From: a virus
Lineage: Duplodnaviria > Caudoviricetes
Virus record (IMG/VR): IMGVR_UViG_2767802108_000001
Coordinates: 1-64,000 of that record
Reading direction: 5' to 3' (one strand)
DNA: 64,000 nt
Shown here: positions 1-64,000 of the stretch, piece after piece
Layout of the letters: each line of letters opens with the position of its first letter
Numbering within the stretch: position 1 is the stretch's first letter
Translations under genes and position numbers: made by a program
The notes under the pieces: model-generated
The model's input: the letters and a program-made list of their open reading frames with translations, nothing else
The model's database searches: none
Told to the model about the DNA's origin: nothing

Positions 1-19
1 GTCTCGGGGAGAACCTCTC

Positions 20-733
20 GTGCGCCGGGTGTTCGCTGGCGAAGCAGGCTCAGGAGCACTTGGAGGAGTACCGGTGACGGCGGGTGGGTCGACGGCGGGT
101 GAGGCCGCCCGCCTCCACGCGGCCGCCCGGCGCGGCTGGTGGCGGACCGTCCTCCGCTGGTTCGGCGTCAACACCGTGGACCGACGTCTCGAGGCCGCCG
201 CAATCCGACGTGACCACGGACGCCTCGGGGAGGAGTGGACCGCAGCCCTGCTGACCCGATTACCGGACGGATGGACGGTTCTCCATGACCTGCGGGTGCC
301 GGGTCGCTGCTTCAACTTGGATCACGTGCTGATACCGCCGTCGGGTGCCGGGTTGATTGTGCTGGACTCGAAGAAGTGGCACGCCCAACGGTCGACGACG
401 CTGGTGCGGGGTCGGGTGTACTGCGGGCAGGAGGACCGGCACGTACAGGTGGAGAAGGTCGCCGGGTACGCGTCCGCGGTCGCCCGTGCTCTGGGGGTGC
501 CGGCGTCGATGGTGATGCCGATGCTGGTCGTCCACGGTTCCCCAGTCGCCCCTGGGGGCCGTCTGGACGTGTCTGTGCCGGGCTGGGAGCGGATGGTGCA
601 CGTGCTGGGCGCGGACCGGCTGCTGGACGTGCTGGCGGGCATGCCGGGCGGAAGGGGTCCGGTACAGCCCAACGCGCTGGTGCTCGCGGCGCGGGCGCGC
701 AGGGTGCTTCCCGACTACGGTAGTGCGGCGTAG
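20..733 (+). CDS. NERD (nuclease-related domain) protein
   Basis: G-x-x-GE...WTVLHDL...NLDHVLI...LIVLDSKKW NERD pattern; true start may be GTG ~74 after GGAGGAG. Confidence 0.85.
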   Translation: MRRVFAGEAGSGALGGVPVTAGGSTAGEAARLHAAARRGWWRTVLRWFGVNTVDRRLEAAAIRRDHGRLGEEWTAALLTRLPDGWTVLHDLRVPGRCFNLDHVLIPPSGAGLIVLDSKKWHAQRSTTLVRGRVYCGQEDRHVQVEKVAGYASAVARALGVPASMVMPMLVVHGSPVAPGGRLDVSVPGWERMVHVLGADRLLDVLAGMPGGRGPVQPNALVLAARARRVLPDYGSAA

Positions 734-840
734 CCTGACCGGACCGCATAGGGGGCACCCACGGCTTCGCAGTCGGATGCGGTACGAGAGGGCCTGCTGC
801 TGGGGGAGTCCCCAGGTGGCGGGCCCTTTTCGTCGGCCCG

Positions 841-861
841 TACGATCGAACACATGAACGA
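841..861 (+). promoter_or_regulatory. -10 box (TACGAT) and LexA SOS box overlapping a leaderless start
   Basis: TCGAAC-ACAT-GAACGA (846-861) resembles the actinobacterial TCGAAC-N4-GNNCGA box; the ATG at 854 lies inside it. Confidence 0.7.
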
Positions 862-1198
862 TCTGCCCCCGGAAGAACGTCTTTCAAAGCAGCGTGTCCT
901 GCGGGAGTGGCTGGCCTGGCAGCTACGGACCACGGACGCGACGATTCGCACGCTTGAGGCGGAGGTGGAGCAGGCGAAGCGGAAGGCGCAGCGTGCGTTC
1001 GCTGAGGCGCGGTGGAAGCTGGAGCCGACGCGGGACCGGCGGACGGTGTTGCATCGGGGTGGGTGCGGGCTTTGGAAGGGCGAGCACGGTTATCTGGAGC
1101 GGGCGGAGGTGGCGGAGGCGTTGGCGGACGAGACGCTGGTCGTGGAGATGTGCGGCGTGTGCAACCCGGGGCCCGGCCTGGAGGGCGGCGTAGGCTGA
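854..1198 (+). CDS. DUF6233-like protein (coiled coil plus H/C zinc site)
   Basis: LHRGGC...EVAEAL...CGVCNP pattern typical of Streptomyces DUF6233. Confidence 0.75.
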   Translation: MNDLPPEERLSKQRVLREWLAWQLRTTDATIRTLEAEVEQAKRKAQRAFAEARWKLEPTRDRRTVLHRGGCGLWKGEHGYLERAEVAEALADETLVVEMCGVCNPGPGLEGGVG

Positions 1199-1204
1199 CA
1201 TGCG

Positions 1205-1239
1205 AGCGCCCCCGCCTGCTTTCCTCAGGCGGGGGCGCT
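1205..1239. terminator. Bidirectional hairpin closing cassette array 1
   Basis: AGCGCCCCCGCCTG-ctttcct-CAGGCGGGGGCGCT, 14-bp stem between convergent genes. Confidence 0.8.
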
Positions 1240-1259
1240 TCTGCCTATGGGCTCGGGTC

Positions 1260-1544
1260 TCACTTCTCGGTGGCGCGGTGGCGGCGTGCCCGCTGGTGTG
1301 CGGTGCAGTTGTGGGCGGGCAGGGTCTCCAGCGTCTCGGTGCGGACCAGGGTCCCGCAGTCCGAGCACGGGATACGGCCGGTACGCTCCCACTCCCGTTC
1401 CTCCTGCTGGTCGGCCTCGGCGCGGAGGGCGGCGGCCTTCTCCAGCCACATCCGCTCATCGTCGGTACGCGGCCCGGCGATGAGCGGGGGCACGCGGCTT
1501 TCCAGTTCGGCGGCGCGAGCGCGGAGTTCGGTCGGAGTGCTCAT
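1260..1544 (-). CDS. Small hypothetical protein with CxxC...HxC zinc motif, ends ATEK
   Basis: ATG 1544 preceded by GAGGACACCAACC; RIPCSDCG...HNC. Confidence 0.7.
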   Translation of the reverse strand: MSTPTELRARAAELESRVPPLIAGPRTDDERMWLEKAAALRAEADQQEEREWERTGRIPCSDCGTLVRTETLETLPAHNCTAHQRARRHRATEK

Positions 1545-1574
1545 GGTTGGTGTCCTCACTTCTCGGTGGCGCGG
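1545..1574 (-). repeat. ATEK-stop/RBS junction repeat (other copies at 1260, 56930, 57190, 57438)
   Basis: Minus strand GCCACCGAGAAGTGAGGAC(A/G)CC(G/A)ACC-ATG. Confidence 0.9.
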
Positions 1575-1777
1575 TCGGTTCGGGCTCCGCGTCCGGGACG
1601 GTTGGCATGGGCCGTTTTCACTTCGTCCGGGTCGTACAGGGAGTGGGCGCGGCCGTGGCTGTCGATGCGGCGTTCTACGGCTTGGACTCCCCAGCGGGAG
1701 AGGGTGCCGCGTGCGCTGCTGGGCTTGATGCCGAGGTGTTCGGCGACTTGTTTGATGGTCCAGAGGTCGTCGGTCAT
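1556..1777 (-). CDS. Small HTH DNA-binding protein (excisionase/MerR-like), ends ATEK
   Basis: LWTIKQVAEHLGIKPSSAR HTH; RPGRGARTD tail. Confidence 0.8.
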   Translation of the reverse strand: MTDDLWTIKQVAEHLGIKPSSARGTLSRWGVQAVERRIDSHGRAHSLYDPDEVKTAHANRPGRGARTDRATEK

Positions 1778-1779
1778 GG

Positions 1780-2019
1780 TCAGTCGAGGAGGCCAGCTTC
1801 GCCGAGGGAGTCGAGGACGGCCTCCAAGTCTCGGTTGATCTTCAGTTCGGTCTCTCGCACGTCCATGAAGGCCCTCGCCGTGGCGTTGGGGGTGTGGATC
1901 TTCGCGATTTCGATGGCGAACTGGTTGTAGAAGGAGATCATGTCTTCGTGGTCAGTGATGAACTTGGCGGCGAGGCGGAGCGCGGCGAGTTCCTTCTCGT
2001 TGATGGTGACGTTGGACAT
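1780..2019 (-). CDS. Hypothetical protein (first gene of array 1)
   Basis: ATG 2019 with AGGAGGACACC RBS. Confidence 0.7.
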   Translation of the reverse strand: MSNVTINEKELAALRLAAKFITDHEDMISFYNQFAIEIAKIHTPNATARAFMDVRETELKINRDLEAVLDSLGEAGLLD

Positions 2020-2068
2020 GGTGTCCTCCTGTGCGTTGGGGCTTGGGTTGGCCCCTTGACGTGACATC

Positions 2069-2098
2069 ACTATGCATCACGTGCTGCATAGTTGGCAA
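2069..2098 (-). promoter_or_regulatory. Sigma70-type promoter TTGCCA-N18-CATAGT with a 24-bp palindromic operator
   Basis: ACTATGCA-tcacgtgc-TGCATAGT (2069-2092) spans the spacer and -10. Confidence 0.65.
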
Positions 2099-2268
2099 GA
2101 GGGTCGGTCGCCCTTCGCCGAATTCTCTGATGGATCCCTGAACGCACGTCCGCGCCGGCCGCGACGGGGGATGCGCGGACGGGGTGGACGGGGTACGTCT
2201 CCGGGGGCCTCTACCCCTCTGCGGCGTTGATTCTGACTGCGTCCATGTCGTGATGTGGAAGCTCTTCA

Positions 2269-2541
2269 TCAAGCCCTTCTCGACCGCCCGGCAGGGCGAC
2301 TCATTGCCCATCGTTCGCGGGGCGTGGTGCCACCCCAGACGCCTTGCCGATCAGTGATACCTAGGCTGCCCTCGTTGACCAGCGCCCAGGCTAGGCAGGC
2401 GTCGATAGTCGGGCACCGACGGCAGATGGCTTTCGCCTGCTCGATCTGTGTTTGGTACTGGAGCGATTCACCGCGAGGATCGAAGAGGTCTGGATCCTCG
2501 CGGCGGCATTCGGCGTCGGCGTACCAGTTGGGTGCAGTCAT
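2269..2541 (-). CDS. whiB: WhiB-family Fe-S transcription factor
   Basis: C...CxxC-x5-C cysteines and GVWGG turn. Confidence 0.93.
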   Translation of the reverse strand: MTAPNWYADAECRREDPDLFDPRGESLQYQTQIEQAKAICRRCPTIDACLAWALVNEGSLGITDRQGVWGGTTPRERWAMSRPAGRSRRA

Positions 2542-2554
2542 GACCGTGAGACCT

Positions 2555-3037
2555 TCAGATGCTGCGGGAGATCGCACGGATCTGGCGGGCGGCGTGGCTG
2601 GCGTTGCCCTCCGCGTCACGGAGCACTCGGTTGGCCCTCACTCGCAGCGCCTCGGCGGTGCTGGGCTTCATCATCTTGGCGGCGACCTTGGCGTCGCAGA
2701 GTTCCACGAGCGCGTCGCGGACTTCGGTGAAGAGGCCGATCATCTTGCTCTGCCATGCGATCTGGCCGCTGCGGGATGCCGGGGCGGTCGACGTCTTGAG
2801 TGCGGTGTATGCCTTGATCAGTCGCGCATTGGCGGCTTGCACGCGGGCCTCTCGGCGGTTTTGGGCGGTCGAGTAGAGAGCGCCCCAGAGGTAGTTCTGG
2901 TTGGCGGATTCGACGTAGTAGCTGCCGTCAGTGTCGATGCGGATCATTCGCTGCCACTGGTTGTCGAGCGCCCGGACGTCGTCGTCGGTGGCGTTGACCT
3001 GTGCTGCGATGTCGCTGACGAGAATCTTGTTGTCCAT
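2555..3037 (-). CDS. Hypothetical protein
   Basis: 160-aa ORF with RBS and its own promoter. Confidence 0.7.
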   Translation of the reverse strand: MDNKILVSDIAAQVNATDDDVRALDNQWQRMIRIDTDGSYYVESANQNYLWGALYSTAQNRREARVQAANARLIKAYTALKTSTAPASRSGQIAWQSKMIGLFTEVRDALVELCDAKVAAKMMKPSTAEALRVRANRVLRDAEGNASHAARQIRAISRSI

Positions 3038-3057
3038 TTCCTTCTCCCCTGCTCAAG

Positions 3058-3109
3058 GGTGGCTTGCCACCTCTACTATGGCAGGCCTTTTGACGGGTGG
3101 CAAGCCACC
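3058..3109. promoter_or_regulatory. Two palindromic operators GGTGGC-(TT/AA)-GCCACC flanking promoter TTGCCA-N17-CATAGT
   Basis: 3058-3071 and 3096-3109 are exact reverse complements, between divergent genes. Confidence 0.75.
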
Positions 3110-3124
3110 TGAGAGGATCGGTCC

Positions 3125-3313
3125 ATGGCCAACGTCCACAGGCACAAGCAGCGCGTCCTACGCGGCATCGACGACGACCTCGCAACAACCTTTGACGCCG
3201 CCGCACGTGCCGCAGGAAGCGACCGCAGCAACATCACCCGCCAACTCTGGGAGTGGTACGTCGGACGGCCGGGAGTGGACCTCCCAGAGCGACCCGCGCA
3301 GCCGAAGGTGTGA
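3125..3313 (+). CDS. Ribbon-helix-helix (CopG/Arc-like) repressor
   Basis: RVLRGIDDDLATTFDAAARAAGSDRSNITRQLWEWYV. Confidence 0.75.
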   Translation: MANVHRHKQRVLRGIDDDLATTFDAAARAAGSDRSNITRQLWEWYVGRPGVDLPERPAQPKV

Positions 3314-3321
3314 ACGCACGA

Positions 3322-3357
3322 CCGCCCCATCACGACGGGGGACGCGTGATGGGGCGG
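3322..3357. terminator. Hairpin between the RHH gene and the tRNA-like gene
   Basis: CCGCCCCATCACG...CGTGATGGGGCGG 13-bp stem. Confidence 0.7.
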
Positions 3358-3368
3358 AAGGCGGACCG

Positions 3369-3448
3369 CAGCCCAGGCCGGACTCGAACCGGCGACCTCG
3401 GAGTCACAAAGACGGCCGTACCGCGCTCTGCCGCTGAGCTACCGAGCT
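3369..3448 (-). tRNA. tRNA-like gene with atypical enlarged anticodon arm (identity uncertain)
   Basis: Acceptor AGCTCGG/CTGGGCT, D-arm TAGCTCAGCGGCAGAGC, T-arm GCCGG-TTCGAGT-CCGGC; anticodon region about 8 nt too long; no encoded CCA. Confidence 0.75.
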
Positions 3449-3457
3449 GCTCCACCC

Positions 3458-3480
3458 AGCATGGCACGCGCCACTGACAA
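3458..3480 (-). promoter_or_regulatory. RecA-NDp/PafBC-type DNA-damage promoter for the tRNA-like gene
   Basis: TTGTCAGTG-N8-CATGCT on the minus strand, ~10 nt upstream of the tRNA 5' end. Confidence 0.6.
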
Positions 3481-3497
3481 AGGTCCCCCGAACGCGG

Positions 3498-4271
3498 TCA
3501 GCCCTGCCGCAGCACGTAGTTCGCGAGCAACTGCCGCAGACCCGGCAGATCGAAGTCCTTCGAGAACTTCCCCGGCTCCGTGAAGTTGTAGGCCACCGGA
3601 CCCGTCGTCTCCTCCACCGTGGGCCAGGGCAGGCCACGGTTCGGGGAGCACATGACGGGCTTCAGCCAGTCCTTGGCGACGCATTCGCCGGCTTCCACGG
3701 TGCCGTCCCTGTCGATGTCGGTGTTGGGGTGGTCGAGGCCGAGGATGTGCCCGAGTTCGTGTGTGGAGGCGTCCTTGCGGCGGGCTTCGTTCACGGCCGG
3801 GTCGGGGCCGAACCAGGTGGGGATGGTCCAGTACTCGGAGTCCATGAGGATGTGCCCGCCCCACGCGGAGCCGTTGCCGGTGGCGTAGCAGGGGCGGGCT
3901 TGGGACATGCCGGGCTGGCCGAGGGGCTGGTGCAGGTAGTGGACGACGATGCGGTGCCGGGGCGGGCACGTGCCGAGCGGTGTGAGGTCGAGGGTGGTGG
4001 TGACGGTGATGGGGACGCCGACGGACCGGGTGACCTGCGCGGCCGGCAGCAGGAAGTACTTCGCGAGCCTGGTGCGGGCGGTGGTGTCGGCGAACACGAT
4101 CTCGTACGGGTCTGGGCTGAGGCTGTAGATGCCTTCGGTGGTGAGGGCTTTCCAGCCGGTGCCGCTGTAGACGGGGCTGGTGAGGGTGGCGGCGGTGAGA
4201 GCGAGGACGCCGCCGAGGGCTCCGAGGAGTGTGGTGAGGGCACGGACGGTTCGGGAGGGTTTGCGAGGCAT
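3498..4271 (-). CDS. Secreted metzincin (M10/matrixin-like) zinc metallopeptidase
   Basis: N-terminal signal/TM segment; HELGHILGLDH zinc motif; PVMC Met-turn. Confidence 0.85.
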   Translation of the reverse strand: MPRKPSRTVRALTTLLGALGGVLALTAATLTSPVYSGTGWKALTTEGIYSLSPDPYEIVFADTTARTRLAKYFLLPAAQVTRSVGVPITVTTTLDLTPLGTCPPRHRIVVHYLHQPLGQPGMSQARPCYATGNGSAWGGHILMDSEYWTIPTWFGPDPAVNEARRKDASTHELGHILGLDHPNTDIDRDGTVEAGECVAKDWLKPVMCSPNRGLPWPTVEETTGPVAYNFTEPGKFSKDFDLPGLRQLLANYVLRQG

Positions 4272-4322
4272 GCCCTTCAGTCTGGGCACGAAACCGGCAC
4301 CCGTTCCCACCGCTCGATAGGG

Positions 4323-4736
4323 CTACCGGGGCACCCAGAACCCTTCCCCGTCACCGATCAGGTGAAGGCGGCACGCCTGACAGATGCCCGGGGCCCGGTC
4401 CGGCGGGTCCTCCATCCTCGGCGTCTCCACCACTTCCGGATGCGGGCACCAGTTCTCAAGGACGTGCCACACCCACTGCCCGTCTGGGGAGATGGCGGTG
4501 CCTCTGTGGCTGCCGATCACGTCGAAGCCGAGGTGGGTGGGGATGGGCTGGCCGGTGCCGACGATCTGGAAGCTGCGCCGCATCGGCTCCATGCTGTCGG
4601 GGCGGGGCTGGTACCAGACGTCCACGGCGCCAGGTCGACGGACCGCGGTGTGGAGGATCTCCCCGGTGAGGTCGATGCCGTGGGGTCGGTCGTCGATGGG
4701 AAGTTCCGTGCGGTGGATGACGGCTTGCTGAGTCAC
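4323..4736 (-). CDS. Phage hypothetical protein (DUF7352-like)
   Basis: RSFQIVGTGQPIP...WVWHVLE motif. Confidence 0.65.
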   Translation of the reverse strand: MTQQAVIHRTELPIDDRPHGIDLTGEILHTAVRRPGAVDVWYQPRPDSMEPMRRSFQIVGTGQPIPTHLGFDVIGSHRGTAISPDGQWVWHVLENWCPHPEVVETPRMEDPPDRAPGICQACRLHLIGDGEGFWVPR

Positions 4737-5146
4737 GGCTTCAGTCCTTCCGTCTCATAGGCCAGGTTGAGGACGGCGCGGAGCCGGGCCCGCTCGATGT
4801 ACGTGTTGGCTTCGCCTTCCTCGTCGGCGAGGGCCTTCACGCGGTCCAGGACGGCGAGGAGTTGGTCGCGGGGGGGTTTCCGGTACGGCTCCCACCAGTC
4901 GGGCGGCTCCACCAGGAGCGGCGTCGTGCGGCATTCGATGGCTACGCCGTCGCCGCGTTCGTTGACGTGCTTGCGGCCCTGGGCGTCTTTGGCGCACGCC
5001 TCGTAGACGATGACGCGGGTGCCGTCGCTGGCGGTGTCGAGGTAGACGTCGGCGTCCAGGAGGACATCACCGGGGTCAATGTGGTTGGCGGTGAGCCAGG
5101 CGCAGTAGGCCTCACGGCGCTCGCTGTAGTCCTTGTGGCTGGGCAT
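4733..5146 (-). CDS. Hypothetical protein
   Basis: Translationally coupled ORF, high GC3. Confidence 0.65.
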   Translation of the reverse strand: MPSHKDYSERREAYCAWLTANHIDPGDVLLDADVYLDTASDGTRVIVYEACAKDAQGRKHVNERGDGVAIECRTTPLLVEPPDWWEPYRKPPRDQLLAVLDRVKALADEEGEANTYIERARLRAVLNLAYETEGLKP

Positions 5147-5547
5147 CAGACGCCGTCCCGTTGGATTCGGGTGATGCGGTCCATCTCGCGGGTGACGTCG
5201 CCGATCTCCTGGTTGCCGAGGTAGACGCTGGCACTGAAGCGGTCCTCTGTGTCGGTCAGCGCGACCTGCGGATACCGCAGCTTCTCGCCCCGTTCGTTAC
5301 GGCTGACGGTCCCGTCCAGAGGGCGCGGCCGTTGCGTACCGAGGGATTCGGGGACGCCGCTGAAGGTGATGAGGTGGGGGCCAGCCTCGATGCAGATGTT
5401 GAGCGGGGCGGTGACGACGATGCGGCCCTTGTAGAGGGCGACGGGGTCGGTGCCGATGTAGGCGACGGTGTCTCCGACGTGGAGGGGGCGTCCGCTGTAG
5501 TCGACGGCGAGTGGCGTGGGTGTGGTGGTGGCCTGGGAAGGGGTCAT
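5146..5547 (-). CDS. Hypothetical protein
   Basis: ATG 5547; coupled to the next gene. Confidence 0.6.
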   Translation of the reverse strand: MTPSQATTTPTPLAVDYSGRPLHVGDTVAYIGTDPVALYKGRIVVTAPLNICIEAGPHLITFSGVPESLGTQRPRPLDGTVSRNERGEKLRYPQVALTDTEDRFSASVYLGNQEIGDVTREMDRITRIQRDGV

Positions 5548-5649
5548 GCGTCTACGGTCGCGCGGTTCGGGCCGACCGTTCCCCCTGCACGACAAGGCCC
5601 GGCAGCGTTGGGGGCGTGCTGCCGGGCCGGTCTACCGTGCGGTGGGGGG

Positions 5650-5883
5650 TCAGCCCCACCACGTGTCTGCGGGACGCGCCGTGGTCCCGCCGGGGGCCGG
5701 GTCGGCGGGCTGGAGACCCCACCACGTGTCATCCGTGCCGTCGGTGCCGGGCGTTGCGGGTTCGGTGACGGTCGGGGTGCCGGTGGTGTCGTCGGCGGCC
5801 GCCGCACCGGCCATGGTGAGGCTGCCGCCGGCGAGTGCCGCGGTGAGGAACAGGGCGGCGGTGAGTCGCTTGAGTGGCTTCAC
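5650..5883 (-). CDS. Secreted 77-aa propeptide with two DTWWG repeats (putative signalling peptide precursor)
   Basis: AGAAAGG RBS plus GTG; Sec signal KPLKR-hydrophobic-AAAA; internal DDTWWG and C-terminal ADTWWG. Confidence 0.8.
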   Translation of the reverse strand: MKPLKRLTAALFLTAALAGGSLTMAGAAAADDTTGTPTVTEPATPGTDGTDDTWWGLQPADPAPGGTTARPADTWWG

Positions 5884-6162
5884 GGTGGGGCCTTTCTGTA
5901 ATGGTGCCGGAACGTGTAGTGGGGCGCCTGGCCCGAATTCTCGCTGCTGTCCATCCTGCTGCGAATCCCTTTGTCTCAAACGGCTGTTACCTGGCAGTAG
6001 TCGTTTGGGGTGTGGGGAGGATGTTGGCTACGAGCGTCGGGGGACGCCCCACGGCCACTGTGTCGTACGCTGGTTGGGTCTTCCAGGGTTTGATCGTGCG
6101 GGTGTTCGCAGTGCAGGAAGACGCAATCGATCACGGGGATTTCAGCGGGGGATACGAGACCT

Positions 6163-7263
6163 TTGGCCATAACCAGTGCGCACGGTAGCGGTCGGGAATT
6201 GTCGGCGGAGGCCCTGCGGCTTTTCGGCGCCTGCGCCATACGGGATATCGAACAAGTCGAGCGGATCACTACCGCGCACCCCACTGCGCAGACCGAACTG
6301 CTGGACTGGGGGCTGATCACCCTCGAGGACCAGCCCGGCGGCGTCCCCGGAGTCCGGGACCCGAAGCAGGCCGTGCAGCAGCGGACGGCCGAGCTGTTCG
6401 CCGAAGCCGAGGCCCGCGTCGCACTGCTCCGGCAGCTCCCGGACATTGCCTCCCAGCTGTCCCAGCACTACGAAGCCGTACAGCTCCGCGTGGCGGGCTG
6501 CGCGTCCGTGTACCTGGACAGTGGCGAGGCCGCGAACGCACGGTTGCAGGACGTGGTGGGTGGGGCGCAGCGGGAGATCCTCGCCGCGCAGCCCGGCGGG
6601 CCCCGCGACCAGGCCCTGCTGGACAAGGCGATGCCGCGGGACTCGGCTGCTCTGGACCGCGGCGTGGTCCTGCGGACCGTGTACCGGGACACGGTGCGGG
6701 ACCATGCTCCGACGGCCGGCTACGTGCAGGCGATGACGAACCGCGGGCCGGGCCGGTCGGCGCAGTACCGGACCCTGCCGGGCAAGTTCGAACGGATGAT
6801 CATCGTGGATAGGGAGGCTGCGGTCGTCCCCGACTACATCGTCGCCGAATCACCGCCGCACGCCGCGTGGCTGATCACTGATCCTGCCGCGGTCGCCGTG
6901 CTGGCTCGCGCTTTCGAGCAGACGTGGATGCGGGCGGAACCCTGGGTGGGGGATCTTCGTACCCGCGGGGATGCCCGGGACACGGTGGGGTCGGCGGCTT
7001 CCGCGATGGTGGGGGTGCGGACGACGCGCCGTCAGCGGGAGATCATGCGGAACCTGTGTACGCCTGCGTCGCATTCCACGATCGCCCGCCGGTTCGGGGT
7101 GTCGGATCGGAAGTTCGCCGACGAGGTTGCCGCGTTGAAGGCGTTGTGGGGGGTGTCGACGATGAACGAGTTGATCTATCAGTGGGCGTTGTCGGTGGAC
7201 AACAAGGCAGACGACAGCGCCCCCACCGGGCCGGTGGGGGCGGAGTACGAGCAGACAGCCTGA
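6163..7263 (+). CDS. TrmB-like/PLD-fold sensor with C-terminal LuxR HTH transcriptional regulator
   Basis: AQPGGPR, RGVVLRTVY, RMIIVDREAAVV, FEQTWMRAEPW core; TRRQREIM...IARRFGVSDRK LuxR HTH. Confidence 0.85.
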   Translation: MAITSAHGSGRELSAEALRLFGACAIRDIEQVERITTAHPTAQTELLDWGLITLEDQPGGVPGVRDPKQAVQQRTAELFAEAEARVALLRQLPDIASQLSQHYEAVQLRVAGCASVYLDSGEAANARLQDVVGGAQREILAAQPGGPRDQALLDKAMPRDSAALDRGVVLRTVYRDTVRDHAPTAGYVQAMTNRGPGRSAQYRTLPGKFERMIIVDREAAVVPDYIVAESPPHAAWLITDPAAVAVLARAFEQTWMRAEPWVGDLRTRGDARDTVGSAASAMVGVRTTRRQREIMRNLCTPASHSTIARRFGVSDRKFADEVAALKALWGVSTMNELIYQWALSVDNKADDSAPTGPVGAEYEQTA

Positions 7264-7267
7264 CCGG

Positions 7268-7663
7268 TCAGTGCAGCCCCCAGAACGGCTTGAAGCAGGA
7301 GTCCATGCACGCCTTGCCGTCATGCGGGAGCCTCACGCCCTCAGCCGTCTCCGTGTCACCTTGGATGTCGTCGTAGTCGAATCGGGTGAGGGCCCGCCAG
7401 TACCATTCGCCTTTCCTGGTGAGCCAGGCGCCGTCGATGGTCGACCCGTGTTCGATGAGGCCGGCGTTGTCCAGGAGTCCGAGGATCAGATAGCGGGCGC
7501 CGTCGTGGGGGAGCAGCGTGCGTACGGCGTCCTTGGTACGGAACGCGGTCAGGATGTCGCGGACCAGGTCGTAGGAGTCTTCGGGAAACCCGCAGCACAG
7601 GTTGAGATCCTCGTAGATGAGCTTGTAGACGTGGTCGCGGACGTGTTCGGCGGTGATGGTCAC
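7268..7663 (-). CDS. Hypothetical protein (winged-helix-like)
   Basis: LDNAGLIEHGSTIDGAWLTRKG. Confidence 0.65.
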   Translation of the reverse strand: MTITAEHVRDHVYKLIYEDLNLCCGFPEDSYDLVRDILTAFRTKDAVRTLLPHDGARYLILGLLDNAGLIEHGSTIDGAWLTRKGEWYWRALTRFDYDDIQGDTETAEGVRLPHDGKACMDSCFKPFWGLH

Positions 7664-7890
7664 GGCTGGTCCTTGCCGGTGTGGTGGTGGGCGTCGCGGT
7701 GTTCCCCGCAGCGGGTGCCGAACAGGTCTGCTCTGCACCACAGGCCGGGGCCTTCGTGCGCGTGGTGGGCGATGGTGGCGACGGGGATGGTCTCCTGGCC
7801 GGGTAGGACGGCGGGTGTGGGCAGGGCGAGGCGTTCCTCGATGGACTCGACCCGGGCCGGGACCCGACGCCGGGCCGTACGGCTGGTCAC
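7660..7890 (-). CDS. Hypothetical protein
   Basis: Coupled small ORF. Confidence 0.5.
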   Translation of the reverse strand: MTSRTARRRVPARVESIEERLALPTPAVLPGQETIPVATIAHHAHEGPGLWCRADLFGTRCGEHRDAHHHTGKDQP

Positions 7891-8639
7891 GCGTCCTCCA
7901 GGCCGCCGCCGATGACCAGACGGAGCCGGGCGCGCACAGGTACGGGATCGCTACCAGGAATAGGCCAGTTGTCGGCCACGATCCCGTACGTCTTCGGCGG
8001 CTCCCAGTGACGGTCGTAGTGCCACACCGCGGCCTCCTTGTACAGGCGCGCCCACGACGCCTCCTGCCCCTCCCCGTCGGCCAGCAGGTACGAGGTGACC
8101 AGACCGCCGGCGTTCGGGATCGGTTCGGGCCCGGGGTTGGCCAGCCGCTGGGTGCGGAGGCCCCGACCCCACGGCTCGTGGCGGCGGCAGTACCAGACGG
8201 CCGTCCTCCAGCCGGTGGCCTGGTCCACGGTGTAGTCGTGACCGACAGCATGCTGCCCGCACAGACCGGACCGGCGAATCATCGGTGCGGCACACGTCCG
8301 CTGCTCCCAGCCATCGCGTTTGTCCTCGTAACGGGGACGGTCGGCGTAGACGAGGTCTGCGAGGCGGGACTGCCTGGCGGGGGAGTCCCGGTCGAGGATC
8401 GTTGAGGCGCGCTTCCTCCAGTTGATGAGGTGCCCGTCGGCGTCGTAGCGGTTGGGGTCGCGGACGGCGAGCCAGGCGAGGAGGAGGATGAGTTCGCGGG
8501 CTTCGGGGGTCATGCGCTGGTCTTGGTAGACGCGGGCTACGAGGGCGTCGTAGCCGTCTCCTCCGTCGCCACCGCCCTTCCTCTTCCGCTTCCGTACGGG
8601 CGTGTGCTGGACGTGGGCGAGGTGCAGTGCTGCTCCCAC
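7887..8639 (-). CDS. Hypothetical protein
   Basis: GGAGG RBS plus GTG 8639; Cys/His cluster. Confidence 0.65.
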   Translation of the reverse strand: MGAALHLAHVQHTPVRKRKRKGGGDGGDGYDALVARVYQDQRMTPEARELILLLAWLAVRDPNRYDADGHLINWRKRASTILDRDSPARQSRLADLVYADRPRYEDKRDGWEQRTCAAPMIRRSGLCGQHAVGHDYTVDQATGWRTAVWYCRRHEPWGRGLRTQRLANPGPEPIPNAGGLVTSYLLADGEGQEASWARLYKEAAVWHYDRHWEPPKTYGIVADNWPIPGSDPVPVRARLRLVIGGGLEDA

Positions 8640-8641
8640 GG

Positions 8642-8929
8642 TCAGACCTCCTCGGTCTGCTTCGGGTCGGTGAGTGGGGTGAGCTGATCCCACAGCCACG
8701 GGGTGTGTGTGGTGTGGCGGTGGTGCCTGCCGCACGCCTTGCAGTGCGACGGACGGATCCGCATCGGAACGACCGCATGCAGCGGCTTCCGCCAGTCGCC
8801 CTCGGCTTGGAGGTGGTCACCGCGGTGCTGGCCACAGCGGCCGCAGATCCAGTAGCCGTCGGAGCCGTCGGGCTGGACGGGTCCCTCACGGAACCAGTGG
8901 TCGGCGATCAACGGCGGGCGACCAGTCAC
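8642..8929 (-). CDS. Small Cys/His zinc-finger-like protein
   Basis: CGRCGQH and CKACGRHH repeats. Confidence 0.6.
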   Translation of the reverse strand: MTGRPPLIADHWFREGPVQPDGSDGYWICGRCGQHRGDHLQAEGDWRKPLHAVVPMRIRPSHCKACGRHHRHTTHTPWLWDQLTPLTDPKQTEEV

Positions 8930-9435
8930 GTCGTCGACTCCTTGCTGTCGAGGGCTTGGATGGTGGGGCACGGGTAGGGGGCGGAGAGCCGCCCGAAGTC
9001 TTCGGTGCAGATCGCGCAGTACGCGCCTTGCTTGTAGTGCAGGGCACGGACCCGGTCGACGTCCGCCTTCCAGGCCGCGTTCGCCTCGCGGGCGCGCTGC
9101 GCCTCGTCTACGAGCTGCGGCCAGTTCAGGTGCAGGCCCGCGTTCAGGGCGTGGGCGAGGGCCTTGCGGGTGACCTCGTGGGCGACCATGACGTCCGAGG
9201 CGGTCAGCGGACGTCCGATGCCCTTCCCTTCGGTGACGGCGGCCCGGATCCGATCGACTTCCGCCTCCACCTCGGCTGCAACGAGGGGTGCAACAGCTCC
9301 AGCGATCCAGTCGACCCACTCGCGGATACGCTGCTCGCCGCCTTCGCCGTCCAGCTCGGCGTCCTGGAGACCGAAGAGCATGTTGGGCCCGATGGTCTTC
9401 TTGACGCGGTCGGTCAGGGCCGGCTTGTCGGTCAC
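8926..9435 (-). CDS. Hypothetical phage protein
   Basis: RVRALH...CAIC...YPCPTIQAL motif common in actinophages. Confidence 0.7.
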   Translation of the reverse strand: MTDKPALTDRVKKTIGPNMLFGLQDAELDGEGGEQRIREWVDWIAGAVAPLVAAEVEAEVDRIRAAVTEGKGIGRPLTASDVMVAHEVTRKALAHALNAGLHLNWPQLVDEAQRAREANAAWKADVDRVRALHYKQGAYCAICTEDFGRLSAPYPCPTIQALDSKESTT

Positions 9436-9602
9436 GGGCTGGTCCTTTCGGTGCGGGCTTGGTCTTCGCGTTGGCAGAGGAGGAGGAACAGGTCTCGGGC
9501 CCGGTCGGCTGCGATGTCGGCTTGGGCTTGAGCGCGTTCGTACTGGGTGCGGATGGCTTCGATGCTGGCGTAAGCGGCGAAGTCCGGTCGGATGCTGCTC
9601 AC
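9432..9602 (-). CDS. Small hypothetical protein
   Basis: GTGA-coupled ORF SSIRPDFAAY... Confidence 0.55.
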   Translation of the reverse strand: MSSIRPDFAAYASIEAIRTQYERAQAQADIAADRARDLFLLLCQREDQARTERTSP

Positions 9603-9994
9603 AAGGCCAGCCTCTCGGGATGGTCCGCGTACTCGTGGAGGACGCTGGCGTGGCAGAAGTCCGGCCGCCCGACCTCGGGGAGGGGGCAGGTGCACGCGAG
9701 GTCGCGGTCCTTGAGGCGCCACAGATCGGCGAGCACCCGCCGTCGGTCGAAGGTTTTCCGTCCGACCTTCCAGGTGTCGGGGCCGGTTCCGTGCAGCCAA
9801 GCCCGGTAGTGGCTGCTGGCGGCGGCGCGGGCCTCTTCAGAAGATCCGAAGGGCTGGGTGATGCCGTCGGGGTGGAGGAGGATGTGGTCGTCGATGATCC
9901 GCCAGGGGTTTCCGTAGCGGCTGCTGCGGTCGACGATGAGGGCGGCTCCTGCGCGCCAGCCGGGGCTGCGCTTGCGCTGGACTCGCTGCGGCAT
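9599..9994 (-). CDS. DUF4326 domain protein
   Basis: PQRVQRKR..GWR, VDRSSRYGNPW, LKDRDLACTC...CHASVL. Confidence 0.85.
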   Translation of the reverse strand: MPQRVQRKRSPGWRAGAALIVDRSSRYGNPWRIIDDHILLHPDGITQPFGSSEEARAAASSHYRAWLHGTGPDTWKVGRKTFDRRRVLADLWRLKDRDLACTCPLPEVGRPDFCHASVLHEYADHPERLAL

Positions 9995-10164
9995 CACGCC
10001 TCGCATTCGTGGTCGTCGGCGTCGAAGGGCTGCCCGTCCTGGTCCTGGAGGAGGAGGCCGTCTTCCTCGTCGTACCAGCCGTTGCCGCTGGCGCCGCAGT
10101 TCCCGCACTCCCAGCGTCCGGCGAGACTGATGCCGGAGAAGCCTCCACTGCTGCTCTGCGGCAT
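9994..10164 (-). CDS. Small zinc-ribbon protein flanked by 17-bp direct repeats
   Basis: WECGNCG...HEC; repeats at 9986-10002 and 10156-10172. Confidence 0.6.
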   Translation of the reverse strand: MPQSSSGGFSGISLAGRWECGNCGASGNGWYDEEDGLLLQDQDGQPFDADDHECEA

Positions 10165-10337
10165 CACGCCTCCACGTTTGAGTCGAGACGCTGGGAGGCT
10201 TCCAGTTCGGTGCGCACCTTGCGGCAGTGCTCCTCGGTGGCGTTCTCGACGACGAAACGCTGCTCCTGGCGGTCGTAGAGCGTGGCGAAGACACCGTCTC
10301 GGCCGATGACGTAGCGGTCGGATGCAGGCTTGACCAT
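10164..10337 (-). CDS. Small hypothetical protein
   Basis: MVKPASDRYV...; TGATG-coupled to the next gene. Confidence 0.55.
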   Translation of the reverse strand: MVKPASDRYVIGRDGVFATLYDRQEQRFVVENATEEHCRKVRTELEASQRLDSNVEA

Positions 10338-10556
10338 GCAGGGCTCCCGGGTTGGGGGTGTGGTGGTGAGTGTGCCGGGGTTTGGGCGTCGGCTTCCCCA
10401 CGGTCGATGCGGTGGGTTTCTCAACCCCTCCACCGTACCCATATAGACATGGCAGTGCAATGCGTATGACGGTGTGTGGTGTCGACTTCTGCCCTCTACC
10501 GCCGCCACCCGTCCCGCGTCATCCTGGGCTCGACCACGCCACGGAGGGAGCCGGCC

Positions 10557-10676
10557 ATGAACTGCAACAAGTGCGGCGGCCAAGCCCAGCAGGGCCCTGA
10601 CGGGTCCTGGTTGTGCCCTCAATGCGGGCCGATCTCCGGGAACACGCCGGCACCGCGCGTAGGGTCGAAGCCGTGA
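10557..10676 (+). CDS. Tiny zinc-ribbon protein
   Basis: GGAGGGAG RBS; CNKC...CPQC. Confidence 0.5.
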   Translation: MNCNKCGGQAQQGPDGSWLCPQCGPISGNTPAPRVGSKP

Positions 10677-10927
10677 GCAGGAAACGACAGAGCACACCAG
10701 CCGCACCGTGCGCTAGCCCGATGGAAGCTGCGGCCGCCGCAGCGGACTTCCTCGCCGGGCAGGAGATCACCCGGTCACAGTGCGGTGGGTGCGGCACGGA
10801 GATCGCGGGGATCAAGGGCCGGTACTCGTGTGCCTGCGGGTGGACCAACCCCTGGTACGAGGGGTACGGGACGCTGCCAACCGCTCAGGATGATCCAGAC
10901 TGGCCCGGGGTGGACGTGCAGGCGTGA
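10673..10927 (+). CDS. Zinc-ribbon hypothetical protein
   Basis: CGGCG...YSCACGW. Confidence 0.6.
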   Translation: MSRKRQSTPAAPCASPMEAAAAAADFLAGQEITRSQCGGCGTEIAGIKGRYSCACGWTNPWYEGYGTLPTAQDDPDWPGVDVQA

Positions 10928-11104
10928 AGACGCCCCCTGGAATTCGCCGATGTCCGGGGGCGGTCGACCAGCGTTTCCCCTCGCCGGGCTACCGGGTCGT
11001 GGGGGCGCTCTGCGGGCGCTATCCCCCAGTGACCGGGGGTCGCGCCACCATCGTGCACCGGCAGGACCGTGAACGCCCGTCAGACGCGCCCGCTGAGGCC
11101 GCGA

Positions 11105-11461
11105 TCAGTCCTGGTAGCCGATCGACCCGAGACCGTTGTGGGCGCGGTTCAGGGCGCTGTACAGCTGCTGCGCGGCGTCGCGGGCTACGCCCAGGCCGTA
11201 GAAAACCTCGTCGAGGTCTTGGGTGAGGGTGTCCTTGTCGCTGCGCAGCCGGCCCGTCTCTTTCAGGTCTTCGATGAGCCGGGTGACCTGTTCGAGGGCC
11301 TGGGGGAGCATCATGGCGAGTTCGGACAGGTTGCCGACGACGTTGTAGGCGTCGCCCGGGTACTGCCAGTCGTCGCCGGCCGTGCGGGTGCGGTGGTTCA
11401 GGGCGCGTACGGCGGCGGCGGCTTCGGCGGCCATCTGGGAGGGGCTGCGGTCGAGGTCCAT
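11105..11461 (-). CDS. Hypothetical protein (helical, mobile-element associated)
   Basis: AAAAVRALNHRT...YPGDAYNVVGNL; GGAG RBS. Confidence 0.75.
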   Translation of the reverse strand: MDLDRSPSQMAAEAAAAVRALNHRTRTAGDDWQYPGDAYNVVGNLSELAMMLPQALEQVTRLIEDLKETGRLRSDKDTLTQDLDEVFYGLGVARDAAQQLYSALNRAHNGLGSIGYQD

Positions 11462-11853
11462 GGTCGGTGCTCCAAGGCGTTGTCGGTGACGCGGTCAGTC
11501 TTCCAGCTAAAGGCGGGCACGTGGGGCGGTATCTGCCGGGTGGGGCGTAGTGCCTGACCGGTACGCCTGTACGCCCCCGCGGGCACCCTCCCGGGCCGGG
11601 GTAAAAGCAGCGCACGGTCGGCTGCATGGCCGCTTCAGGGGACACGGTGTGCGCGGGGCGTGGGGACGGGTCGGATTGTCCCAACGGTGAGGATCAGGAC
11701 CTGGTGGACGGAGTTCGGTGTGAGGAGTGCGCGCACTTCTACGAGCTGGACGAAACGGAGCCCGCGCGGCGCCTGCCCGTGGATGATGGGCTGACCCGGC
11801 CTACAGGGGACCCGTGGGAGGCCGGGCCGGGGACGGCGGCGTAGAGCCGGAGG

Positions 11854-13170
11854 TCAGCTTGCCGGGTGCAGACGACGAGTGAGATCGCCGCCCCGGACCT
11901 GGCCGAACAGGTAGTCCGCGAGTGCGTACAGGGCGCCGCCGGGCTCGGTGGGGGTGGTCTGCGGGATGCGGACGTTGCCGCGGCGGGTGCGTCGGGTGGG
12001 CGCTGGCCCGCGACGTTTGATGGGCTTGCCGACGACGGCCGCGTGCAGTTTCGCCGCCTCCGCGTCGAGCGCGTGGATGCCGGTCTCTGCTGGTGCCAGC
12101 AGTGGCGGTTCGTCCCAGTCTTCGATGTTCGGCGCTGGCGGCGTCAGGCTGTCGAGGGGGTTTGTCTGTGAGACTGCCGCACGGTGGGCAGCGAGAGCGG
12201 CAGAGGCGTACCCACGCGCGCCGTGCTCGGTCCGGGCGTGGAGGTCTTCGGCGTGCTCGGCGGCGAGCGCGGCCCGCTGTTGGGCGGTGTCGCACCACAA
12301 CTTGTGTCGGGCTTCAGCCAGTGCGGCGACTGCGTCAGGTACGGCGGCCGGCACCTTGGGCGGGGGTGCGGCGGCTTCGGTCTCGGCGGCCTGCCGGGCC
12401 GCACAGGCGTCCTTCCATGCGGTGAGCAGCCCGCGGTAGAGCTGCCTGTGTTCGGCGAGGAGGCGGTCTGCCGCGGGTGGCCAGGGTTCGGCGTCGGTGC
12501 CATTGGGGTGAGGTGCGCGAACGTCGGGGTGCGCGGCGGTGTGGGCGGCGTAGTGCTCGCGGTAGAAGTCGCGCCCCCGGTCAGTGATCTCGTACCCGTC
12601 GTAGCCAGCACGGTTCCGGGCCAGGGGCGGAACGTGCTTGTCGATCAAGGCTCGCTCGATGGTTGTGGAGTGCGTCCACTTCAGGTGCTCGCCTCGCTGG
12701 TCGGCCGCCCATAGCAGGGCGAGGACTTCCCACGAGCGGCGGCCGAGTGCCGCTTTGCGGGGGCCGCCGGGGTTGAGGCTGGTTCCGGCGCGGGCTGCTG
12801 CACGGCCTTCCCGCGTCAACTGGACGGTGCGCATGTAGCCCCACTGGGTGGGCTTGCCGTCGCGGGTGATCAGGCCGCGGCGCTCCAACGCGGCCATGGT
12901 GGAGCCGTTGCCCTGATTGTCCCATCCGCGCCACATCAGCCGCTCTTGCAGCGCTGTCCACCCGAAGACATTGCGGAGGGCTGGTTCGTGGGCGAAGTCG
13001 ATCTGACGCCACTCGTAGGCGGGCCTGTCGTCGTAGTAGCCGCGAGCGGCGTTGGCTCGTCGGCTGGTTTCGGCGCCCTGGTCGAGTTCGTAGATGACGG
13101 CGAGGGTGCCTTGCTGACGGTCGTTCAACGCGGACCAGGCATTGAGAGCTTTCGATGTTCGGGCGGGCAT
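11854..13170 (-). CDS. Hypothetical protein with tandem winged-helix-like segments
   Basis: ALERRGLI...LTREGR and YEITDRGR motifs; AGGAG RBS. Confidence 0.75.
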   Translation of the reverse strand: MPARTSKALNAWSALNDRQQGTLAVIYELDQGAETSRRANAARGYYDDRPAYEWRQIDFAHEPALRNVFGWTALQERLMWRGWDNQGNGSTMAALERRGLITRDGKPTQWGYMRTVQLTREGRAAARAGTSLNPGGPRKAALGRRSWEVLALLWAADQRGEHLKWTHSTTIERALIDKHVPPLARNRAGYDGYEITDRGRDFYREHYAAHTAAHPDVRAPHPNGTDAEPWPPAADRLLAEHRQLYRGLLTAWKDACAARQAAETEAAAPPPKVPAAVPDAVAALAEARHKLWCDTAQQRAALAAEHAEDLHARTEHGARGYASAALAAHRAAVSQTNPLDSLTPPAPNIEDWDEPPLLAPAETGIHALDAEAAKLHAAVVGKPIKRRGPAPTRRTRRGNVRIPQTTPTEPGGALYALADYLFGQVRGGDLTRRLHPAS

Positions 13171-13317
13171 GGGGGCATTCTCCTACGCCGTCGGCTCTGG
13201 GACGCTGGGAACGACGGACGAAGGGGGATGACGCGTCACAGGTCGGTGACTTCCCTTCACCTGGCCTTCACGGGGTCGGATGATGCGCGGAGGGATTCGA
13301 TCACCTCTGGGGGACTC

Positions 13318-13836
13318 ATGCGCCACACCACCACCGCTACCGCCGCCGTTCTGCTCGCCGTGCTAGCTGCGGGCTGCTCGAGCGGAGATGACGGGGACGG
13401 GAAGGCCGACGGCTCGCCGGCCCCGTCCACGTCGTCTGCGGCCCCGGCCGAGTCGGAGACGACGGCCGCCAGGCCGAAGCTGTCCACCGAGTGGTCGCCG
13501 AAGCTTCAGGCCGCCACCAGCAGTAGCCAGGACGACGTGTGCAAGACCGTCGGAGCGAAGCCGTGCGTGGACCACATCACGAGGTTGACGGAGCTGGTGT
13601 ACGACGTGCGGGACGCCATCGACACCGCTGGCGCAACCGCCGCCTACCCGAAGGCGCTGGAGGCGATCGGGGACGTGGAGGACGCGTCGGCCGCGTATGC
13701 GGAGGGCGGGTGTGCGGGATCGTCGGAGGCGACGCTGTTGGACGGGTCGGAGTGCGGCGGGTATGTGGCGACGCTGTTGTTGGGGCCGTCGATGGTGGAC
13801 ATGACGATGACCACGGACGAACTGACAGTCCCGTAG
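13318..13836 (+). CDS. Lipoprotein (possible superinfection exclusion or moron)
   Basis: Lipobox LAAG-C, Ser/Pro linker, paired Cys. Confidence 0.8.
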   Translation: MRHTTTATAAVLLAVLAAGCSSGDDGDGKADGSPAPSTSSAAPAESETTAARPKLSTEWSPKLQAATSSSQDDVCKTVGAKPCVDHITRLTELVYDVRDAIDTAGATAAYPKALEAIGDVEDASAAYAEGGCAGSSEATLLDGSECGGYVATLLLGPSMVDMTMTTDELTVP

Positions 13837-13855
13837 CCGACGGACCCTGGGGCCC

Positions 13856-14356
13856 CTACTTGCCGCCGACAGGCCAGCCGTAGCCCTCAGCGATGGCCAG
13901 CACCGTGTGACAGGGCGCTTCCAACGGATCACCGGCGTAGTCGCGGCAAGCCATGCAGACGGACGGCCCGTTGTGCTGCCCGTCACAGTCGTCGGGGCAT
14001 TCCGGCTCGCTGTACCGACCGTGGTTGGGAACGCCCTGGTGCAGCTCCAGCAGCTTCCGGTCGGCGGCGCAGCGACGCAGCACCGACTCCGGATCGTGGC
14101 GTACGACGTGCTCTGCCATGAACAGGCCCTCGTAGGAACCGTTCCACCGACGGCTGATCTTGCGCTTCACGCCGGGGTGCGGATCGTCGACAACGAGGAT
14201 CCGCCCGTCCGTCGGACCGTCGCCGTCGCGGAAGGACCAGACCGGGGTAGGCGGGTGGCAGCCGCAGAGAGCGGCAGCCTTCCGCGCTGCCTCCTCGCGC
14301 GCGGTGATGGCGGTCTCCAGCCAGGCGAGGAGGTCCTGGGCGTTCTGGTCGGTCAC
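13856..14356 (-). CDS. DUF6221 family protein
   Basis: HVVRHDPESVLRRCAADRKLLELH...PCHTVLAIAEGY. Confidence 0.8.
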   Translation of the reverse strand: MTDQNAQDLLAWLETAITAREEAARKAAALCGCHPPTPVWSFRDGDGPTDGRILVVDDPHPGVKRKISRRWNGSYEGLFMAEHVVRHDPESVLRRCAADRKLLELHQGVPNHGRYSEPECPDDCDGQHNGPSVCMACRDYAGDPLEAPCHTVLAIAEGYGWPVGGK

Positions 14357-14448
14357 GGGGGGCTCCTTGGGGCGAGGGGCGTACAGGCATCGTCTCCCGG
14401 TACGCGCCAGCCGTTCCCCGCGGCGCCGCCTGGAGTCGGGCCCACAGC

Positions 14449-14763
14449 GTGACCGATCCAGATGCTGCTGGTTACTACGTCGTGAGCTACGACAGCTGGA
14501 AGTGCAGCAACTGCAACGCAATGACCTGTGCGGACTGCGGTCAGCATGCCTGTGCCGACGAGTGCGGCGCCTGTGGTGGGGGGTGCTACTGCTACTGCGT
14601 GTGTCCCACCATGCGGGAAGACGGTTGGGATTGTCGGGCGCCCCCAGGCGTAACCCAGAGGCGCCGACGGGACGGTCAGGCGCCGTTCTGCCGCGCCTTC
14701 GCCGTCTCGTACTTCTGGCGCGCGGCGATGAACGCCTCATCGGTGCCACCCCGGTCCGGGTGA
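14449..14763 (+). CDS. Cys-rich small protein, antisense to the replication operon
   Basis: 12 Cys within ~45 aa; GGAG upstream; 3' end overlaps the opposite-strand gene. Confidence 0.4.
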   Translation: MTDPDAAGYYVVSYDSWKCSNCNAMTCADCGQHACADECGACGGGCYCYCVCPTMREDGWDCRAPPGVTQRRRRDGQAPFCRAFAVSYFWRAAMNASSVPPRSG

Positions 14764-15062
14764 GCGTCGGCCATCGCCTGCTTCAACTCCGCCAGGGAGG
14801 CACGCTTCGGCTGGTGGGGGATCTCCGGCGGCGCCATGTGCAGGCGGCGCATGGTGTAGCCGTGGTAGACCTCGCCGTCCGCCTCGATCTTCTGCCGGTC
14901 AACGAACGACGTGCGGTGATCGTTGAGGTAGGTGAAGTAGATCCGCTTGGTGGTCTTCTTCGTGATCGGATGGGCGTACACCTTGTAATTGCCGAGGGGG
15001 CCGTCGTCCCAGTTGGCGTCCCACAGCTCGTACAGGTACTCGGTCTGCTGAAGCTCTGTCAT
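14676..15062 (-). CDS. Protein with C-terminal minimal J-domain
   Basis: LKQAMADAHPDRGGTDEAFIAARQKYE (HPD motif). Confidence 0.75.
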   Translation of the reverse strand: MTELQQTEYLYELWDANWDDGPLGNYKVYAHPITKKTTKRIYFTYLNDHRTSFVDRQKIEADGEVYHGYTMRRLHMAPPEIPHQPKRASLAELKQAMADAHPDRGGTDEAFIAARQKYETAKARQNGA

Positions 15063-15082
15063 GCCACTGCATCCTTCCTGAA

Positions 15083-16462
15083 TCAGGTCTGGGCCATGTC
15101 GACAAAGCGGCTGTAGTGGAGTTGCGCGGCGACCGTCACGCGGGCGGTCGGTCCGAACCGGTTCTTCTCCACGAACAGGTCCACCTCGCCGGAGCGCGGC
15201 GACCCTTCTTCTTCCAGGTCCGGCCGCTCCACCTTGATCACCACGGATGCGTCGTTCTTGATCGCCCGAGACTCACGCATGAGGCCGTCGTCATTGAGCT
15301 GCGACAGGGCGATCACGTGGCAGTCAAGCTGCACGGACAGGTTCTTCAGCCCGCGGGACACGGATGCGACGGCTTGTTCGCGGCTGGCGTTGCGGGACTG
15401 CTCAACTTCGACCAGCTGTACGTAGTCGACGACGAGGAGCCCCAGGCCGCCCGTACGGGCGCATGCGCGGGCCGCTGAGGCAATGTCGCCCAGGGAGGCG
15501 CCGTCGGGCCGGTAAACGCGCAGGGGGAGCTTCTGGAACAGCTCTGGGCCGAGCCGCATCACGGTCTCCCAGCCGTCCTGGGTGAGGCCGCCCTGGTGTG
15601 TCAGGTGGTGGAGGGCGATCTTCCCTTCGGCGGCGGCGATCTTCTGCATGAGTTCGGTCTCGCTCATCTCCAGCGACGAGAACATGACCGGGGCGCCGGT
15701 CTTCGCGGCGGCGACGGCGGAGTTGAGGGCGAACGTGGACTTGCCCATCCCGGACTGGGCGGCGACGACGGTGACGTTGCCGGGCTGCATGCCGGAGGTG
15801 AGCGTGTCGAGGTCGATAAACCCGTACGGCAGGCCGGTCTTCTTCCCTTCCTGGACGGCTTCGAGGTCGGCGACAAAGTCGAGGTACAGGTCGCCGACGG
15901 TTGGGGGTGCCTCGCTGACGCCGGGGGTTCCCGCGATGATGTCGGTGAGTTTCTGCTCGACGAGGGCGCGGATGTCGTCGTCGTCGCCGGTGTTGCTGTA
16001 GGCGTACTCCAGGATGCTGTTCGCCGATTCGATGACGGCCCGCCGGTACGCCTTGGCTCGGACGATTTCGGCGTAGCGGGAGCCGTTGGCGGGGGTGGGT
16101 ACGGCTTGAGTGCAGGCGTGGAGGTAGGGGGCTCCGCCGGCGCGGGCGAGGTCGCCGCGTTTGGTCAGTTCGGCGGTGAGGGTGATCGGGTCTACGGATT
16201 CGCCGGCTGCGGCCAGGTCGCGGATGGTGCGGTGGATGATCTGGTGGGCGGGCCGGTAGTACTCGCTGGCGGTGATGCCGGTGTCGAGGATCTCGCCGAA
16301 GAACCGGTGGGAGGCGCTGCTCTTGTCCCCGGCGAGGAGCAGGGAGCCGAGGACGGACTGTTCCGCGGCGAGGTCCTGCGGGGGGATGCGGGTGAAGCAG
16401 GGCTCGTCGTCGGGGTTGTCGTCGGTGGCCGGCTGGTATTGCGGGGGGATGCTGGTGGACAC
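15083..16462 (-). CDS. dnaB: Replicative DNA helicase DnaB-like
   Basis: PPQDLAAEQSVLGS N-domain; Walker A AQSGMGKS; FSSLEM; VVDYVQL; LSQLN; KNRFGP. Confidence 0.95.
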   Translation of the reverse strand: MSTSIPPQYQPATDDNPDDEPCFTRIPPQDLAAEQSVLGSLLLAGDKSSASHRFFGEILDTGITASEYYRPAHQIIHRTIRDLAAAGESVDPITLTAELTKRGDLARAGGAPYLHACTQAVPTPANGSRYAEIVRAKAYRRAVIESANSILEYAYSNTGDDDDIRALVEQKLTDIIAGTPGVSEAPPTVGDLYLDFVADLEAVQEGKKTGLPYGFIDLDTLTSGMQPGNVTVVAAQSGMGKSTFALNSAVAAAKTGAPVMFSSLEMSETELMQKIAAAEGKIALHHLTHQGGLTQDGWETVMRLGPELFQKLPLRVYRPDGASLGDIASAARACARTGGLGLLVVDYVQLVEVEQSRNASREQAVASVSRGLKNLSVQLDCHVIALSQLNDDGLMRESRAIKNDASVVIKVERPDLEEEGSPRSGEVDLFVEKNRFGPTARVTVAAQLHYSRFVDMAQT

Positions 16463-16540
16463 TGGAGGTCTCCTGTTCGGTGATGCGTTCAGGGGATTCG
16501 CGGGCCGCTCCCCGGCATGGGAGCGGCCCGCAGCACGTGG

Positions 16541-17611
16541 TCAGGACGGTGGTACGGCCATGGCGCATTCGATGCAGCGGCCTCGGTAGCGGCTGGGGTG
16601 GTCTGGGCACCGCTCCCGGCCGTCACCGCCCGCCGTGGCCCCGGTGCGGGCGCGGACGCGGTCGTAGAGGCGAAGGTCCTCGATCCAGCCGGGCAGGCAC
16701 CTCACCCAGGACTTGGCGCCACCGGTGTTGCGGAAGATCTCCGCTTCAAGGAGTGCCCGCTGCGTGTCGTCCAGGTCTTCGAGGGGCGGCCAGTTCTGCT
16801 TGCGCATCGTGCGGAGCAGACGGGGCGCCTGCTTGCGGGCTGTGGCTCCACCGGCCTGCCATCGCTGCATCTGTTGCAGGAAGGCTTCGGCGCGGCGGAG
16901 GTCCTCGGGAGAGGACTCCGGCCCCTCCTCCGTCTGTGACGGCTTGCCGCCCGTGGGGCGTGTGAGGGGGTAGGGGGAGGAGGAATCCTCCTCCTCCGGG
17001 GGGTGTGGGGGGTGGAACCCATTGGTGCCACGTGGTGCGACCTGCGGTTTTGTTCCATTGACCACCTGTGGCGACTTACCACATGTGGCCATTGATGCAA
17101 CGTGGTTTGAGCTGGGCTTTTCCCCATTGACCGCCTGTGGCGATTCACCACGTGTGGCCATTGGTGCCACGTGGTGCGACCTGCGGATTTCCTCTGTGCC
17201 CGGAATGACCGGAACCCACGACTCAGACGGCTGCGGCTGATCGCTTCGGCGCTGCGAGACGGAGTACTGGATGCCCACCGCGGTACCGTCCTCGCCGCGA
17301 AGCCGGTTGACGGTGACGTACCCCGCGTCGCGGATGATGCCGATCTCTCGGCGAACAACCTTGGCCCCCAACGGCTTGCCGTTGGCGCCCTTCCAGCCGA
17401 GCTTCTCGTACCAGTCGACGAGGAACGGGATGTCGAAGGTGGCGTCGGTTGGAAGGAACCAGAGGGACTGGAGCACGGTGATCGTGAGTGGCTGCCACCC
17501 GTGCGAGAAGAAGGTCTCGTCGGTCATGGTGACGTGCGGAGCGAACTCCGAGGCACGCTTGAACGTTTCGCGGACTTCCAGGCCATCCTGGCCGACGGAC
17601 TCGGCACTCAC
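16541..17611 (-). CDS. Phage replication initiator (lambda O-like) with internal repeats
   Basis: N-terminal wHTH-like region, repeated central segment, C-terminal CPDH...CIEC; directly upstream of dnaB. Confidence 0.75.
   Translation of the reverse strand: MSAESVGQDGLEVRETFKRASEFAPHVTMTDETFFSHGWQPLTITVLQSLWFLPTDATFDIPFLVDWYEKLGWKGANGKPLGAKVVRREIGIIRDAGYVTVNRLRGEDGTAVGIQYSVSQRRSDQPQPSESWVPVIPGTEEIRRSHHVAPMATRGESPQAVNGEKPSSNHVASMATCGKSPQVVNGTKPQVAPRGTNGFHPPHPPEEEDSSSPYPLTRPTGGKPSQTEEGPESSPEDLRRAEAFLQQMQRWQAGGATARKQAPRLLRTMRKQNWPPLEDLDDTQRALLEAEIFRNTGGAKSWVRCLPGWIEDLRLYDRVRARTGATAGGDGRERCPDHPSRYRGRCIECAMAVPPS
17019..17186. repeat. Iteron array / probable replication origin within the initiator gene
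   Basis: CCATTG at 17019, 17055, 17089, 17124, 17158 (~35-bp period); identical 29-mers at 17019 and 17158. Confidence 0.75.
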
Positions 17612-17965
17612 CAGGTCCTCCCCTTCGCGTTGGCGGAGGAGGAAGCGGTGCCAAATACGGCAATGCCGGAAGTGGCTCCCACCAGCAGCAACCCGGTGAC
17701 AAGCCCGGTGTACTCGCCCTGGTTAGTCATCGCGATGCCTCTGCCGTGCGGAGGATCGTCAGGGGGTACTTGTCACGAACCGCGTGACAACGGGTACTCT
17801 CCATCGTGGAGGCCCTTCCTCGAAGCTATAAGGGATCTTCACTCGCCAGCGGGCTGCGATCCGCTGGTACTGCTTGGACGGCCGGTGGGAGATCGCTGCG
17901 ATCTCTAGCCGGCCGTTCCGCATATCCGGGCCTGCGGCTGCGAACACAGGCGGTCGGTTACGGGA

Positions 17966-18274
17966 TCATTCTTCCGGTTCGCGTGCGGTTCGTTCCCCCC
18001 GCGCGGGGCCGCGCCCCTTGGGCGGGTACTTCTCCAGGTACTTCAGGAGGCGAGCGGTGCGCATCATGCGTGTCCTGCCCGCTACCAGGTAAGGCTCCTG
18101 GCCGGGCCCGTCGCCGAACGGCCAGCGCTGCTTAGCGGGCGTTGTTTTGCCGTTCCTGGCGGTCGCCATATGGCGGAGGCCGCGGGGGGTCATGGAGCCG
18201 ACGATTCCCCGTCTGACCAGCAGGTCTGCGGCGTCGGTGAACGAGATGTAGGCGGGGTCCTTGCGCTCGGTCAC
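17966..18274 (-). CDS. HTH DNA-binding protein (Cro/Xis-like)
   Basis: ISFTDAADLL...MTPRGLRHMA...WPFG. Confidence 0.65.
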   Translation of the reverse strand: MTERKDPAYISFTDAADLLVRRGIVGSMTPRGLRHMATARNGKTTPAKQRWPFGDGPGQEPYLVAGRTRMMRTARLLKYLEKYPPKGRGPARGERTAREPEE

Positions 18275-18429
18275 GGGCGCACCCCAGGGCGAGTACTTCC
18301 GTCCGAGGGAAGCCGGGATAGAGTCATGGCGAATCTCCTAGCGGGGATTCCCTACTGCCGAAGTCTTCGCAGGGCCCGGCACGTAGGGCGGCCGGCCGTG
18401 CCGCTGGTGCGGTCGGCCGTAAAACGGTT

Positions 18430-19161
18430 CTACTCCTGAGGCCGAAGAGACGTGGTCCAACGCAAGATCGTCGAACCCTGGGCAACCTTCACAGCCACCT
18501 CAACGATCCGACCATCCTCCAGCGTCACTGTACGAACCACCTGCGTCACAACGACCTCGCCCGCGGTCAGCCCGAGGGCCTCCTTCTCCGCGGCCGTGGC
18601 GTGCCGACTGGTGACCTCCTCCAGCACCTGATCCTGGGCCACGCCCAGCCGTGACGCTGCAAGCTCCCGCGACGCGCCGGTAGACACCGGCTCCGTCAGC
18701 TCGGGAGTCACCGCGATCACATAGGCCGGGTAGTAGCTGCTGCTCAGGTGGATCGGGAGACCGTTCCGGCTGACCACTCGCCGGCGTACCTGAACCGGCG
18801 TGCCAGGGGCCACGTCGAGCCGTGACGCCACCAGTTCGTCGGCGCCGGTGGTTCCGACCTCCAGGATTCGCGACTCCTCACCGCCATCGAGAGCGCTACC
18901 GGTAGCCGCGTGCAAAGCCAGGCGGGTGCCGATGTTGTTGCTGACGGGGCTGGATACGACTGTCCCCACTCCAACCTTGGAGTGCGTCAGCCCTTCCATC
19001 TTGAGGACCCGGTAGGCGCGGTTCACGGTCGTGTGCGCCACGCCGAACTGCTCGCTAGCCGCCTTGAAGCTCGGCAGGGTGTCGCCGGGCCTCAGCGTCC
19101 CGTCGCGGATCTGCCGACGGAAGTGCTGAGCGATCTCCGCGTATCCGGGGGTGTCGCGCAT
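18430..19161 (-). CDS. GntR/HutC-family repressor with UTRA domain (KorA/KorSA/TraR-like)
   Basis: YAEIAQHFRRQIRDGTLRPGDTLPS...TVNRAYRVLKMEGL; divergent from the transfer operon. Confidence 0.92.
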   Translation of the reverse strand: MRDTPGYAEIAQHFRRQIRDGTLRPGDTLPSFKAASEQFGVAHTTVNRAYRVLKMEGLTHSKVGVGTVVSSPVSNNIGTRLALHAATGSALDGGEESRILEVGTTGADELVASRLDVAPGTPVQVRRRVVSRNGLPIHLSSSYYPAYVIAVTPELTEPVSTGASRELAASRLGVAQDQVLEEVTSRHATAAEKEALGLTAGEVVVTQVVRTVTLEDGRIVEVAVKVAQGSTILRWTTSLRPQE

Positions 19162-19241
19162 GGTCGACCTCCTCTCTCTGTCGTTAGCTGCCGCGCTCGT
19201 GGAGTACGGCGGTACACCCCTGAGGTTAGCCGAAAGAAACC

Positions 19242-19284
19242 CCGAGCGCGAGTACTAGCGCTCGGAGCGCGAGGACGCTACATT
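19242..19284 (+). promoter_or_regulatory. Palindromic operator and -10 for the transfer operon
   Basis: CCGAGCGC-gagtacta-GCGCTCGG (19242-19265); TACATT 19279-19284. Confidence 0.55.
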
Positions 19285-19408
19285 GGGTGTCGTCGGGAAG
19301 AACGGAACCCCGGAAACGCCAAAACGGCCTGGGTGGTTGCACACCCAGGCCGTCCAGGGGCCCCGTAGGACCCGGCACTCGCTACCCGCCAAACCAGGAG
19401 CGACTGCC

Positions 19409-19573
19409 ATGCAGAACCGTATCCGACCGGTACAGCACTCCACCACGAGCACCACGCAGGCCGACGAGGCTCTGCACCGCGTCCGCGTCAGCAAGCCGTC
19501 CACCGAGCCGCTTCCGACCGCCGGCCTCGCCGCGCTGAAGCGCCTGGAGCAGGCCCTCAAGGCGGTGGCGTGA
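19409..19573 (+). CDS. Small hypothetical protein
   Basis: AGGAG RBS; coupled to the next gene. Confidence 0.55.
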   Translation: MQNRIRPVQHSTTSTTQADEALHRVRVSKPSTEPLPTAGLAALKRLEQALKAVA

Positions 19574-19950
19574 TGAACCGCGAGAACCCCAACGAGAACG
19601 ACCTGCGTCTCCTCGCGTTCATGGAGCAGATCCTCAACCTGTCCGACGACACCAACACCGCAGGACGGATCATCCTCCTCGGCCCGACCGGCGAGGTCGC
19701 CGCCGACGCCTCCCTGTCCGCCCGCGACCTTGAGATCGCGACGAAGGCACTGGCCGCCGCACGGGCGTTCACGGAGGCCACCAAGGGCCTCGACTTCCCG
19801 GCCGACGCCGCCCTGGACCCGGTCCTGGAGCAGGACCTGGAGGAGCACTGCATCGGCCTCGACACGGACTTCCTCATGCAGCTCGCCGCCGAGGACCCGC
19901 GTAGGGCAGTTGCCGCGTTCGACGAGATCACCGAAGAGGGCGAGCTGTGA
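19570..19950 (+). CDS. Hypothetical acidic protein
   Basis: High-GC3 ORF in operon. Confidence 0.7.
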   Translation: MMNRENPNENDLRLLAFMEQILNLSDDTNTAGRIILLGPTGEVAADASLSARDLEIATKALAAARAFTEATKGLDFPADAALDPVLEQDLEEHCIGLDTDFLMQLAAEDPRRAVAAFDEITEEGEL

Positions 19951-20336
19951 TGCACGTCCACACCGGCGACAACGCCGTCCCCCCGATCCACGGCACCGAC
20001 CTCGGCGACACCCTCGAAGACCTCGAAAGCGTCCACGCCGGCATCGATTTGATCCGCGACGGCCTGCGCCTCCTCGCCCTGAGTCGGCACGACCTCAACC
20101 AGACGCAGGTACTCCTCGCCACCCTCGTCGGCTCCCCGGACAGCACCGACGTCCTCGGCGCCCTCGCCCACCTCATCGCCCGCCTCACGAACCCCGATTC
20201 GAACCCCTGCCTGCGCAGCCTGCCCCTCGACCAGCAGAAGGAGGCCACCCACCAGGGCTGGCTGACCGCCCACCACCTCACCGACCCCGACCTCCGCACC
20301 AGCACCTCAACCGCCTGCGCCGCACTCGACCAGTAA
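19947..20336 (+). CDS. Hypothetical protein
   Basis: Coupled ORF. Confidence 0.7.
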   Translation: MMHVHTGDNAVPPIHGTDLGDTLEDLESVHAGIDLIRDGLRLLALSRHDLNQTQVLLATLVGSPDSTDVLGALAHLIARLTNPDSNPCLRSLPLDQQKEATHQGWLTAHHLTDPDLRTSTSTACAALDQ

Positions 20337-20348
20337 GGACCCCACACC

Positions 20349-20576
20349 ATGCGACTCCTCACCCGCCGCCGCCCGCCCCGCTACACCCCTGAGCAGCGCG
20401 CCCGCCTTGCCCGCCAGTACGACGGTCTCGCCCGTCACGACGACAAGGTCGCCCGCCAGCTCGAAGACCTCGGCCGCGCTGACGAAGCCGCCATCCACCG
20501 CCGCACCGCCGCCGAGTGGCGCGACCGGGCGGAAGCCGCCCGCACCAGCAGCCGCGCCCTCGAACTCCTCACCTGA
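20349..20576 (+). CDS. Hypothetical helical protein
   Basis: TAAGGA RBS. Confidence 0.65.
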   Translation: MRLLTRRRPPRYTPEQRARLARQYDGLARHDDKVARQLEDLGRADEAAIHRRTAAEWRDRAEAARTSSRALELLT

Positions 20577-20630
20577 CCCTCCAACCACAGGACCGAACCT
20601 CCTCGACCACCAGCTCAGAAGGGACCCGGC

Positions 20631-20825
20631 ATGAGCCTCCGCAACGAACTCCGCAAGATCGCCTCCTTCCACACCGAACAGGCCAACCACCTCGAACGCA
20701 GCAGCAGCGAGGACGCCCTCTACAGCGAGAGGGAGGAGACCACGCGCCGAGCCGACCGAGCCAACGCCATCACCAGTCACCGCCAGAGGGCAGCAGCCCT
20801 AAATGCCGAAGCCGACCAGATCTGA
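20631..20825 (+). CDS. Hypothetical helical protein
   Basis: GAAGGGA RBS. Confidence 0.65.
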   Translation: MSLRNELRKIASFHTEQANHLERSSSEDALYSEREETTRRADRANAITSHRQRAAALNAEADQI

Positions 20826-20982
20826 CCCTCCGACCGGGGTCCGGCCCCCGACACCCCCCGCGGGGACCGGACCCCCACCCTCTGGCCCTGCCGGAGGCCG
20901 TACCGCTGACAACCCCCACAGCGGTACGGCGCCCAGCACGACCAGCGACCACCCGCCCGAACCAGCACCGGAAGGAACCGCA

Positions 20983-21189
20983 GTGAACAAGCCCACCGGC
21001 ACCCAGATCTTCATCTGGGCCACCGCGATCGCGGTCACCGCCCGCATCGTCTGGACCATCACCCATCACAACGTCCCCATCTCGGCCACCATCACGATCA
21101 CCATCTCCGTGCTCTACGCGATGAAGGCCAGCGCGGAGAACATCGCCCGCATCGTCGCCGAGGCCCGACGCCAGGGAGTCACCCGATGA
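20983..21189 (+). CDS. Small membrane protein
   Basis: GAAGGAA RBS plus GTG; two hydrophobic segments. Confidence 0.6.
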   Translation: MNKPTGTQIFIWATAIAVTARIVWTITHHNVPISATITITISVLYAMKASAENIARIVAEARRQGVTR

Positions 21190-21803
21190 CCGGCCCCGAG
21201 TTCCCCCTCACCCGGCAGCAGGCACTCCTCCTCACCGCCCACCACGAAGCCGCCCACGCCGTCATCGCCCACCACAAGGGAATCCAGCTCATCTCCCTCC
21301 ACCTCGACAACACCGGCGACGCGGACACCTGGCACGTCGGCGGAATCACCCACGTCATCTACCACCCGTCCCTTGCCGCCCAGTTCGCCACTCAAGGAGC
21401 AGCAGGCGAGATCGCAGCCCTGAAGTGGCTCGACGACCACGGCCTGCGAACCCCCGCCACCGAAGACCTCGCCAACGCCGACCACGACCGTGACGACGTC
21501 CTCAGCCTCACCGCGAAGGACGGAATCCGCATCGACTGGTCCGCCGCGCAGCACCGTGCCCAAACCCTGGTCCGGTCGCTGTGGCCGCAGATCAGTGCCG
21601 TCGCCCACGCCGCCGCAGAGTCGGGCGACCTGACCAGTGCACAGGTGATCGAGCTGATCACGACCCGCAGCGCTCTCGGCTTCCGTCAGCAGCACGGCGC
21701 TCTGGAGTCCTGGACAACCGCCGACTTCGAAACCGAGATCAACCTCGCCGAGATCGACGCCCTCACCCCCACCGACCCGGACAACCTCACCACCGCCGCC
21801 TGA
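21186..21803 (+). CDS. Stand-alone M41/FtsH-like HEXXH peptidase domain
   Basis: TAHHEAAHAVIA, AAGEIA, D..D, W..I.AVA.A...G.L. Confidence 0.75.
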   Translation: MTGPEFPLTRQQALLLTAHHEAAHAVIAHHKGIQLISLHLDNTGDADTWHVGGITHVIYHPSLAAQFATQGAAGEIAALKWLDDHGLRTPATEDLANADHDRDDVLSLTAKDGIRIDWSAAQHRAQTLVRSLWPQISAVAHAAAESGDLTSAQVIELITTRSALGFRQQHGALESWTTADFETEINLAEIDALTPTDPDNLTTAA

Positions 21804-21824
21804 ACCCCGGAAGGACCACCGCCC

Positions 21825-22043
21825 ATGGCCACCACCGACCAGCTCATCGACCAGGCCCTCAACGCCCTCAACCCGAAGACCGGCTTCCACGAGCCCAACC
21901 CGCAACAGGCCCACGAAGCCACCGCCCGCGCGAACATCGCCATCGCCTCCGCCCTCACCCGCATCGCCAGCGCCCTCGAACAGATCGCCCACAACCACAA
22001 CGCCGACAACACCGTCCAGCCGGCCATCCACCACACCGCCTGA
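21825..22043 (+). CDS. Hypothetical protein
   Basis: GAAGGA RBS. Confidence 0.6.
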   Translation: MATTDQLIDQALNALNPKTGFHEPNPQQAHEATARANIAIASALTRIASALEQIAHNHNADNTVQPAIHHTA

Positions 22044-22082
22044 ACAACCGCCCCCACCCACACCCGGAAGGAACCGATCACC

Positions 22083-22982
22083 GTGACCACCGCCGCCCGG
22101 CCGTCCGCCAGAACGATCGGCATCATCGACCGAGCCCTCGGCACCATCGCCTGGGCCTCCCAACTTGGTGTAGCCGTTCTCTACCTGGCCATCACCGCTC
22201 AGCCGGCCGTGTGGCGTCCCATGCTCGACAATGACCCGGTCCCCGCCATCTCCGCCTGGGGATTCGTCATCGGCATGACGCTCATCTGGATGAGTAGCCT
22301 CCACCAAGAACAGGTCTGGTTCTACAACCGCCGCGTACGACGCAACCACCGCAAGACCTGGGCCGTTGGCCACGTCAGCGTCCTGTTCTTTGCGGCTTTG
22401 TCCGCCTCCGCGCACGATGAGCGAATCGGCATGTGGATCATCCTCGGTATGGGGACGCTGATCTCCCTCATGACCTGGTCCGCCTGGATGCGCACCAAGG
22501 AGCTACCCGCCGAGGATCAGGCCGTCATCGACGCCATCCACGACCGCGAGACACAGGAGGCCGCAGCCGCCTTCGACGTCAGTGAGAAGGAACACCGCCG
22601 CAACCGCCTGAACGCCATCGTGACCAGCCTCGGCTATCAACTCACCGACACCCTCACCCCGTCCACCGTGCAGGACGAACAGGCGGACAATCGCTGGCAG
22701 ATCCCGGTCCGCAAGCACGCACCCCTGGTCTACTTCATCCGCAACGGCAACCGCATCAAGATCGGCACCACCACCGACCTGAAGCGCCGTATCCGCACCC
22801 TCGCGCTCCGCGCAGAGAACGTCGCCCTCCTTCTGGACGGCGGCAAGCCCCTTGAGCGGAAGCACCACCATCAGTTCGCCGACCTGCGCATCGGCAACAC
22901 CGAATGGTTCGCCTACGAAGGCGCCCTCGTCGACTTCATCGCCGACCAGAACCGACTCGCCCGAAAGGAAGAGGCCAAGTGA
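22083..22982 (+). CDS. Multi-TM membrane protein fused to a GIY-YIG (T5orf172-like) domain
   Basis: Four hydrophobic helices, then VYFIRNGNRIKIGTT...ER..H..F...RI..TEWF. Confidence 0.8.
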   Translation: MTTAARPSARTIGIIDRALGTIAWASQLGVAVLYLAITAQPAVWRPMLDNDPVPAISAWGFVIGMTLIWMSSLHQEQVWFYNRRVRRNHRKTWAVGHVSVLFFAALSASAHDERIGMWIILGMGTLISLMTWSAWMRTKELPAEDQAVIDAIHDRETQEAAAAFDVSEKEHRRNRLNAIVTSLGYQLTDTLTPSTVQDEQADNRWQIPVRKHAPLVYFIRNGNRIKIGTTTDLKRRIRTLALRAENVALLLDGGKPLERKHHHQFADLRIGNTEWFAYEGALVDFIADQNRLARKEEAK

Positions 22983-23887
22983 ACACCACCACCGCCAAGA
23001 CGTCGCCCCTCATCAAGCTCGCCGCCCTCCTGTCCTTCGGCTCCCTCATCTGGACGACGTGGAGCCTGTTCGACCTCCTCGGAGCCGGCCCCGCCGGAAT
23101 CACCGTCGCCGCATGCGCCGACGCCGTCTGGGGATCCGTCATCTACGCCGAATACCGCAGCGTCCGCCTCGCCGGCCGCAGGTGGCCCGTCGCCCTCTTC
23201 GGATGGGCCGCCCTCCTCGCCGTCTCCGTCTTCCTCGTCTGGCACGGCCTCGCCGACAACAACCTCGCCATGGCCTACGCCGGCCCCTTCCTCCCCCTCG
23301 GAGCCAAGGTCGTCTGGGCACTGGCGCTTGCCGACATGCGCGACCCCGCCGCACTCACCGACGCAGAGAAGGCCACCCTCGCCGAGATGGAGCGCGGCCT
23401 CGTCTTCGAAGAGGCACAGCACGCCGCGGAGATGCGGCGCCGCACGATGCGCGCCGAACTTCTCATCGCAGAAGTGTCCACGGACTTCGACATCGAGGTG
23501 ACGCGGCAGGACCGGGCACGGGAGCTTCAGAGGCGCCGCCCGCTCGAGCTGACCGTCGCATCGGAGACCGTGGAGCGCACTGAAGCGGTCGGTGAAACCG
23601 CAGATCAGGCCGATGAAGCGCCGCAGTCGCGCGTGTCACTTGCTTCCGCTGAGACGCCCCGCATCATCCGTGAGGCGCCCCTGCTGCGCGACAGTGAGGC
23701 GCTCCCGCTTCAGGGCGTGTCGAAGGCTGAAGCGGTCCGTATCGTCCGTGCGGCGGACCCCGGCGCTTCAGCGCCGCAGATCGTGAAGCGCCTCGCGCAG
23801 CAGGGAATCGAAGCGGACGCTGGATACGTCCGCACCGTCTTGGCCCGTAGTAAGCAGCGCAACATTACCGACGGGGGCTACCTGTGA
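22979..23887 (+). CDS. SpdB-like plasmid spread/transfer membrane protein with C-terminal HTH
   Basis: Four TM helices, coiled coil, SKAEAVR...YVRTVL HTH. Confidence 0.7.
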   Translation: MNTTTAKTSPLIKLAALLSFGSLIWTTWSLFDLLGAGPAGITVAACADAVWGSVIYAEYRSVRLAGRRWPVALFGWAALLAVSVFLVWHGLADNNLAMAYAGPFLPLGAKVVWALALADMRDPAALTDAEKATLAEMERGLVFEEAQHAAEMRRRTMRAELLIAEVSTDFDIEVTRQDRARELQRRRPLELTVASETVERTEAVGETADQADEAPQSRVSLASAETPRIIREAPLLRDSEALPLQGVSKAEAVRIVRAADPGASAPQIVKRLAQQGIEADAGYVRTVLARSKQRNITDGGYL

Positions 23888-24080
23888 GCCCGCGTCACAC
23901 GATCACGGAGCCGCGGACGGGCACCCCGTCCGCAGCCCCCCGCCGGGCCACCCCGCTGGCGCCCGCCGTCCAGCCCGTTATCACCGCCCCGGGTTGGCCG
24001 TCCCGCTGGCACCTGATCACCCCCGCCAAGGCCCGCAACACCGCCGCCGCCCTCAGCAGCATGGAAAGGAAGTGAAGGAG

Positions 24081-26294
24081 GTGAGCGCCGACACGATTAC
24101 CTCGATCAACCCCGGCAACCCCGGCCCCGCACCCATCACACTGGGTGACAGTACGGGCGGCGGGGCGGGGCGGGGCGGAAGCCAGGACAGCCCCCAGGGC
24201 CCCCTCGTGGTCGTCCAGCAGCCCCGCAACCCTTCCCCGCCCCGCCCCGCCCCCACCGCAAACCGAAACAACACCGACAACACACTCCGAAACGGATACG
24301 CCGCAATCTCACACAGCGTGAGCGGCGAAACCGCGGCCATCGGCATCGGATTCCTCACCGCCGGCCCCGTCGGCGCCATCATCGGCGGCGCCACCCTGCC
24401 CGTCCTCGTCGCCGCCTCCATGTGGCGGGCCCGCCGCCGCGAACACGACGACAACACCAACAACAACTCCACCAGCAACGACTCCGACGGCTCGAAGTCC
24501 GGCCGTGACCGGTCCGGCTCCGGTGGTGGAAGCGGCCGTGGTCGCGGCAACGGATCTGGCGGGGGAGGAGGCGGCCACCGGACGCCCAACGGTTCCGGTG
24601 GCGGCGGCCGTCACAAGACGCCGAAGAGCCCCGGCTCCGGCAAGGGCCCCGGCACCGGCAACAGCGGCCTGGGCGGTGGCGGGAAAAACCGCAAGCCGAA
24701 GGTGAAGGACCCGGTCGCCGACAAGCTGGCCAAGACGGGCAAGGGCCTCGCCGACAAGCTCAAGAACCGCGGCGACAAGACTGGCAAGGGAATGAAGGAC
24801 GGCCTTGTCGACGGATCCAAGGCCCTGAAGAACGATGCGAAGAAGCTGAAGGACAAGCTCGGCCGTAGGAAGAACGGCAAGGGCGGTGACACCACGTGGA
24901 CGTCCTCGCCCGACGGGCTCGACCCGAAGGTCAAGAAGGACAAGAAGAACCGCGACCGCAAGGGCAAGGGCAAGGGCGTCGGCAACGACGTTGCGTCTTC
25001 GACCGCTCGAGACGGCCTGGACCCGAAGGGGCCCAAGGACGGCCACGGTGACAACCTGCCGCCGAAGCCCGATCACGACCCGGACGAGTACATCGACGCC
25101 GAAATCGTCGACGACGGCCTGCCCCCCAAGCCGACCCACGCCCCCGACGACGTCATCGACGGCGAAGTCATCGACGAAGACCGCATCGCCCTCGTCAAAG
25201 CCCGCCGGGAAAAGCAGGCCCGCCGCCAGGCCATCACCGCCGGCAAGAAAGCCGAGAAGGACGCCGCCCGCGACGGCACCATGGGCGACCCCATCAAGGT
25301 CAAGGCCGAACGGATCCGCTGGGAGAACCAGCGGATCGACTACGAGTTGAACAGAGCCGAACAGCTGCTCGCGCTCGCGGCATCCACGGAACAGCGAAGG
25401 AGCACCCCCGTGACCTACCCCGTACCCGTCATCCAGGCCGCAGGCACCCGCACGGCTGGCGTCGCGGTAGCCCGGCAGATCGACGTCCGCGGCGCTCTCA
25501 CCTACCGGCTCCTGGTCGCCATGGCCGAACAGCTCGCCAACGGACTCCACAACGACGCCGACGCCGACATGGCCGACCACGTCGTGGAACTCGTCGGGAT
25601 CCCCGCCATGTGCCGCAACCTCGCCCTCGCCGTCCGTGAAGCCGCGAACGCCCTCCAGAAGACCGCACCGCTCCACCCGTCCGTCATCAAGCACCTCAAC
25701 AACGCCGCCGTGTCCGCACTAACCGCCGCCCGCATGGCCGACACAATCCTCGCCGTGTTCGTCCAGGCCCACCGCGCCGACATCTACCGCGTCATGGAGC
25801 CCCGCCTCGGCGAGGAGCGGTGGAACATCCGCAATGCCGCCGGAACCCTCGACGCAGCCAAGCTCCGCGCCGCGATCCTGTCCGCCGGCCAGCAGCGCCT
25901 CGCCCTCCCCGGCGGCAGCAGCACCAACACGTCCAGCCCGGCCGGGAAACTCGTCCCCGCCTCCGGGGAGAGCACCAAGAAGCTCATCAACGTCATGAAG
26001 GGCTTCGACCGCGGCCACATGGTCACCTGCCTGTCCGAAGTCGCCGGCACCGCCCGCGGTATCGACATCGTCGCCGACGCCATCAACAAGCTGTACCGGC
26101 GCATGGCCAACACCTGGCCCACCGAGAACGTCGTCGACGACACCGTCCGGGCCACCGCCTCCAAGGTCAAGAACATCTCCGCGGAACTCCACAAGGCCAT
26201 CAAGGCCGCCCAGCGCGCCCACGCCCGCGAACTGAAGCTCAACGCCAAGCCCCGGAAGGGCGCCAACGCCGAGAAGAAGTGGGACGTCGTCTGA
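24081..26294 (+). CDS. Large transfer-associated protein (TM, Gly/Lys-rich region, two helical repeats)
   Basis: AAGGAG plus GTG; TGATG-coupled to traB. Confidence 0.7.
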   Translation: MSADTITSINPGNPGPAPITLGDSTGGGAGRGGSQDSPQGPLVVVQQPRNPSPPRPAPTANRNNTDNTLRNGYAAISHSVSGETAAIGIGFLTAGPVGAIIGGATLPVLVAASMWRARRREHDDNTNNNSTSNDSDGSKSGRDRSGSGGGSGRGRGNGSGGGGGGHRTPNGSGGGGRHKTPKSPGSGKGPGTGNSGLGGGGKNRKPKVKDPVADKLAKTGKGLADKLKNRGDKTGKGMKDGLVDGSKALKNDAKKLKDKLGRRKNGKGGDTTWTSSPDGLDPKVKKDKKNRDRKGKGKGVGNDVASSTARDGLDPKGPKDGHGDNLPPKPDHDPDEYIDAEIVDDGLPPKPTHAPDDVIDGEVIDEDRIALVKARREKQARRQAITAGKKAEKDAARDGTMGDPIKVKAERIRWENQRIDYELNRAEQLLALAASTEQRRSTPVTYPVPVIQAAGTRTAGVAVARQIDVRGALTYRLLVAMAEQLANGLHNDADADMADHVVELVGIPAMCRNLALAVREAANALQKTAPLHPSVIKHLNNAAVSALTAARMADTILAVFVQAHRADIYRVMEPRLGEERWNIRNAAGTLDAAKLRAAILSAGQQRLALPGGSSTNTSSPAGKLVPASGESTKKLINVMKGFDRGHMVTCLSEVAGTARGIDIVADAINKLYRRMANTWPTENVVDDTVRATASKVKNISAELHKAIKAAQRAHARELKLNAKPRKGANAEKKWDVV

Positions 26295-28480
26295 TGACCA
26301 AGACCAAGACCGAGGTCCCTGCCGGCCTCGAGCCCCTGACACCCGCCGACAAGCGATGGGACTTCAGCCGCGACGCCGTCACCCCCGGCCGCCTCACCGC
26401 GTGGGGTGCCGAACTCGCCTGCGCCAGCGCCCTCGTCGCCCCCCTCGCAAACATCCCCTGGCAGGCCGGCGCCACCACCGGAGCCCTCGCCACCGGCGTA
26501 GCCGTCCTCTACGAGAAAGCCCGCGGCTCCTGGCGACGCGTCCTCGTCGCCCGCGCCTCCACATGGATGGCCACCACCGGCTGGCTGTCGTACGCCCTCG
26601 CTACCCAGCCCACCCTCACCACCATGGCCGTCGGCACCACCATCTGGGGAGCCGGAGCCGCCGTCAACATCGGCATGGACAAGTGGGGCGAAGCCACCCG
26701 CGAAGCCGAGCAGGAGCTCGACCGGCGTCTCGCCAACGGCGAGCAGATCGCCGCCGCACAGCAGGGCTGGGCAAAGCTTCTGTACGACATCTGCGGCATC
26801 GAAGGCGCCGTCGCGGACCCCATCGTCGACCGGTGGCCGTCCGGCGCCGGAGAAACCGTCAAAATCACCCTCCCGGCGCACCTCAACATCAACGCCCTCC
26901 GCGGCTACGAAGCCGAACTCGCCGGAGCCCTCCACCTCCCCAAGGGCGGCGGCGTCGCCTTCTCCGACGGCGGCGCCAACGTCCCCCGCAACGTCGTCTT
27001 CATCGCCATCACCCGAAAGAACATGATGGCCGGGGCCATCCCCTACCCCGGGCTCACCCCCACCACGATCAACGAGCCGATCGGGTTCGGCGTCATCGGT
27101 ACCGGCCAGGAAGCCGGCCTCAACCTCAAGGACGAAGGGTTCATCGCGATCGGCGCCCAGGGCTCCGGCAAGACCGCCCTCATGAAGACCCTCGGCCTCG
27201 GCCTCGTCCGTTGCACCGACGCCATCGTCATCGACCTCGACACCTCCGCGAAGATGTCCGCAGTCTTCGTGAACCCCTACCTGCGGTACGGCATCGGCCG
27301 ACCCCTCATCGACTGGCCCGCGACAACCGCAGACGAGTGCCGCCTCGTCATCCAGGCCGCGAAGGCTGCTATTGCCGCCCGCAAAACCGAGTACGCCGAC
27401 CTCCTCGAAGACGAGGACGTCGACAACCTGCCCGCCCGCCCCGACATCCCCGCCATCCACATCCGCGTTGACGAGACCAAGTCCATGCCCGACGACGTCC
27501 TCGAAGGCATCGACTTCATCATCGAAGAAGGTCGTTCCGTCAACATCCGCGTCTCCAACACCGGCCTCCGAGCAACCCGCGAGTACATCACCGGCACCAT
27601 GGACGAACTCACCCCCGGCCGGATCGGACTCCGCACCAACAACAGCAGCGAGCTCCAGATGCTGTTCCCCGACACCGGCGCACCCGACATGGCGATCTTC
27701 ACCGACCCCGGCACTGTCGCCTACATGTCCACGACCAAGGGCCCCTTCCAGCCCACCCCCGCCAAGGCATACGCCACCATGGCCGAGACCTTCCCGGAGG
27801 GCTCCGCCGACTACCGGCGGATGCAGACCCTGTTCATGGACGCCGCTCGCGAGCTTTCGCCCAGCCGTCCCGACCTGGACGAGGTCACGGCTCGAGCGAT
27901 GGGCCTCGCCTGGTCCCAGCGTTGGGCCCGCTGCATCCCCAACCTCCGCGGCGACGCCTACGGAAACGTCGGTCCCGACCGCATGCACGAGAGCGTGTGG
28001 GAGCTCTACCAGTCCTGGCCCAAGCCCACGCCGGTCGAGGTTCTCCTCGGTACCGCCCTCGACGACGACGGCTACCCGATCGAAGCCCGCGGCGCAGCGA
28101 CGGAGATCCCCCGTCTCACCGAGGCCATGCTCGACGAAGACGAGCTCGAGCGGGTCGCCGCCCAGGACGCCGCGATCGAACTCGCCAAGACCCGCGTCAC
28201 CCCCAAGACCCACGACCAGCTCGCCGTCGAACTGTTCGCGTCCCTCGGCCGTCCCGCCAAGCCGTCCGAGGTGTACCCCCTCATGGTCAAGGCTGGCTAC
28301 GACAAGTCCGGGCGGACCTTCCGTGACCTTTGTGCCCGCCTTGGGCTGCAAGACAGGCTCGTGAAGGGCGATGATGGAACCTACGCGGCCAACAACAGCG
28401 GTGAGGTTCCTGATGCAGCCGGACGAGTTCCCGGACCTGAAGATGACGCACATGGACCAGGCGATGCTCCACATGGCTGA
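26294..28480 (+). CDS. traB: TraB/FtsK-SpoIIIE conjugative DNA translocase
   Basis: N-terminal TMs, Walker A GAQGSGKT, Walker B IRVDE, EGRS arginine finger, C-terminal wHTH. Confidence 0.85.
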   Translation: MTKTKTEVPAGLEPLTPADKRWDFSRDAVTPGRLTAWGAELACASALVAPLANIPWQAGATTGALATGVAVLYEKARGSWRRVLVARASTWMATTGWLSYALATQPTLTTMAVGTTIWGAGAAVNIGMDKWGEATREAEQELDRRLANGEQIAAAQQGWAKLLYDICGIEGAVADPIVDRWPSGAGETVKITLPAHLNINALRGYEAELAGALHLPKGGGVAFSDGGANVPRNVVFIAITRKNMMAGAIPYPGLTPTTINEPIGFGVIGTGQEAGLNLKDEGFIAIGAQGSGKTALMKTLGLGLVRCTDAIVIDLDTSAKMSAVFVNPYLRYGIGRPLIDWPATTADECRLVIQAAKAAIAARKTEYADLLEDEDVDNLPARPDIPAIHIRVDETKSMPDDVLEGIDFIIEEGRSVNIRVSNTGLRATREYITGTMDELTPGRIGLRTNNSSELQMLFPDTGAPDMAIFTDPGTVAYMSTTKGPFQPTPAKAYATMAETFPEGSADYRRMQTLFMDAARELSPSRPDLDEVTARAMGLAWSQRWARCIPNLRGDAYGNVGPDRMHESVWELYQSWPKPTPVEVLLGTALDDDGYPIEARGAATEIPRLTEAMLDEDELERVAAQDAAIELAKTRVTPKTHDQLAVELFASLGRPAKPSEVYPLMVKAGYDKSGRTFRDLCARLGLQDRLVKGDDGTYAANNSGEVPDAAGRVPGPEDDAHGPGDAPHG

Positions 28481-28586
28481 GGTGATCGACGGTCTGAAGA
28501 AGGCCGGCCTGAGCGAGAACTCAGCCGTCCGTTTCGCGGCGATCTACTTCAACGAGATGTCGCAGAACGACACGGACGACGACTGA
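28413..28586 (+). CDS. Small hypothetical protein
   Basis: GAGG RBS; LKKAGLSENSAVRFAA motif; overlaps the traB 3' end. Confidence 0.55.
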   Translation: MQPDEFPDLKMTHMDQAMLHMAEVIDGLKKAGLSENSAVRFAAIYFNEMSQNDTDDD

Positions 28587-28602
28587 ACCAACCAGCGACC
28601 AG

Positions 28603-28633
28603 GAAAACCCCCGGGTCGTACCCGGGGGTTTTC
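28603..28633 (+). terminator. Rho-independent terminator
   Basis: GAAAACCCCCGGG-tcgta-CCCGGGGGTTTTC. Confidence 0.85.
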
Positions 28634-28682
28634 TGTATCCACCGCCACCCTCACCACCCGCCGCCCCGAAGGACACCCACCG

Positions 28683-29213
28683 ATGAACGCCCCCCTGACA
28701 GGCCCGACCCAGCCCACCGCCCCACCCGCCGCGCAGCCTGTCGACGACCAGCGCATCGACCGCATCGCCAACGCTTTCAGCCAGGCCCTCGACCAAGCCA
28801 CCGCCACCCCCACCGCCTTCCGAGACGAGACGCCCGTGCCCGCCATCGGCAACGCCCTCCCGGTACCCCAACCCGGCCGCACCCCGATGTCACAGCGGGC
28901 CACCGACGCCAGCGTCCTCATCCTTTCCGCTGGCGCCGCCTCCATCCCCCTCGGCGGCATGACCGCCCTCATCATCTACGCCCTCGGCAACGCCGACCCC
29001 GTATCCCTCGCCGTCGGCGCCGGCGCCCCCATCACACTCGCCGTGCCGATCCTCGCCCTCACCCGACTCGTACGACGAGCCAAGGAGACCGTCCAGGCCG
29101 CCCCGCCCGTCATCCACCAGCACTACACCGGCACCGTCGTCCAGGACCAGCGGACCGTGAACACCACCACCCGCGGCATGTGGGCATCCACCCGCAACCA
29201 GCTGCCCAAGTAG
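28683..29213 (+). CDS. Spd-like membrane protein
   Basis: PVPQPGR.PMSQRATDAS, two TMs, HQHYTGTVVQDQR tail. Confidence 0.7.
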   Translation: MNAPLTGPTQPTAPPAAQPVDDQRIDRIANAFSQALDQATATPTAFRDETPVPAIGNALPVPQPGRTPMSQRATDASVLILSAGAASIPLGGMTALIIYALGNADPVSLAVGAGAPITLAVPILALTRLVRRAKETVQAAPPVIHQHYTGTVVQDQRTVNTTTRGMWASTRNQLPK

Positions 29214-29224
29214 AGGAGATCCCC

Positions 29225-29692
29225 GTGACCGCCACTGTCATCGCCGTCCTCGGCACCCTCGCCGGAACCCTCCTCACCGGCACCCTCGCCCACCTCAGCC
29301 AGCGAGCCCAACGCAAAGCCGACACCACCACCGCCCGTCGGACCGAAGCCCTGACCGCCGTCACCGACCTCGCCACCGCACTCGCCGACCACCGCCGCGC
29401 CATGTGGGTCCGCGAAGACCTCCGCTTACACGGCGAGGACTGGGACCAGGCCCGTACCGAGTCCCACACCACCCGGTCCGCAATCACCGCCCCGCTGCTG
29501 CGCGTGCAACTGCTACTGCCCGCACTCGCCCCGACCGCGCAGGACGCCGCCCACGCCACCTACGCCCTCCGCGACGGCTGGGAGACCGGCGAGACCGGAC
29601 TCGCATCCCGACGCGATCACGCCATCACCAAGACCGACGACCTCGTCACGGCCGCTGGCCGGCTCCTCGACGGTCAGCCCGCACGACGGTAA
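29225..29692 (+). CDS. kilB: KilB-like protein
   Basis: VIAVLGTLAGTLL N-terminal TM and helical body resembling pIJ101-type KilB; contains a TTA codon. Confidence 0.65.
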   Translation: MTATVIAVLGTLAGTLLTGTLAHLSQRAQRKADTTTARRTEALTAVTDLATALADHRRAMWVREDLRLHGEDWDQARTESHTTRSAITAPLLRVQLLLPALAPTAQDAAHATYALRDGWETGETGLASRRDHAITKTDDLVTAAGRLLDGQPARR

Positions 29693-29876
29693 GCGGCCGC
29701 AGGGGGAACGCGTCTCAGACAAACGCCCCCGCATACCCCACACTCAGAACTGCACGGCCCGGGTAACTCCGATCGACTCCGGTGTCCCCGCGCCCAAGTC
29801 ACACGGGCCCGGGCCGTGCCCGACCACCCGGCCCCGCACGCCACCCCCGGCGTTGCGGGGCCGTCCCACGCCCACC

Positions 29877-30104
29877 TCAGCCGTAGTAGTCGTCCGTGTA
29901 CTCCACGCGGTCCCGCCCCTCCTCAACGCACCCCTCATACCGCTCCGGCGCACCATGAGTCACCACAAGCCGATACGACTGGCCCAGCTGGCAGCCCTTA
30001 TCCGTCCACCGGTTCGCCGCCACCGTCCACACCAGCAGCAACACCAGCACACCGACAATCTTCTGATTTCGGGTAGGACGCCACCCGCGTCTCTCCTCGT
30101 TCAT
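29877..30104 (-). CDS. Small membrane/secreted protein
   Basis: One TM, paired Cys; leaderless-like start. Confidence 0.55.
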   Translation of the reverse strand: MNEERRGWRPTRNQKIVGVLVLLLVWTVAANRWTDKGCQLGQSYRLVVTHGAPERYEGCVEEGRDRVEYTDDYYG

Positions 30105-30159
30105 GCCGCGCAGCATGCCCGAGCCCCTAGGCAAGGGGAACAGAACACCGAAAATCAGC

Positions 30160-30184
30160 GATCATCCGTTACAGGCGCGGGGCC
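30160..30184 (+). promoter_or_regulatory. Late-promoter motif (-10-like)-N6/7-AGGCGCGGGGCC (also 32370, 34349, 52289)
   Basis: The same 12-mer precedes terS, portal and scaffold; a variant precedes the lysis genes. Confidence 0.65.
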
Positions 30185-30223
30185 TCACAACCACACACCC
30201 ATCCGAGCGGGAGCCCCACCGCC

Positions 30224-30769
30224 ATGCCAGCCTCCAAGACCAAGCAAGCCCTCGTCGCCCAGCGGCGCTCCGAGATGCTCATCATGAAGATCCAGGGCCG
30301 CACCGCAGCCCAGATCGCAGAGCACTTCAACATCTCACCAGGCACCGCACGCTCCGACCTCGCCCGAGCCGTCAAAAAGGCCAAGGCCATGGAAGTCCAG
30401 GACGCGGAGCTCTACCGCTTCATCCAAGGCTCCCGCCTCGAGACCCTGCTACGCGCAGTGATGCCCCTCGCCATTGACGACGGTGACCTGAAAGCCAACG
30501 AACAGGCCCGCAAACTCATCGCCGACATCACCGAACTGTTCGGCCTTAAGGTGCCCGTACGCACCGAGATCAGCGGCCCCGACGGCGGCGCCATCCCCTT
30601 CTCCAGCGGCGAAGCCGCCGAAGTCCTGGCCCTCATCGACATCTCCGACCGCGACAACGCCGAAATTCCCGCCATCAACCAGGACACCGACCTCGACGAC
30701 GAAGACGAGGACGACGCTGGCGTCGATGATGACCTGGACGACGAGGACGACGGTGACGACAGCCCCTGA
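30224..30769 (+). CDS. Terminase small subunit
   Basis: N-terminal HTH, RTEISGPDGGAI motif, upstream of terL. Confidence 0.8.
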   Translation: MPASKTKQALVAQRRSEMLIMKIQGRTAAQIAEHFNISPGTARSDLARAVKKAKAMEVQDAELYRFIQGSRLETLLRAVMPLAIDDGDLKANEQARKLIADITELFGLKVPVRTEISGPDGGAIPFSSGEAAEVLALIDISDRDNAEIPAINQDTDLDDEDEDDAGVDDDLDDEDDGDDSP

Positions 30770-32312
30770 CCGGCAAACCGACCTTGAGACCCGCTACCGC
30801 AGCCTCCCCGCGGACCAACGACGCCGCGTTATCACCCGCGCCCGCCCCGAAACCCGAGCCAAACTCGCCCACATCGAACGCGAGATGGCCATGGACCGCT
30901 CCCCAGGAGCCCTCGCAGCCGTCCTCACCGAACGCCGCGAGAAGCAGGCCGCCCACCTCGACATGATCGACAGCGCGTTCCGGCGCATCGCCGCAGGTGA
31001 ACGCCTCCAGGTCATGCTGACCTGCCCGCCAAGACATGGGAAGTCGCAGCGAGCCTCACGGTGGGGGCCACTCTGGTACCTGCGTCGGCACCCCGAACAC
31101 CGCGTCATGATCGCCTCCTACGGAGCCGACCTCGCTGACGACCACGGCCGATGGGTACGCGACCAGCTCAAGGAGTACTCACCCGTCCTCGGCATCAAAC
31201 TCCACCCCGCCTCACACGCAGCGAACCGATTCGACCTCGAACAGAAGCGTGGCTCCAGCGTCCGCGGCGGCATGGTCACCGCAGGCGTCGGCGGCGGCCT
31301 GACCGGCAAAGGCTTCAACCTCGGCATCATCGACGACCCCTTCAAAGGCCACGACGACGCCGCCAGCCCCGCCCAACGCGACCGCGTCTGGGAGTGGTAC
31401 CGGTCAGTGTTCTTCACCCGGCGCGCCCCCGGCGCCTCCCTCATCCTGATCAACACACGCTGGCACGAGGACGACCTCTCTGGCCGGCTCCTCGCCCACG
31501 AACCCCACCGCTGGCTCCAGATCGACCTGCCCGCCCTCGCCGACAGCCCCAACGACCCCCTCCACCGCCCCATCGGCGCCCCCCTGTGGCCCGACCAGTA
31601 CGACGCCGGAGAACTTGCCGACATCCGCGAGAGCGTCGGCGAACGCGTCTGGTACGCCCTCTACCAGCAAAAACCCCGACCCCTTGAGGGCGGGGTGTGG
31701 AAGTGGGCATGGATCACCGGCCACCGGCTCAAGCCCGAAGCCTGGGCCGGCATCAACCCCACCCGCGTCGTTGTCGCTGTCGACCACGCCGGCGGCGACA
31801 CCCTCCGCAACGACGAAGTCGGACTCGTCTGCGCCGCGCGCGACCACGACGGAGACCTCTATGTCCTGGACGACCGCTCCCGCACCATGGGAGCCGAGAC
31901 GTGGGGAGCGGAAGTCTGCAAGTTGGCCATCGAACGCCAGGCGGACGCCATCCTCGTCGAACGGAATTTCGGCGGGGACATGGCCCGGCAGATCGTTGTG
32001 CAGGGCTGGCAGGAACTTGCCCGGCAGGGCGAGACCAACGGGATGCTGATGCCGTCGATCATCGAAGTCCATGCCAAGCAGGGCAAAAGGTTGAGGGCCG
32101 AGCCGATCGCGCAGCTGTACAAGCAGGGCAAGGTCCACCACGTCGGGGAGTTCACCGAACTTGAGGGACAGATGGTCACCTGGCTACCGGGTATGGACTC
32201 CCCAGACCGGATGGACGCCGCCGTGCACGCCCTGACCGAGCTGGCCGATCCGGCACAAGAAGGTCTGGGCAGCCAGCCCTATACGGATCAGCGACTCCGC
32301 GGACGACGGTAA
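30753..32312 (+). CDS. Terminase large subunit
   Basis: PPRHGKS Walker A, IIDDPFK Walker B, TRWHEDDL, YQQKP, VAVD nuclease, DRMDA. Confidence 0.96.
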   Translation: MTTAPDRQTDLETRYRSLPADQRRRVITRARPETRAKLAHIEREMAMDRSPGALAAVLTERREKQAAHLDMIDSAFRRIAAGERLQVMLTCPPRHGKSQRASRWGPLWYLRRHPEHRVMIASYGADLADDHGRWVRDQLKEYSPVLGIKLHPASHAANRFDLEQKRGSSVRGGMVTAGVGGGLTGKGFNLGIIDDPFKGHDDAASPAQRDRVWEWYRSVFFTRRAPGASLILINTRWHEDDLSGRLLAHEPHRWLQIDLPALADSPNDPLHRPIGAPLWPDQYDAGELADIRESVGERVWYALYQQKPRPLEGGVWKWAWITGHRLKPEAWAGINPTRVVVAVDHAGGDTLRNDEVGLVCAARDHDGDLYVLDDRSRTMGAETWGAEVCKLAIERQADAILVERNFGGDMARQIVVQGWQELARQGETNGMLMPSIIEVHAKQGKRLRAEPIAQLYKQGKVHHVGEFTELEGQMVTWLPGMDSPDRMDAAVHALTELADPAQEGLGSQPYTDQRLRGRR

Positions 32313-32415
32313 TGCCCACGGGGCCTGGGCACGGGGAACGGGCATGGCAACGGCCCGTACTCTGATCACAGGCGCGGGGCCCGCCAACTGGCGGGAACGT
32401 CTGTGAGGAGCAGAG

Positions 32416-34323
32416 GTGGGTCTGCGCGAGGTCGTCATCCACGCCTGGTCGTGGCTCAACTACAAGCCCGTCTACTCCGACGGCGACAACCCCGGCATGC
32501 CCAACCGGCGGGCCTTCCCCGAAGCCAACGCCATGTGGGTCCCCGAGGAAGACCAGAAACGCCTCGCCGCGTACAAGCTCCTCCAGGCCTACGACAACAA
32601 CCAGGCAGCCGAACTCGCCGAAGCCGGCGGCGACCTGGACGCCCGGGAGAAGCGAGAGTTCGGCGACCCCGCCATGTTCATCGACACCGTCATGGCGAAC
32701 GTCCTCGGCCGCGAACAGACCATCACCGTCACCGGCGCGGACACCGACAGCGAGCAGCCCACCCCCGACGAGGCCATGGCCGCCCGCGTTCAGGAACTTC
32801 TCCGGGACTGGGCCGAGGCCGAGCTCCTGCCGATGCGGGTCCAGCAGACCGAACGCAAGGCCGTCACGCTGGGGGACGGCGTGTACCGGCTCGCGTGGGA
32901 ACCCGGCAAGAACCGTCCCGTACTGCGCGTCCACGACCCCGGCTTCTACTTCCCGATCCTGCCTGAGGACGGAGACGCCGGCGACTACCCGACCCGCATC
33001 CACTTCGCGTGGGAACTCCCCGCCGACCCGCGCCGCGGTATCAAGGCGCGGCTGCGGCGCATCACCTACGAGCTGGACTGGATCCGCCCGGCGACCGCCC
33101 CCGGAGTCGACGAGACCGGCCGTGCCGTTCGCGCCCCCGTCCCCGCTACCGGCCCGGATCCCGACCAGCCGGACGCCGAAGTGCCGCCGCCTCTCACCCC
33201 GGGGGACCTGTACTACCCGGAGACCGGGGCGATCGCCCGCCAGTACCCATGGAACGACGGCCCGTCCTACGTCACCTGCTACCTCACCGACGCCACCTGG
33301 GTCCTGGAGGACATCAAGGGCAGCCCCGACGTCGACTCCCTCCCGCTGGAGTCTGCGACGTTCGCAACCCGCGGCGACGGCGAGGTCCTCGACCACCTCG
33401 ACCTCATGCTGGACTTCGTCCCGGTGATCCACCTCCCGAACACCGTCCCGCCCGCGGAGGAGCACTGGGGGCAGTCGTCCCTGGCGAAGGTGTTGCAGAT
33501 CTTCGACGAGCTGACGTCCACCGACACCGACTCCGCCAGGGCCTCCGCAACGACCGGAGCGCCGATGATCGGCCTGTGGGGCAAGGCCACCGACTCCCGC
33601 CTGGAAGTGCACTCCATCCAGGCCGGCATGCTCCTCAAGCTGGGGGAGGGCGGCGGCATGCAAGCCCTGGACACCAGCAAAAACCTCGCCGAGCTCCGCA
33701 ACCGCACCCACGACCTGGAGGACCGGGCCGCGAAGGTCGCACGTCTGCCCGCCGTCGCCCTCGGCACCCTCGACCCGTCCCAAGCACCGTCCGGGTACGC
33801 CATGGACGTGTCCCTCGGCCCGCTCGACGCCCTCATTGCGTCCATGCGGCTCGCCCGGGACCACAAGTACGCGCTGCTCCTGAAGATGGTGCAACGCCTG
33901 TACATCGGCAGCCAGCATCCCGACTGGGCCGACGTCACCGTGCAGCCCGCCCGGCTGGTGTTCGGCTCGTACAAGCCCACCGACAAGGCTGCCGTCCTCG
34001 AGCTCGCCGCAACCGGCGTCAAGGACGGCGTCCTCTCCCTCGAAACCGCCGTGCAGATGCTCACGGAGGCAGGGTTCCCCATCGAGGACGCCCCCAGGGA
34101 GATCGAACGGATCCAGGCCCGCCAGTTCGAGAAGGCCCGAGCGCTTGCCGACGCTACCGGCGACACCGGCCTCGTCGGGGACTTCCTCGGTGTCACCGTC
34201 ACCGAACCCGACCCGGCCGCCGCCCCGCCCCCAGAGTTCCCGGAAGTCGACGGAACCGACGGCGACCTGACCGCCGAGGAAGACAACGACGAGGGGGAGC
34301 AAGGGAGCGGGGGGAACACGTGA
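32416..34323 (+). CDS. Portal protein
   Basis: Position after terL; LGDGVYRL, PVIHLPN, SGYAM, LSLETAV motifs. Confidence 0.85.
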   Translation: MGLREVVIHAWSWLNYKPVYSDGDNPGMPNRRAFPEANAMWVPEEDQKRLAAYKLLQAYDNNQAAELAEAGGDLDAREKREFGDPAMFIDTVMANVLGREQTITVTGADTDSEQPTPDEAMAARVQELLRDWAEAELLPMRVQQTERKAVTLGDGVYRLAWEPGKNRPVLRVHDPGFYFPILPEDGDAGDYPTRIHFAWELPADPRRGIKARLRRITYELDWIRPATAPGVDETGRAVRAPVPATGPDPDQPDAEVPPPLTPGDLYYPETGAIARQYPWNDGPSYVTCYLTDATWVLEDIKGSPDVDSLPLESATFATRGDGEVLDHLDLMLDFVPVIHLPNTVPPAEEHWGQSSLAKVLQIFDELTSTDTDSARASATTGAPMIGLWGKATDSRLEVHSIQAGMLLKLGEGGGMQALDTSKNLAELRNRTHDLEDRAAKVARLPAVALGTLDPSQAPSGYAMDVSLGPLDALIASMRLARDHKYALLLKMVQRLYIGSQHPDWADVTVQPARLVFGSYKPTDKAAVLELAATGVKDGVLSLETAVQMLTEAGFPIEDAPREIERIQARQFEKARALADATGDTGLVGDFLGVTVTEPDPAAAPPPEFPEVDGTDGDLTAEEDNDEGEQGSGGNT

Positions 34324-34388
34324 CAGATTCTGTGCTCCACTTGGATCTAGGCGCGGGGCCTGAACGTCCTACGGGAGGACTGTCTGCA

Positions 34389-35144
34389 ATGCGTGCCCCC
34401 ACGCAGCACCACCGCCGCCCCGGCCTCGCCGCCCCCCACGGCTGGGCCCACCCCTACACCGGCCTGAACGCGCTCGCCGTGTTCTACAACGACGGCGGCA
34501 ACCCGCCCGAGCCGAACCCAGCGGACCCGCCGAAGCCCGGCCCGCCCCCCGGCCCCAGCCCGCAGTTCACCCAGGACGACCTCGACCGCATCGCCGCCAA
34601 GGAAAAGGCCCAAGGCCAGCGAGCCGGCGCCCGCCAAGCCCTCGAGGACCTCGCCAAGGACCTCGGCTTCACCAACCCCGACGACGTCAAGGCATTCGTC
34701 GCCGCCGCTCGGAAGGCCGAGGACGCTAAGAAGTCCGAAGAGCAGAAGCGGCAGGAGGAACTCGACCGCCGCGAACAGGACCTCAAGGACCGTGAAGCCG
34801 CAGCCGTCGCCCGCGAGCGGGCCGCGATCCGCAAGTCCGCCCTCGTCCAGCTCGGCGCCACCGGCACCGACCTCGAGGACGCTCTCGCTCTCCTCGAACG
34901 CGACCTGCGGCAGACCCCCGACGCCGACGAAGCCACCGTGCAGGCCACCGCGGAAGCGCTGAAGGAACGCCGCGCCGCTCTCTTCGGCGCCACCCCCGCC
35001 ACTGCCCCGGCCAGCAGCATGCCGCCGATCCCGGGCGGATCCCCCGCCGGCGGACCCCCGCCCCGCCAGGCATCCGCCAGCAAGCCCGGAAGCCGCGGCC
35101 TCGAGATGGCCCGCCTCCGCGGCCACAACCGCAACGCCGCCTAG
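34389..35144 (+). CDS. Capsid scaffolding protein
   Basis: FTQDDLDRI, coiled coil, Pro-rich C-terminus. Confidence 0.8.
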   Translation: MRAPTQHHRRPGLAAPHGWAHPYTGLNALAVFYNDGGNPPEPNPADPPKPGPPPGPSPQFTQDDLDRIAAKEKAQGQRAGARQALEDLAKDLGFTNPDDVKAFVAAARKAEDAKKSEEQKRQEELDRREQDLKDREAAAVARERAAIRKSALVQLGATGTDLEDALALLERDLRQTPDADEATVQATAEALKERRAALFGATPATAPASSMPPIPGGSPAGGPPPRQASASKPGSRGLEMARLRGHNRNAA

Positions 35145-35251
35145 ACCTCCCCGGCCACCCGGCCGGGGCATCGGGACCACGCCCTCTCCTCGTGGACGCG
35201 CGCCAAGCGGCGCAGCTGTCACCGCACGCCGTTTTATGAGGAGAGGCAGTC

Positions 35252-36004
35252 GTGAACGACTTCCAGCCCTACTCCTACACGGACAGCGTCACGGCCGACC
35301 GGCCCTGGCTCGCGTCCCTGGTAGGAGTCCAGGACACCAACACCATCACCCTCGACCTGACCAAGTTCAGCGAGGGCTCCCACTACGTGACCTCCGCGAA
35401 CCCGATGCTCCAGGGCCGCAACGTCATGAAGTCCGGCATCCCGCTGGGCAAGGTCACCGCGTCCGGCCTGTACGCCCCCTACTCGGGGCCGCGCAGCGAG
35501 GTCCAGACCGTGACGATCACCGGCGGACCCACCGGCGGTACGTACACGCTGACCTTCAGCGGGCAGACCACCGCAGGGATCCCCTACAACGCGACCGCCG
35601 CGCAGGTGAAGTCCGCGCTGGAAGCCCTGTCCAACGTGAACGTCGGGGACGTCGCTGTCTCCGGCGGCCCGCACCCGGGCACCGCGGTCGTCGTCACCTT
35701 CGGCGGCCAGTACCTCGGCGAGGACGTCGCCCAGATGACCGCGTCCGGTGCCAGCCTCACCGGCGGCACCAGCCCCGCCGTAGCCGTCGCCACCACCACC
35801 GCAGGCGGCGGCGCGTCCGCCACGGACGGCACCGAGGCCCTCGCCGGGTTCCTCGTCGACGCCATCAGCTTCAACCCGACGTCCACCAAGGCCGCCGGCG
35901 CGCTGCTGTGGCACGGCGAAGTCTTCGCCGACAAGTGCCCCATCCCATTCGACCCGACCGACGTCGCCAGCACCGCGCCCGGCGTCAACATCCACTACCG
36001 GTAG
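35252..36004 (+). CDS. Head decoration protein with inserted beta-sandwich domain
   Basis: SGIPLGKVTASGLYAPY...DGTEALAGFL; insert EVQTVTITGGPTGGTYTLTF. Confidence 0.75.
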   Translation: MNDFQPYSYTDSVTADRPWLASLVGVQDTNTITLDLTKFSEGSHYVTSANPMLQGRNVMKSGIPLGKVTASGLYAPYSGPRSEVQTVTITGGPTGGTYTLTFSGQTTAGIPYNATAAQVKSALEALSNVNVGDVAVSGGPHPGTAVVVTFGGQYLGEDVAQMTASGASLTGGTSPAVAVATTTAGGGASATDGTEALAGFLVDAISFNPTSTKAAGALLWHGEVFADKCPIPFDPTDVASTAPGVNIHYR

Positions 36005-36019
36005 AAGGAGGAGATCACC

Positions 36020-37072
36020 ATGGAGGCTCTCGAGCTCCTCCTGCGGGACACGAACGACACCGACCTCACGGTGTACGCCCGCCAGATCGACACGCCCGCC
36101 AAGTACCGGCTGACCCGCGAGGTCTTTCCGGAAACTCGGGTGCAGGGCATCAAGTTCCGCACCACCTCGGCGAAGCGCCGGGTCAACGCGGCCAAGTTCC
36201 GCGCCTACAACGCGCCGACTGCGCTGGCGCAGCGGCAGGCCGAGCGGATCGTCAACGAGGGCATGCTGCCTGCCCTCGGCCAGACCCTCCCGGTCTCCGA
36301 GATGGACCAGATCCTCCTCGATGTCGACCATGGCAAGGACACGCAGGAGTACATCGACCTGCTGTACTCCGATGTCGACCGGCACGTGGAGTCCATCCAG
36401 ACCGCGCAGGAACTTGCCGCTGGTCAGCTCCTGGCCAACGGTGCCGTCAGCCTGCCCGGCCTCGGCCTTGACGTCGACTGGAACGTCCCGTCCGCCAACA
36501 TGCCCACTGCTGCGACGCTGTGGGACGATCCGGCAGCCACCCCGCTGTCCGATGAGCGCGCGTGGATGGACTACCTTCTGGACAGCGGCGCGCCGGCACC
36601 CCGCGAGATCATCACCTCGCGTCGGGCACGGGCCCTGCTCGCCTCCAACGAGGAGTACCGTGCGGCCTACTACGGGTCCAGCACGGTCGGTGGCACCCCG
36701 ACAGCCACCCTCGCACCCAACGAAGTCGACACCGTCCGCGCCCGGTACGGCCTTCCGCCGATCGTGACCTATGACGTCCAAGTCTGGAACGACGACCAGT
36801 ACGTCCGCGTCCTCCCCGACAACAAGTGGATCATGGTGCCGGATGTTCCGGCTGCCGAGTGGGGCCAGACGCAGTACGGTCGGACCCGCGAGGCCGCGAA
36901 GTTCACCTCCGGAACGAACCCTGCCCTGACGCGGGAAGAGGCCCCGGGCATCGTCGTGGTCACCGGTGTCGAGGATGACCCCGTGCAGATCTACTCACGT
37001 GGCTGCGCGATCGGCATGCCGGTGCTGTACGTGCCGGACATCCACATCTCGGCGACCGTCCTCGGGAGCTGA
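36020..37072 (+). CDS. Major capsid protein (phage capsid E-like)
   Basis: AAKFRAYNAP, W.DPA.ATPLSD, DDPVQI...GMPVL. Confidence 0.88.
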   Translation: MEALELLLRDTNDTDLTVYARQIDTPAKYRLTREVFPETRVQGIKFRTTSAKRRVNAAKFRAYNAPTALAQRQAERIVNEGMLPALGQTLPVSEMDQILLDVDHGKDTQEYIDLLYSDVDRHVESIQTAQELAAGQLLANGAVSLPGLGLDVDWNVPSANMPTAATLWDDPAATPLSDERAWMDYLLDSGAPAPREIITSRRARALLASNEEYRAAYYGSSTVGGTPTATLAPNEVDTVRARYGLPPIVTYDVQVWNDDQYVRVLPDNKWIMVPDVPAAEWGQTQYGRTREAAKFTSGTNPALTREEAPGIVVVTGVEDDPVQIYSRGCAIGMPVLYVPDIHISATVLGS

Positions 37073-37078
37073 GCGGTC

Positions 37079-37381
37079 ATGGCCAAGCTGGTGAAGGCCG
37101 TGTTCGTGAAGGACCCGGAACGCAACCGCACCGTCGTCCTGCGCCCGGGGGAGGAACCGGAGCCGCGCCTCGCGGCCCTGGTCACCAACCCCGACGCGTG
37201 GGAGGACGGGAAGCTGCCCTCCGTCCAGGACGACTCCGCCGACAGTGGCAAGGACCAGTCCAGCAGCGAGGACAGCACCGACAAGGCCGCACCGCCGGCC
37301 AAGCCGTCAGGGCGCAAGCCCGCGGCACGCAAGCCGGCCCGGGGCCGGGACGTCGCTGACGAGGGCACCAGCGGCGACTAG
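37079..37381 (+). CDS. Small head-associated protein
   Basis: LRPGEEP...VTNPDAWE; follows MCP. Confidence 0.7.
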   Translation: MAKLVKAVFVKDPERNRTVVLRPGEEPEPRLAALVTNPDAWEDGKLPSVQDDSADSGKDQSSSEDSTDKAAPPAKPSGRKPAARKPARGRDVADEGTSGD

Positions 37382-37470
37382 CGGGATGCGGGCCCGCCCC
37401 CACGGTGGGGGCGCCACAGGGCGGGCCCGCACCCGCACCACCCCTTCCCACACCAGCTTTGGAGGCAGCC

Positions 37471-37800
37471 ATGGACACCGCCGTACAGGCATGGCTCCTT
37501 GCCCAGCTCGGCGCAGCCACCGACCTCGCCGACCTTGAGACTCGTTACGCCCGCCTCGGATCGGCCCGCGCCGTCGCCATCGAAGTCCTCACCGGCCGTC
37601 TCGCCGACCTCCTGGCACAGCCCACCACCATCAACGTCACCGGCATCGTCGGTCTCGGCTTCAGCGAGAACATCAAGGCCCTGGAACGAAAGATCTCCGC
37701 CCTCCGGGATGGAGACATTCCTGCACCTGACGACCCGGACGGCTCCGACGACGGAACCGGCATCGGCTGGATCGTTCTCAAGGCAAGGCCCCGACGATGA
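37471..37800 (+). CDS. Head-tail adaptor-like protein
   Basis: GGAGG RBS; position and size. Confidence 0.6.
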   Translation: MDTAVQAWLLAQLGAATDLADLETRYARLGSARAVAIEVLTGRLADLLAQPTTINVTGIVGLGFSENIKALERKISALRDGDIPAPDDPDGSDDGTGIGWIVLKARPRR

Positions 37801-38639
37801 CGACCCCCGTCCGACGCCGCAGCCGCACCCTCCGCCAGCGCCTCCTGGCGCTCATCACCGACGCTGTCGACCGGCTTCGCGCGGCGTGGGGCATCCTCAC
37901 CATCGCCCAGACCCGCCTGCTCAACGCGCTGGCCCGGATCCGGCCCGGCCGGACGTCCGGCGGTGGGCGTGCCCTGCGTGCGGCGATCGCCGCGTTCAAC
38001 ACCAGCCTCGGTACGTTCGCTCGCGCGGCCGGTGCCTTTGCTGAACGGTGGGCGTCCGCTGACCTGCCGCTCATCTACCGGGAGGGCGCCTGGCAGATGC
38101 TGGAGAATGCCGACCGGCGCACCGACCGCTTCCAGTGGACCGAACGTCACCAGGCCGCGGTCACCGCAGCGTCTGCCCAGTACTACGCCGACCTGACCAG
38201 CCGCATCGGCGAGGCCCTGCGCCGGGCCCGGTCCTTCCTCCGGGCCGCCCAGGACGCTGCCCGCAGTACCGCCGACCGCTTCGACACCAACCAGCTCCGC
38301 CGCGACCACCCGCTGGACACCGTCGTCTACGCCAACGACGCACGGCATCCGGTCGACGCATGGGCGCGTGCCGCCATCACCTGGCAGGCCGTGACCACCG
38401 CCAACACGGCGGCCGCCCGGACCGCACTGGACGAGCTCGGCACGGAGTGGGTGGAGGTTCGTGATGGGCCCGACTGCGGATGGGAATCGCATAACGATCC
38501 CGACCGGGCCAACCGCACGCTGCGCACCGTCCAAGACGCCCTCGCCCATCCAGTTGCTCACCCTCACTGCCAACGCGAGCTGCTACCGCGCCTCGACCTC
38601 GTCGGCCGAACCGAGATCCGGTCTGGAGCGCTTCTCTGA
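37797..38639 (+). CDS. Minor capsid / MuF-like protein
   Basis: DGPDCGW..H.D, HPHCQRE (HPNCRC-like) motif. Confidence 0.75.
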   Translation: MTTPVRRRSRTLRQRLLALITDAVDRLRAAWGILTIAQTRLLNALARIRPGRTSGGGRALRAAIAAFNTSLGTFARAAGAFAERWASADLPLIYREGAWQMLENADRRTDRFQWTERHQAAVTAASAQYYADLTSRIGEALRRARSFLRAAQDAARSTADRFDTNQLRRDHPLDTVVYANDARHPVDAWARAAITWQAVTTANTAAARTALDELGTEWVEVRDGPDCGWESHNDPDRANRTLRTVQDALAHPVAHPHCQRELLPRLDLVGRTEIRSGALL

Positions 38640-38866
38640 TGCGCCTCACCATCACCTCCGGCGGTTGCACCGTGGACATACGCACCGATCCCGGCGAAGG
38701 CGTCTCGCTACGCGCTGCTGAGAAAGCCGCGCTACGGCTCTTTCACGCACTTCCGCCCTCCGACGACACGACGGAGGACGAGCAGCCGTTCGGATTCGCA
38801 CTCTCCTCCGACACCGAACGAGCCCCGGAGACGCCAGACACCGTGGAGTACGAAGACGATGAGTAA
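38639..38866 (+). CDS. Hypothetical protein
   Basis: Coupled ORF; PFGF motif. Confidence 0.6.
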   Translation: MRLTITSGGCTVDIRTDPGEGVSLRAAEKAALRLFHALPPSDDTTEDEQPFGFALSSDTERAPETPDTVEYEDDE

Positions 38867-39251
38867 CCCCGCAGAGCCGCAGGCGCACGCTGTCCGTATC
38901 GACGCCCAGCCTGGCCAGGCCACCATCCGTATCGGCGGCGAAGCCCTCCCGCCCGGGTCCGTCACCGGCTACGTCCTTCAGCACGACGTGTCCGCGGCCC
39001 TGCCCACCCTGATCCTGCACACCCGGCAGTCCGATCACGTTGCTTTCGAAGGGCTCGCCCGCGTTGCCGTCGGCGTGCCCAAGACCCCCGCCGACCAGAT
39101 CTGCGAGTTCTTGGCCGCGGTTGACCCGCAGATCCTCGATCAGGAGGCCCTCAACCGGGCCGACTACGGTGGCGGGCCCGGCGCCACCGCATGCGCGATG
39201 CTCATGACCCTCACGGAGTGGGCGCGGAACACGGAAGGGGGGACCCGCTGA
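38859..39251 (+). CDS. Hypothetical protein
   Basis: Coupled ORF in morphogenesis operon. Confidence 0.65.
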   Translation: MSNPAEPQAHAVRIDAQPGQATIRIGGEALPPGSVTGYVLQHDVSAALPTLILHTRQSDHVAFEGLARVAVGVPKTPADQICEFLAAVDPQILDQEALNRADYGGGPGATACAMLMTLTEWARNTEGGTR

Positions 39252-39697
39252 TGGCTGTCGATCTCGCCCGGATCCTCGCCAACGTGGCTCCTCTTGTCGA
39301 GGGGATGCTCCTCCTCGACACGGTGCGCTTCGTCACCCCCGGCGGGCCGCCCGTCTTCAACCCCGACACCGGCCAATTCGAGGTACCGGAAGGCGCCATC
39401 ACGTACGAGGGCCCGGGTGCTGTGCAGTCCGGCAGCCTGCCCGAGACCGCGTCCGCAGTCGTCGCCACCCAGCCGTGGGTGACCGAGACCACCAGCAAGT
39501 ACAAGGCTTTCACCCCTCTCGCGGCGCCGATCGCCGCCCGGGACACCATCGTCACCGTCGTCTCCGTTCACGACGGAGGCGACCAGGCCCTCGTCGGACG
39601 GCAGTGGCGCACCATGGACCCCTCCCAGGCGGGCACCCTCGGCGTCATCCGTGTCACCAGCCTCGACCAGATCCAGCAGACTGGCGGGGAGGCGTGA
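39251..39697 (+). CDS. Head-closure protein (DUF6093-like)
   Basis: LLDTVRF...FNPDTG...YEGPGAVQ. Confidence 0.75.
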   Translation: MAVDLARILANVAPLVEGMLLLDTVRFVTPGGPPVFNPDTGQFEVPEGAITYEGPGAVQSGSLPETASAVVATQPWVTETTSKYKAFTPLAAPIAARDTIVTVVSVHDGGDQALVGRQWRTMDPSQAGTLGVIRVTSLDQIQQTGGEA

Positions 39698-40089
39698 TGG
39701 ACCTGGACGAGCTTTCCGACCGGCTGGAGGAGGCCGCCGACCGTGTCGGCCCCGAGGTGAACCGCACGGTGCAGCAGCAGGCGCGGCTTGCCCAGGCGAT
39801 GATCCGCTTCAATGCGTCCGGCCGCCCCGGACCGAACATCATCACGGGCGACTACTTCGACTCGTGGCGCACCGAACCGTTCGCCGTGCCCGATGGTGGC
39901 GGGGCGACCGTGGGCACCGACCGGCCGCAGGGCCGCCGCCTCGAGTTCGGCTTTTGGGACATGACCGACAGCATCGGACGGCATTTCTTCCAGCCGCCAT
40001 ACCCGCACGTGGAGCCCGCAGTGACGGAGCTGTCCGCAGAGTACGAGGACGCCTTCAAAGCCGCCCTTGACCGGATCTTCGGGAGCTGA
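39697..40089 (+). CDS. HK97 gp10-like neck protein
   Basis: GRPGPNIITGDY..SW, RRLEFGF, QPPYPH. Confidence 0.8.
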   Translation: MDLDELSDRLEEAADRVGPEVNRTVQQQARLAQAMIRFNASGRPGPNIITGDYFDSWRTEPFAVPDGGGATVGTDRPQGRRLEFGFWDMTDSIGRHFFQPPYPHVEPAVTELSAEYEDAFKAALDRIFGS

Positions 40090-40091
40090 CC

Positions 40092-40565
40092 GTGATCCAA
40101 CGCCTCCCCGTCACCCAGGGCCTCCAGGCACTCCTGGCATCCCTCACCGGCCGCCCCGTCGGCCTCCGATCCGTACCACTGGACAGCAAGGGCGCCCCGC
40201 TGCCGCCGCCGTACACGCTGCTCTACCCCCTGGACCGGACCGACGACACCGCCACCCTCGCCGACAACCAGCGGGCAGCTGTCCTCGACTACCAGGCGAC
40301 GTTCGTTTCCGGGCCCACCCCCGGCGTCCCGAACAGTCGCGGCGGCGACGAGCAGGCGCAGTGGCTGGCCGACCGCGGGTGGAAGGTCGTCGAACGTCCT
40401 GCGGACGGCAGTCCCGGCTACACGAACGCCCTCAGTGTCGGGCCCGGCGTGCACTGCTGGCGGCGGGAGGCACGCGAAGCAGGGGGAACGTCCGACCAGA
40501 ACGATGCAATCATCACTTCAGTGATCCGTTACCGGCTCTTCCTCGAGGAGCAGCCGGCCGGATAG
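40092..40565 (+). CDS. Tail terminator-like protein
   Basis: PPYTLLYP; YQATFV; position before the tail tube gene. Confidence 0.7.
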   Translation: MIQRLPVTQGLQALLASLTGRPVGLRSVPLDSKGAPLPPPYTLLYPLDRTDDTATLADNQRAAVLDYQATFVSGPTPGVPNSRGGDEQAQWLADRGWKVVERPADGSPGYTNALSVGPGVHCWRREAREAGGTSDQNDAIITSVIRYRLFLEEQPAG

Positions 40566-40692
40566 CCCCTCCGGGGGCAGTGCAGTACCGCACCGCGGCG
40601 GGACCCCACGCGGACGCCACCACCACAGGTGGCCGCCACACCAACACGTGTAGCAGGGGCCCCGACTTGGCCCCTATCCGCGAGGGGCCACC

Positions 40693-41166
40693 ATGGCAAG
40701 GTTTTACCGCAAGGGCATCAGTAAGTACTACTTCCTTCCGACGATCGCCTCCGACACGCTCGTCCCCACCGGCGCCGAGATCGACGGCGGAACGGACTAC
40801 TCGTCGCACATCACGTCCGTCGAGGGCTTCAGTCTGACCAACCAGACCATCGAGACCCCGGACATGGACTCCACGTTCGTCAGCAAGATCGGCGGTGACG
40901 ACTCCGCCGAGGACAGCTCCTGGACCATGTACGAGGACTCGGTCCTCGACGCCATCGAGACCGACCTCGCCAAGGGCACCACTGGCTTCGTCGTTCACTT
41001 CTCCAAGGGCCTGACCGCTGGCACCAAGGGCATGGACGTCTTCCCCGTGACTGTGGTCAGCAATTCCAAGAGCTACGCAGCCGACAACGAGGCTGCCAAG
41101 GTCACGGTCCAGTTCACGATCACGGACCGTCCCTTGTTCAACGGCACCGTTCCCACCCTGACCTGA
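40693..41166 (+). CDS. Major tail tube protein
   Basis: GFSLTNQTIETPDMDSTFVSKIGG; DVFPVTV. Confidence 0.85.
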   Translation: MARFYRKGISKYYFLPTIASDTLVPTGAEIDGGTDYSSHITSVEGFSLTNQTIETPDMDSTFVSKIGGDDSAEDSSWTMYEDSVLDAIETDLAKGTTGFVVHFSKGLTAGTKGMDVFPVTVVSNSKSYAADNEAAKVTVQFTITDRPLFNGTVPTLT

Positions 41167-41260
41167 CCGGCATCATCCCACCAGCCCCCGGCCGGGCCGT
41201 CGCGGTTCAGGGAAGGGCGCCACGCGCCCGGCCGGGCCTTCCCACATGGAGACCCTCCGT

Positions 41261-41788
41261 ATGAGCAGCACTGCATGGGATGCCATTCAGAAGCGCCTGG
41301 ACAGCATGCCCAAGCCCACTCAGGTACTTCGCCTGTGTGCCGACCCCGACGTCCGCGACCGCTACCAGAGCGCGAAGCAGGCCGCCGCGCGTGCCGAGGA
41401 CTACGAGAAGTCGCTCGGCAAGGACGCCGACAAGGACGCCCTTGCCCTTGTCCGGAAGCAGACCCGCGAAGCGCAGGCCGAGTTGAAGGCGGCCACGGAC
41501 GCGTACGAGAGCGCGACCGTCACCCTGACCTTCCAGGCCCTTGAGCGGGGCCAGCTCGAACTTCTCATCAAGGCACACCCGCCGGGCGAGGAGGACGAGG
41601 AGCAGAACTCCGAATTCCACGTCGACACCTTCGCACCCGCCCTGATCGCCGCCGCGTCCACAGACGACATGCCGCTGGAGTACGCGCAGCAGGCCATGCA
41701 GACCTGGCCCCTCGACGACTGGAAGCGCCTGTGGGGCGCCGCGTGGACGGTACAGCAGCGGCAGCGAAGTGACCTGGGAAAAGGCTGA
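41261..41788 (+). CDS. Tail assembly chaperone (G)
   Basis: HPP...FHVDTFAPALIAA; ends DLGKG. Confidence 0.8.
   Translation: MSSTAWDAIQKRLDSMPKPTQVLRLCADPDVRDRYQSAKQAAARAEDYEKSLGKDADKDALALVRKQTREAQAELKAATDAYESATVTLTFQALERGQLELLIKAHPPGEEDEEQNSEFHVDTFAPALIAAASTDDMPLEYAQQAMQTWPLDDWKRLWGAAWTVQQRQRSDLGKG
41776..41782 (+). other. Programmed -1 frameshift slippery site G GGA AAA
   Basis: The -1 frame continues GKRLIDDADFRAEMEL... to 42156. Confidence 0.85.
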
Positions 41789-42156
41789 TCGACGATGCCG
41801 ACTTCCGTGCCGAGATGGAGCTGTGCCGCCAGTACGGCATCCCGCACAGCCACTACCGCGGCCACGGAGACGGCACCTGGACCGACCTCGACCGGCGCAA
41901 GGCACGCGCCTACGAGCACTACCTCAAGCAGGTCTGCCCGACCTGCGGCACCCGGCCCGACGAGTGGGACGAAGACGCCGGTGGTGACGAGGACGCCTAC
42001 CGGGCCACCACGCACCGCTGTATCGGCTGCCAGATCCTCGCCGACCGGCAGAAGGAGATCCCCGACGGCGACGAGGGCCACGGCGTGAAGGTCCTCCTCA
42101 TCCCGACCAGCGTCCACGCCGCCCTGCAATTCCAGAAGCAGCACAGCCACCAGTAG
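41776..42156 (+). CDS. Tail assembly chaperone frameshift extension (GT)
   Basis: WTDLDRRKA...CPTCGTRPDEW...CIGC; precedes the tape measure gene. Confidence 0.8.
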   Translation, partial: GKRLIDDADFRAEMELCRQYGIPHSHYRGHGDGTWTDLDRRKARAYEHYLKQVCPTCGTRPDEWDEDAGGDEDAYRATTHRCIGCQILADRQKEIPDGDEGHGVKVLLIPTSVHAALQFQKQHSHQ

Positions 42157-42172
42157 AGGAAGGAGCCCGCCC

Positions 42173-45100
42173 GTGTCCGAGTGGAACCTGTCGGTACGTC
42201 TGACCGGCCAGGGCTCTGGACTCGCCCGTACCCTGCGCGACCTGTCCGGTGACGCCCGCACCGCCTCCCGGAACGTGAACGCGCTCCGCCGGGACATCGA
42301 CCGGCTTCGCACCGAGACCCGCAACCCGATCCGCGTCCGTCTGGATGTGGACGCCGGGCATCTGCGGGCCGATGTGCGGGCCGCGCTCACCAGCGCCGGG
42401 TCCGGGCAGGGGCTCCGCGTCCGCCTCGGCCTGGACGCCGACCACCTGCGGGCCGACGTGTCCGCCGCCCTGTCCGCAGCCGGTGCCGGGCAGGGCCTGG
42501 CCGTGAACCTGCGCCTCGGCAACAGCATGCAGCTGCGCCGCGAAGTTGAGGACGCCGTGCGGTGGGCGGCGTGGGGACACCGCATCGAGATCCCCATCGC
42601 CCTCCAGGACCCCATGCAGCTGCGCCGGGACGTGTCCGCTGCGGTCCGGTGGGCGTCGATGAACCAGGTCATTCGCGTCCGTGTCGACCCCGACACCAGC
42701 GGCCTCCGGACGCCTCTCCCTGGCCTTCCTGGGGGTTCTGGTGGCGGCGGGGGTCTGGACTTCAACCTCGGTTCTCTCATCCCCGCAGCGACCGCCGTGG
42801 TCCCCCTGATTGCGGGTCTCGCCGCGAACCTGGCCCCGCTCGCCGGTACGTTCGCCGCGACTGGTGGCGCAGCAGCAGCATTCGGGATCGCCCTCGCCGG
42901 CCAGGTCGGGCCACTCAAGGAAGCCTCCGAGGCGGAGAAGGCGTACCAAGACGCCGTCCGCGACCACGGGGCAGCGTCGAAGGAAGCAGCGCAGGCGCAG
43001 CTCGCCTACCAGCAGCAGCTCGCGTCGATGCCGGCGGAGACGCAGAAAGCCGCGGTAGCCCTGTCCCGGTTGAAGACCACGTTCGGCGACTGGTCGGACG
43101 ACATGGCCAGCTTCACCATGGCCCCGGTCGAGAAGGGCTTCACGGTCCTTGAGCAGGTCATTCCGAAGCTGTCCCCCGAGGTGGAGGCGTTCTCGGGCAG
43201 CTTCGACCGGCTCATGAACGTGGCCGGCGGCGCCGTATCCACCCCAGGCTTCGACGCGTTCGCCGACCGGGTCGGGGAACTGACGCAGGCGAAGGTGGAC
43301 GACTTCACCGACCAGATCATCCACCTGCTCCGCGTTGTGTCCCAGGGTGATGCGGACGCCGGCGCGGTCGGACAGATCCTCGCCTACTTCCGGGAGAACG
43401 GGCCGGAGGCGCGGGAGGCAGTCAACGCGATCGGTGACGCTGTCGTCACCCTCGCGCAGGGCGCAGCGCAGGCCGGACCCACGATGCTGACGCTGGTCAC
43501 CGCGGCCGCAAAGCTGGTCGCCGCACTCCCGCCCGAACTGGTCGCGATCATCCTTCAGACCGCGACCGCGCTGAAGCTGCTTCAGCTGTCCGGCGCCGGT
43601 ATGGCTGCTCTGGCGGGCGGGGTCACCCGGGTCCGTACGTCGATTGTCGGCCTGGCAGCAGCGTCCACAGCCGCCGGTGGCGGACTCGCCGGCCTGCGCG
43701 CCGCGTTCCTCGCCCTCGGCACCGCAGCGAAGGCGTCCGTGGTCGTCGCGGGGATCGCCGCCGTGGTCCTGGCGGTCAAGGAGTTGGGGGACCTTGGGGA
43801 GTCTGCCCCGCCCAACGTGGACCGGCTGACCACCAGCCTCGGACAGCTGGGCAGGACCGGTAAGGCCACCGGCTACGTCGCCGAGCAGTTCGGGTCCGAC
43901 TTCGAGAAGCTGAACGACAAGATCAGCAAGGTGATGAACCCCAGTACGGTCGACTCGATCAACAACTGGGGTGCGGACGTCACCAACGGCCTGCTGGACG
44001 CCTCCGATGCTACCGAGGACTTCACCAAGTCCGCCGACGCGATCGACGAGTCCCTGACGAACCTGGTCCGCAACGGCAACGCTGAGCAAGCTGCGGCCGC
44101 CCTCAAGTACATGACCGCCAGCATGTCGCCGGAAGAGGCGGCACGGCTGCGGGAGGAGCTGGACGGCTACGACTCCTCGCTGGCCGACCTCAAGTTCGAG
44201 TCGGACATGGCCGCGGACTCCATGGGGCTGTTCGGGAAGGCCGCTGCGGACGTCCAGGCGCAGCTCAGCGCACAGAAGCAGGCCGCGGACGGGTTGCGGA
44301 ATTCCTTGGTGGCCCTGAACGAGACGAACCGGGACGCCTACTCCGCTGAGATCAACTACGAGCAGGCCCTGGACGACCTGACCGCAGCGTTCAAGGAGAA
44401 CGGCAACACCCTCGACATTCACACCGAAGCGGGCCGCCGCAACGGCGAGGCGATGACTCAGGCGGCCGCAGCGCAGGACGAAATGATCGTTTCCGGGATT
44501 GCGGCTGGCGAGTCGTTCGCGACCATGTCGGGGAAGTCTCAGGCGCTGCGCGCGGAGATGCTGGAGCTGGCCACCAAGGGCTTTGGCGGGAACAAGAAGG
44601 CAGCCGAGGACTACGTCAACACGCTGTTGGGGACGCCCGCCGAGGTCAACACGATCATCAAGGCTGAGACGGCAGCCGCGATCACCGATCTGGAGGCGGT
44701 CAAGAACGAGATCGCCACCACCCATGGCAAAACCATCGTCATGGAGGCGCCGACTGCGGCCGCGCGTGCCCAGCTTGAAGCCCTCGGATTCAAGATCGAG
44801 GACGTACCGGGGTCGAAGAACGTCAAAATCACCATCCCGACCGGCACCCCCATCAGCGCGGTCCAAGCCATTCAGAGCGCCATCAACGGCATGCAGGGCA
44901 AGAACATCGGCATCGGTATCTACAAGACGGAGTACCTGAACACCGTCCGCACCGGCGGTGCCATCGACGGGAAGAAGTACCCGGGCGTCACGCCGCAGGC
45001 CCACGGCTCCGTCCTGGAGTTCTACGCCGACGGCGGCATGCGGGAGAACCACGTCGCGCAGATCGCACCAGCGGGCGCGTGGAGGGTCTGGGCGGAGCCT

Positions 45101-46363
45101 TCCACAGGCGGGGAGAGCTACATCCCTCTCAGCCCGTCGAAGCGACCCCGGTCCCGGGCCATCGCCGAGGAGACCGTCCGCCGTCTGGGAGGCGACCCCG
45201 CCTCCATCCAATGGCACGCCAACGGCGGGATCGACGGCTGGCAGTACGACCCGGTCAGCGGATCCCTGTACTCGCCGTCCGAAGCCGGGCAGGCCGGCCA
45301 CAAGACGAAGAAGGTGAAGACCAAGGGCGGCAAGACCAAGGAAGTCGAGTACTTCGACCTTGCCGCGGTGGAGAAGAAGCTGTGGGACCTCGGCGAAGCC
45401 ACAGCCGCCTGGAACCGCAACTTGGAAAAGGTAGCCGACCGGGCCGGCGGCGATGTCGCCCGTGCTCTGGCATCCATGGGCGAGGACGGCCTGAAGATCG
45501 CCGCGAAGATGGCGACCGGCACGGACAAGTACGTCGCCCAGATGTCCATCGCCCTCAGGAACCTGGAGAAGGAAGCACGGGCCCGCCTGTCCGACTTCAC
45601 GTCCCAGCTGTCCCACGACTCCGCCAACAACCAGATCTTCCAGAACAACCTCGCCAAGCTCGCAGCGATGGGCTACGGCGATCTCGCCGGGCAGCTTGCC
45701 GCGCAGAACGACCAGGCCGCGATGGACCTCGCCGCGGAGGCCGCTGGCAGCAAGTCGAAGGCGAAGAAAGCGAACGAGGAGGTCAAGCAGCGTAAGGCGC
45801 AGATGACCTCCGACGAGATGGCGAAGTTCATCGAGATCATCGCGGCGATCAGCAACAAGAACATCGGGATCCACCAGGTCGCGGACAAGACCGGTCTCGG
45901 TGAGGACGAGATCATCGAGGTCGGGAACAAGGGCAAGCTGAAGCTGCACCAGCTCCTCGGAGCGAAGGCCCTCAAGTTCCTCCAGGACCTGGCGAAGGCC
46001 AACAGCGGCAAGGCGTACGAGAACGGCGGCATCCGGGCCGGCATGTACGCCACGCAGGGCGGCATCATCCGGTTCGCGGAGCCGTCCACCCACGGTGAGG
46101 CGTACATCCCCCTCGGGCAGAACAAGCGGGGCTCCGCCACCCGGGTCCTCGGCGACGTCGCCTCCCGCTTCGGCCTCGGCCTCACCGACGGGCAGGCGTC
46201 CCGGGTCATCATCCGCGAGCAGGGCCCCCTCGTTGGAGAGTCCCACTTCCACATCGGTGACCGTCAGTCCGACCGGGACCTGGCCCGCGCAGTCGAGTCC
46301 CGGCAGGGATATCAGCTGCGCCGTCTGGCGCGCGGCGGCGTAGCAGCAAGGGGAAGCCGATGA
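42173..46363 (+). CDS. Tape measure protein
   Basis: 1396 aa, Ala-rich helical; two AEPST.GE.YIPL motifs. Confidence 0.93.
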   Translation: MSEWNLSVRLTGQGSGLARTLRDLSGDARTASRNVNALRRDIDRLRTETRNPIRVRLDVDAGHLRADVRAALTSAGSGQGLRVRLGLDADHLRADVSAALSAAGAGQGLAVNLRLGNSMQLRREVEDAVRWAAWGHRIEIPIALQDPMQLRRDVSAAVRWASMNQVIRVRVDPDTSGLRTPLPGLPGGSGGGGGLDFNLGSLIPAATAVVPLIAGLAANLAPLAGTFAATGGAAAAFGIALAGQVGPLKEASEAEKAYQDAVRDHGAASKEAAQAQLAYQQQLASMPAETQKAAVALSRLKTTFGDWSDDMASFTMAPVEKGFTVLEQVIPKLSPEVEAFSGSFDRLMNVAGGAVSTPGFDAFADRVGELTQAKVDDFTDQIIHLLRVVSQGDADAGAVGQILAYFRENGPEAREAVNAIGDAVVTLAQGAAQAGPTMLTLVTAAAKLVAALPPELVAIILQTATALKLLQLSGAGMAALAGGVTRVRTSIVGLAAASTAAGGGLAGLRAAFLALGTAAKASVVVAGIAAVVLAVKELGDLGESAPPNVDRLTTSLGQLGRTGKATGYVAEQFGSDFEKLNDKISKVMNPSTVDSINNWGADVTNGLLDASDATEDFTKSADAIDESLTNLVRNGNAEQAAAALKYMTASMSPEEAARLREELDGYDSSLADLKFESDMAADSMGLFGKAAADVQAQLSAQKQAADGLRNSLVALNETNRDAYSAEINYEQALDDLTAAFKENGNTLDIHTEAGRRNGEAMTQAAAAQDEMIVSGIAAGESFATMSGKSQALRAEMLELATKGFGGNKKAAEDYVNTLLGTPAEVNTIIKAETAAAITDLEAVKNEIATTHGKTIVMEAPTAAARAQLEALGFKIEDVPGSKNVKITIPTGTPISAVQAIQSAINGMQGKNIGIGIYKTEYLNTVRTGGAIDGKKYPGVTPQAHGSVLEFYADGGMRENHVAQIAPAGAWRVWAEPSTGGESYIPLSPSKRPRSRAIAEETVRRLGGDPASIQWHANGGIDGWQYDPVSGSLYSPSEAGQAGHKTKKVKTKGGKTKEVEYFDLAAVEKKLWDLGEATAAWNRNLEKVADRAGGDVARALASMGEDGLKIAAKMATGTDKYVAQMSIALRNLEKEARARLSDFTSQLSHDSANNQIFQNNLAKLAAMGYGDLAGQLAAQNDQAAMDLAAEAAGSKSKAKKANEEVKQRKAQMTSDEMAKFIEIIAAISNKNIGIHQVADKTGLGEDEIIEVGNKGKLKLHQLLGAKALKFLQDLAKANSGKAYENGGIRAGMYATQGGIIRFAEPSTHGEAYIPLGQNKRGSATRVLGDVASRFGLGLTDGQASRVIIREQGPLVGESHFHIGDRQSDRDLARAVESRQGYQLRRLARGGVAARGSR

Positions 46364-47253
46364 GTACGCCTGTGGAACTGGTCGACGGGCAGCACGAACT
46401 GGCCGGGGTCCTCATCGGGAAGGGCACCCCGGTCGTCATCGCGGCGATCGAAGGGCTCGGCAGGACGCCGCAGCGGACCGCGGACGTCGAACCCCCGGGC
46501 GAGGACGGCCTGTGGCTGGGCCCGGACCTGTTCAACGGCCGCACCATCAAGATCGACGCCGGGATCAAGACCCCCGGGAACCAGCAGGCCGCCCTCGACA
46601 TCCACGCCCAGCTTCAGGAAGCTGCTGACGACGAAGCCGTCCGCCTGGCCGGCGGGGCCACCACTGACCTGCGGCTGAAGTTCCCCGGCCGGCCGGCACG
46701 CATCGTGCGAGGTCGGATCCGTGATCTGGCCGCTGACCTTACGCAGGCCAAGCACGGCTGGATCCCCCTCGACATTGAGTTCACCGGCCAGGACCAGCTG
46801 TTCTACGACGAGCAGCAGACCACATCGATGCCGCTCGGTGCCCTCACCCGGGGCGGGCTTACTTTCCCCCTCGTGTTCCCGTTCACGATCGAGTACACGG
46901 CCGGAGCCGTCGGCCGGCCCGGGTTCATCGACACGTCCGGGACCGCGCCGACGTGGCCAGTGCTGCGGGTCACCGGACCGTGCGCCAACCCGACGATCAC
47001 GCATGTCGCGTCCGGGCGGACGCTGACCGTCCAAGGCTCGCTGGCTGCGGGGGAGTGGGTGGAGATCGACACCCGTCCCGGCTGGCGGACCGTCCTCCGC
47101 GACAACGGCGGCGGCATGGCGCTCACCCCGCAGTCCCGTATCGACCTGTTCCGTCTCGACCCGGGCCTGAACGAAATCCACTGGCGCGCGACCGACCCGA
47201 CCCTGACCAGTTCTCTCGCCGTCACCTGGTGGCCGGCGTACAAGGCCCTGTGA
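46360..47253 (+). CDS. Distal tail (Dit) protein
   Basis: GLTFPLVFPF, WPVLRVTGPCANP, IDTRP, LDPGLNEI. Confidence 0.8.
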   Translation: MSTPVELVDGQHELAGVLIGKGTPVVIAAIEGLGRTPQRTADVEPPGEDGLWLGPDLFNGRTIKIDAGIKTPGNQQAALDIHAQLQEAADDEAVRLAGGATTDLRLKFPGRPARIVRGRIRDLAADLTQAKHGWIPLDIEFTGQDQLFYDEQQTTSMPLGALTRGGLTFPLVFPFTIEYTAGAVGRPGFIDTSGTAPTWPVLRVTGPCANPTITHVASGRTLTVQGSLAAGEWVEIDTRPGWRTVLRDNGGGMALTPQSRIDLFRLDPGLNEIHWRATDPTLTSSLAVTWWPAYKAL

Positions 47254-47260
47254 GGATCTG

Positions 47261-48214
47261 ATGGCACTCGTACCTGTTCCGATCGCTACGCGGGGTGCGG
47301 AGCATTCCGCGCAGCAGTTCCGCATGATGATCAAAGACCTGGCGCGGGACAACCAGGGCGTGACCACGGGCTCCGACCTCAAGGTTACGGCCCTGTCGAC
47401 GCCGGGGGCCGGCGTGCAGATCGGCGATGGCTCGGCGGTCATCGCGGGCAAGGTCTCCCCGGTACAGGGCTTCTACAACGCGTACAACATCGGCTCCGAC
47501 ACCGAGGACGTCGCCGCGACCGGCGCTACGGGCCGTTCCGACATGCTGGTGCTGCGCGTGGAGGACCCCGAGTACGAGGGCGACCGCGATCCGGCCGTGG
47601 ATCCGATTGTGTTCTTCGAGGTCATCGGCAACGTGTCCTCCAGCGCGACCACCGTCCCCGCCGGATACTCCGCGATCCCGCTGGCCAGGATCGACATACC
47701 GGCGTCCACGGCCACCATCACCAACGCCATGATCAAGGATCTGCGGCAGGTTGCCAACCCCCGCCGTGACCGGGTCCTCACCCCCTACTACCAGCCCGGC
47801 GGACCGGTCATCGAGATCTCCGGGACGTCCAGCACCTACAAGACGCACCCCAACGTCACCCTCGCCACCCTCGCCATCCCCTCCTGGGCAGCCACCGCGA
47901 AGGTCATCTTCTCCGTGAACGGGCTCCGTCTCGCAACCGGCGACGTGTTCGGCGCGTTCCGGTTCAAGCTCGGCAGCGTAGAGGCGTCCCAGGAAGTCTT
48001 CATCGACGACAACCAGGGCGCGGTCGTCCGCCGCATCAACGTGGAGATGGTCGAGACGATCGACCTCACCACCACGCCCGGGGCGGCGATGCGCGGCACC
48101 AATCAGCCGATCGTGTCCCGCATGCGCACAGACCCGCTGAACGACGGCACGATCGGGGTGGACTCCCGCACCACCTTCAAGATCGACGTGGAGTTCCTTG
48201 AGGGACGGCTGTAG
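47261..48214 (+). CDS. Minor tail protein
   Basis: RSDMLVLRVEDPEY...IPLARIDIPA...ITNAMIKDLR. Confidence 0.8.
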   Translation: MALVPVPIATRGAEHSAQQFRMMIKDLARDNQGVTTGSDLKVTALSTPGAGVQIGDGSAVIAGKVSPVQGFYNAYNIGSDTEDVAATGATGRSDMLVLRVEDPEYEGDRDPAVDPIVFFEVIGNVSSSATTVPAGYSAIPLARIDIPASTATITNAMIKDLRQVANPRRDRVLTPYYQPGGPVIEISGTSSTYKTHPNVTLATLAIPSWAATAKVIFSVNGLRLATGDVFGAFRFKLGSVEASQEVFIDDNQGAVVRRINVEMVETIDLTTTPGAAMRGTNQPIVSRMRTDPLNDGTIGVDSRTTFKIDVEFLEGRL

Positions 48215-49305
48215 TGGGCCGCTGGCGGTTCTGGACCCAGCACGCCCTCACTGGCGCCCAACTCCACCCCGACCTGCCCCTGGCCAAGGCCGAGTTCGGG
48301 AACGAGCTCAACGGGCCCGGCCAGCTGCGGGGTACGCTCACGCCGCGGTTCGTGAAGGCCAACGTGGCCTCGCTGATTCCCGGCAAGGCTGTCATCTACG
48401 CGGAGGCCGACGGCTACCTGCGGTGGGGCGGCCTGATCTGGGACGTCACCGTCCAGGACGGCGAATTCGAGATCGAGGCCGCGTCCTGGTCGTCGTACCT
48501 GACGAAACGCCACGACACCCACGGGGAGCTGGCCGGCCGTGGCCCGTACGTGAACACCGATCCGTGCAAAATCATCCGGGATGTGTGGGCGTACGCCCAG
48601 TCCCAGCCCGACGGCAACCTGGGCGTGGTCGTCGACTCCACCGTCTCGAAGATCACGGTGGGGACATCCAAGGAGCCGTGGCACTCGTACTGGTACGAGA
48701 ACACCGCACTCAGCGACCACCTCGACGACCTCGTCTCTGAGGAGGGCGCACCCCAGTACACGAACACGTGCCGCTACCTCGGTAACGGGGTGGAGAAGCG
48801 CCTCAAGCTGGGCTATCCGCGGCTGGGTGCTCGCCGCACCGACATCGCCTTCCGCACGGGCGTGAACATCATCGACGCCGTTCCCGTTACCTACTCCGGT
48901 GACGACTTCGCGAACGTCGTCATCGCTACCGGCTCCGGTGAGGGAACTGCCACCCGTCGGGCGGAAGCCCCGTCCCGGGACGGCGGGCTGCGCATGGAGA
49001 CGATCCTCGCCCTGGCCACCGTCAACGGCAACGACGTCCTCGGCCGGCGTGCAGCTGCGGAACTGAAACGTCGCAAGGTCATGGGCCAGGTTGAGTCGGT
49101 CACCATCCGGCACCATCCGAACGCTCCGCTGGGGTCGTGGCAGATCGGTGACGACGTGCAGGTGACGGTCAACAACCAGTGGACCAGTTGGTCGGGCTGG
49201 TGCCGGATTCTGGCCGATTCCTACCGGCCCACCGAATCCCCAGATCAGGCGGTGCTCACCCTGGCCCGCGCTGACTCCTTCCACTACGGCCCCGCGGAGG
49301 CATGA
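48214..49305 (+). CDS. Baseplate hub / minor tail protein (ReqiPepy6 Gp37-like)
   Basis: LNGPGQL, WGGLIW, LGYPRLG, WQIGDDV. Confidence 0.8.
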   Translation: MGRWRFWTQHALTGAQLHPDLPLAKAEFGNELNGPGQLRGTLTPRFVKANVASLIPGKAVIYAEADGYLRWGGLIWDVTVQDGEFEIEAASWSSYLTKRHDTHGELAGRGPYVNTDPCKIIRDVWAYAQSQPDGNLGVVVDSTVSKITVGTSKEPWHSYWYENTALSDHLDDLVSEEGAPQYTNTCRYLGNGVEKRLKLGYPRLGARRTDIAFRTGVNIIDAVPVTYSGDDFANVVIATGSGEGTATRRAEAPSRDGGLRMETILALATVNGNDVLGRRAAAELKRRKVMGQVESVTIRHHPNAPLGSWQIGDDVQVTVNNQWTSWSGWCRILADSYRPTESPDQAVLTLARADSFHYGPAEA

Positions 49306-51794
49306 CCATGGCCCGAGATCTGACCAGTGAAGTCGCCCGTCTCCGGCAGGAACTCAAGGAGGCCAAGCGGGGGCAGCGGTACGCGCACGGCGGCAGCATC
49401 GAAGACAGCGCCCTCGAGGTGAAGGACGACACGGGGAGCCTCCGTGCGATCGTCGGCGTGCAGAGTGACGGCACGACCGCGGTGAACATCGTCAACGGGC
49501 CCCCACCACCAGCCCCGACACCGCCGATCCTGGGGTCTGTCCTGGGCGGGATCACCGTCTCCTGGAACGGTCAGTTCGCGGACGGTGCGATACCCCCGCT
49601 GGACTGGCAGCGCGTCGAAGTTCACGCCTCCACCACCAGCGGCTTCACCCCGTCGCTGGAGACGCTGCGGACGACGTTCGAGACGCCGCAGGGCGGCACA
49701 GTCGTCGTGCCGTGCGAGGAGCCCGTGTACGTCCTCCTCGTCGCCCGGAACACGTCCGGGACCGCGTCCACGCCGACCGCGCAGGCCGGGCCGCTGGGTC
49801 CTGCGCCGGTCGTAGCGACGGACATCCTGGACGGCATCGTCACCACGGTGAAACTCGCGGAGGGCGCCGTCACCGAAGCGAAGATCGCCGCCGATGCGGT
49901 CGGCACGGTCGCCCTACAGGAGTCCGCGGTCCTCGCGGAGAACCTCGCGGACGCCGCCGTGGAGGTCGGGAAGATCGCAGACAATGCGGTGACCGGCCCG
50001 GCGATCGCCTCCGAAGCCGTCACCGCGGGGAAGCTCGCCGCGAACTCGGTGGTGGCAGGGAACATTCAGGCGGGGGCGGTCACGTCGGCGACGGTCGCTG
50101 CCGGGGCGATCACCACGGACAAGCTGACCGTGACCGGCGGCGCCAACGTCCTCACCGACCCCAGCTTCGAGGGCGCCTACACGGCGTCCATCCTGGCCGG
50201 ACTCTCCTACGCCAGCCAGGACACCACCAGGGGCAACGGGTCACCCACCTCCCTAAAGATCGATGCCACGGCGGGAAGTGCCACCAACCGGGCCGTGTCC
50301 ATCACCGCGATTCCGGTACTGCCCGGCGACCAGCTGAACATCGGCATCGACTACTGGGTGGAGACCGCGTGGGCGGGCTCGGGTGTCAACGTTCACATCC
50401 GGTGGGAGACCGCTGCTGGTGGGATCGTGTCGTACGGCATCGCCGCGTCGGGTGGATCCCCGGTGCGGAATGCGTGGACCAGGCTGTCGGGCACGTACAC
50501 GGCCCCGGCAACGGCGACGGTGGCCCGGCTGCGGATCGAATCGTCCGGGGGTACGGCGGGCGCGGTGTGGTTCGACAATGCGTCGCTGCGGCCGGTGCTG
50601 GGCGGTACGCAGATCCAGGACGGGGCGGTCACTACTCAGAAGCTGGTCGCGGCTGCCGTGCAGGCGTTGCAGATCGATGCTGGGGCGGTCAATGCCGACA
50701 AGATCGCATCGGGTGCGGTGACGACCGCAAAACTGGACGCGCTCGCCGTCACCGCAGACAAGATCGCTGCGAATGCCATCACTGTCGGGAAGATCGCCGC
50801 CGGGGCCGTGGACGCCACCGCCATCGCCGCCGACGCCATCACCGGTAAGACCATCACCGGCGGCATCATCAACGGCGCCGTGATCCAGACCGCCGACAGT
50901 GGCGAACGGATCACCCTCAACGAAGCCGACGAGAACATGATCCTCGTCTACAACGACACCGAAAGCATCGGTGAACTTTCCGTCCGCGGTCTCCTCGTCA
51001 AAGGAACCGGCGGTGCCATCATGTGGCTCGACCCCAGCGCCGTCCTCCCACAGCTGCGGTTCCTCAACTCCGCTGGCACCAACTCCGTGTACATCCAGAT
51101 GGCCGAAGCCACCCCCGGCGATGCCAACCTCCAGATCGTTGCCGGATCCTTCGCCGGTGACGGCTTCACCGACCGCACCTGGCGCACGTACATGGGTAAC
51201 GACCTGGCCGTCATCGAACGCATCCGCCGCACCTCGGCGTCCAGCCACCGCGGCGGCCGCATGAACCTCCGCGCGGACTACGCCGAGATCGGCTACATGG
51301 ACTCTGCTGTCGCAGCAGACGCCGGGTACTTCCTGCACCAGCCCGGAGTGATCACCAGCAAGGGCCGTCACCGGGTGGAACCGCAGGCGGCAAGCAGCGA
51401 AAGCGCCCTCCATGTGACCGCACAGACTGGACACACCGGAAACCTGCTGCGCCTGGCCCGGGACACGGACAAGGTCACCGTCGACAAGGACGGCAACACG
51501 GTGATCGCCGGGATGATGACTGCCGGGAACATCGTCACCGGCACCACCACCATCACCCCCTCCGCTGCCAGCACCCCAACCAGCGCGTCCGTCAGCTTTA
51601 CCGCACTGAAGGGCACCACGTTCCGCGGCTACGCCACCGCGTCAACCACTGTGCCCGGCGTCCGTACTCCCGTCGGCGCCCAGGGCGTCACCGGAGTCAG
51701 CGTGTCCTCTGTGACGTCCAGCAGCATGCTCGTCTGGGTCAACCGCGAGAACACCACAGCAACCGTTATCAACTGGATGGTGATCGGATCATGA
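49302..51794 (+). CDS. Tail fiber / receptor-binding protein with carbohydrate-binding module
   Basis: AVTxxKIA repeats; NVLTDPSFE...VWFDNASL CBM-like domain; C-terminal H-lectin-like strand. Confidence 0.85.
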   Translation: MTMARDLTSEVARLRQELKEAKRGQRYAHGGSIEDSALEVKDDTGSLRAIVGVQSDGTTAVNIVNGPPPPAPTPPILGSVLGGITVSWNGQFADGAIPPLDWQRVEVHASTTSGFTPSLETLRTTFETPQGGTVVVPCEEPVYVLLVARNTSGTASTPTAQAGPLGPAPVVATDILDGIVTTVKLAEGAVTEAKIAADAVGTVALQESAVLAENLADAAVEVGKIADNAVTGPAIASEAVTAGKLAANSVVAGNIQAGAVTSATVAAGAITTDKLTVTGGANVLTDPSFEGAYTASILAGLSYASQDTTRGNGSPTSLKIDATAGSATNRAVSITAIPVLPGDQLNIGIDYWVETAWAGSGVNVHIRWETAAGGIVSYGIAASGGSPVRNAWTRLSGTYTAPATATVARLRIESSGGTAGAVWFDNASLRPVLGGTQIQDGAVTTQKLVAAAVQALQIDAGAVNADKIASGAVTTAKLDALAVTADKIAANAITVGKIAAGAVDATAIAADAITGKTITGGIINGAVIQTADSGERITLNEADENMILVYNDTESIGELSVRGLLVKGTGGAIMWLDPSAVLPQLRFLNSAGTNSVYIQMAEATPGDANLQIVAGSFAGDGFTDRTWRTYMGNDLAVIERIRRTSASSHRGGRMNLRADYAEIGYMDSAVAADAGYFLHQPGVITSKGRHRVEPQAASSESALHVTAQTGHTGNLLRLARDTDKVTVDKDGNTVIAGMMTAGNIVTGTTTITPSAASTPTSASVSFTALKGTTFRGYATASTTVPGVRTPVGAQGVTGVSVSSVTSSSMLVWVNRENTTATVINWMVIGS

Positions 51795-52156
51795 GCGAAA
51801 CCGCGCCCGCTCCGCAGACCGAAGCGACCCAGGCAGAAGAACCGCCTCCGCCGCCTGTGGAGGACCCGCCCCCGCCGCCCGTGGAGGAGCCGCCGTCGGA
51901 GCCGCCGCCCACCCCGGATCCCGTTCCGGAGCCGGACGTCATCAACTGGGAACCGCAGACCTGGTACTCGATCACCTCCGCGTGCGTCACGCCCGGCTGC
52001 CCGCAGGAGAACGTGATCGTCGCGATCCCGATGTTCTACTCCAACAACGGCGAGCTGAAGTACATCAGGGTGGTGTGCGGCGCGGACGGCTGCTGCGGCA
52101 AGGACTGCCGAATCCTCACCGCCGACAAGCTCGACCCGCAGCCGATCGAGGAATAG
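51791..52156 (+). CDS. Pro-rich Cys-containing protein (tail fiber associated)
   Basis: Coupled to the fiber gene. Confidence 0.6.
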   Translation: MSETAPAPQTEATQAEEPPPPPVEDPPPPPVEEPPSEPPPTPDPVPEPDVINWEPQTWYSITSACVTPGCPQENVIVAIPMFYSNNGELKYIRVVCGADGCCGKDCRILTADKLDPQPIEE

Positions 52157-52316
52157 ACCGTCCGGGGCGGCCGGGGGAACGACTCACCCGGCCGCCCCTA
52201 CCCTGATCAAAGAGGGCGACCCTCCGCCCGCCTGCACCACCCTCCGAGGGACGGCCACACCACAGTGGCCCGCCATACCCTTCCACCTGGGCGCGGGGAG
52301 TTCAGGAGTACGGGCA

Positions 52317-52706
52317 ATGCCCGACCCGAAGCAGCACGACGAGACGGCTGCCCGTAAGAAGACCGACAGCCCGTCCGACGCCACCCCGGCCCCAGCCCCC
52401 GCACCGGTAGAGCCCGCCGCGGACACCAGCGGCCAGTACGAGCCCTACCCCGGCCGGGAGTTCTTCCACGGCGGCCGTTACAGCCCCATCAACGCCGCGG
52501 CCGGCGCGCGCCTCACCCGCGAAGGCCACGCCCCCGCAGGCAAGACCCTCGGCCCGGACTGGACGACCGCCCACCGCGACGCCTGGAAGTCCTACCAGGA
52601 GTCCCTGCGACCCAAGGGCGGCGGCGACACCAGCGGTATCCCCGACGAGACCGCCTGGAACCGGCTTCAGGTACCGCGCGTCAGCCCCGCCCCCAAGGAG
52701 TCCTGA
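52317..52706 (+). CDS. Stand-alone peptidoglycan-binding domain protein
   Basis: YEPYPGREFF..GR.SP...GPDWT...GIPDETAWNRLQVP. Confidence 0.75.
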   Translation: MPDPKQHDETAARKKTDSPSDATPAPAPAPVEPAADTSGQYEPYPGREFFHGGRYSPINAAAGARLTREGHAPAGKTLGPDWTTAHRDAWKSYQESLRPKGGGDTSGIPDETAWNRLQVPRVSPAPKES

Positions 52707-53605
52707 TGGCCACACCCCTGTCCGCGAGCGCTCTCCTCGCCGCCCTCAAAGCGGAAGGCTGCCAGGTCGTCGAGTACCGCGACTGGCGCACCCACAACCG
52801 CAACCACAAGGGCGCATGGGGCCCGGTCCACGGCGTCGTCATCCACCACACCGTCTCCTCCGGAGAGGACTCCTCCGTCGCCCTCTGCTACGACGGCCAC
52901 GCCGACCTGCCGGGCCCGCTGTGCCACACCGTCGGCGGGAAGTCCGGGAAGCTGTACATGGTCGGCCACGGCCGCGCCAACCACGCCGGATCCGGCGACG
53001 GTGACGTCCTCCAGGCCGTCATCGACGAGCGCGCGCTGCCCGCCGACAACGAGGCGAACACCGACGGCAACGCCCGCTTCTACGGAATCGAGATCGTCAA
53101 CCTCGGCAACGGCAAGGACACCTATCCGGCCGTGCAGTATGACGCCGCGGTCCGGTGGGCGGCAGCGATCTGCCGCGCCCACGGCTGGGGTGCCGCGTCC
53201 GTCATCGGCCACAAGGAGTGGCAGCCCGGAAAGATCGACCCGGCCGGGCCGGTCGAAGGCCGCGGTGACTTCTCCATGGACCGTTTCCGCGCCGACGTCG
53301 GCGAACGCCTCACCCATCCCGCTTCGTGGAGCGCCGGCTCCTCTAGCACCAAGCCACCCGCACAGGAGGAGGACCCCATGGCGGGGTACAGCAAGGCCGA
53401 CATCGGCGACGCCGTAATCCACCGGGACAACATCCCCGCACCGAAGTCCGCCCCGGACAAGGCCAAGAACACCAAGTGGACGCTGTCCAGCTACGTCCAG
53501 TCGATCTACAACACGGTCGTCGGCCTGCCCGGCGACGTCTCCGCGCTCCGAAAGGACGTCGCCGCGCTCCGCGCCGACGTCGCAGCCCTCAAGAAGGAGT
53601 CCTGA
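52706..53605 (+). CDS. Endolysin, N-acetylmuramoyl-L-alanine amidase (Amidase_2)
   Basis: VVIHHT, ANHAG, YGIEIVN, IGHKEW..GKIDP. Confidence 0.93.
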   Translation: MATPLSASALLAALKAEGCQVVEYRDWRTHNRNHKGAWGPVHGVVIHHTVSSGEDSSVALCYDGHADLPGPLCHTVGGKSGKLYMVGHGRANHAGSGDGDVLQAVIDERALPADNEANTDGNARFYGIEIVNLGNGKDTYPAVQYDAAVRWAAAICRAHGWGAASVIGHKEWQPGKIDPAGPVEGRGDFSMDRFRADVGERLTHPASWSAGSSSTKPPAQEEDPMAGYSKADIGDAVIHRDNIPAPKSAPDKAKNTKWTLSSYVQSIYNTVVGLPGDVSALRKDVAALRADVAALKKES

Positions 53606-53607
53606 TC

Positions 53608-53994
53608 GTGAAGATCCTCGGGCGTGAGCCCGTCTACCTGCTGGCCTTCGCCGCCATCGCTCTGAAGCTGGCGTCGGCCTACGGCCTGGACGTCTCCGAC
53701 GACCAGCAGACCGCCATCATGGCCGTCCTGTCCTGCATCGTCGCCCTCGCCACCGCGATCGTCCTCAAGACCGGCGCCGCCGCAGCGGCCATCGTCAACC
53801 TCGCCCAAGCTGGACTCGCCCTGTTCCTCGGCTTCGGCCTCGACATGAGCGCAGAACAGCAGGCCCTATGGATGCTCTTCGTGGAGGGCGCCGTCGCCAT
53901 CTTCCTCCGCAAGGAGGTCACCGCCCCCGTCCCCGCCGTGAGCCTGGAGACGTCAAGCCCCCTCGCCAAGCAGCACGACCCGACCGCCGTCTGA
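53608..53994 (+). CDS. Holin
   Basis: KILGREP start, multiple TMs, R.EVTAPV; follows the endolysin. Confidence 0.8.
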   Translation: MKILGREPVYLLAFAAIALKLASAYGLDVSDDQQTAIMAVLSCIVALATAIVLKTGAAAAAIVNLAQAGLALFLGFGLDMSAEQQALWMLFVEGAVAIFLRKEVTAPVPAVSLETSSPLAKQHDPTAV

Positions 53995-54072
53995 CCATGC
54001 CCACACGGTACGCAGGGGCCGACTGGCAGCGGCACCCGCGTACCCCACCCCCCACACATAAGGAGCAGCGAG

Positions 54073-54408
54073 GTGAATGACCTGTCGGCCGTCAGCGTCC
54101 TACTGCCAGGCGGGGCCGGGGCAATCGTCACCCTCATCGTGCTGCTCATCCTCCGCGGGAGCCTCGTCGCCCGAGCGGTCCTCGAAGACGTACGGAAGGA
54201 CCGTGACGCCCGCGTCGCCGAGCTGGCGAAAGAGCGGGACATGTGGCGTGAGGCCCACCGTGAGAGCGAAGCCGCACGCATCGAAGCGCAGAGCCAGGTC
54301 GGTGAACTCCTCGAGCTGTCGAGGGTCGCCGACCACGTTCTGCGTGCCATACGAGGGGAGGTGCCCGGGGATGCGATGGATCCGTCGGTTGCTGCGCCGC
54401 CGTCCTGA
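54073..54408 (+). CDS. Membrane protein with coiled coil (lysis cassette)
   Basis: One TM, LRGSLV, ERDMWREAH. Confidence 0.75.
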   Translation: MNDLSAVSVLLPGGAGAIVTLIVLLILRGSLVARAVLEDVRKDRDARVAELAKERDMWREAHRESEAARIEAQSQVGELLELSRVADHVLRAIRGEVPGDAMDPSVAAPPS

Positions 54409-54616
54409 GCCCGCCCCGCAGCGCCCGGACGAGGCCGGAAAGACACGCGGGCAGAGGGAAGCCGAATCGGCGCTGTCCCGTGCCCGGAAGGCCCGCCGGG
54501 CGGTGGAAGCGCACCGTCCCGCTGTCGCCCGCGTCGCCGAGCGTTTGGCGAGCGAGCGGGAACGCAATCACTTCGCGGAAATCTTCCGCGACGCCTTTGA
54601 GGGAGGGCACCGCTGA
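54371..54616 (+). CDS. Small basic protein of the lysis cassette
   Basis: MRWIRRLL...RERNHFAEIF. Confidence 0.65.
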   Translation: MRWIRRLLRRRPEPAPQRPDEAGKTRGQREAESALSRARKARRAVEAHRPAVARVAERLASERERNHFAEIFRDAFEGGHR

Positions 54617-54960
54617 TGGACTGCGCGCAGTTCGCAAACCTTGCAGCCTCGAGCCTGGTCGCCCTGTGCAGTTTCGCGTTCGGGATCGTGTACAGCCGGT
54701 GCGCGCCGTGGCGGTCGACTGCGGTGGGCCGGCACATCATGTTGTTCACGCTGACGATCGGCGCGCTGGGCGCGTACACGGTTGCGATCACCGTGTGGGA
54801 TCACGGGGCGCCGGCCGTGGTGCTGCGGTCGACCCGAACGTTGCTGCTGCTGGTCGTGGCCGGTCTGGTGGTGCAGCGGACCCGAATGGTCGTCCGGGCT
54901 CAGCACCGGCGGGCTCTGCATGATGCTGTTCAGGATCCGTCGGGGCCGCCTTCTGTCTGA
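54616..54960 (+). CDS. Holin-like 3-TM membrane protein
   Basis: Y...APWRST.VGRHIM motif. Confidence 0.7.
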   Translation: MDCAQFANLAASSLVALCSFAFGIVYSRCAPWRSTAVGRHIMLFTLTIGALGAYTVAITVWDHGAPAVVLRSTRTLLLLVVAGLVVQRTRMVVRAQHRRALHDAVQDPSGPPSV

Positions 54961-54978
54961 ACTGGTGTGCGAACCGGG

Positions 54979-55707
54979 TCAGGGGGCGATGCGGCCGTTG
55001 GCGTTGAACGCGGCGTGGGTGAGGGGCATCAGCTTTGCCCACTCGGCTTCCATGGCCTCGCCGACCATCTCAATCTCGCGTTGGGGGTACGACGCCACTG
55101 CGGCGTCGGGGTGGGTGGTGCGCAACCCCAGGAAGTGCATCAGCGACCGCGCGTTGCAGGTGGCGTACATCGACGAGTACAGGCCGACGGGGAGCACCGC
55201 GCGGGCCACCTCGCGGGCGACGCCCTCCGCCAGCATCTGTTGGTAGGCCTCGTAGGCGAGACGGTAGGAGTCCTGCAGTGTCTTCTGAGTGACCCAGAGC
55301 TGATGCTTGGTGCCCTCGACGATTTTGTACCGTCCCGGACGGCCTTTCTGCACCAGGTTCCGGTACATGTTGGGGACGTAGAAGACCGGCTCCAGCTCTC
55401 GGTAGCGACCGGACTCCTCGTTGTAGGACCAGCCGACGCGGTGCCGCATGAACTCCCGGAACACGAAGATCGGGGCGCTGATCAGGAACGTCATCGACGT
55501 GTGCTCGAAGGGCGAGCCGTGGCGCTCCCGCACCAGGTAGTTGATGAGCCCCTTCGACCGCTCGGGGTCCTTGCCGATCTCGTCGATGGACTGCTCGCCG
55601 AGGGTGGAGACGCGGGCGGCGAAGAGAACGTCGGCGTCGGACGCGGTCTGCTTGACCAGCTGCACGGTGACGTTGCTGCGGAAGACGGGCTGGAGGGGTT
55701 CGGGCAT
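54979..55707 (-). CDS. thyX: FAD-dependent thymidylate synthase
   Basis: HGSPFEH, RHRVGWSYNEESGRY, REVARAVLP, NARSLMHFLGLR. Confidence 0.97.
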   Translation of the reverse strand: MPEPLQPVFRSNVTVQLVKQTASDADVLFAARVSTLGEQSIDEIGKDPERSKGLINYLVRERHGSPFEHTSMTFLISAPIFVFREFMRHRVGWSYNEESGRYRELEPVFYVPNMYRNLVQKGRPGRYKIVEGTKHQLWVTQKTLQDSYRLAYEAYQQMLAEGVAREVARAVLPVGLYSSMYATCNARSLMHFLGLRTTHPDAAVASYPQREIEMVGEAMEAEWAKLMPLTHAAFNANGRIAP

Positions 55708-55801
55708 GGGGAAGGGCTCCGATCGCGGGGGAGGGGCGGTGTGACCAGTCTCCCGCCGTCACGCCCCGGTGTTCCCTCTGCCCGGTCGTAGGGTGGCGGG
55801 C

Positions 55802-55993
55802 ATGAGCACGATCTCCGACAGACCGGTCCCTCCAGCCCCTGAGTGCGCGCCGTCGCAGGTGGGGCCGTGTCGTGGCTGTCAGCATCCGACGCACCGGTAT
55901 GGGCTGGGCGGGAACCCTCTGTGCGTGGTGTGCACGCGGGCCCTGGAGGGCCGGCGGGCCAGCGTGGGGAAGGCGTCGGCGGGACGGCCGTAG
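55802..55993 (+). CDS. Small zinc-finger protein
   Basis: GPCRGC..PTHRYG.GGNPLCVVC; TAGGGT -10, leaderless. Confidence 0.6.
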   Translation: MSTISDRPVPPAPECAPSQVGPCRGCQHPTHRYGLGGNPLCVVCTRALEGRRASVGKASAGRP

Positions 55994-56002
55994 CCTCCTG
56001 GT

Positions 56003-56584
56003 GTGCTCCTTTCCGACCTGCACCTCCGTGAAGCGATAGCCGACGGCCGGCTCGGTATCGACCCGTTCGACGAGTCGATGCTTCAGCCCGCGTCGATCGA
56101 CGTCCGCCTGGACGCCGCGTTCCGGGTGTTCGAGAGTCACCGGCATGACTGCATCGACCCCTCGGTGCAGCAGGACGATCTGACGCGGCTGGTGGAGGTG
56201 CTGCCGGGTGAGGCGTTCGTGTTGCACCCGGGGGAGTTCGTGTTGGGGTCGACGTTGGAGCGGGTGTCGCTGCCGGACACGTTGGCGGCCCGCTTGGAGG
56301 GGAAGTCGTCGCTGGGCAGGCTGGGGCTGATCACGCATTCCACGGCGGGGTTCATCGACCCCGGGTTCGAGGGGCACGTCACCCTGGAGCTCAGCAATCT
56401 GGCGACCTTGCCGATCAAGCTGTGGCCGGGGATGAAGATCGGACAGATCTGCGTGTTCCAGCTCAGCTCCCCGTCGGAGCATCCGTACGGGAGCGCGGTG
56501 CGCGGGTCCCGGTATCAGGGGCAGCGCGGGCCGACCGCCTCCCGCTCCTGGCAGAACTTCCACCGGTCAGCGTTGCCTGGGTAG
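56003..56584 (+). CDS. dcd: dCTP deaminase
   Basis: [45 protein letters not shown]. Confidence 0.96.
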
Positions 56585-56591
56585 GGTGCGG

Positions 56592-56636
56592 GCATGATGG
56601 TGCCCGCCTGCTTTCCTCAGGCGGGCACCATCATGC
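56592..56636. terminator. Bidirectional hairpin closing cassette array 2
   Basis: Perfect 19-bp stem, loop ctttcct; 23-bp core identical to 1211-1233. Confidence 0.85.
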
Positions 56637-56641
56637 GTGGG

Positions 56642-56929
56642 TCAGCGCTGTGCGAGTTCGGCGCAGTAGAACGCGAACTTGCGGCTGTAGTCGGAGTGGC
56701 CAGACGCCTGCCGCTCGACCTGCACAACGTCGTCCAGAGAGACCGCAGGGCGCCCCTGGTCGGCGCGTAGGGCATTCACGGCTTTCCACATTTCGGACCG
56801 CTCGTGCGCGGCCCAGCCGCACTCGACGCCATCGGGGCCGTCGACGAGATCCTCGCGTTCACTGCGGTCTTCCTGTGCACGTGACAGCACACGCTGGAGT
56901 CGATCAGCGATCACCCTCAGATCGGGCAT
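56642..56929 (-). CDS. Hypothetical protein (array 2, last gene)
   Basis: ATG 56929 after the junction repeat. Confidence 0.75.
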   Translation of the reverse strand: MPDLRVIADRLQRVLSRAQEDRSEREDLVDGPDGVECGWAAHERSEMWKAVNALRADQGRPAVSLDDVVQVERQASGHSDYSRKFAFYCAELAQR

Positions 56930-56940
56930 GGTCGGCGTCC

Positions 56941-57189
56941 TCACTTCTCGGTGGCGGGCAGGTGGGCACGTCCGGCGTCGGTCAGCAGGAATGGCTTACG
57001 CAGGCCTACCTCGGGACCCCACGTCGCCCACCCGTTGCGAACCAGGACCGTGCTGGTAGCGGCGGTGATCCGGCCGCCCGGGGCGTAGACGTTGGTGTCG
57101 GCGAAGGCGCGGGTGCTGCGGTAGGCGGTACCGTCGGCGAGGAGGACGAGCGCGTTTCGCTGTGTCTTCGTCGGCTTCGGGGTGCGCAT
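56941..57189 (-). CDS. Small winged-helix-like protein, ends ATEK
   Basis: PTKTQRNAL...LVRNGWA...LTDAGRAHL. Confidence 0.75.
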   Translation of the reverse strand: MRTPKPTKTQRNALVLLADGTAYRSTRAFADTNVYAPGGRITAATSTVLVRNGWATWGPEVGLRKPFLLTDAGRAHLPATEK

Positions 57190-57200
57190 GGTCGGTGTCC

Positions 57201-57437
57201 TCACTTCTCGGTGGCGGCCTGGGCCGCGCAGATCTCGTCGGCGGTCACGGTCTCGAACCAACGCCAGACGCCGTCCTCCCACTGCTCCACCTTCGCAGCG
57301 GTGGCCGGGCTGTCGGCGCCGAGGCTGGCGCGGATGAAGGCGTAGGCCTTGGCCTCGCTGGTGAACGGAGATGTTGCCTCCACGTCCGGGCCGGTGACGG
57401 TCACCCGCCACGGCTTCGACGGCTTCCTTACGGTCAT
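57201..57437 (-). CDS. Small hypothetical protein, ends ATEK
   Basis: Bounded by junction repeats. Confidence 0.75.
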   Translation of the reverse strand: MTVRKPSKPWRVTVTGPDVEATSPFTSEAKAYAFIRASLGADSPATAAKVEQWEDGVWRWFETVTADEICAAQAATEK

Positions 57438-57444
57438 GGTGTCC

Positions 57445-57648
57445 TCACTTCTCTCGCTTCGTTGCCTGTCGTTTCGGGTGCTGTGCCCGCCACGCGTCCA
57501 CTCCCTCCTCGGGCCAGAGGGAAGTGCGTCCGATCTTCTTGGGCTTCGGAAAGTCCGCTGATCGGTTGGCCAGGTTGTAGAGGCTCTGGCGGTTGATGCC
57601 GAGTCGTTCTGCTGCTTGGTCGGAGGTCAGGTAGCCGGTCAGGTCCAT
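57445..57648 (-). CDS. AlpA/excisionase-family HTH protein
   Basis: YLTSDQAAERLGINRQSLY...FPKPKKIGRTSLW; leaderless after TACGCT. Confidence 0.85.
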   Translation of the reverse strand: MDLTGYLTSDQAAERLGINRQSLYNLANRSADFPKPKKIGRTSLWPEEGVDAWRAQHPKRQATKREK

Positions 57649-57669
57649 GGGTTCAGCGTAGGCGGGGCG

Positions 57670-57712
57670 GAGTAGCTTGACTACTGCTACGCTTAGAGTA
57701 GCTCAACTACTC
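57670..57712. promoter_or_regulatory. Two palindromic operators AGTAG-N5-CTACT upstream of array 2
   Basis: GAGTAGCTTGACTACT and GAGTAGCTCAACTACTC. Confidence 0.65.
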
Positions 57713-58097
57713 CTATGACGGAAGATGGGGGAACGATGCAGGAAGCGCTGACGCCCGAACTGGAGACGCGGTGCGGCAACCCCGAGTGCGACAGGGAAAC
57801 GCCCGAGAATAAGAGCCCTGCGGGCCGCGCCCGGTACTGTTCATCCCCCTGCGCCACGAAGGCGGCCCGTCTGCCAAACGGCTCCTGACGAAGAATCGGA
57901 CTCCTATGCGATTCGGGGGTCCGATCCTTCGTTTGGCGACAGATTCACTGTCAAGATCATTTTTGTGATGCTTGATAAGCTCACATGCAGTGCATCACGG
58001 GGTGATCGACGCGAACCGGTTCGGCGTACACGGCCCACGGTGTACGTTCATGCGGAACGCGCCGCCGGCGTCCCCACCGCGAGAGGACGAACCCCCC

Positions 58098-58378
58098 ATG
58101 GAATCCACCACCGCCACTCGTGAACGGCTCCTCGCACGCCAGCAGGAACTTCGGGCGGAACTGGAGCAGGTGCAACGGCACTTGGAGCAGCTGGACACGA
58201 TGGTGGTTGCGTCGCAGTGGCGGCATAGGCCCAGCGGTTCGAAGGGGCGCGGCACCTCTATCACACCGGTACGGACGACCGCTGCAAGCTGACGAACGGT
58301 CCCGAGACCATCACCCTCTACGAAGCCCTGCAAACGGGGCTGGCCCCGTGCAGTACGTGCAAGCCGAAGAGGCCCTAG
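58098..58378 (+). pseudogene. Frameshifted coiled-coil plus zinc-binding (YH...C...PC..CKP) gene
   Basis: The ORF from 58098 continues in the -1 frame at the G-run 58244-58247 into HLYHTG..RC...GLAPCSTCKP. Confidence 0.55.
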
Positions 58379-58490
58379 TGCGGCCGACCTCGCAGTGAGG
58401 TGAGGCAATAGATCCTCTGGCTCCAGTTAATGTTCCTGATCTCGGGCTGGCGTGAGCGGGGGGAACGTCCCGGCTAGACCGTGGCACGGT

Positions 58491-59201
58491 ATGGACATGC
58501 CCCCGAAGTCGAGTACCGCAGGCCAGGAGCAGGCGCTCAAGGAAGTACGCGCGGCCGCGAAGAAGTACCTCGCCGCCGATCTGCCGCCGCTGAAGCGTGC
58601 CGCCCGCCAGGCCCTCCGCGAAGCCGTTGCCCAGGCAGCGCAGGCCGGCGTCAAACAGGTTGAGGTCGCCAGGGCCTCTGGACTGAGCAAGGCGCAGGTC
58701 TCCCGTCTCTCCCGTGGTGCCACCAGTGGCCGCACCCCGCTGCCGCCAGCCGAGTACCTGGTACGCAGCCTTCCGACGGATCCAATCGTCACCCGCTACC
58801 AGGAAGGCGCTACCGCCGTCGACCTCGGTCGGGAGTACGGGTGCAGCAGCACCACCATCCTCACCATCCTGAGGCGCTGCCAAGTCCAGGTCCGGAAGGG
58901 CCGCGAGATCGAACTGCCCGTGTCCGATGCCGACCTGGTGCGCCGGTACGTGGACGAGCGGATGCAGATCCAGGACATTGCTGCCGAGCTCGGGGTGAAG
59001 CCGAACCTGATCTCCCGGCGCCTGTCGGCGGCCGGCGTGCGCATCCCTGTGGGGCATCGTCGGATGGATCTCCCGGATGCGGAGATCGTGCGACGGTACC
59101 GGGCGGGGGAGTCGGCGAACCGGATCGCGAAGTCTTATGGCGTCAGCCATGTGACCGTGATGCGTCGGGTGCGGGAGGATCGCGCCAGACGACGCGCATA
59201 A
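58491..59201 (+). CDS. Multi-HTH DNA-binding protein
   Basis: Four HTH units (VARASGLSKAQV; LGREYGCS; IAAELGVK; IAKSYGVS). Confidence 0.8.
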   Translation: MDMPPKSSTAGQEQALKEVRAAAKKYLAADLPPLKRAARQALREAVAQAAQAGVKQVEVARASGLSKAQVSRLSRGATSGRTPLPPAEYLVRSLPTDPIVTRYQEGATAVDLGREYGCSSTTILTILRRCQVQVRKGREIELPVSDADLVRRYVDERMQIQDIAAELGVKPNLISRRLSAAGVRIPVGHRRMDLPDAEIVRRYRAGESANRIAKSYGVSHVTVMRRVREDRARRRA

Positions 59202-59218
59202 CGTGTGTTATGGATGAT
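59191..59218 (+). other. dif-like tyrosine recombinase site
   Basis: GACGCGCATAA-CGTGTG-TTATGGATGAT, 11-6-11 architecture. Confidence 0.55.
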
Positions 59219-59236
59219 CGACGGTAGACTCAGATC

Positions 59237-59476
59237 ATGACGGCTGAAGATGACGAGGCAACCGGACGCCTACTCGTAGCCGCCGCGCTGCACGACGGAA
59301 TGCAGCACGATGCAGCTACAGCAGAAGCGGCACAGTGGCTCGCCAAGGACTGGGAACGCACTGGCCGCATCGAAGGTTCGATGTACGCAGTCGTCATGGG
59401 CTATGCACTCAAGCACGCCACCCCCGACGAACAAGAAGCGCTGCGCCGCTGGTTCACGGAGTTGACGGCACGATGA
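59237..59476 (+). CDS. Hypothetical protein
   Basis: TAGACT -10, leaderless; coupled to the recombinase gene. Confidence 0.6.
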   Translation: MTAEDDEATGRLLVAAALHDGMQHDAATAEAAQWLAKDWERTGRIEGSMYAVVMGYALKHATPDEQEALRRWFTELTAR

Positions 59477-60576
59477 CCCAACACACCGTCACCGCCCGGC
59501 CCCGCGCCGAACTCGCCACACCTGGCAGCGCGGAAGAGGCCCTGTACTGGCTGCGCGACACCCTCGGCACCGTCGCACGCCGCGACCCACGCACCCGCCG
59601 CCTCGGCCCACGCCGCTACCGCCTCGAACTCCTTGCCGAAGTCTGCGACCGCGACACCTTCCTCCTCATCACCTCCTGGCTTGGCTCCGAAGCCGTCCCC
59701 GCGGTCACGTCCAAGCAGGCCTACGCCGACGACGTCTGTCTCTGGGCCGACGTCGCCCGGGAGTTGGGCGGCCACGAACGCTTCCACGTCGGCGCCATCA
59801 CGCCCGGCATCATCGAGACCTGGACCAAGACACAGAAGGCCCAGGGCAAGGCGCCCCGCACTATCAACCGACGCCTGTCCGTCCTCACCGCCCTCACCCA
59901 GTACGCGGCATGGAAGACGAAGGAGACCATCGCCTCACCGGTCACCAAATACGACCGGCCACGCGTCGATCCCCGCGACGAGACCACCGCCACCCCCATC
60001 CTCGAAGTCCCAGAGTTCCAGGCCGTCGTCAACGCCGCCCAAACCCCGCGCCAGGCCCTCGTGCCCGTCCTCATCTACACCCTCGCCGGCCGCGTCACCG
60101 AGTGCTGCACCGCCCAGCTAGAGCACCTTAAGAAGACGGGCGGGAAGCGCCGACTGGACCTGTCCCGCAAAGGCGGGAAGGGCCGCGTCTGGCCGCTCCC
60201 AAACCGGCTGTGCGACCTCATCGACGTGGCCACCGCTGGCCGCGATAGCGGGACGCTGCTCCTGACCGACGATGACCGTCCCATGGACCGTCACGCCGTC
60301 GACCGCCTCCTCAACCGCCTTGGCGAGGAAGCCGGAGTTCTCCCCGGCCGGGACCTCACACCGCACGTCCTGCGTGCCTCCAAGCTCACCCACATGCACG
60401 ACGCCGGCCATCCAGTAGAGGAGATTCAGGAGTACGCCGACCACGCCGCTATCGAGACGACGCTGCGGTACATCCGACGCCGCGACGACGCCGCCCGCAA
60501 GGCCAAGCACGCTGCGGCCGCAGCCGCCGTCTACGACCACTTGGTAGACCGGTTCGTCAACAGGGGAGGAATATGA
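59473..60576 (+). CDS. Tyrosine recombinase/integrase (XerC/D-like)
   Basis: AGRVTE (R), RKGGK (K), PHVLR (HxxR), ADH, TTLRY (Y). Confidence 0.93.
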   Translation: MTQHTVTARPRAELATPGSAEEALYWLRDTLGTVARRDPRTRRLGPRRYRLELLAEVCDRDTFLLITSWLGSEAVPAVTSKQAYADDVCLWADVARELGGHERFHVGAITPGIIETWTKTQKAQGKAPRTINRRLSVLTALTQYAAWKTKETIASPVTKYDRPRVDPRDETTATPILEVPEFQAVVNAAQTPRQALVPVLIYTLAGRVTECCTAQLEHLKKTGGKRRLDLSRKGGKGRVWPLPNRLCDLIDVATAGRDSGTLLLTDDDRPMDRHAVDRLLNRLGEEAGVLPGRDLTPHVLRASKLTHMHDAGHPVEEIQEYADHAAIETTLRYIRRRDDAARKAKHAAAAAAVYDHLVDRFVNRGGI

Positions 60577-61031
60577 AGACGCCAGCCTGTTGGGCATGGC
60601 CAGCAGATCGGCCGGGAGAAGACGACGTCACTCGGAGATTCTGGGAAGGCATCGACACTACCGGCTACAGTGCCAGCGTTCTTGATCTCTTGGAGGAGGT
60701 AGCCGCCGCCCAGTGTGACGACGAGGGGACGCTCCGGACCTGGCAGGCCGGCCGATGTGCCATCTGCGGGGAGACAGACCGGACCATGGTCTGCGATCAC
60801 GACCACGAAACCGGATTGGTACGCGGCTGGCTGTGCGTCTCATGCAACACCCGAGAAGGTGTTGCCGTAGGCGTACCTGGAACGGTCATGGCGGCATATC
60901 GTCAGCGGCCGCCCACCGCCATTCTTGGGCTGACGATTCGGTACCGCGATCCCTTCGCGCGCCGGTATGCAGATCCGGAACCGGTCCGTAAGGATGGCTG
61001 GGACGACAGCTCCAGCGCGGACCTCACGTAG
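60573..61031 (+). CDS. Endonuclease VII domain protein
   Basis: CAICG...DHDHETGLVRGWLCVSCN. Confidence 0.88.
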   Translation: MKTPACWAWPADRPGEDDVTRRFWEGIDTTGYSASVLDLLEEVAAAQCDDEGTLRTWQAGRCAICGETDRTMVCDHDHETGLVRGWLCVSCNTREGVAVGVPGTVMAAYRQRPPTAILGLTIRYRDPFARRYADPEPVRKDGWDDSSSADLT

Positions 61032-61248
61032 CGGTAGGCCTGCGGGTCGGCTCCTGCCCCCACCGGATCTTCTCGGCGGTTTCCTTCTCGTCCACCAGGA
61101 GCCGGCCGTCTCCGAAGCAGTCGTCGCAGCGGCCCCAGCCGAGAGTGGGCTCGCCGTCCTCGTCGTCGGGCGGCTGGATGACTTGCACGGAGCCTTCACC
61201 GTCGCATTCGTCGCACGTGAACTCGTACTCGCCCTCGACCAGCGTCAT
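61024..61248 (-). CDS. Small DnaJ-type zinc-finger protein
   Basis: CDECDGEG...CDDCFGDG. Confidence 0.65.
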   Translation of the reverse strand: MTLVEGEYEFTCDECDGEGSVQVIQPPDDEDGEPTLGWGRCDDCFGDGRLLVDEKETAEKIRWGQEPTRRPTAT

Positions 61249-61286
61249 CGTGGCGCCCCTCCCCGGTGTGTGGGCTGTGATCCTAC

Positions 61287-62138
61287 TCAGCCTGCGGGCG
61301 TGTCCCAGAATCCGGTGTGGGCGATGACGTCTGCGGTGACGGGTGGGGTGCGTTGGGCGAGGAGGGGGTTGGTGGCGCAGATCTGCTGGATGAGCATGTT
61401 GGGGTAGCGGGAGGCAATGGGCCGGCCGCCTTGCCCGAGGATCAGCGCGTGGACGCCGTCGGCGGGGCGGGGTCGTTTGGGCAGGTAGTGGTGGAGGGCG
61501 GCTGCGGTGAGGGGTTCGAGGGTGTGCTTTGTGCCGACGTTCTCGAAGTCGTCGGGGGTGCGGACGGTCCAGGTGCCTTCGGCGGTGTTCTCGTACAGGT
61601 GTCGCATGTCGAGGCGGACGATTTCGCCGGGGCGCAGGCCTTCCAGGAGGAGGTAGCCGATCAGGCGGTCGCGGAGGTAGTGGCGGGCTTGGTCGGGGCC
61701 CCAGCCTCCGAGGCAGGTGAAGAAGGTGACGCGTTCCATGGGGGTGAGGCGTCGGGGTGGTTCGGCGTCGCGGTCGACTCCGGAGCGCAGCAGGTTGAGT
61801 TCGGGGAGCTGGCGGATGACGCCGGTGTCGCGGGCGGCGGTGTAGTAGCCGGTGAGTGCGGTGATGCGTCGGTCGTGGGATTTCGCGACGTCGGGGTGGT
61901 GGTGGGCGAGCCAGGCGAGGGTGTCGGGTCCGTCGAGGGGCCGGCCGTCGAGGGCCCAGGCGAGGTGCCGGTCCTGTGCCCAGCGGGCCACGTTCTCGAG
62001 GCCGAAGTCGTAGGGGTTGACGCGACAGTCGTGGCACCAGTCGAGCCAGGAGGTGACCTCGCGGCGGTACTCGATGGCGGTGGAGGGGCGGAGGGTGCCG
62101 CCGGTGAGCCAGGTGTCGAGGAGTGCGCGGGGTTCCAT
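61287..62138 (-). CDS. Tyrosine-recombinase-fold protein lacking C-terminal catalytic residues
   Basis: LRPSTAIEY core-binding start; RDR...GLRPGEIVRL; ends TADVIAHT with no HxxR or Tyr. Confidence 0.75.
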   Translation of the reverse strand: MEPRALLDTWLTGGTLRPSTAIEYRREVTSWLDWCHDCRVNPYDFGLENVARWAQDRHLAWALDGRPLDGPDTLAWLAHHHPDVAKSHDRRITALTGYYTAARDTGVIRQLPELNLLRSGVDRDAEPPRRLTPMERVTFFTCLGGWGPDQARHYLRDRLIGYLLLEGLRPGEIVRLDMRHLYENTAEGTWTVRTPDDFENVGTKHTLEPLTAAALHHYLPKRPRPADGVHALILGQGGRPIASRYPNMLIQQICATNPLLAQRTPPVTADVIAHTGFWDTPAG

Positions 62139-62179
62139 GCCCCTTAGTGTGCCCGTACCACGCCTCAGATCAAGATCTA

Positions 62180-62292
62180 TACAAAACCTCGGGACCCTCC
62201 ACCCACTTGGTGGCGGCTTGGGTATGTGGCGCGGTGCGGGGCGGAGATCGCGCGCTGCTTCTCCTGGTGGGTGGGGTGGCCGAGGTTTTGTA
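62180..62292. repeat. Imperfect ~26-bp inverted repeat with ~60-bp spacer
   Basis: TACAAAACCTCGG (62180) / CCGAGGTTTTGTA (62280), extending inward. Confidence 0.7.
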
Positions 62293-62420
62293 CAGGTTGC
62301 CGATCTTGGGTTCGGGGCGGGCCTGCGGACCTTCTCCGAGGCTGCACGAATCACGCTACGGGCTGGACGGACAACCGTTCCCCCTGCACAACGGCGGCGT
62401 GTCAGCGTTCGGACGTTGGC

Positions 62421-62612
62421 CTACAGGCCGGGTATCGGCTCCTGATCCACGTCGTGCCGGTCGTAGCCGTGACGCGGTTCGGGATCGCATTCCGGGCCGA
62501 GGCGCCGGCTGCGCGAGACCTCGTCCGTCAACTCTCGGTGGCATTCGCGGCACCAGATGCGGGTACGGTCGCCGGGGTCGATGAGCAGCGTCTCCTGCCG
62601 GTCACGGGCCAT
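62421..62612 (-). CDS. DUF6011 zinc-finger protein
   Basis: CRECHRELTDEVSRSRRLGPEC. Confidence 0.8.
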   Translation of the reverse strand: MARDRQETLLIDPGDRTRIWCRECHRELTDEVSRSRRLGPECDPEPRHGYDRHDVDQEPIPGL

Positions 62613-62629
62613 GACTTCAGTTTCCTTAC

Positions 62630-63547
62630 TCAGTCTTGGAGTGATCCCCAGCGGGCGCGGCAGGGCGAGCGACGGCAGCGGTCAAGGCTGGGCACCGTGA
62701 ACATAGGGGAGAGCCCGCCTGCCCCTGATTCAAGCGCCTTGTCCTGGATGCAAGCGGCTACAGCAGCCCTTCGGCTGGACCAGGTCCCAGTGACGGCTGC
62801 GTGCACGAGGGAACGTCGGTTGGATCGCACGATACGACCGCCGAGGAGTGCTCCGTCTTGTGTGAGCGTTCGGACAGTCTGGTGCACCACGGTCTCCGCG
62901 AGGTAGGAGTTCAGCTCCACACACTGGCCTATGGGCGGCGCTGCGCTGCCAAGCGAAGGGATGCTCGACGTGGCACGCAACTCGTTGATGTAAGCGATCA
63001 GGTCAGGCGTCGGATGGAACCACTCGCGGCTCCGTGCTGATGCGCGGGCATGCTTGAACCGGCGCTGCAAATGGCGTTCACGGTCGATACCGCCAGGCTC
63101 AGTTGCCAGAGCTTCTGCATGCAGGGCGGTCATCCTCAGGCGAAGGTTCGTCGTCTTGCCGATCTTGATGAGCTTTTCCCGGCGGGCGAAGTAGACGAGT
63201 GGGGCATGTCGTCCGTACTGCGGATCCGGTTGGAGTCTGTCCCCGTACTTGCGGGTCCAGGTCGAGACGGACTTGGTCAGGTCTTCCTCCAGTTCGCGGA
63301 CCTTGGCTGCTCCGGCGGTATGGGCCAGCAGAGTCGCCGCTTCTTCCTCGTGGTCGGCGCAGAAGCGCAGTGGCTCCTTTGTGGTGGCAAGCATGCGGCA
63401 GTCGTCGAAGGCACAGATTCGAGTGGTGACGGATACCGCGATGACCTGGACGCGGGCGCCGCATCCACAGCGGAAGGCGTTGCGGCCGGCGCGTCCGTAC
63501 GGGTTCATGGATCTGCTGCATCCGCATCTGACGGTGAACTGCTGCAT
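62630..63547 (-). CDS. Zinc-finger plus GIY-YIG (T5orf172-like) protein
   Basis: CGC...CGC; HAPLVYF...IKIGKT...ER..Q.RF...REWF. Confidence 0.8.
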   Translation of the reverse strand: MQQFTVRCGCSRSMNPYGRAGRNAFRCGCGARVQVIAVSVTTRICAFDDCRMLATTKEPLRFCADHEEEAATLLAHTAGAAKVRELEEDLTKSVSTWTRKYGDRLQPDPQYGRHAPLVYFARREKLIKIGKTTNLRLRMTALHAEALATEPGGIDRERHLQRRFKHARASARSREWFHPTPDLIAYINELRATSSIPSLGSAAPPIGQCVELNSYLAETVVHQTVRTLTQDGALLGGRIVRSNRRSLVHAAVTGTWSSRRAAVAACIQDKALESGAGGLSPMFTVPSLDRCRRSPCRARWGSLQD

Positions 63548-63671
63548 GGTTTCGTGTTCTCCCAGTTCAGAGACAGGGGTAGCGCGGTGACGAGTTCCGG
63601 AGTTAAGATTCGGGGGCGCGATTCGAGTCATCACCCAGGCCACCAACCTCTGTTGGTGGCCTTCGTCGTTC

Positions 63672-63998
63672 CTAGGCGGCGAGGGCGAGCTTGGCGGCGC
63701 AGGCCTTGTACTCGGCGCGGCGGGGCCGGTAGATGACGGCAATGGCTGCGACCTGGGCCGGTGTGTAGCGGGTGCAGGTGCGGGCCTGGCCCTTGCGGTA
63801 GGCGGTGCCGGTGACGCCCTGCACGCCAGCCTTGGTGGCGTTCTTGCGGAGGCTGCTGGCGACGGTGCGGGCTTGGCTGGGGGTGAGGCCGGCGGCGAGG
63901 CAGTGGGTGGTGAGGGAGCCAACGCCGCGGCGGTTAATGCGGGTGGCGGCGCGCTGGCTGCGGGTCCGGTTGCGGAGGGTCTGGCGGGCCTGGCGGCT
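63672..63998 (-). CDS. Partial basic hypothetical protein ending LALAA
   Basis: Open high-GC3 frame running off the window end. Confidence 0.6.
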   Translation of the reverse strand, partial: SRQARQTLRNRTRSQRAATRINRRGVGSLTTHCLAAGLTPSQARTVASSLRKNATKAGVQGVTGTAYRKGQARTCTRYTPAQVAAIAVIYRPRRAEYKACAAKLALAA

Positions 63999-64000
63999 GC

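What the first reader, a model, noticed from the sequence alone, without database searches (positions are those of the whole stretch)
5650..7263. Putative arbitrium-analogous peptide communication module: secreted DTWWG-repeat peptide and divergent TrmB/LuxR receptor
Seen: a 77-aa ORF (5883-5650, RBS AGAAAGG) has a Sec signal peptide (KPLKR, hydrophobic core, AAAA), acidic Pro/Thr spacers and two copies of [D/A]DTWWG, the second ending exactly at the stop. It sits head-to-head with a 366-aa regulator that has a PLD-like/TrmB-type sensor fold and a LuxR HTH, the only rightward gene in this leftward early block. Known: Bacillus phage arbitrium uses a secreted propeptide with a C-terminal hexapeptide (AimP) and an RRNPP/TPR receptor (AimR). 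Inference: this Streptomyces phage may count infections or control lysis, lysogeny or transfer with a hexapeptide and a structurally unrelated (non-TPR) receptor. No RiPP-modifying enzyme is nearby, which favours a signal over an antibiotic.
Basis: partly seen in the sequence, partly recalled or inferred. Interest (0 to 1): 0.9.

Follow-up and report, generated by a model that had tools for sequence, protein, structure and literature searches.

The report
Phage-plasmid secreted DTWWG peptide and regulator
A Streptomyces phage-plasmid carries a tiny gene for an exported peptide with two DTWWG units, back-to-back with an unusual regulator, and this pair recurs and co-diversifies widely enough to be a strong but untested candidate for peptide cell-to-cell signalling in a phylum known for small-molecule signals.

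Summary
Window 5650-5883(-) encodes a 77-aa precursor: RBS, signal-like N-terminus, DTWWG twice, the second at the stop. It lies head-to-head with a 366-aa regulator (6163-7263) that has a TrmB/TrmBL2-like PLD fold and a C-terminal LuxR-type HTH.

The element is a pZL12-like plasmid-phage of about 89 kb.

- **Linkage.** The pair occurs in 11 of 13 orthologous elements, 10 of 10 IMG/VR contigs, pSAM1 and temperate phage Chymera, where it sits beside integrase and repressor. pZL12 lacks both genes.
- **Peptide family.** Of 108 peptide relatives, 103 end exactly in D[TSP]xWG, and 94 have identical copies.
- **Chromosomal loci.** In Kitasatospora-type loci, 37 of 45 regulators have a secreted D-x-x-W-x peptide beside them. 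The two-gene cassette is hypervariable between conserved flanks and co-diversifies: the regulator is 29% divergent when peptides differ, against 2.4% when they are the same, with DnaJ under 3% divergent.
- **Weaker point.** Inside the phage-plasmid clade, co-variation is weak (G/A flips).

Best reading (about 0.55): a Phr/arbitrium-like propeptide with a non-TPR cytoplasmic receptor. Binding, secretion, expression and the phage decision it would control are all untested.

I found no paper describing it. This scan has already noted the same module on eight other windows.

The parts
5650..5883 (-). Propeptide gene (77 aa, GTG start; stop at 5650-5652)
   Evidence: GC3 0.86. Homologues found in 108 protein clusters.
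5891..5897 (-). Ribosome-binding site AGAAAGG, 7 nt before the GTG
   Evidence: The same AGAAAGG(A) motif lies at the same spacing in relatives.
5794..5883 (-). Signal-peptide-like N-terminus (residues 1-30: KPLKR, hydrophobic core, AAAA before DD)
   Evidence: Read from the sequence and conserved in the family alignment. No predictor was run.
5716..5730 (-). First DTWWG unit (residues 52-56)
5653..5667 (-). Second DTWWG unit (residues 73-77), directly followed by the stop
   Evidence: D73, T74, W76 and G77 are invariant in 15 relatives.
5884..6162 (.). Divergent intergenic control region. Conserved anchors keep a 202-211 nt spacing in 16 of 20 elements, even where the regulators are only about 40% identical.
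5965..6019 (+). Conserved hairpin with apical loop CCTGGCAG and co-varying arms (candidate leader RNA or DNA element)
   Evidence: Cognate arm duplexes average -24.9 kcal/mol against -18.5 for non-cognate. Mean z is -2.9 on the + strand and -2.3 on the - strand.
6032..6050 (.). Nearly invariant GC-rich palindrome GAGCGTCGGGGGACGCCCC
   Evidence: Found once in the window.
6096..6125 (.). Tandem pair of TGC-N8/9-GCA sites (GTGCRGGN4CGCA twice), 38 nt upstream of the regulator start; candidate operator
   Evidence: The only exact matches in the window; the TGC...GCA ends are invariant in 15 elements.
6163..7263 (+). Regulator, 366 aa (TTG start)
6205..6357 (+). N-terminal winged-helix-like region (residues about 15-65)
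   Evidence: AF2 secondary structure; Foldseek alignment to TrmB/TrmBL2.
6496..6948 (+). PLD-like (TrmB effector-domain-like) candidate sensor domain, residues about 112-262. Preceded by a long helix at residues 67-106.
   Evidence: Pfam Regulator_TrmB matches 8 of 29 relatives and DUF7436 matches 5 of 29.
7021..7206 (+). C-terminal LuxR/GerE-type helix-turn-helix (residues about 287-348)
5146..5595 (-). 149-aa gene of unknown function, next in the leftward gene string after the peptide gene
   Evidence: no family found. Conserved at this place in 4 relatives.
3498..4310 (-). Secreted metzincin-type zinc protease (HELGHILGLDH) in the same leftward gene string; candidate but dispensable maturation protease
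   Evidence: weak M10/M12/serralysin hits. Present in the fetched flank of 6 of 13 module-bearing elements and absent from pZL12 and Chymera.

Best explanation
The pair is a cognate peptide-signal and receptor cassette carried by a pZL12-like plasmid-phage. The 77-aa precursor would be exported through its signal peptide and cut outside the cell, by host proteases or by the co-transcribed metzincin, to release two copies of a short peptide built on D-T-W-W(-G). The peptide would re-enter through an oligopeptide permease and bind the PLD-like domain of the cytoplasmic TrmB-fold/LuxR-HTH regulator. That would change the regulator's binding to the conserved sites in the 279-bp divergent intergenic region, and so its control of its own gene and of the leftward gene string headed by the peptide gene. 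What is shown here: the gene structures, the regulator fold, the conserved linkage, the conservation and homogenisation of the peptide unit, and cassette-level co-diversification. What is inferred: export, processing, uptake, binding, the sign of regulation and the biological output (plasmid-prophage versus lytic or transfer decision).
For: (1) Linkage in both directions. The peptide gene lies divergently upstream of the regulator in 11 of 13 orthologous loci, 10 of 10 IMG/VR loci, pSAM1 and temperate phage Chymera, where gp30 (DPGWG twice) and gp29 sit beside the integrase and immunity repressor. pZL12, whose capsid protein is 65.6% identical, lacks both genes. In the reverse test, an exact DTGWG-stop pattern searched in 401 genomes gave 11 sites against 0 for the control. 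Five are real small peptide genes, and four of those have the regulator adjacent.

(2) Propeptide hallmarks. 103 of 108 relatives end exactly in D[TSP]xWG, each with 2-4 copies separated by variable spacers. 94 of 108 have identical copies, against a shuffle mean of 32.6 and maximum of 46. In the chromosomal set, 15 of 16 multi-copy precursors have identical copies, across three different pentapeptides.

(3) Pherotype-like evolution. In 33 Kitasatospora-type loci, regulator distance correlates with peptide distance (r 0.56) and not with DnaJ distance (0.20). The partial r is 0.56, reached in 0 of 2000 permutations. Both flanking genes stay conserved and track DnaJ. Among strain pairs with DnaJ under 3% divergent, the regulator is 2.4% divergent when peptides match (19 pairs) and 28.9% when they differ (9 pairs).

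(4) The regulator is cytoplasmic, with a domain of the TrmB effector-domain fold plus DNA-binding domains.

(5) The window's genome holds a second module with a different peptide, DSTWG.
Against: - No direct evidence exists for expression, secretion, processing, uptake or binding.
- Within the phage-plasmid clade the variable residue flips between G and A among near-identical regulators, and only 5 regulator positions are specific to the W type. There is therefore no clean receptor-peptide co-variation in this clade.
- Cassette-level co-variation in the chromosomal loci could arise from block replacement of two adjacent genes without any physical interaction. Divergence between alleles is spread over the whole regulator rather than concentrated in the PLD-like domain.
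- The domain resembles TrmBL2, a non-ligand-binding relative, and lacks TrmB's C-terminal sugar-binding subdomain.
- Most distant paralogues have no such peptide within 1.5 kb: 21 of 26 loci in the class-level sample.
- One genome (G255) carries two modules with the same DTGWG unit.
- One clear DTGWG precursor (L090) has no regulator within 7 kb.
- Some chromosomal peptide genes sit beside L-amino-acid-ligase-type ATP-grasp, TauD and MFS genes.
Confidence: 0.55

Rival explanations
1. Regulated secreted effector. The regulator controls the peptide gene, but the exported DTWWG-repeat product acts outside the cell and never feeds back on the regulator. It could, for example, be a ligand of a host surface protein or PDZ-type protease that reads free C-termini, a superinfection-exclusion or decoy factor, or a substrate or inhibitor of the co-operonic metzincin.
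For: The divergent arrangement with a conserved intergenic region fits simple transcriptional control. A secreted metzincin lies in the same gene string in 6 of 13 elements. Co-variation is weak inside the phage-plasmid clade. A motif that must sit at the free C-terminus (103 of 108) also fits recognition by a C-terminus-binding protein. Multivalency (2-4 copies) could serve binding to an oligomeric target.
Against: It does not explain why the regulator itself is hypervariable and changes together with the peptide between strains whose flanking genes are nearly identical. It does not explain why the pair travels as a unit into very different contexts: phage lysogeny module, phage-plasmids, a chromosomal dnaK-operon flank, and biosynthetic-like clusters. 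The metzincin is absent from 7 of 13 elements, from Chymera and from the chromosomal loci inspected.
Confidence: 0.2
2. Multi-core precursor of a modified or hybrid peptide natural product. The D-x-x-W-x units would be cores that are tailored or ligated by enzymes, and the regulator would be a pathway-specific regulator.
For: Repeated identical cores behind a leader are typical of multi-core precursors. Some chromosomal members lie beside LAL-type ATP-grasp ligases and MFS exporters (L070, L090) or TauD, MFS and an NRPS condensation-domain protein, with leaderless 24-aa ORFs ending in DTGWG (L063, L069). Recalled, not from a call: ribosomal peptides are joined by an ATP-grasp ligase in pheganomycin biosynthesis.
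Against: No modifying enzyme was recognised near the peptide gene in the window, or in the annotated flanks of Chymera. The only partner conserved across contexts is the regulator. A Sec-type signal peptide in place of a leader is unusual for such precursors.
Confidence: 0.12
3. The small ORF is not a functional gene, or the adjacency is fortuitous.
For: The ORF is short and compositionally biased (GC2 0.72). No RNA data are available.
Against: GC3 is 0.86 with a sharp drop upstream of the GTG. The RBS and start are conserved. There are 108 homologous clusters with an invariant C-terminal motif. It is annotated as a CDS in pSAM1 and Chymera. Linkage was found in both search directions. The relaxed scan gave 0 hits in 84 kb of unrelated control loci.
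Confidence: 0.02

Closest known systems
Arbitrium (AimR-AimP-AimX) of Bacillus SPbeta-like phages
   Same: A mobile-element-encoded small precursor with an N-terminal export signal and the conserved short unit at the extreme C-terminus, next to a cytoplasmic DNA-binding protein. In phage Chymera the pair lies in the lysogeny region beside integrase and repressor.
   Different: The receptor candidate has a TrmB/PLD-like fold plus a LuxR HTH, not TPR. The genes are divergent, not co-directional. There are 2-4 copies of the unit per precursor. The unit is a pentapeptide D-x-x-W-x with only 1-3 variable positions. No aimX-like output was identified. The host phylum is Actinomycetota. Function is untested.
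RRNPP systems (Rap-Phr, PlcR-PapR, NprR-NprX, Rgg-SHP/ComR-XIP)
   Same: The logic of secreted propeptide, C-terminal mature oligopeptide, re-import and an intracellular receptor. Phr peptides are pentapeptides (recalled).
   Different: The defining TPR receptor fold is not present. RRNPP systems are described for Bacillota. The passage read in PMC10075063 states that Actinomycetota signals are typically enzyme-made small molecules.
ComQXPA / agr-type pherotype loci (recalled)
   Same: A hypervariable signal-plus-receptor cassette between conserved flanks, with signal and receptor changing together between close strains.
   Different: Those systems use membrane histidine-kinase receptors and modified peptides. 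Here the partner is a soluble one-component regulator, and no modifying enzyme is linked in the phage-borne modules.
TrmB / TrmBL2 family regulators (archaeal sugar-sensing regulators and chromatin protein)
   Same: Winged helix, long helix and PLD-like domain architecture. These are the best Foldseek hits (5bpi E 6e-12, 3qph 1e-8, 2f5t 6e-6). Pfam Regulator_TrmB matches 8 of 29 relatives.
   Different: There is no C-terminal sugar-binding subdomain. A LuxR-type HTH is appended instead. The family is actinobacterial, with 2208 clusters at E<=1e-3. The ligand, if any, would be a peptide.
Gamma-butyrolactone / ArpA-type signalling in Streptomyces (recalled)
   Same: Signal-receptor cassettes that sit in different gene clusters and mobile elements of Streptomyces and control neighbouring genes.
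   Different: Those signals are small molecules made by AfsA-type enzymes and sensed by TetR-family receptors. Here the candidate signal is gene-encoded.
Plasmid-phage pZL12 / plasmid pSAM1
   Same: The window's element is of this kind. The capsid protein is 65.6% identical to ZL12. It has portal, tape-measure, tail-fibre and DnaB genes, and relatives are plasmids of about 88-94 kb.
   Different: pZL12 itself lacks the regulator and the peptide. pSAM1 has them, with DTAWG three times.

Membership tests
Arbitrium (AimR-AimP-AimX) | Propeptide with N-terminal export signal and mature peptide at the extreme C-terminus | tested here: met
   Met at sequence level only: signal-like N-terminus and DTWWG at the stop. 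103 of 108 relatives end in the motif. Export and maturation were not tested.
Arbitrium (AimR-AimP-AimX) | Receptor is a TPR (RRNPP-fold) protein with an N-terminal HTH | tested here: not met
   AF2 model plus Foldseek: the best matches are TrmBL2, TrmB and PLD-family proteins, and no TPR protein is among the listed hits.
Arbitrium (AimR-AimP-AimX) | Peptide gene directly downstream of and co-directional with the receptor gene, followed by an aimX-type output | tested here: not met
   The genes are divergent here and convergent in Kitasatospora-type loci. No aimX-like element was identified.
Arbitrium (AimR-AimP-AimX) | Peptide binding switches receptor DNA binding and biases lysis-lysogeny | not testable with these tools
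TrmB family | N-terminal winged helix, dimerisation helix and PLD-like effector-domain core | tested here: met
   Foldseek hits 5bpi (E 6e-12) and 3qph (E 1e-8). Pfam Regulator_TrmB matches 8 of 29 relatives, best E 5.4e-5.
TrmB family | C-terminal sugar-binding subdomain | tested here: not met
   After residue about 262 the model has only a disordered linker and a helical HTH.
LuxR/GerE-type HTH regulators | C-terminal four-helix GerE domain | tested here: inconclusive
   The window protein has no Pfam GerE hit at E<=0.05. 16 of 29 relatives hit GerE, best E 8.6e-5. A distant paralogue passes the cut-off at 31.9 bits. PDB profile hits to FixJ, NarL and GerE are at E 0.1-0.7. Helices at residues 289-348 fit the domain.
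Multi-core RiPP / hybrid-peptide precursors | Modifying or ligating enzyme encoded next to the precursor | tested here: not met
   None was recognised among the window's neighbours. The feature is met at some chromosomal relatives, with an LAL-type ATP-grasp at L070 and L090.
pZL12-like plasmid-phages | Tailed-phage structural genes on an extrachromosomal replicon of about 90 kb | tested here: met
   Portal, capsid, tape-measure, tail-fibre and DnaB genes by PHROGs. The capsid protein is 65.6% identical to ZL12. Relatives are plasmids or contigs of 87-94 kb. The contig's own topology was not tested.

The most novel reading that the evidence does not exclude
Actinomycetes and their phages use a previously undescribed, gene-encoded pentapeptide language (D-x-x-W-x) that is read by a large family of TrmB-fold/LuxR one-component receptors. 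The cassettes diversify into private 'pherotypes'. Temperate phages and phage-plasmids carry their own alleles (DTWWG here, DTAWG on pSAM1, DPGWG in Chymera) to make arbitrium-like, density- or kin-dependent decisions on maintenance, lysis or transfer. This would be a convergent reinvention of phage communication with an unrelated receptor fold.
Probability: 0.45. Interest if true: 0.9.

Novelty: new variant of a known kind. Interest (0 to 1): 0.8.

Why it matters
Peptide quorum sensing with intracellular receptors, and phage 'arbitrium' communication, are known only from Bacillota and only with TPR receptors. Actinomycetota are thought to signal with enzyme-made small molecules (passage read in PMC10075063).

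If this module works as proposed, it would have several consequences:
- It would add a new receptor class and a new phylum to peptide signalling.
- It would give Streptomyces phages and phage-plasmids a communication system.
- It would offer orthogonal peptide-regulator pairs for engineering antibiotic producers.

It is directly testable in tractable systems: S. ambofaciens pSAM1, and phage Chymera on S. venezuelae. The signals are five-residue, unmodified, synthesisable peptides.

Tried and rejected
- **Near-identical phage DNA.** No match in the phage collection.
- **Family scans of the two proteins.** Pfam and NCBIfam gave only a weak DUF7436 hit for the regulator and a weak WGxxGxxG_fam hit (E 0.027) for the peptide. 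I treat the latter as a signal-peptide artefact.
- **RNA evidence.** No RNA holder was listed, and read laying was not used.
- **pZL12 paper.** Zhong et al. 2010 is not held. I know it only from the passages and reference list of PMC4487206.
- **pSAM1 expression.** I read passages of PMC11302927. pSAM1 genes are strongly expressed in HT medium and almost no virion reads map to it. The per-gene heat map is in a supplement that I could not see, and it may bear on expression of the peptide gene.
- **Rfam on 5000-7500.** No match at E<=1.
- **Promoter scan.** No sigma-70-like site was found. The one terminator-like hit overlaps the peptide start and RBS, and I reject it as chance.
- **Operator-like motifs elsewhere in the window.** Not enriched: 9 matches against 8.3 expected, with the only exact ones in the intergenic region.
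- **Specificity positions in the regulator for the W type.** Five positions (43, 54, 63, 155, 277), too few and too scattered to interpret.
- **Divergence by domain.** Divergence between chromosomal alleles is not concentrated in the PLD-like domain.
- **RNAalifold on the MAFFT alignment.** It predicted mostly invariant pairs, with covariation term +0.18. The co-varying hairpin emerged only from single-sequence folds and the arm-swap test.
- **Literature.** Eight paper runs found no paper on these motifs, on a TrmB/LuxR peptide receptor, or on arbitrium-like systems in Streptomyces. Subscription journals are largely outside that library.
- **Hexapeptide reading.** Rejected, because the residue before D is not conserved.
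Full report
**What is there.** The window is bases 1-64000 of contig C24 of a 7.65-Mb, 282-contig Streptomyces-type genome.

The minus-strand ORF 5650-5883 starts at a GTG, 7 nt after AGAAAGG. It encodes 77 residues:
- a basic N-terminus (KPLKR);
- a hydrophobic stretch ending AAAA before DD;
- Pro/Thr/Asp-rich spacers;
- DTWWG at residues 52-56 and again at 73-77, directly followed by the stop.

GC3 is 0.86 inside this frame and 0.53 in the part of the longer ORF upstream of the GTG. The back-translated DTWWG-stop pattern occurs once in the genome, and its control never.

The only well-supported rightward gene between about 3.3 and 19 kb is 6163-7263. It starts at the first possible start, a TTG embedded in TTGGCCA, which is invariant in the 15 aligned elements.

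**The regulator.**
- An AlphaFold2 model built on 29 relatives has mean pLDDT 79.1 and pTM 0.49.
- The model shows an N-terminal three-helix/wing unit, a 40-residue helix, an alpha/beta domain (about 112-262), a disordered linker and a C-terminal helical bundle.
- Foldseek against the PDB puts TrmBL2 first (5bpi, E 6e-12), then TrmB (3qph, 2f5t) and PLD-family proteins such as Nuc (1byr).
- Among the 29 relatives, Pfam finds GerE in 16, Regulator_TrmB in 8 and DUF7436 in 5. The window protein itself only reaches DUF7436 at E 0.041.
- A PDB profile search gives only weak hits to FixJ, NarL and GerE over residues 271-334.

TrmB's C-terminal sugar-binding subdomain is missing.

The family is large:
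- 2208 clusters at 50% identity at E<=1e-3, and 936 at 1e-10.
- 3-7 paralogues in each of the 5 other Streptomyces genomes sampled, and hits in five other actinomycete families. In all, 13 of 151 genomes match at E<=1e-12.

**The element.** PHROGs identifies a portal, major head protein, tape measure, tail fibre, DnaB helicase and thymidylate synthase. The capsid protein is 65.6% identical to that of plasmid-phage ZL12/pZL12, 90,435 bp.

Regulator relatives sit on contigs or plasmids of 87-94 kb. These include circular pSAM1 of S. ambofaciens at 89,658 bp, with 70% identity.

From passages read in PMC11302927, pSAM1 is predicted to hold a prophage-like sequence. It is strongly expressed in HT medium and contributes under 0.01% of virion reads. 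The original pZL12 paper is not held.

**Is the pairing real?** Starting from the regulator:
- A divergent small ORF with a signal-like N-terminus and 2-3 D-T-x-W-G units, the last at the stop, lies upstream in 11 of 13 orthologous loci of species-representative genomes. L014 and L017 lack it.
- The same holds in all 10 IMG/VR loci. Eight have D[TS]xWG, including DTHWG and DSTWG, and two have DSTWF.
- It also holds in pSAM1, as an annotated CDS with DTAWG three times.
- Temperate phage Chymera (34.7 kb) has a 31.5%-identical regulator, gp29. It is divergent from gp30, which has a signal peptide and DPGWG twice, the last at the stop. The pair lies two genes from the integrase and three from the annotated immunity repressor.
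- pZL12 has neither gene.

Starting from the peptide, an exact DTGWG-stop pattern in 401 genomes of the genus gave 11 sites in 10 genomes and 0 for the reversed control.
- Six sites lie in other genes' frames or in an ambiguous spacer.
- Five are real small peptide genes.
- Four of these have a family regulator next to them.
- One (L090) has none within 7 kb and sits beside an L-amino-acid-ligase-type ATP-grasp gene.

**The peptide family.** A profile search found 108 protein clusters, all 'hypothetical' where named.
- 103 end exactly in D[TSP]xWG, and every one has 2-4 copies.
- In 94 of 108 all copies are identical (DTGWG, DTTWG, DTAWG, DTWWG). Dealing the motifs at random gives 32.6 on average and at most 46 in 2000 trials. 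Relatedness inflates this contrast.
- The residue before D varies, and internal copies are mostly followed by AP or TP.

The conserved unit is therefore the pentapeptide, not a hexapeptide.

**Wider set and co-diversification.** I relaxed the motif to D-x-x-W-x at the stop and required a signal-like stretch. With this, 41 of the 56 more distant chromosomal loci have such an ORF beside the regulator, against 0 in 84 kb of unrelated control loci.

In the Kitasatospora-type loci (37 of 45) the peptide gene lies just downstream of the regulator and convergent with it. It sits between hspR of the grpE-dnaJ-hspR operon and a conserved nucleoside-deoxyribosyltransferase-like gene, which is followed by a second paralogous regulator.

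The terminal pentapeptides are very diverse: DSAWT, DSNWT, DTIWN, DHSWT, DVIWT, DISWT and others. In 16 precursors a second copy is present, and in 15 of these it is identical to the last one. In those I inspected, this second copy lies at or next to the predicted signal-peptide cleavage site.

Across 33 loci:
- regulator distance correlates with peptide distance (r 0.56) but hardly with DnaJ distance (0.20);
- peptide distance is unrelated to DnaJ distance (0.03);
- the partial correlation is 0.56 and is reached by 0 of 2000 label permutations.

Both flanking genes are conserved, with mean distances 0.058 and 0.065 against 0.297 for the regulator, and they follow DnaJ. Among strain pairs with DnaJ under 3% divergent, the regulator differs by 2.4% when the peptides are the same (19 pairs) and by 28.9% when they differ (9 pairs).

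This is the pattern of a hypervariable, co-inherited signal-receptor cassette. It does not prove contact, because adjacent genes replaced as a block would behave alike. Divergence also spreads over the whole regulator.

**Results that cut the other way.**
- Within the phage-plasmid clade, the terminal motif changes at least 8 times on a tree of 23 regulators. G/A flips occur between near-identical regulators. Only the T type is monophyletic, and pSAM1 (A type) nests among the W type.
- Only five regulator positions are W-specific.
- In the class-level sample, 21 of 26 paralogue loci show no such peptide within 1.5 kb.
- Genome G255 has two modules with the same DTGWG. The window's own genome has a second module on contig C45 with a different unit, DSTWG.
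- Some chromosomal peptide genes lie beside MFS, TauD, NRPS condensation-domain or ATP-grasp ligase genes, and two lack a signal peptide. This keeps a natural-product reading alive for those loci.
- Co-folding was not available and no RNA run was listed.

**Control region.** The 279-bp spacer is more conserved than the proteins. Two anchors keep a 202-211 nt spacing in 16 of 20 elements, including those whose regulators are only 38-44% identical. It contains three features:
- a hairpin (5965-6019) with a conserved loop CCTGGCAG and arms that differ between elements but stay complementary. Cognate arm duplexes average -24.9 kcal/mol against -18.5 for swapped arms. The cognate arm ranks first in 6 of 14 and in the top five in all 14. 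Mean z is -2.9 on the + strand and -2.3 on the - strand;
- a nearly invariant palindrome at 6032-6050;
- a tandem pair of TGC-N8/9-GCA sites at 6096-6125, 38 nt before the regulator start, unique in the window.

I read the last as the likeliest operator and the hairpin as a possible leader RNA. Neither promoter could be placed, and Rfam has no match.

**Neighbours.** The peptide gene heads a leftward string of tightly spaced genes: a 149-aa and a 137-aa protein of no known family, a DUF7352 protein, and a signal-bearing metzincin with HELGHILGLDH. The metzincin lies in the same string in 6 of 13 module-bearing elements. It is absent from pZL12 and Chymera. It may help maturation but cannot be required.

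**Verdict.** The best-supported reading is a Phr/arbitrium-like propeptide whose pentapeptide is sensed by the adjacent TrmB-fold/LuxR regulator (about 0.55). The rivals are a regulated extracellular effector (0.2), a multi-core natural-product precursor (0.12) and a non-functional ORF or fortuitous adjacency (0.02). It is not a member of the arbitrium/RRNPP family, because the defining TPR receptor was tested for and not found, but it plausibly works like one. What the phage-plasmid decides with it is unknown.

Eight literature searches found nothing on these motifs or on such a system. The scan's own earlier notes describe the same module on eight other windows. I used them only as leads.

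Noticed in passing
G000 contig C45, about 10.2-13.3 kb (loci L109-L111): The same genome holds a second module outside the window: three regulator paralogues in a row and a secreted peptide with DSTWG twice, the last at the stop. The host or another element therefore carries a different 'allele' from the phage-plasmid's DTWWG.
   Followed up: partly
window 5965-6019: A conserved hairpin sits in the divergent spacer, with loop CCTGGCAG and arms that co-vary between elements. It could be a leader RNA of the regulator or a DNA element. An earlier scan note on another genome also proposed a structured leader.
   Followed up: partly
L018-L062 (Kitasatospora-type chromosomal loci): A hypervariable regulator-plus-peptide cassette is inserted between hspR of the dnaK operon and a conserved nucleoside-deoxyribosyltransferase-like gene. 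It is followed by a second, also hypervariable, paralogous regulator.
   Followed up: partly
L131 (G021 chromosome), 3586-3918: This precursor has at least six DSTWx units whose fifth residue differs between copies (S, V, A, T, V, T). That hints that the invariant core may be the tetrapeptide D-x-x-W.
   Followed up: no
L070, L090, L063, L069: Chromosomal DTGWG peptide genes lie beside LAL-type ATP-grasp ligase and MFS genes, or beside TauD, MFS and NRPS condensation-domain genes. In L063 and L069 the ORF is a leaderless 24-mer.
   Followed up: partly
L085 (G255 chromosome), about 1330-1520: This peptide gene carries a frameshift between its two DTGWG units. It could be a sequencing error or a decaying copy.
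   Followed up: no
window 3498-4310: A secreted metzincin lies in the peptide gene's operon-like string. It is conserved there in 6 of 13 elements, and its closest sequence hits to serralysins and matrixins are very weak.
   Followed up: partly
window 18430-29692 and 3369-3480: First-reader notes on this window mention a TraB-type conjugation module and a tRNA-like element. I did not examine either.
   Followed up: no

Follow-up and report, generated by a model that had tools for sequence, protein, structure and literature searches.

The Two Small-Gene Arrays and Their Carrier Element

The DNA analyzed here, a stretch of 64,000 nucleotides hereafter called the window, contains two arrays of small genes, each of which ends at a hairpin (Table 1). 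Array 2 consists of four minus-strand genes, whose products are mutually unrelated with a best cross-match of E 0.51. Its head gene matches HTH_17 (1.3e-8) as well as excisionase-type PHROGs, and the two direct repeats located 22-67 nt upstream of it look like its operators. The initial annotation had described unrelated small ORFs ending in ATEK or REK, an AlpA/Xis-like HTH gene with palindromic operators at the head and a perfect hairpin at the close, and all of this was borne out, the operators being seen as direct repeats with short dyads. The 19-nt arms of the hairpin are 100% complementary around a 7-nt loop (-41.6 kcal/mol, z -9.1), and the loop GAGGAAA is invariant across the family.

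Table 1. Positions of the features in the window.
Feature	Position	Strand	Description
Tyrosine recombinase gene	59335-60576		generic Xer-type matches
Putative operators, array 2	57670-57715	.	two 20-nt direct repeats, 85% alike; short dyads GAGTAG N5 CTACTC
Array-2 head gene, 67 aa	57445-57648	-	predicted HTH_17/excisionase-like DNA-binding protein, PHROG 597; C-terminus KREK
Short junction form	57435-57453	-	GAGAAG-TGA-GGACACC-ATG; spacer of 3 nt past the 13-mer
Cassette gene, 78 aa (F0)	57201-57437	-	without known family; C-terminus AATEK
Full junction, 37 nt	57187-57223	-	tail codons, GAGAAG, TGA within putative extended Shine-Dalgarno, spacer ACACCGACC, ATG
Cassette gene, 82 aa (F2)	56941-57189	-	weakly predicted winged-helix-like fold; C-terminus PATEK
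Full junction, second copy, 37 nt	56927-56963	-	GGACGCC variant
Last array-2 cassette gene, 95 aa (F3)	56642-56929	-	C-terminus AQR, without tail; homologue in L109 with C-terminus TAEK
Array-2 end hairpin	56592-56636	.	between convergent genes; 19-bp perfect stem, loop GAGGAAA
Promoter-like site, array 1	2069-2098	-	TTGCCA-18-CATAGT
First array-1 gene, 79 aa	1780-2019	-	without known family; start context GGAGGACACC-ATG
Array-1 HTH gene, 73 aa	1556-1777	-	PHROG 597, as array-2 head gene; C-terminus DRATEK
Full junction, array-1 copy	1542-1578	-	PWM score 57.5
Cassette gene, 94 aa (F11)	1260-1544	-	C-terminus HRATEK-TGA, then neither RBS nor ATG
Array-1 end hairpin	1205-1239	.	loop and core CCGCCTGAGGAAAGCAGGCGG shared with array-2 hairpin

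For the non-HTH cassette proteins, Pfam and NCBIfam returned no match and the PHROGs found were of unknown function only, and a search of the ESM Atlas with the 78-aa protein gave nothing named. The model of the 82-aa protein has its best Foldseek match, at E 0.05, to winged-helix regulators, which is a weak lead only.

In array 1, the gene of family F11 ends with an ATEK-stop at 1273-1260 that is followed by neither an RBS nor an ATG; its 3' end is therefore a decayed terminal junction. In relatives, this gene is located in the array adjoining the dCTP deaminase. This fifth ATEK-stop, the twin hairpin and the family-wide occurrence of the junction had been overlooked in the initial annotation.

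The ends of the contig to which the window belongs (C24) overlap by 99 nt, which indicates a circular molecule of 89,035 bp. Here, phage genes (TerL, portal and DnaB) are found together with the plasmid partition gene ParA. The terminase is found in 43 Streptomyces records. Among the terminase matches listed, 24 of 25 plasmids, 85-94 kb in size, have a TerL 61-83% identical to that of C24, the 25th being a plasmid of 151,949 bp with 59.6% identity. The identity to the TerL of pSLE1, which has been termed pZL12-like (PMC4487206), is 63%. C24 shares the circular replicon, the combination of phage and partition genes and the terminase with these plasmids, and by its sequence it is a pSLE1/pZL12-like Streptomyces plasmid-phage. 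ARAGORN detected no tRNA in the window, and a tRNA-linked integration was dropped for this reason.

Anatomy of the Junction

The 29-mer GCCACCGAGAAGTGAGGACRCCGACCATG is present on the minus strand of array 2 at 57215-57187 and 56955-56927, and a shorter form occupies 57453-57435, all at the positions originally reported. A third copy of the 29-mer with one mismatch lies in array 1 at 1570-1542. Since 0 matches are expected from 100 shuffles and the four proteins are unrelated, chance and paralogy were ruled out as the source of the repeats. The identity of the two full array-2 copies reaches 37 nt, at 92%. The 13-mer GAGAAGTGAGGAC occurs four times in the window (57453, 57209, 56949 and 1564), and the whole genome of 7,651,467 bases (7.65 Mb) has these four copies only, all of them on C24, on one strand and at the borders of small genes in the two arrays. 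Throughout the family, the junction of approximately 37 nt takes the form CCgACCGCGCCACC-GAGAAG-TGA-GGACACCGACC-ATG, and among the three PWM hits of the window the array-1 copy is nearest to this consensus.

In 76 non-redundant contexts, conservation extends from -14 to +22 and ends at the ATG, whose columns +20 to +22 contain A 53, T 57 and G 64 times; the ATG is placed exactly at +20 in 53 of the 76. The spacer following the 13-mer measures 7 nt in most of 79 contexts, with ACCGACC alone accounting for 37, and the 3-nt form appears as ACC (7), GCC (2) or GCT (1). Within the arrays of the window, the genes all lie on one strand and the distance from stop to start is 7-11 nt. The junction also contains a GTG, which shares the reading frame of the ATG only where the spacer measures 7 nt. 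A programmed frameshift or readthrough joining neighboring genes was dropped because a slippery site is lacking and the frame is inconsistent.

The codons of the tail are more uniform than the background: Thr ACC is found at 49:1 in the tail vs. 45:16 in the background, Ala GCC at 29:0 vs. 67:39 and Arg CGC at 34:5 vs. 46:41, and this synonymous-codon bias has p values from 3e-4 to 1.5e-5. As judged from codon choice, the tail is conserved at the nucleotide and not at the protein level. The 16S gene of the genome ends with ..CCTCCTTTCT, and of the 10 positions of AGAAGUGAGG, 9 can pair with this 3' end; the core of the junction looks like an extended Shine-Dalgarno sequence in which the TGA is embedded. 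The conservation of positions -14 to -1 and +11 to +19 is unaccounted for by rRNA pairing.

RNA folding of four junctions was no better than that of shuffled sequences (z +0.3 to +1.6), of which 117-196 of 200 folded at least as well. A structured RNA at the junction was ruled out by these positive z values, as was a known RNA family, the Rfam search giving a sub-threshold match on the hairpin only (24.2 bits vs. 40). Furthermore, no promoter consensus was detected at the junctions, the only promoter-like site being located ahead of array 1.

Occurrence in Related Elements

The idea of a gene-swapping platform, as initially proposed, implied that the repeat recurs in relatives and that gene content varies between conserved flanks. 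The first of these holds family-wide: the junction is present in 34 stretches of IMG/VR and in 27 plasmid records of PLSDB, there in 56 places annotated as ‘hypothetical protein (x2)’. Junction-bearing records belong to Streptomyces and close kin; among the matches listed, 39 of 80 genome stretches are titled Streptomyces, and many Streptomyces contigs also carry the junction. Of the 25 terminase-sharing plasmids among the matches listed, 13 are junction-positive as well.

Complete elements (G401-G405) have 1-5 copies on one strand within a span of at most 1.2 kb. The copies cluster in small-gene arrays that end with the conserved hairpin, and every PWM hit (three in C24, four each in G401 and G403) lies inside such an array, while a scan of 900 kb of host chromosome gave 0 hits. 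The border between the HTH gene and the 78-aa gene in G401 is without a junction. The 1.4-kb array and the 37-mer were both without a match among 50,697 deposited phage genome records. Likewise, no description of the junction was found in the literature accessible to the search.

Among the sequencing runs listed for this DNA, none is of RNA, and four runs from one soil-metagenome study contain 5-6% of the sampled words. Contigs from these runs cover the junction bins, the deaminase and the HTH/promoter part, with cover absent over parts of the cassette bodies. Those matching a junction continue into dissimilar sequence on either side, and one runs into the tail of a zinc-finger family found in relatives. 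Apparent joints between junction copies had sides of less than 31 nt and were rejected as recombination products, being repeat artefacts.

Gene Shuffling at the Junction

The 79 distinct contexts link 68 protein families, and the partners of recurrent families nearly always differ. The arrays that adjoin the same dCTP-deaminase flank differ in content or order in 10 of 10 cases, so that the content does vary between conserved flanks. The non-structural DNA of C24 is mostly without nucleotide match in G401 or G403, showing mosaicism even where the junction is absent; therefore, variable content alone does not implicate the linker.

A one-cassette indel of 182 nt has junction copies at both bounds. 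In the comparison of the loci L107 and L109, both metagenome-assembled contigs for which a chimeric assembly at the shared block is possible, a block of junction, gene and junction (293 nt) is 99.3% identical, its identity beginning and ending within the junctions, and the flanks are unrelated on both sides. Weaker examples of such blocks, with 88.5-93% identity, include isolates. Regarding blocks of at least 88% identity, 58 of 197 ends fall within the 0.95% of the sequence taken up by junction spans, a 31-fold enrichment that is overstated, as the loci were picked for holding the junction and are akin, and that refers to a null of all positions, which is laxer than one of all gene borders. 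Of the context pairs, 53 are alike on one side only vs. 16 on both sides. The indel, the 99.3% identical cassette and the ten arrays support the proposal that the repeat is stop codon, RBS and place of gene-content change at once.

A Proposed Linker for Translation and Cassette Exchange

Taken together, the linker of approximately 37 nt is probably a translational coupler that doubles as a homology patch for cassette exchange and is specific to these plasmid-phages, a reading that we favor with some reserve. The array would constitute one operon of small promoterless genes, extending from a promoter with an HTH gene in the lead to the conserved hairpin at the array end. On the mRNA, the upstream gene would stop at the TGA sitting inside the extended Shine-Dalgarno sequence, and an ATG would be offered 5 or 9 nt past the GAGG, where the context is rich in C/A and free of structure. 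Either the ribosome that has just terminated or a new one would then start the next gene, whatever its identity.

On the DNA, genes that are otherwise unrelated are nearly identical in the linker only. If two linker copies underwent homologous recombination, be it within the same array, between two arrays or between two co-resident phages, whole genes would be deleted, inserted, reordered or exchanged in frame. Since crossovers would lie within the last codons, unrelated proteins would gain the same linker-encoded tail (..DRATEK). The outcome of such exchange is visible in the blocks described above, and the enzyme may be the Rad52-family annealing protein of the element or host RecA. At 65038-65949, C24 encodes a product of the Rad52/22 family (PF04098, 1.1e-18). 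As a family-wide recombinase this protein is unconfirmed, because no clear homologue was found in G401 or G403.

Further observations speak against this reading. The family of the 82-aa protein also occurs without the junction, the border of G401 mentioned above lacks it, and the direct copies of the two arrays, at a distance of 55 kb on the same circle, would split the replicon if recombined.

Going one step further, the system might be a recombinase-independent integron analogue, a translationally coupled operon of small promoterless cassettes in which the 37-nt linker is kept by selection for the in-frame capture, expression and passing-on of cassettes through recombination on short homologies between co-resident elements. 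We regard this extension as possible, but rather doubtful. If it were true, a linker-encoded tail on every protein would be the price, and the junction would be a search key to a big pool of phage accessory genes, possibly involved in takeover or anti-defence.

The conserved positions beside the Shine-Dalgarno core that have no potential for rRNA pairing would also fit a junction that chiefly binds a factor acting in trans, either a protein of the phage or a small RNA, which controls translation or blocks transcription, with the shuffling being incidental. The start-associated sequences of Cluster K (translation) and the stoperators of L5 (transcription block) are models for this, and for the former the same argument has been made (PMC3203893). 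The host genome is free of the motif, which stands in one orientation ahead of ATG starts, and in both arrays of the window a phrog_597 HTH gene lies directly upstream of a junction, all of which favors such a factor. However, there are only 1-5 copies in one or two arrays, not across the early genes, a candidate factor was not found, and homology blocks ending exactly in the junction would be left unexplained. Binding of a factor is compatible with the linker reading, but as the chief role we consider it unlikely.

A stop codon overlapping the RBS is frequent in bacteria. The junction could in this case be a passive by-product, a strong RBS with a stop that was copied via local duplication and general mosaicism and has no special role. 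The mosaicism throughout these genomes would agree with this, as would the GGAGGACACC-ATG/GTG start contexts at genes without the tail and the other purine-rich tails (QE, AEE, QK) in many homologues of the 82-aa family. Nevertheless, a position-specific string of approximately 37 nt, including 4-5 codons, is common to 68 unrelated families, the synonymous sites of the tail are more uniform than the background, and the 31-fold enrichment of block ends as well as blocks bounded by junctions on both sides stand against it. A mere by-product is improbable in our view.

The array was initially proposed to be integron-like or recombination-driven. As in integrons, the content is variable between constant flanks, a repeat is found at every cassette border, and a divergent tyrosine recombinase gene is located nearby, at a distance of 1.7 kb from the array-2 head; the cassettes, all of one orientation and putatively promoterless, would lie behind a common promoter. 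If this enzyme moved the cassettes site-specifically at the junction, the arrays would be integrons in the strict sense, but this is very unlikely. With the integron integrase model TIGR02249, for which the cut-off is 265 bits, the recombinase reaches 26.9 bits, and its best matches are generic Xer-type models, each below its own cut-off, so it resembles a generic Xer/phage integrase rather than the IntI type. Inverted repeats were not found at the junctions, which lack a bulged hairpin; being non-palindromic and folding no better than shuffles, they have no attC-like structure or imperfect palindrome. Array 1 has the junction far from the recombinase gene, and no integrase adjoins this array in the stretch analyzed. 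Furthermore, in contrast to integrons, the repeat itself is stop and RBS. The data agree better with general homologous recombination, for which a short linker common to the genes would serve, than with site-specific recombination of the integron kind.

Finally, although the same 4-7 final residues occur on many unrelated proteins, it is hardly credible that ..DRATEK is a functional C-terminal peptide for degradation or sorting selected as protein, since the variation is non-synonymous (A/T, R/H, D/G) while third positions remain C, close homologues with bodies 73-74% identical have tails of unlike length and sequence, the tail is absent in most homologues (in 18 other clusters of the 82-aa family, one ends with EK and two with QK), and the last two residues of the 82-aa model (81-82) are of low confidence (mean pLDDT 46).

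The linker model is open to a direct test via reporters and marked cassettes in Streptomyces, for which the 37-mer would also be a candidate portable translational coupler in synthetic operons. In the linker model, a nucleic-acid signal would determine how dozens of unrelated proteins end. As a search handle, the junction pulls out 68 families of small genes from plasmid-phages that are mostly annotated as plasmids and hypothetical proteins.

Comparison with Known Systems

Among known systems, the junction is closest to the PeSL cassettes of T4-type phages and the start-associated sequences of mycobacteriophage Cluster K. Comeau et al. in 2014 reportedly also dealt with PeSL as mobile regulatory cassettes of T4-type phages. 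A PeSL consists of a sigma-70-like early promoter and a terminator stem-loop (Arbiol et al., 2010, PMC2839356). As described there, it resembles the junction: both are short conserved regulatory motifs that recur among small genes without known function where the genome is hypervariable. In both, the indels or replacements that set related phages apart have motif copies at their borders, indicating recombination between these copies. For PeSL, mini-circles arising from recombination between neighboring motifs have been demonstrated (PMC2839356). In contrast to the transcriptional PeSL, the junction appears to be translational, composed of tail codons, a stop in the Shine-Dalgarno sequence, a spacer and a start, without promoter or stem-loop; it extends into the coding sequence and would impose a shared protein tail. 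Host and phage types differ as well.

The start-associated sequences (Pope et al., 2011, PMC3203893) share with the junction an asymmetric 13-bp motif that overlaps the RBS shortly before mostly ATG starts, the single orientation, the location at non-structural genes of varied families, a host genome free of the motif and conserved positions without rRNA pairing. However, their consensus is GGGATAGGAGCCC in phages of mycobacterial hosts vs. GAGAAGTGAGGAC in Streptomyces and kin, and they include the upstream stop only sometimes, whereas the junction always does and is conserved 14 nt into the upstream gene. Furthermore, 11-19 copies are spread over the right arm or non-structural half, compared to 1-5 junctions in one or two arrays. 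The accessible text considers them potential signals for starting translation or sites of binding, and not recombination sites.

Short as well as diverged homologies are substrates of Rad52-like phage recombinases (De Paepe et al., 2014, PMC3945230). Such relaxed recombination would suit C24 with its Rad52/22-family protein, but not as readily the two relatives without a clear homologue. In the general model of linker or boundary sequences, short conserved sequences at gene borders likewise provide homology for module exchange. This hypothesis of modular phage evolution is said to go back to Susskind and Botstein. The junction may supply a concrete, sequence-defined case for the long-debated idea that short gene-border linkers guide modular exchange in phages, with exchange breakpoints readable to single-base resolution. 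It differs from the general linker in being unusually well defined (approximately 37 nt, position-specific), arranged in tandem arrays and, as proposed here, bifunctional.

The Cassette Arrays

Array 2 lies within 56592-57712 and consists of four small minus-strand ORFs arranged head to tail, whose proteins are mutually unrelated (best cross E 0.51). The 29-mer GCCACCGAGAAGTGAGGACRCCGACCATG links the second ORF to the third and the third to the fourth, a shorter GAGAAGTGAGGACACCATG links the first to the second, and the two full junction copies are 92% identical over 37 nt. Upstream of the head gene two 20-nt direct repeats with dyads are present, and the array ends at a perfect 19-bp hairpin (-41.6 kcal/mol). 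The initial annotation described array 2 correctly throughout; its ORFs, junctions, unrelated proteins, HTH head gene and hairpin were all re-found. A gene located between the integrase and the control region of array 2 encodes a 249-aa protein with several HTH units, which may act on the dyad repeats as immunity or control protein.

A third full junction copy with one mismatch was identified 55 kb from array 2, at an expectation of 0 from shuffles. It belongs to array 1, which is located on the same strand and comprises a promoter-like site followed by three genes. Its closing hairpin shares a 21-nt core and the loop with that of array 2. A WhiB-family gene is located directly upstream of array 1. 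The operons at 3103 and 2098 are each preceded by a promoter-like site, the two sites being near-identical (TTGCCA-17/18-CATAGT).

Features of the two cassette arrays and their surroundings in the window
Feature	Position	Strand	Size	Remarks
Array-2 head gene, HTH_17/excisionase-type	57648-57445	-	67 aa	ORF call and profile match
Array-2 second gene (F0)	57437-57201	-	78 aa	ORF call
Array-2 third gene (F2)	57189-56941	-	82 aa	ORF call
Array-2 fourth gene (F3)	56929-56642	-	95 aa	ORF call
Array-2 hairpin	56592-56636
Array 1	2019-1260	-
Array-1 gene 1		-	79 aa
Array-1 gene 2, HTH		-	73 aa	PHROG 597, as for array-2 head gene; C-terminus DRATEK
Array-1 gene 3, after junction (F11)		-	94 aa	C-terminus HRATEK-TGA; RBS and ATG decayed
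Array-1 full junction copy	1570-1542	-
Array-1 hairpin	1205-1239
Part of the 7-nt-spacer junctions with internal GTG	57203-57187, 56943-56927, 1558-1542	-
Promoter-like sites	3075-3103, 2069-2098	-
WhiB-family gene	2269-2541	-		PF02467, 8.4e-19
HTH-unit protein gene	58452-59201	+	249 aa	HTH_23, HTH_7, others; phrog_664

Anatomy of the Junction

Among 76 non-redundant contexts, each being one junction plus its flanking genes, conservation extends from 14 nt 5' of GAGAAG through the ATG and is at background level outside. The consensus is CCgACCGCGCCACC-GAGAAG-TGA-GGAC-ACCGACC-ATG. The 16S gene of this genome has the 3' end ..CCTCCTTTCT. With the mature 16S 3' end at the position that we take it to have, 9 of the 10 bases of AGAAGUGAGG would pair with this tail, one of them as a G-U pair. 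Because the lone mismatch is the U of UGA, the junction core would be the closest possible to a perfect extended Shine-Dalgarno still holding a stop codon. The distance from GAGG to ATG is 9 nt, and 5 nt in the short form, and the junctions fold less than shuffled sequence does.

The upstream 14 nt are codons of a shared protein tail. Here, Thr is encoded by ACC at 49:1 vs. 45:16 in neighbouring codons, Ala by GCC at 29:0 vs. 67:39 and Arg by CGC at 34:5 vs. 46:41. Those differences that do occur are non-synonymous. Furthermore, tail length is unequal in close homologues with bodies of 73-74% identity (PA---TEK, PADHTTEK, and PAGRNTEK). Since synonymous codons are near-fixed, variation is non-synonymous and tail length is variable, the constraint on the tail acts on nucleotides and not on the protein.

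In the junctions with a 7-nt spacer an internal GTG (AAGTGAGG) shares the reading frame of the ATG that follows, and therefore ORF finders lengthen these genes by VRTPT. This GTG is probably meaningless, since the short form is out of frame.

The hairpin closing the arrays carries the loop GAGGAAA in 15 of 15 cases, i.e., both window arrays and 13 in relatives (among them L137:5664-5724, a junction-bearing locus). Its stems vary by compensatory change (12 pairs, 7 altered on both sides), and it lies between convergent genes without a U-tract. It faces the array transcript in every element except the near-complete relative G403. There only the loop is flipped, between flanks that remain collinear, and recombination between the hairpin arms would be expected to give such an inversion. 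We read this element as the terminator or 3'-end hairpin of the operon.

Carrier Element and Distribution of the Junction

Contig C24, whose first 64 kb make up the window, comprises 89,134 bases. Its ends overlap by 99 nt (window 1-99 and C24 89035-89134), and the molecule would therefore be a circle of ~89,035 bp, which is probably closed. It encodes a large terminase, a portal protein, a DnaB-type helicase, a ParA-type ATPase, a Rad52/22-family annealing protein and DciA as well as WhiB, ThyX and dCTP deaminase. Among the PLSDB matches listed, the terminase shares 61-83% identity with its counterparts in 24 of 25 plasmids, all 24 being 85-94 kb in size, the remaining one being a plasmid of 151,949 bp (59.6%). 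The PLSDB records with a terminase match include 43 from Streptomyces. One of the plasmids listed is pSLE1, described by its authors as related to the plasmid-phage pZL12 (PMC4487206). Due to the terminase shared with this plasmid set and the kinship of pSLE1 and pZL12, C24 is a pSLE1/pZL12-like plasmid-phage. Its ParA, terminase and portal genes likewise mark this probable circle as a plasmid-phage instead of an integrated prophage.

The 13-mer core of the junction is specific, having only four copies in the 7.65-Mb genome, every one in C24. A 16-mer occurred once each in 6 of 400 other genomes of the family (reversed control 2), and four of these six matches lie at a stop/start border. When a single genome was scanned for each species, 86 stretches were found, 39 of the 80 listed being titled Streptomyces; about 13 of these represent two conserved chromosomal borders having only the core in common. 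IMG/VR contributed 34 stretches, many in records of 85-93 kb, and PLSDB 27 records with 56 junction places (24 of the 27 from Streptomyces), annotated as 'hypothetical protein (x2)'. The junction is matched in 13 of the 25 terminase-sharing plasmids among the matches listed, and has zero matches among the deposited phage genomes searched. In five near-complete relatives the 13-mer (at most one mismatch) is present in 5, 4, 5, 1, and 1 copies, always on a single strand and within a span of at most 1.2 kb. A position-matrix scan revealed no extra copies in C24 and the relatives G401 and G403, while 900 kb of host chromosome contained no copy at all. The junction is real and not due to chance; it is a feature of the whole plasmid-phage family rather than of this genome alone. 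The search in relatives that the initial annotation had proposed has located it in IMG/VR, PLSDB plasmids and Streptomyces stretches.

In one soil-metagenome study (runs X1-X4) many contigs match window 56300-58100 at the junction only, with unlike sequence on either side, and one contig goes from the junction into a zinc-finger-family tail known from relatives. These contigs agree with the view that the junction is common among mobile elements of Streptomyces in soil.

Gene Exchange at the Junction

Across the 79 distinct contexts the junction connects 68 protein families, of which 39 are found upstream, 47 downstream and 18 on both sides, and the partners of recurrent families are nearly always different. 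One family is located upstream nine times, with nine different downstream families; the 78-aa family has six partners in six occurrences and the 82-aa family five in five. Ten elements have their array directly upstream of a convergent dCTP deaminase gene, the same one in each, and all ten arrays differ from one another, in line with the variable gene content between conserved flanks which the initial annotation had anticipated. Families that these arrays have in common are ordered differently: the gene order is HTH-F0-F2-F3 in the window, F1-F2-F4-F3 in locus L109, F2-x-F0-x in L057 and F1-F0-F5 in another relative (F numbers denote cassette families). Family F11, found in array 1 of the window, in G401 and G403 belongs to the array beside the deaminase.

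The breakpoints of exchange lie inside the junction. Aligned to L109, the window is short of exactly one cassette, with a gap of 182 nt that runs from one junction copy to the next. The cleanest example comes from two metagenome-assembled contigs, L107 and L109, which share a 293-nt block of 99.3% identity from GAGAAG of one junction to ..GGACACCGACC of the next, with unrelated flanks on either side. Ten reported alignments are junction-bounded at both ends. Most of these are listed once in each direction and stem from about five distinct record pairs; those other than L107/L109 are 88.5-93% identical and include isolate records. Between different records, 58 of 197 high-identity block ends fall in junction spans (0.95% of the sequence), in loci that were picked via the junction and are mutually related, and against a null of all positions rather than all gene borders. 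Context pairs are alike on one side only in 53 cases and on both sides in 16.

Tails also move between families: in G401 the tail ..AAIRNIDEK of another family is joined to the 78-aa family, with 25 identical nt upstream of the junction. A truncated F11 has the junction tail after residue 46. The protein P0008, a homologue of the 82-aa protein, runs past ..HLPATAG into EDTDHG, the other-frame product of the junction's GGACACCGACCATGG, which suggests a junction without its stop and two fused cassettes.

Several findings speak against a strong reading. Mosaicism extends through the whole of these phages: most non-structural DNA of C24 has no nucleotide match in G401 or G403, junction or no junction. 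Searching for homologues of the 82-aa protein without reference to the junction gave sequences that retain the body to ..HLPA and differ in their ends, with ..EK in only 1 and ..QK in 2 of 18 clusters (a sample, 21 candidates scored). Furthermore, the adjacency of HTH gene and 78-aa family exists in G401 without a junction. The metagenomic origin of both L107 and L109, the choice of loci and of the null in the count of block ends, and the lack of a recognisable Rad52-family counterpart in G401 or G403 also belong on this side.

Proposed Mechanism and Comparison With Known Systems

The initial annotation proposed an integron-like or recombination-driven platform. The array is no integron, since the neighbouring recombinase reached 26.9 bits vs. 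265 on the IntI model and the junction has no attC-like fold; the breakpoints support recombination. The view that the repeat is stop, RBS and crossover place at once agrees with its position at stop/start borders and the breakpoints inside it.

Mechanistically, the junction would couple translation of successive cassettes, and these would be exchanged by homologous recombination on 23-37 nt of identity, which a phage annealing protein or RecA would assist. Rad52-like recombinases work on short, diverged homologies (PMC3945230). The Rad52-family protein of C24 has no recognisable counterpart in G401 or G403.

The PeSL cassettes of T4-type phages (PMC2839356) work like these arrays, the junction motif being translational and the PeSL motif transcriptional. 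The junction also resembles the start-associated sequences of Cluster K mycobacteriophages (PMC3203893) but differs from them in being array-confined, always containing the stop and extending into the upstream gene. No published description of the junction was found in the literature searched, which did not extend to the pZL12 paper or to supplements. The junction represents a clean, testable case of linker-guided modular evolution.

The junctions of array 1 (1564) and array 2 (57209/56949) are same-strand direct repeats that lie at a distance of 55 kb on the same circle, and recombination between them would yield circles of roughly 56 and 33 kb.
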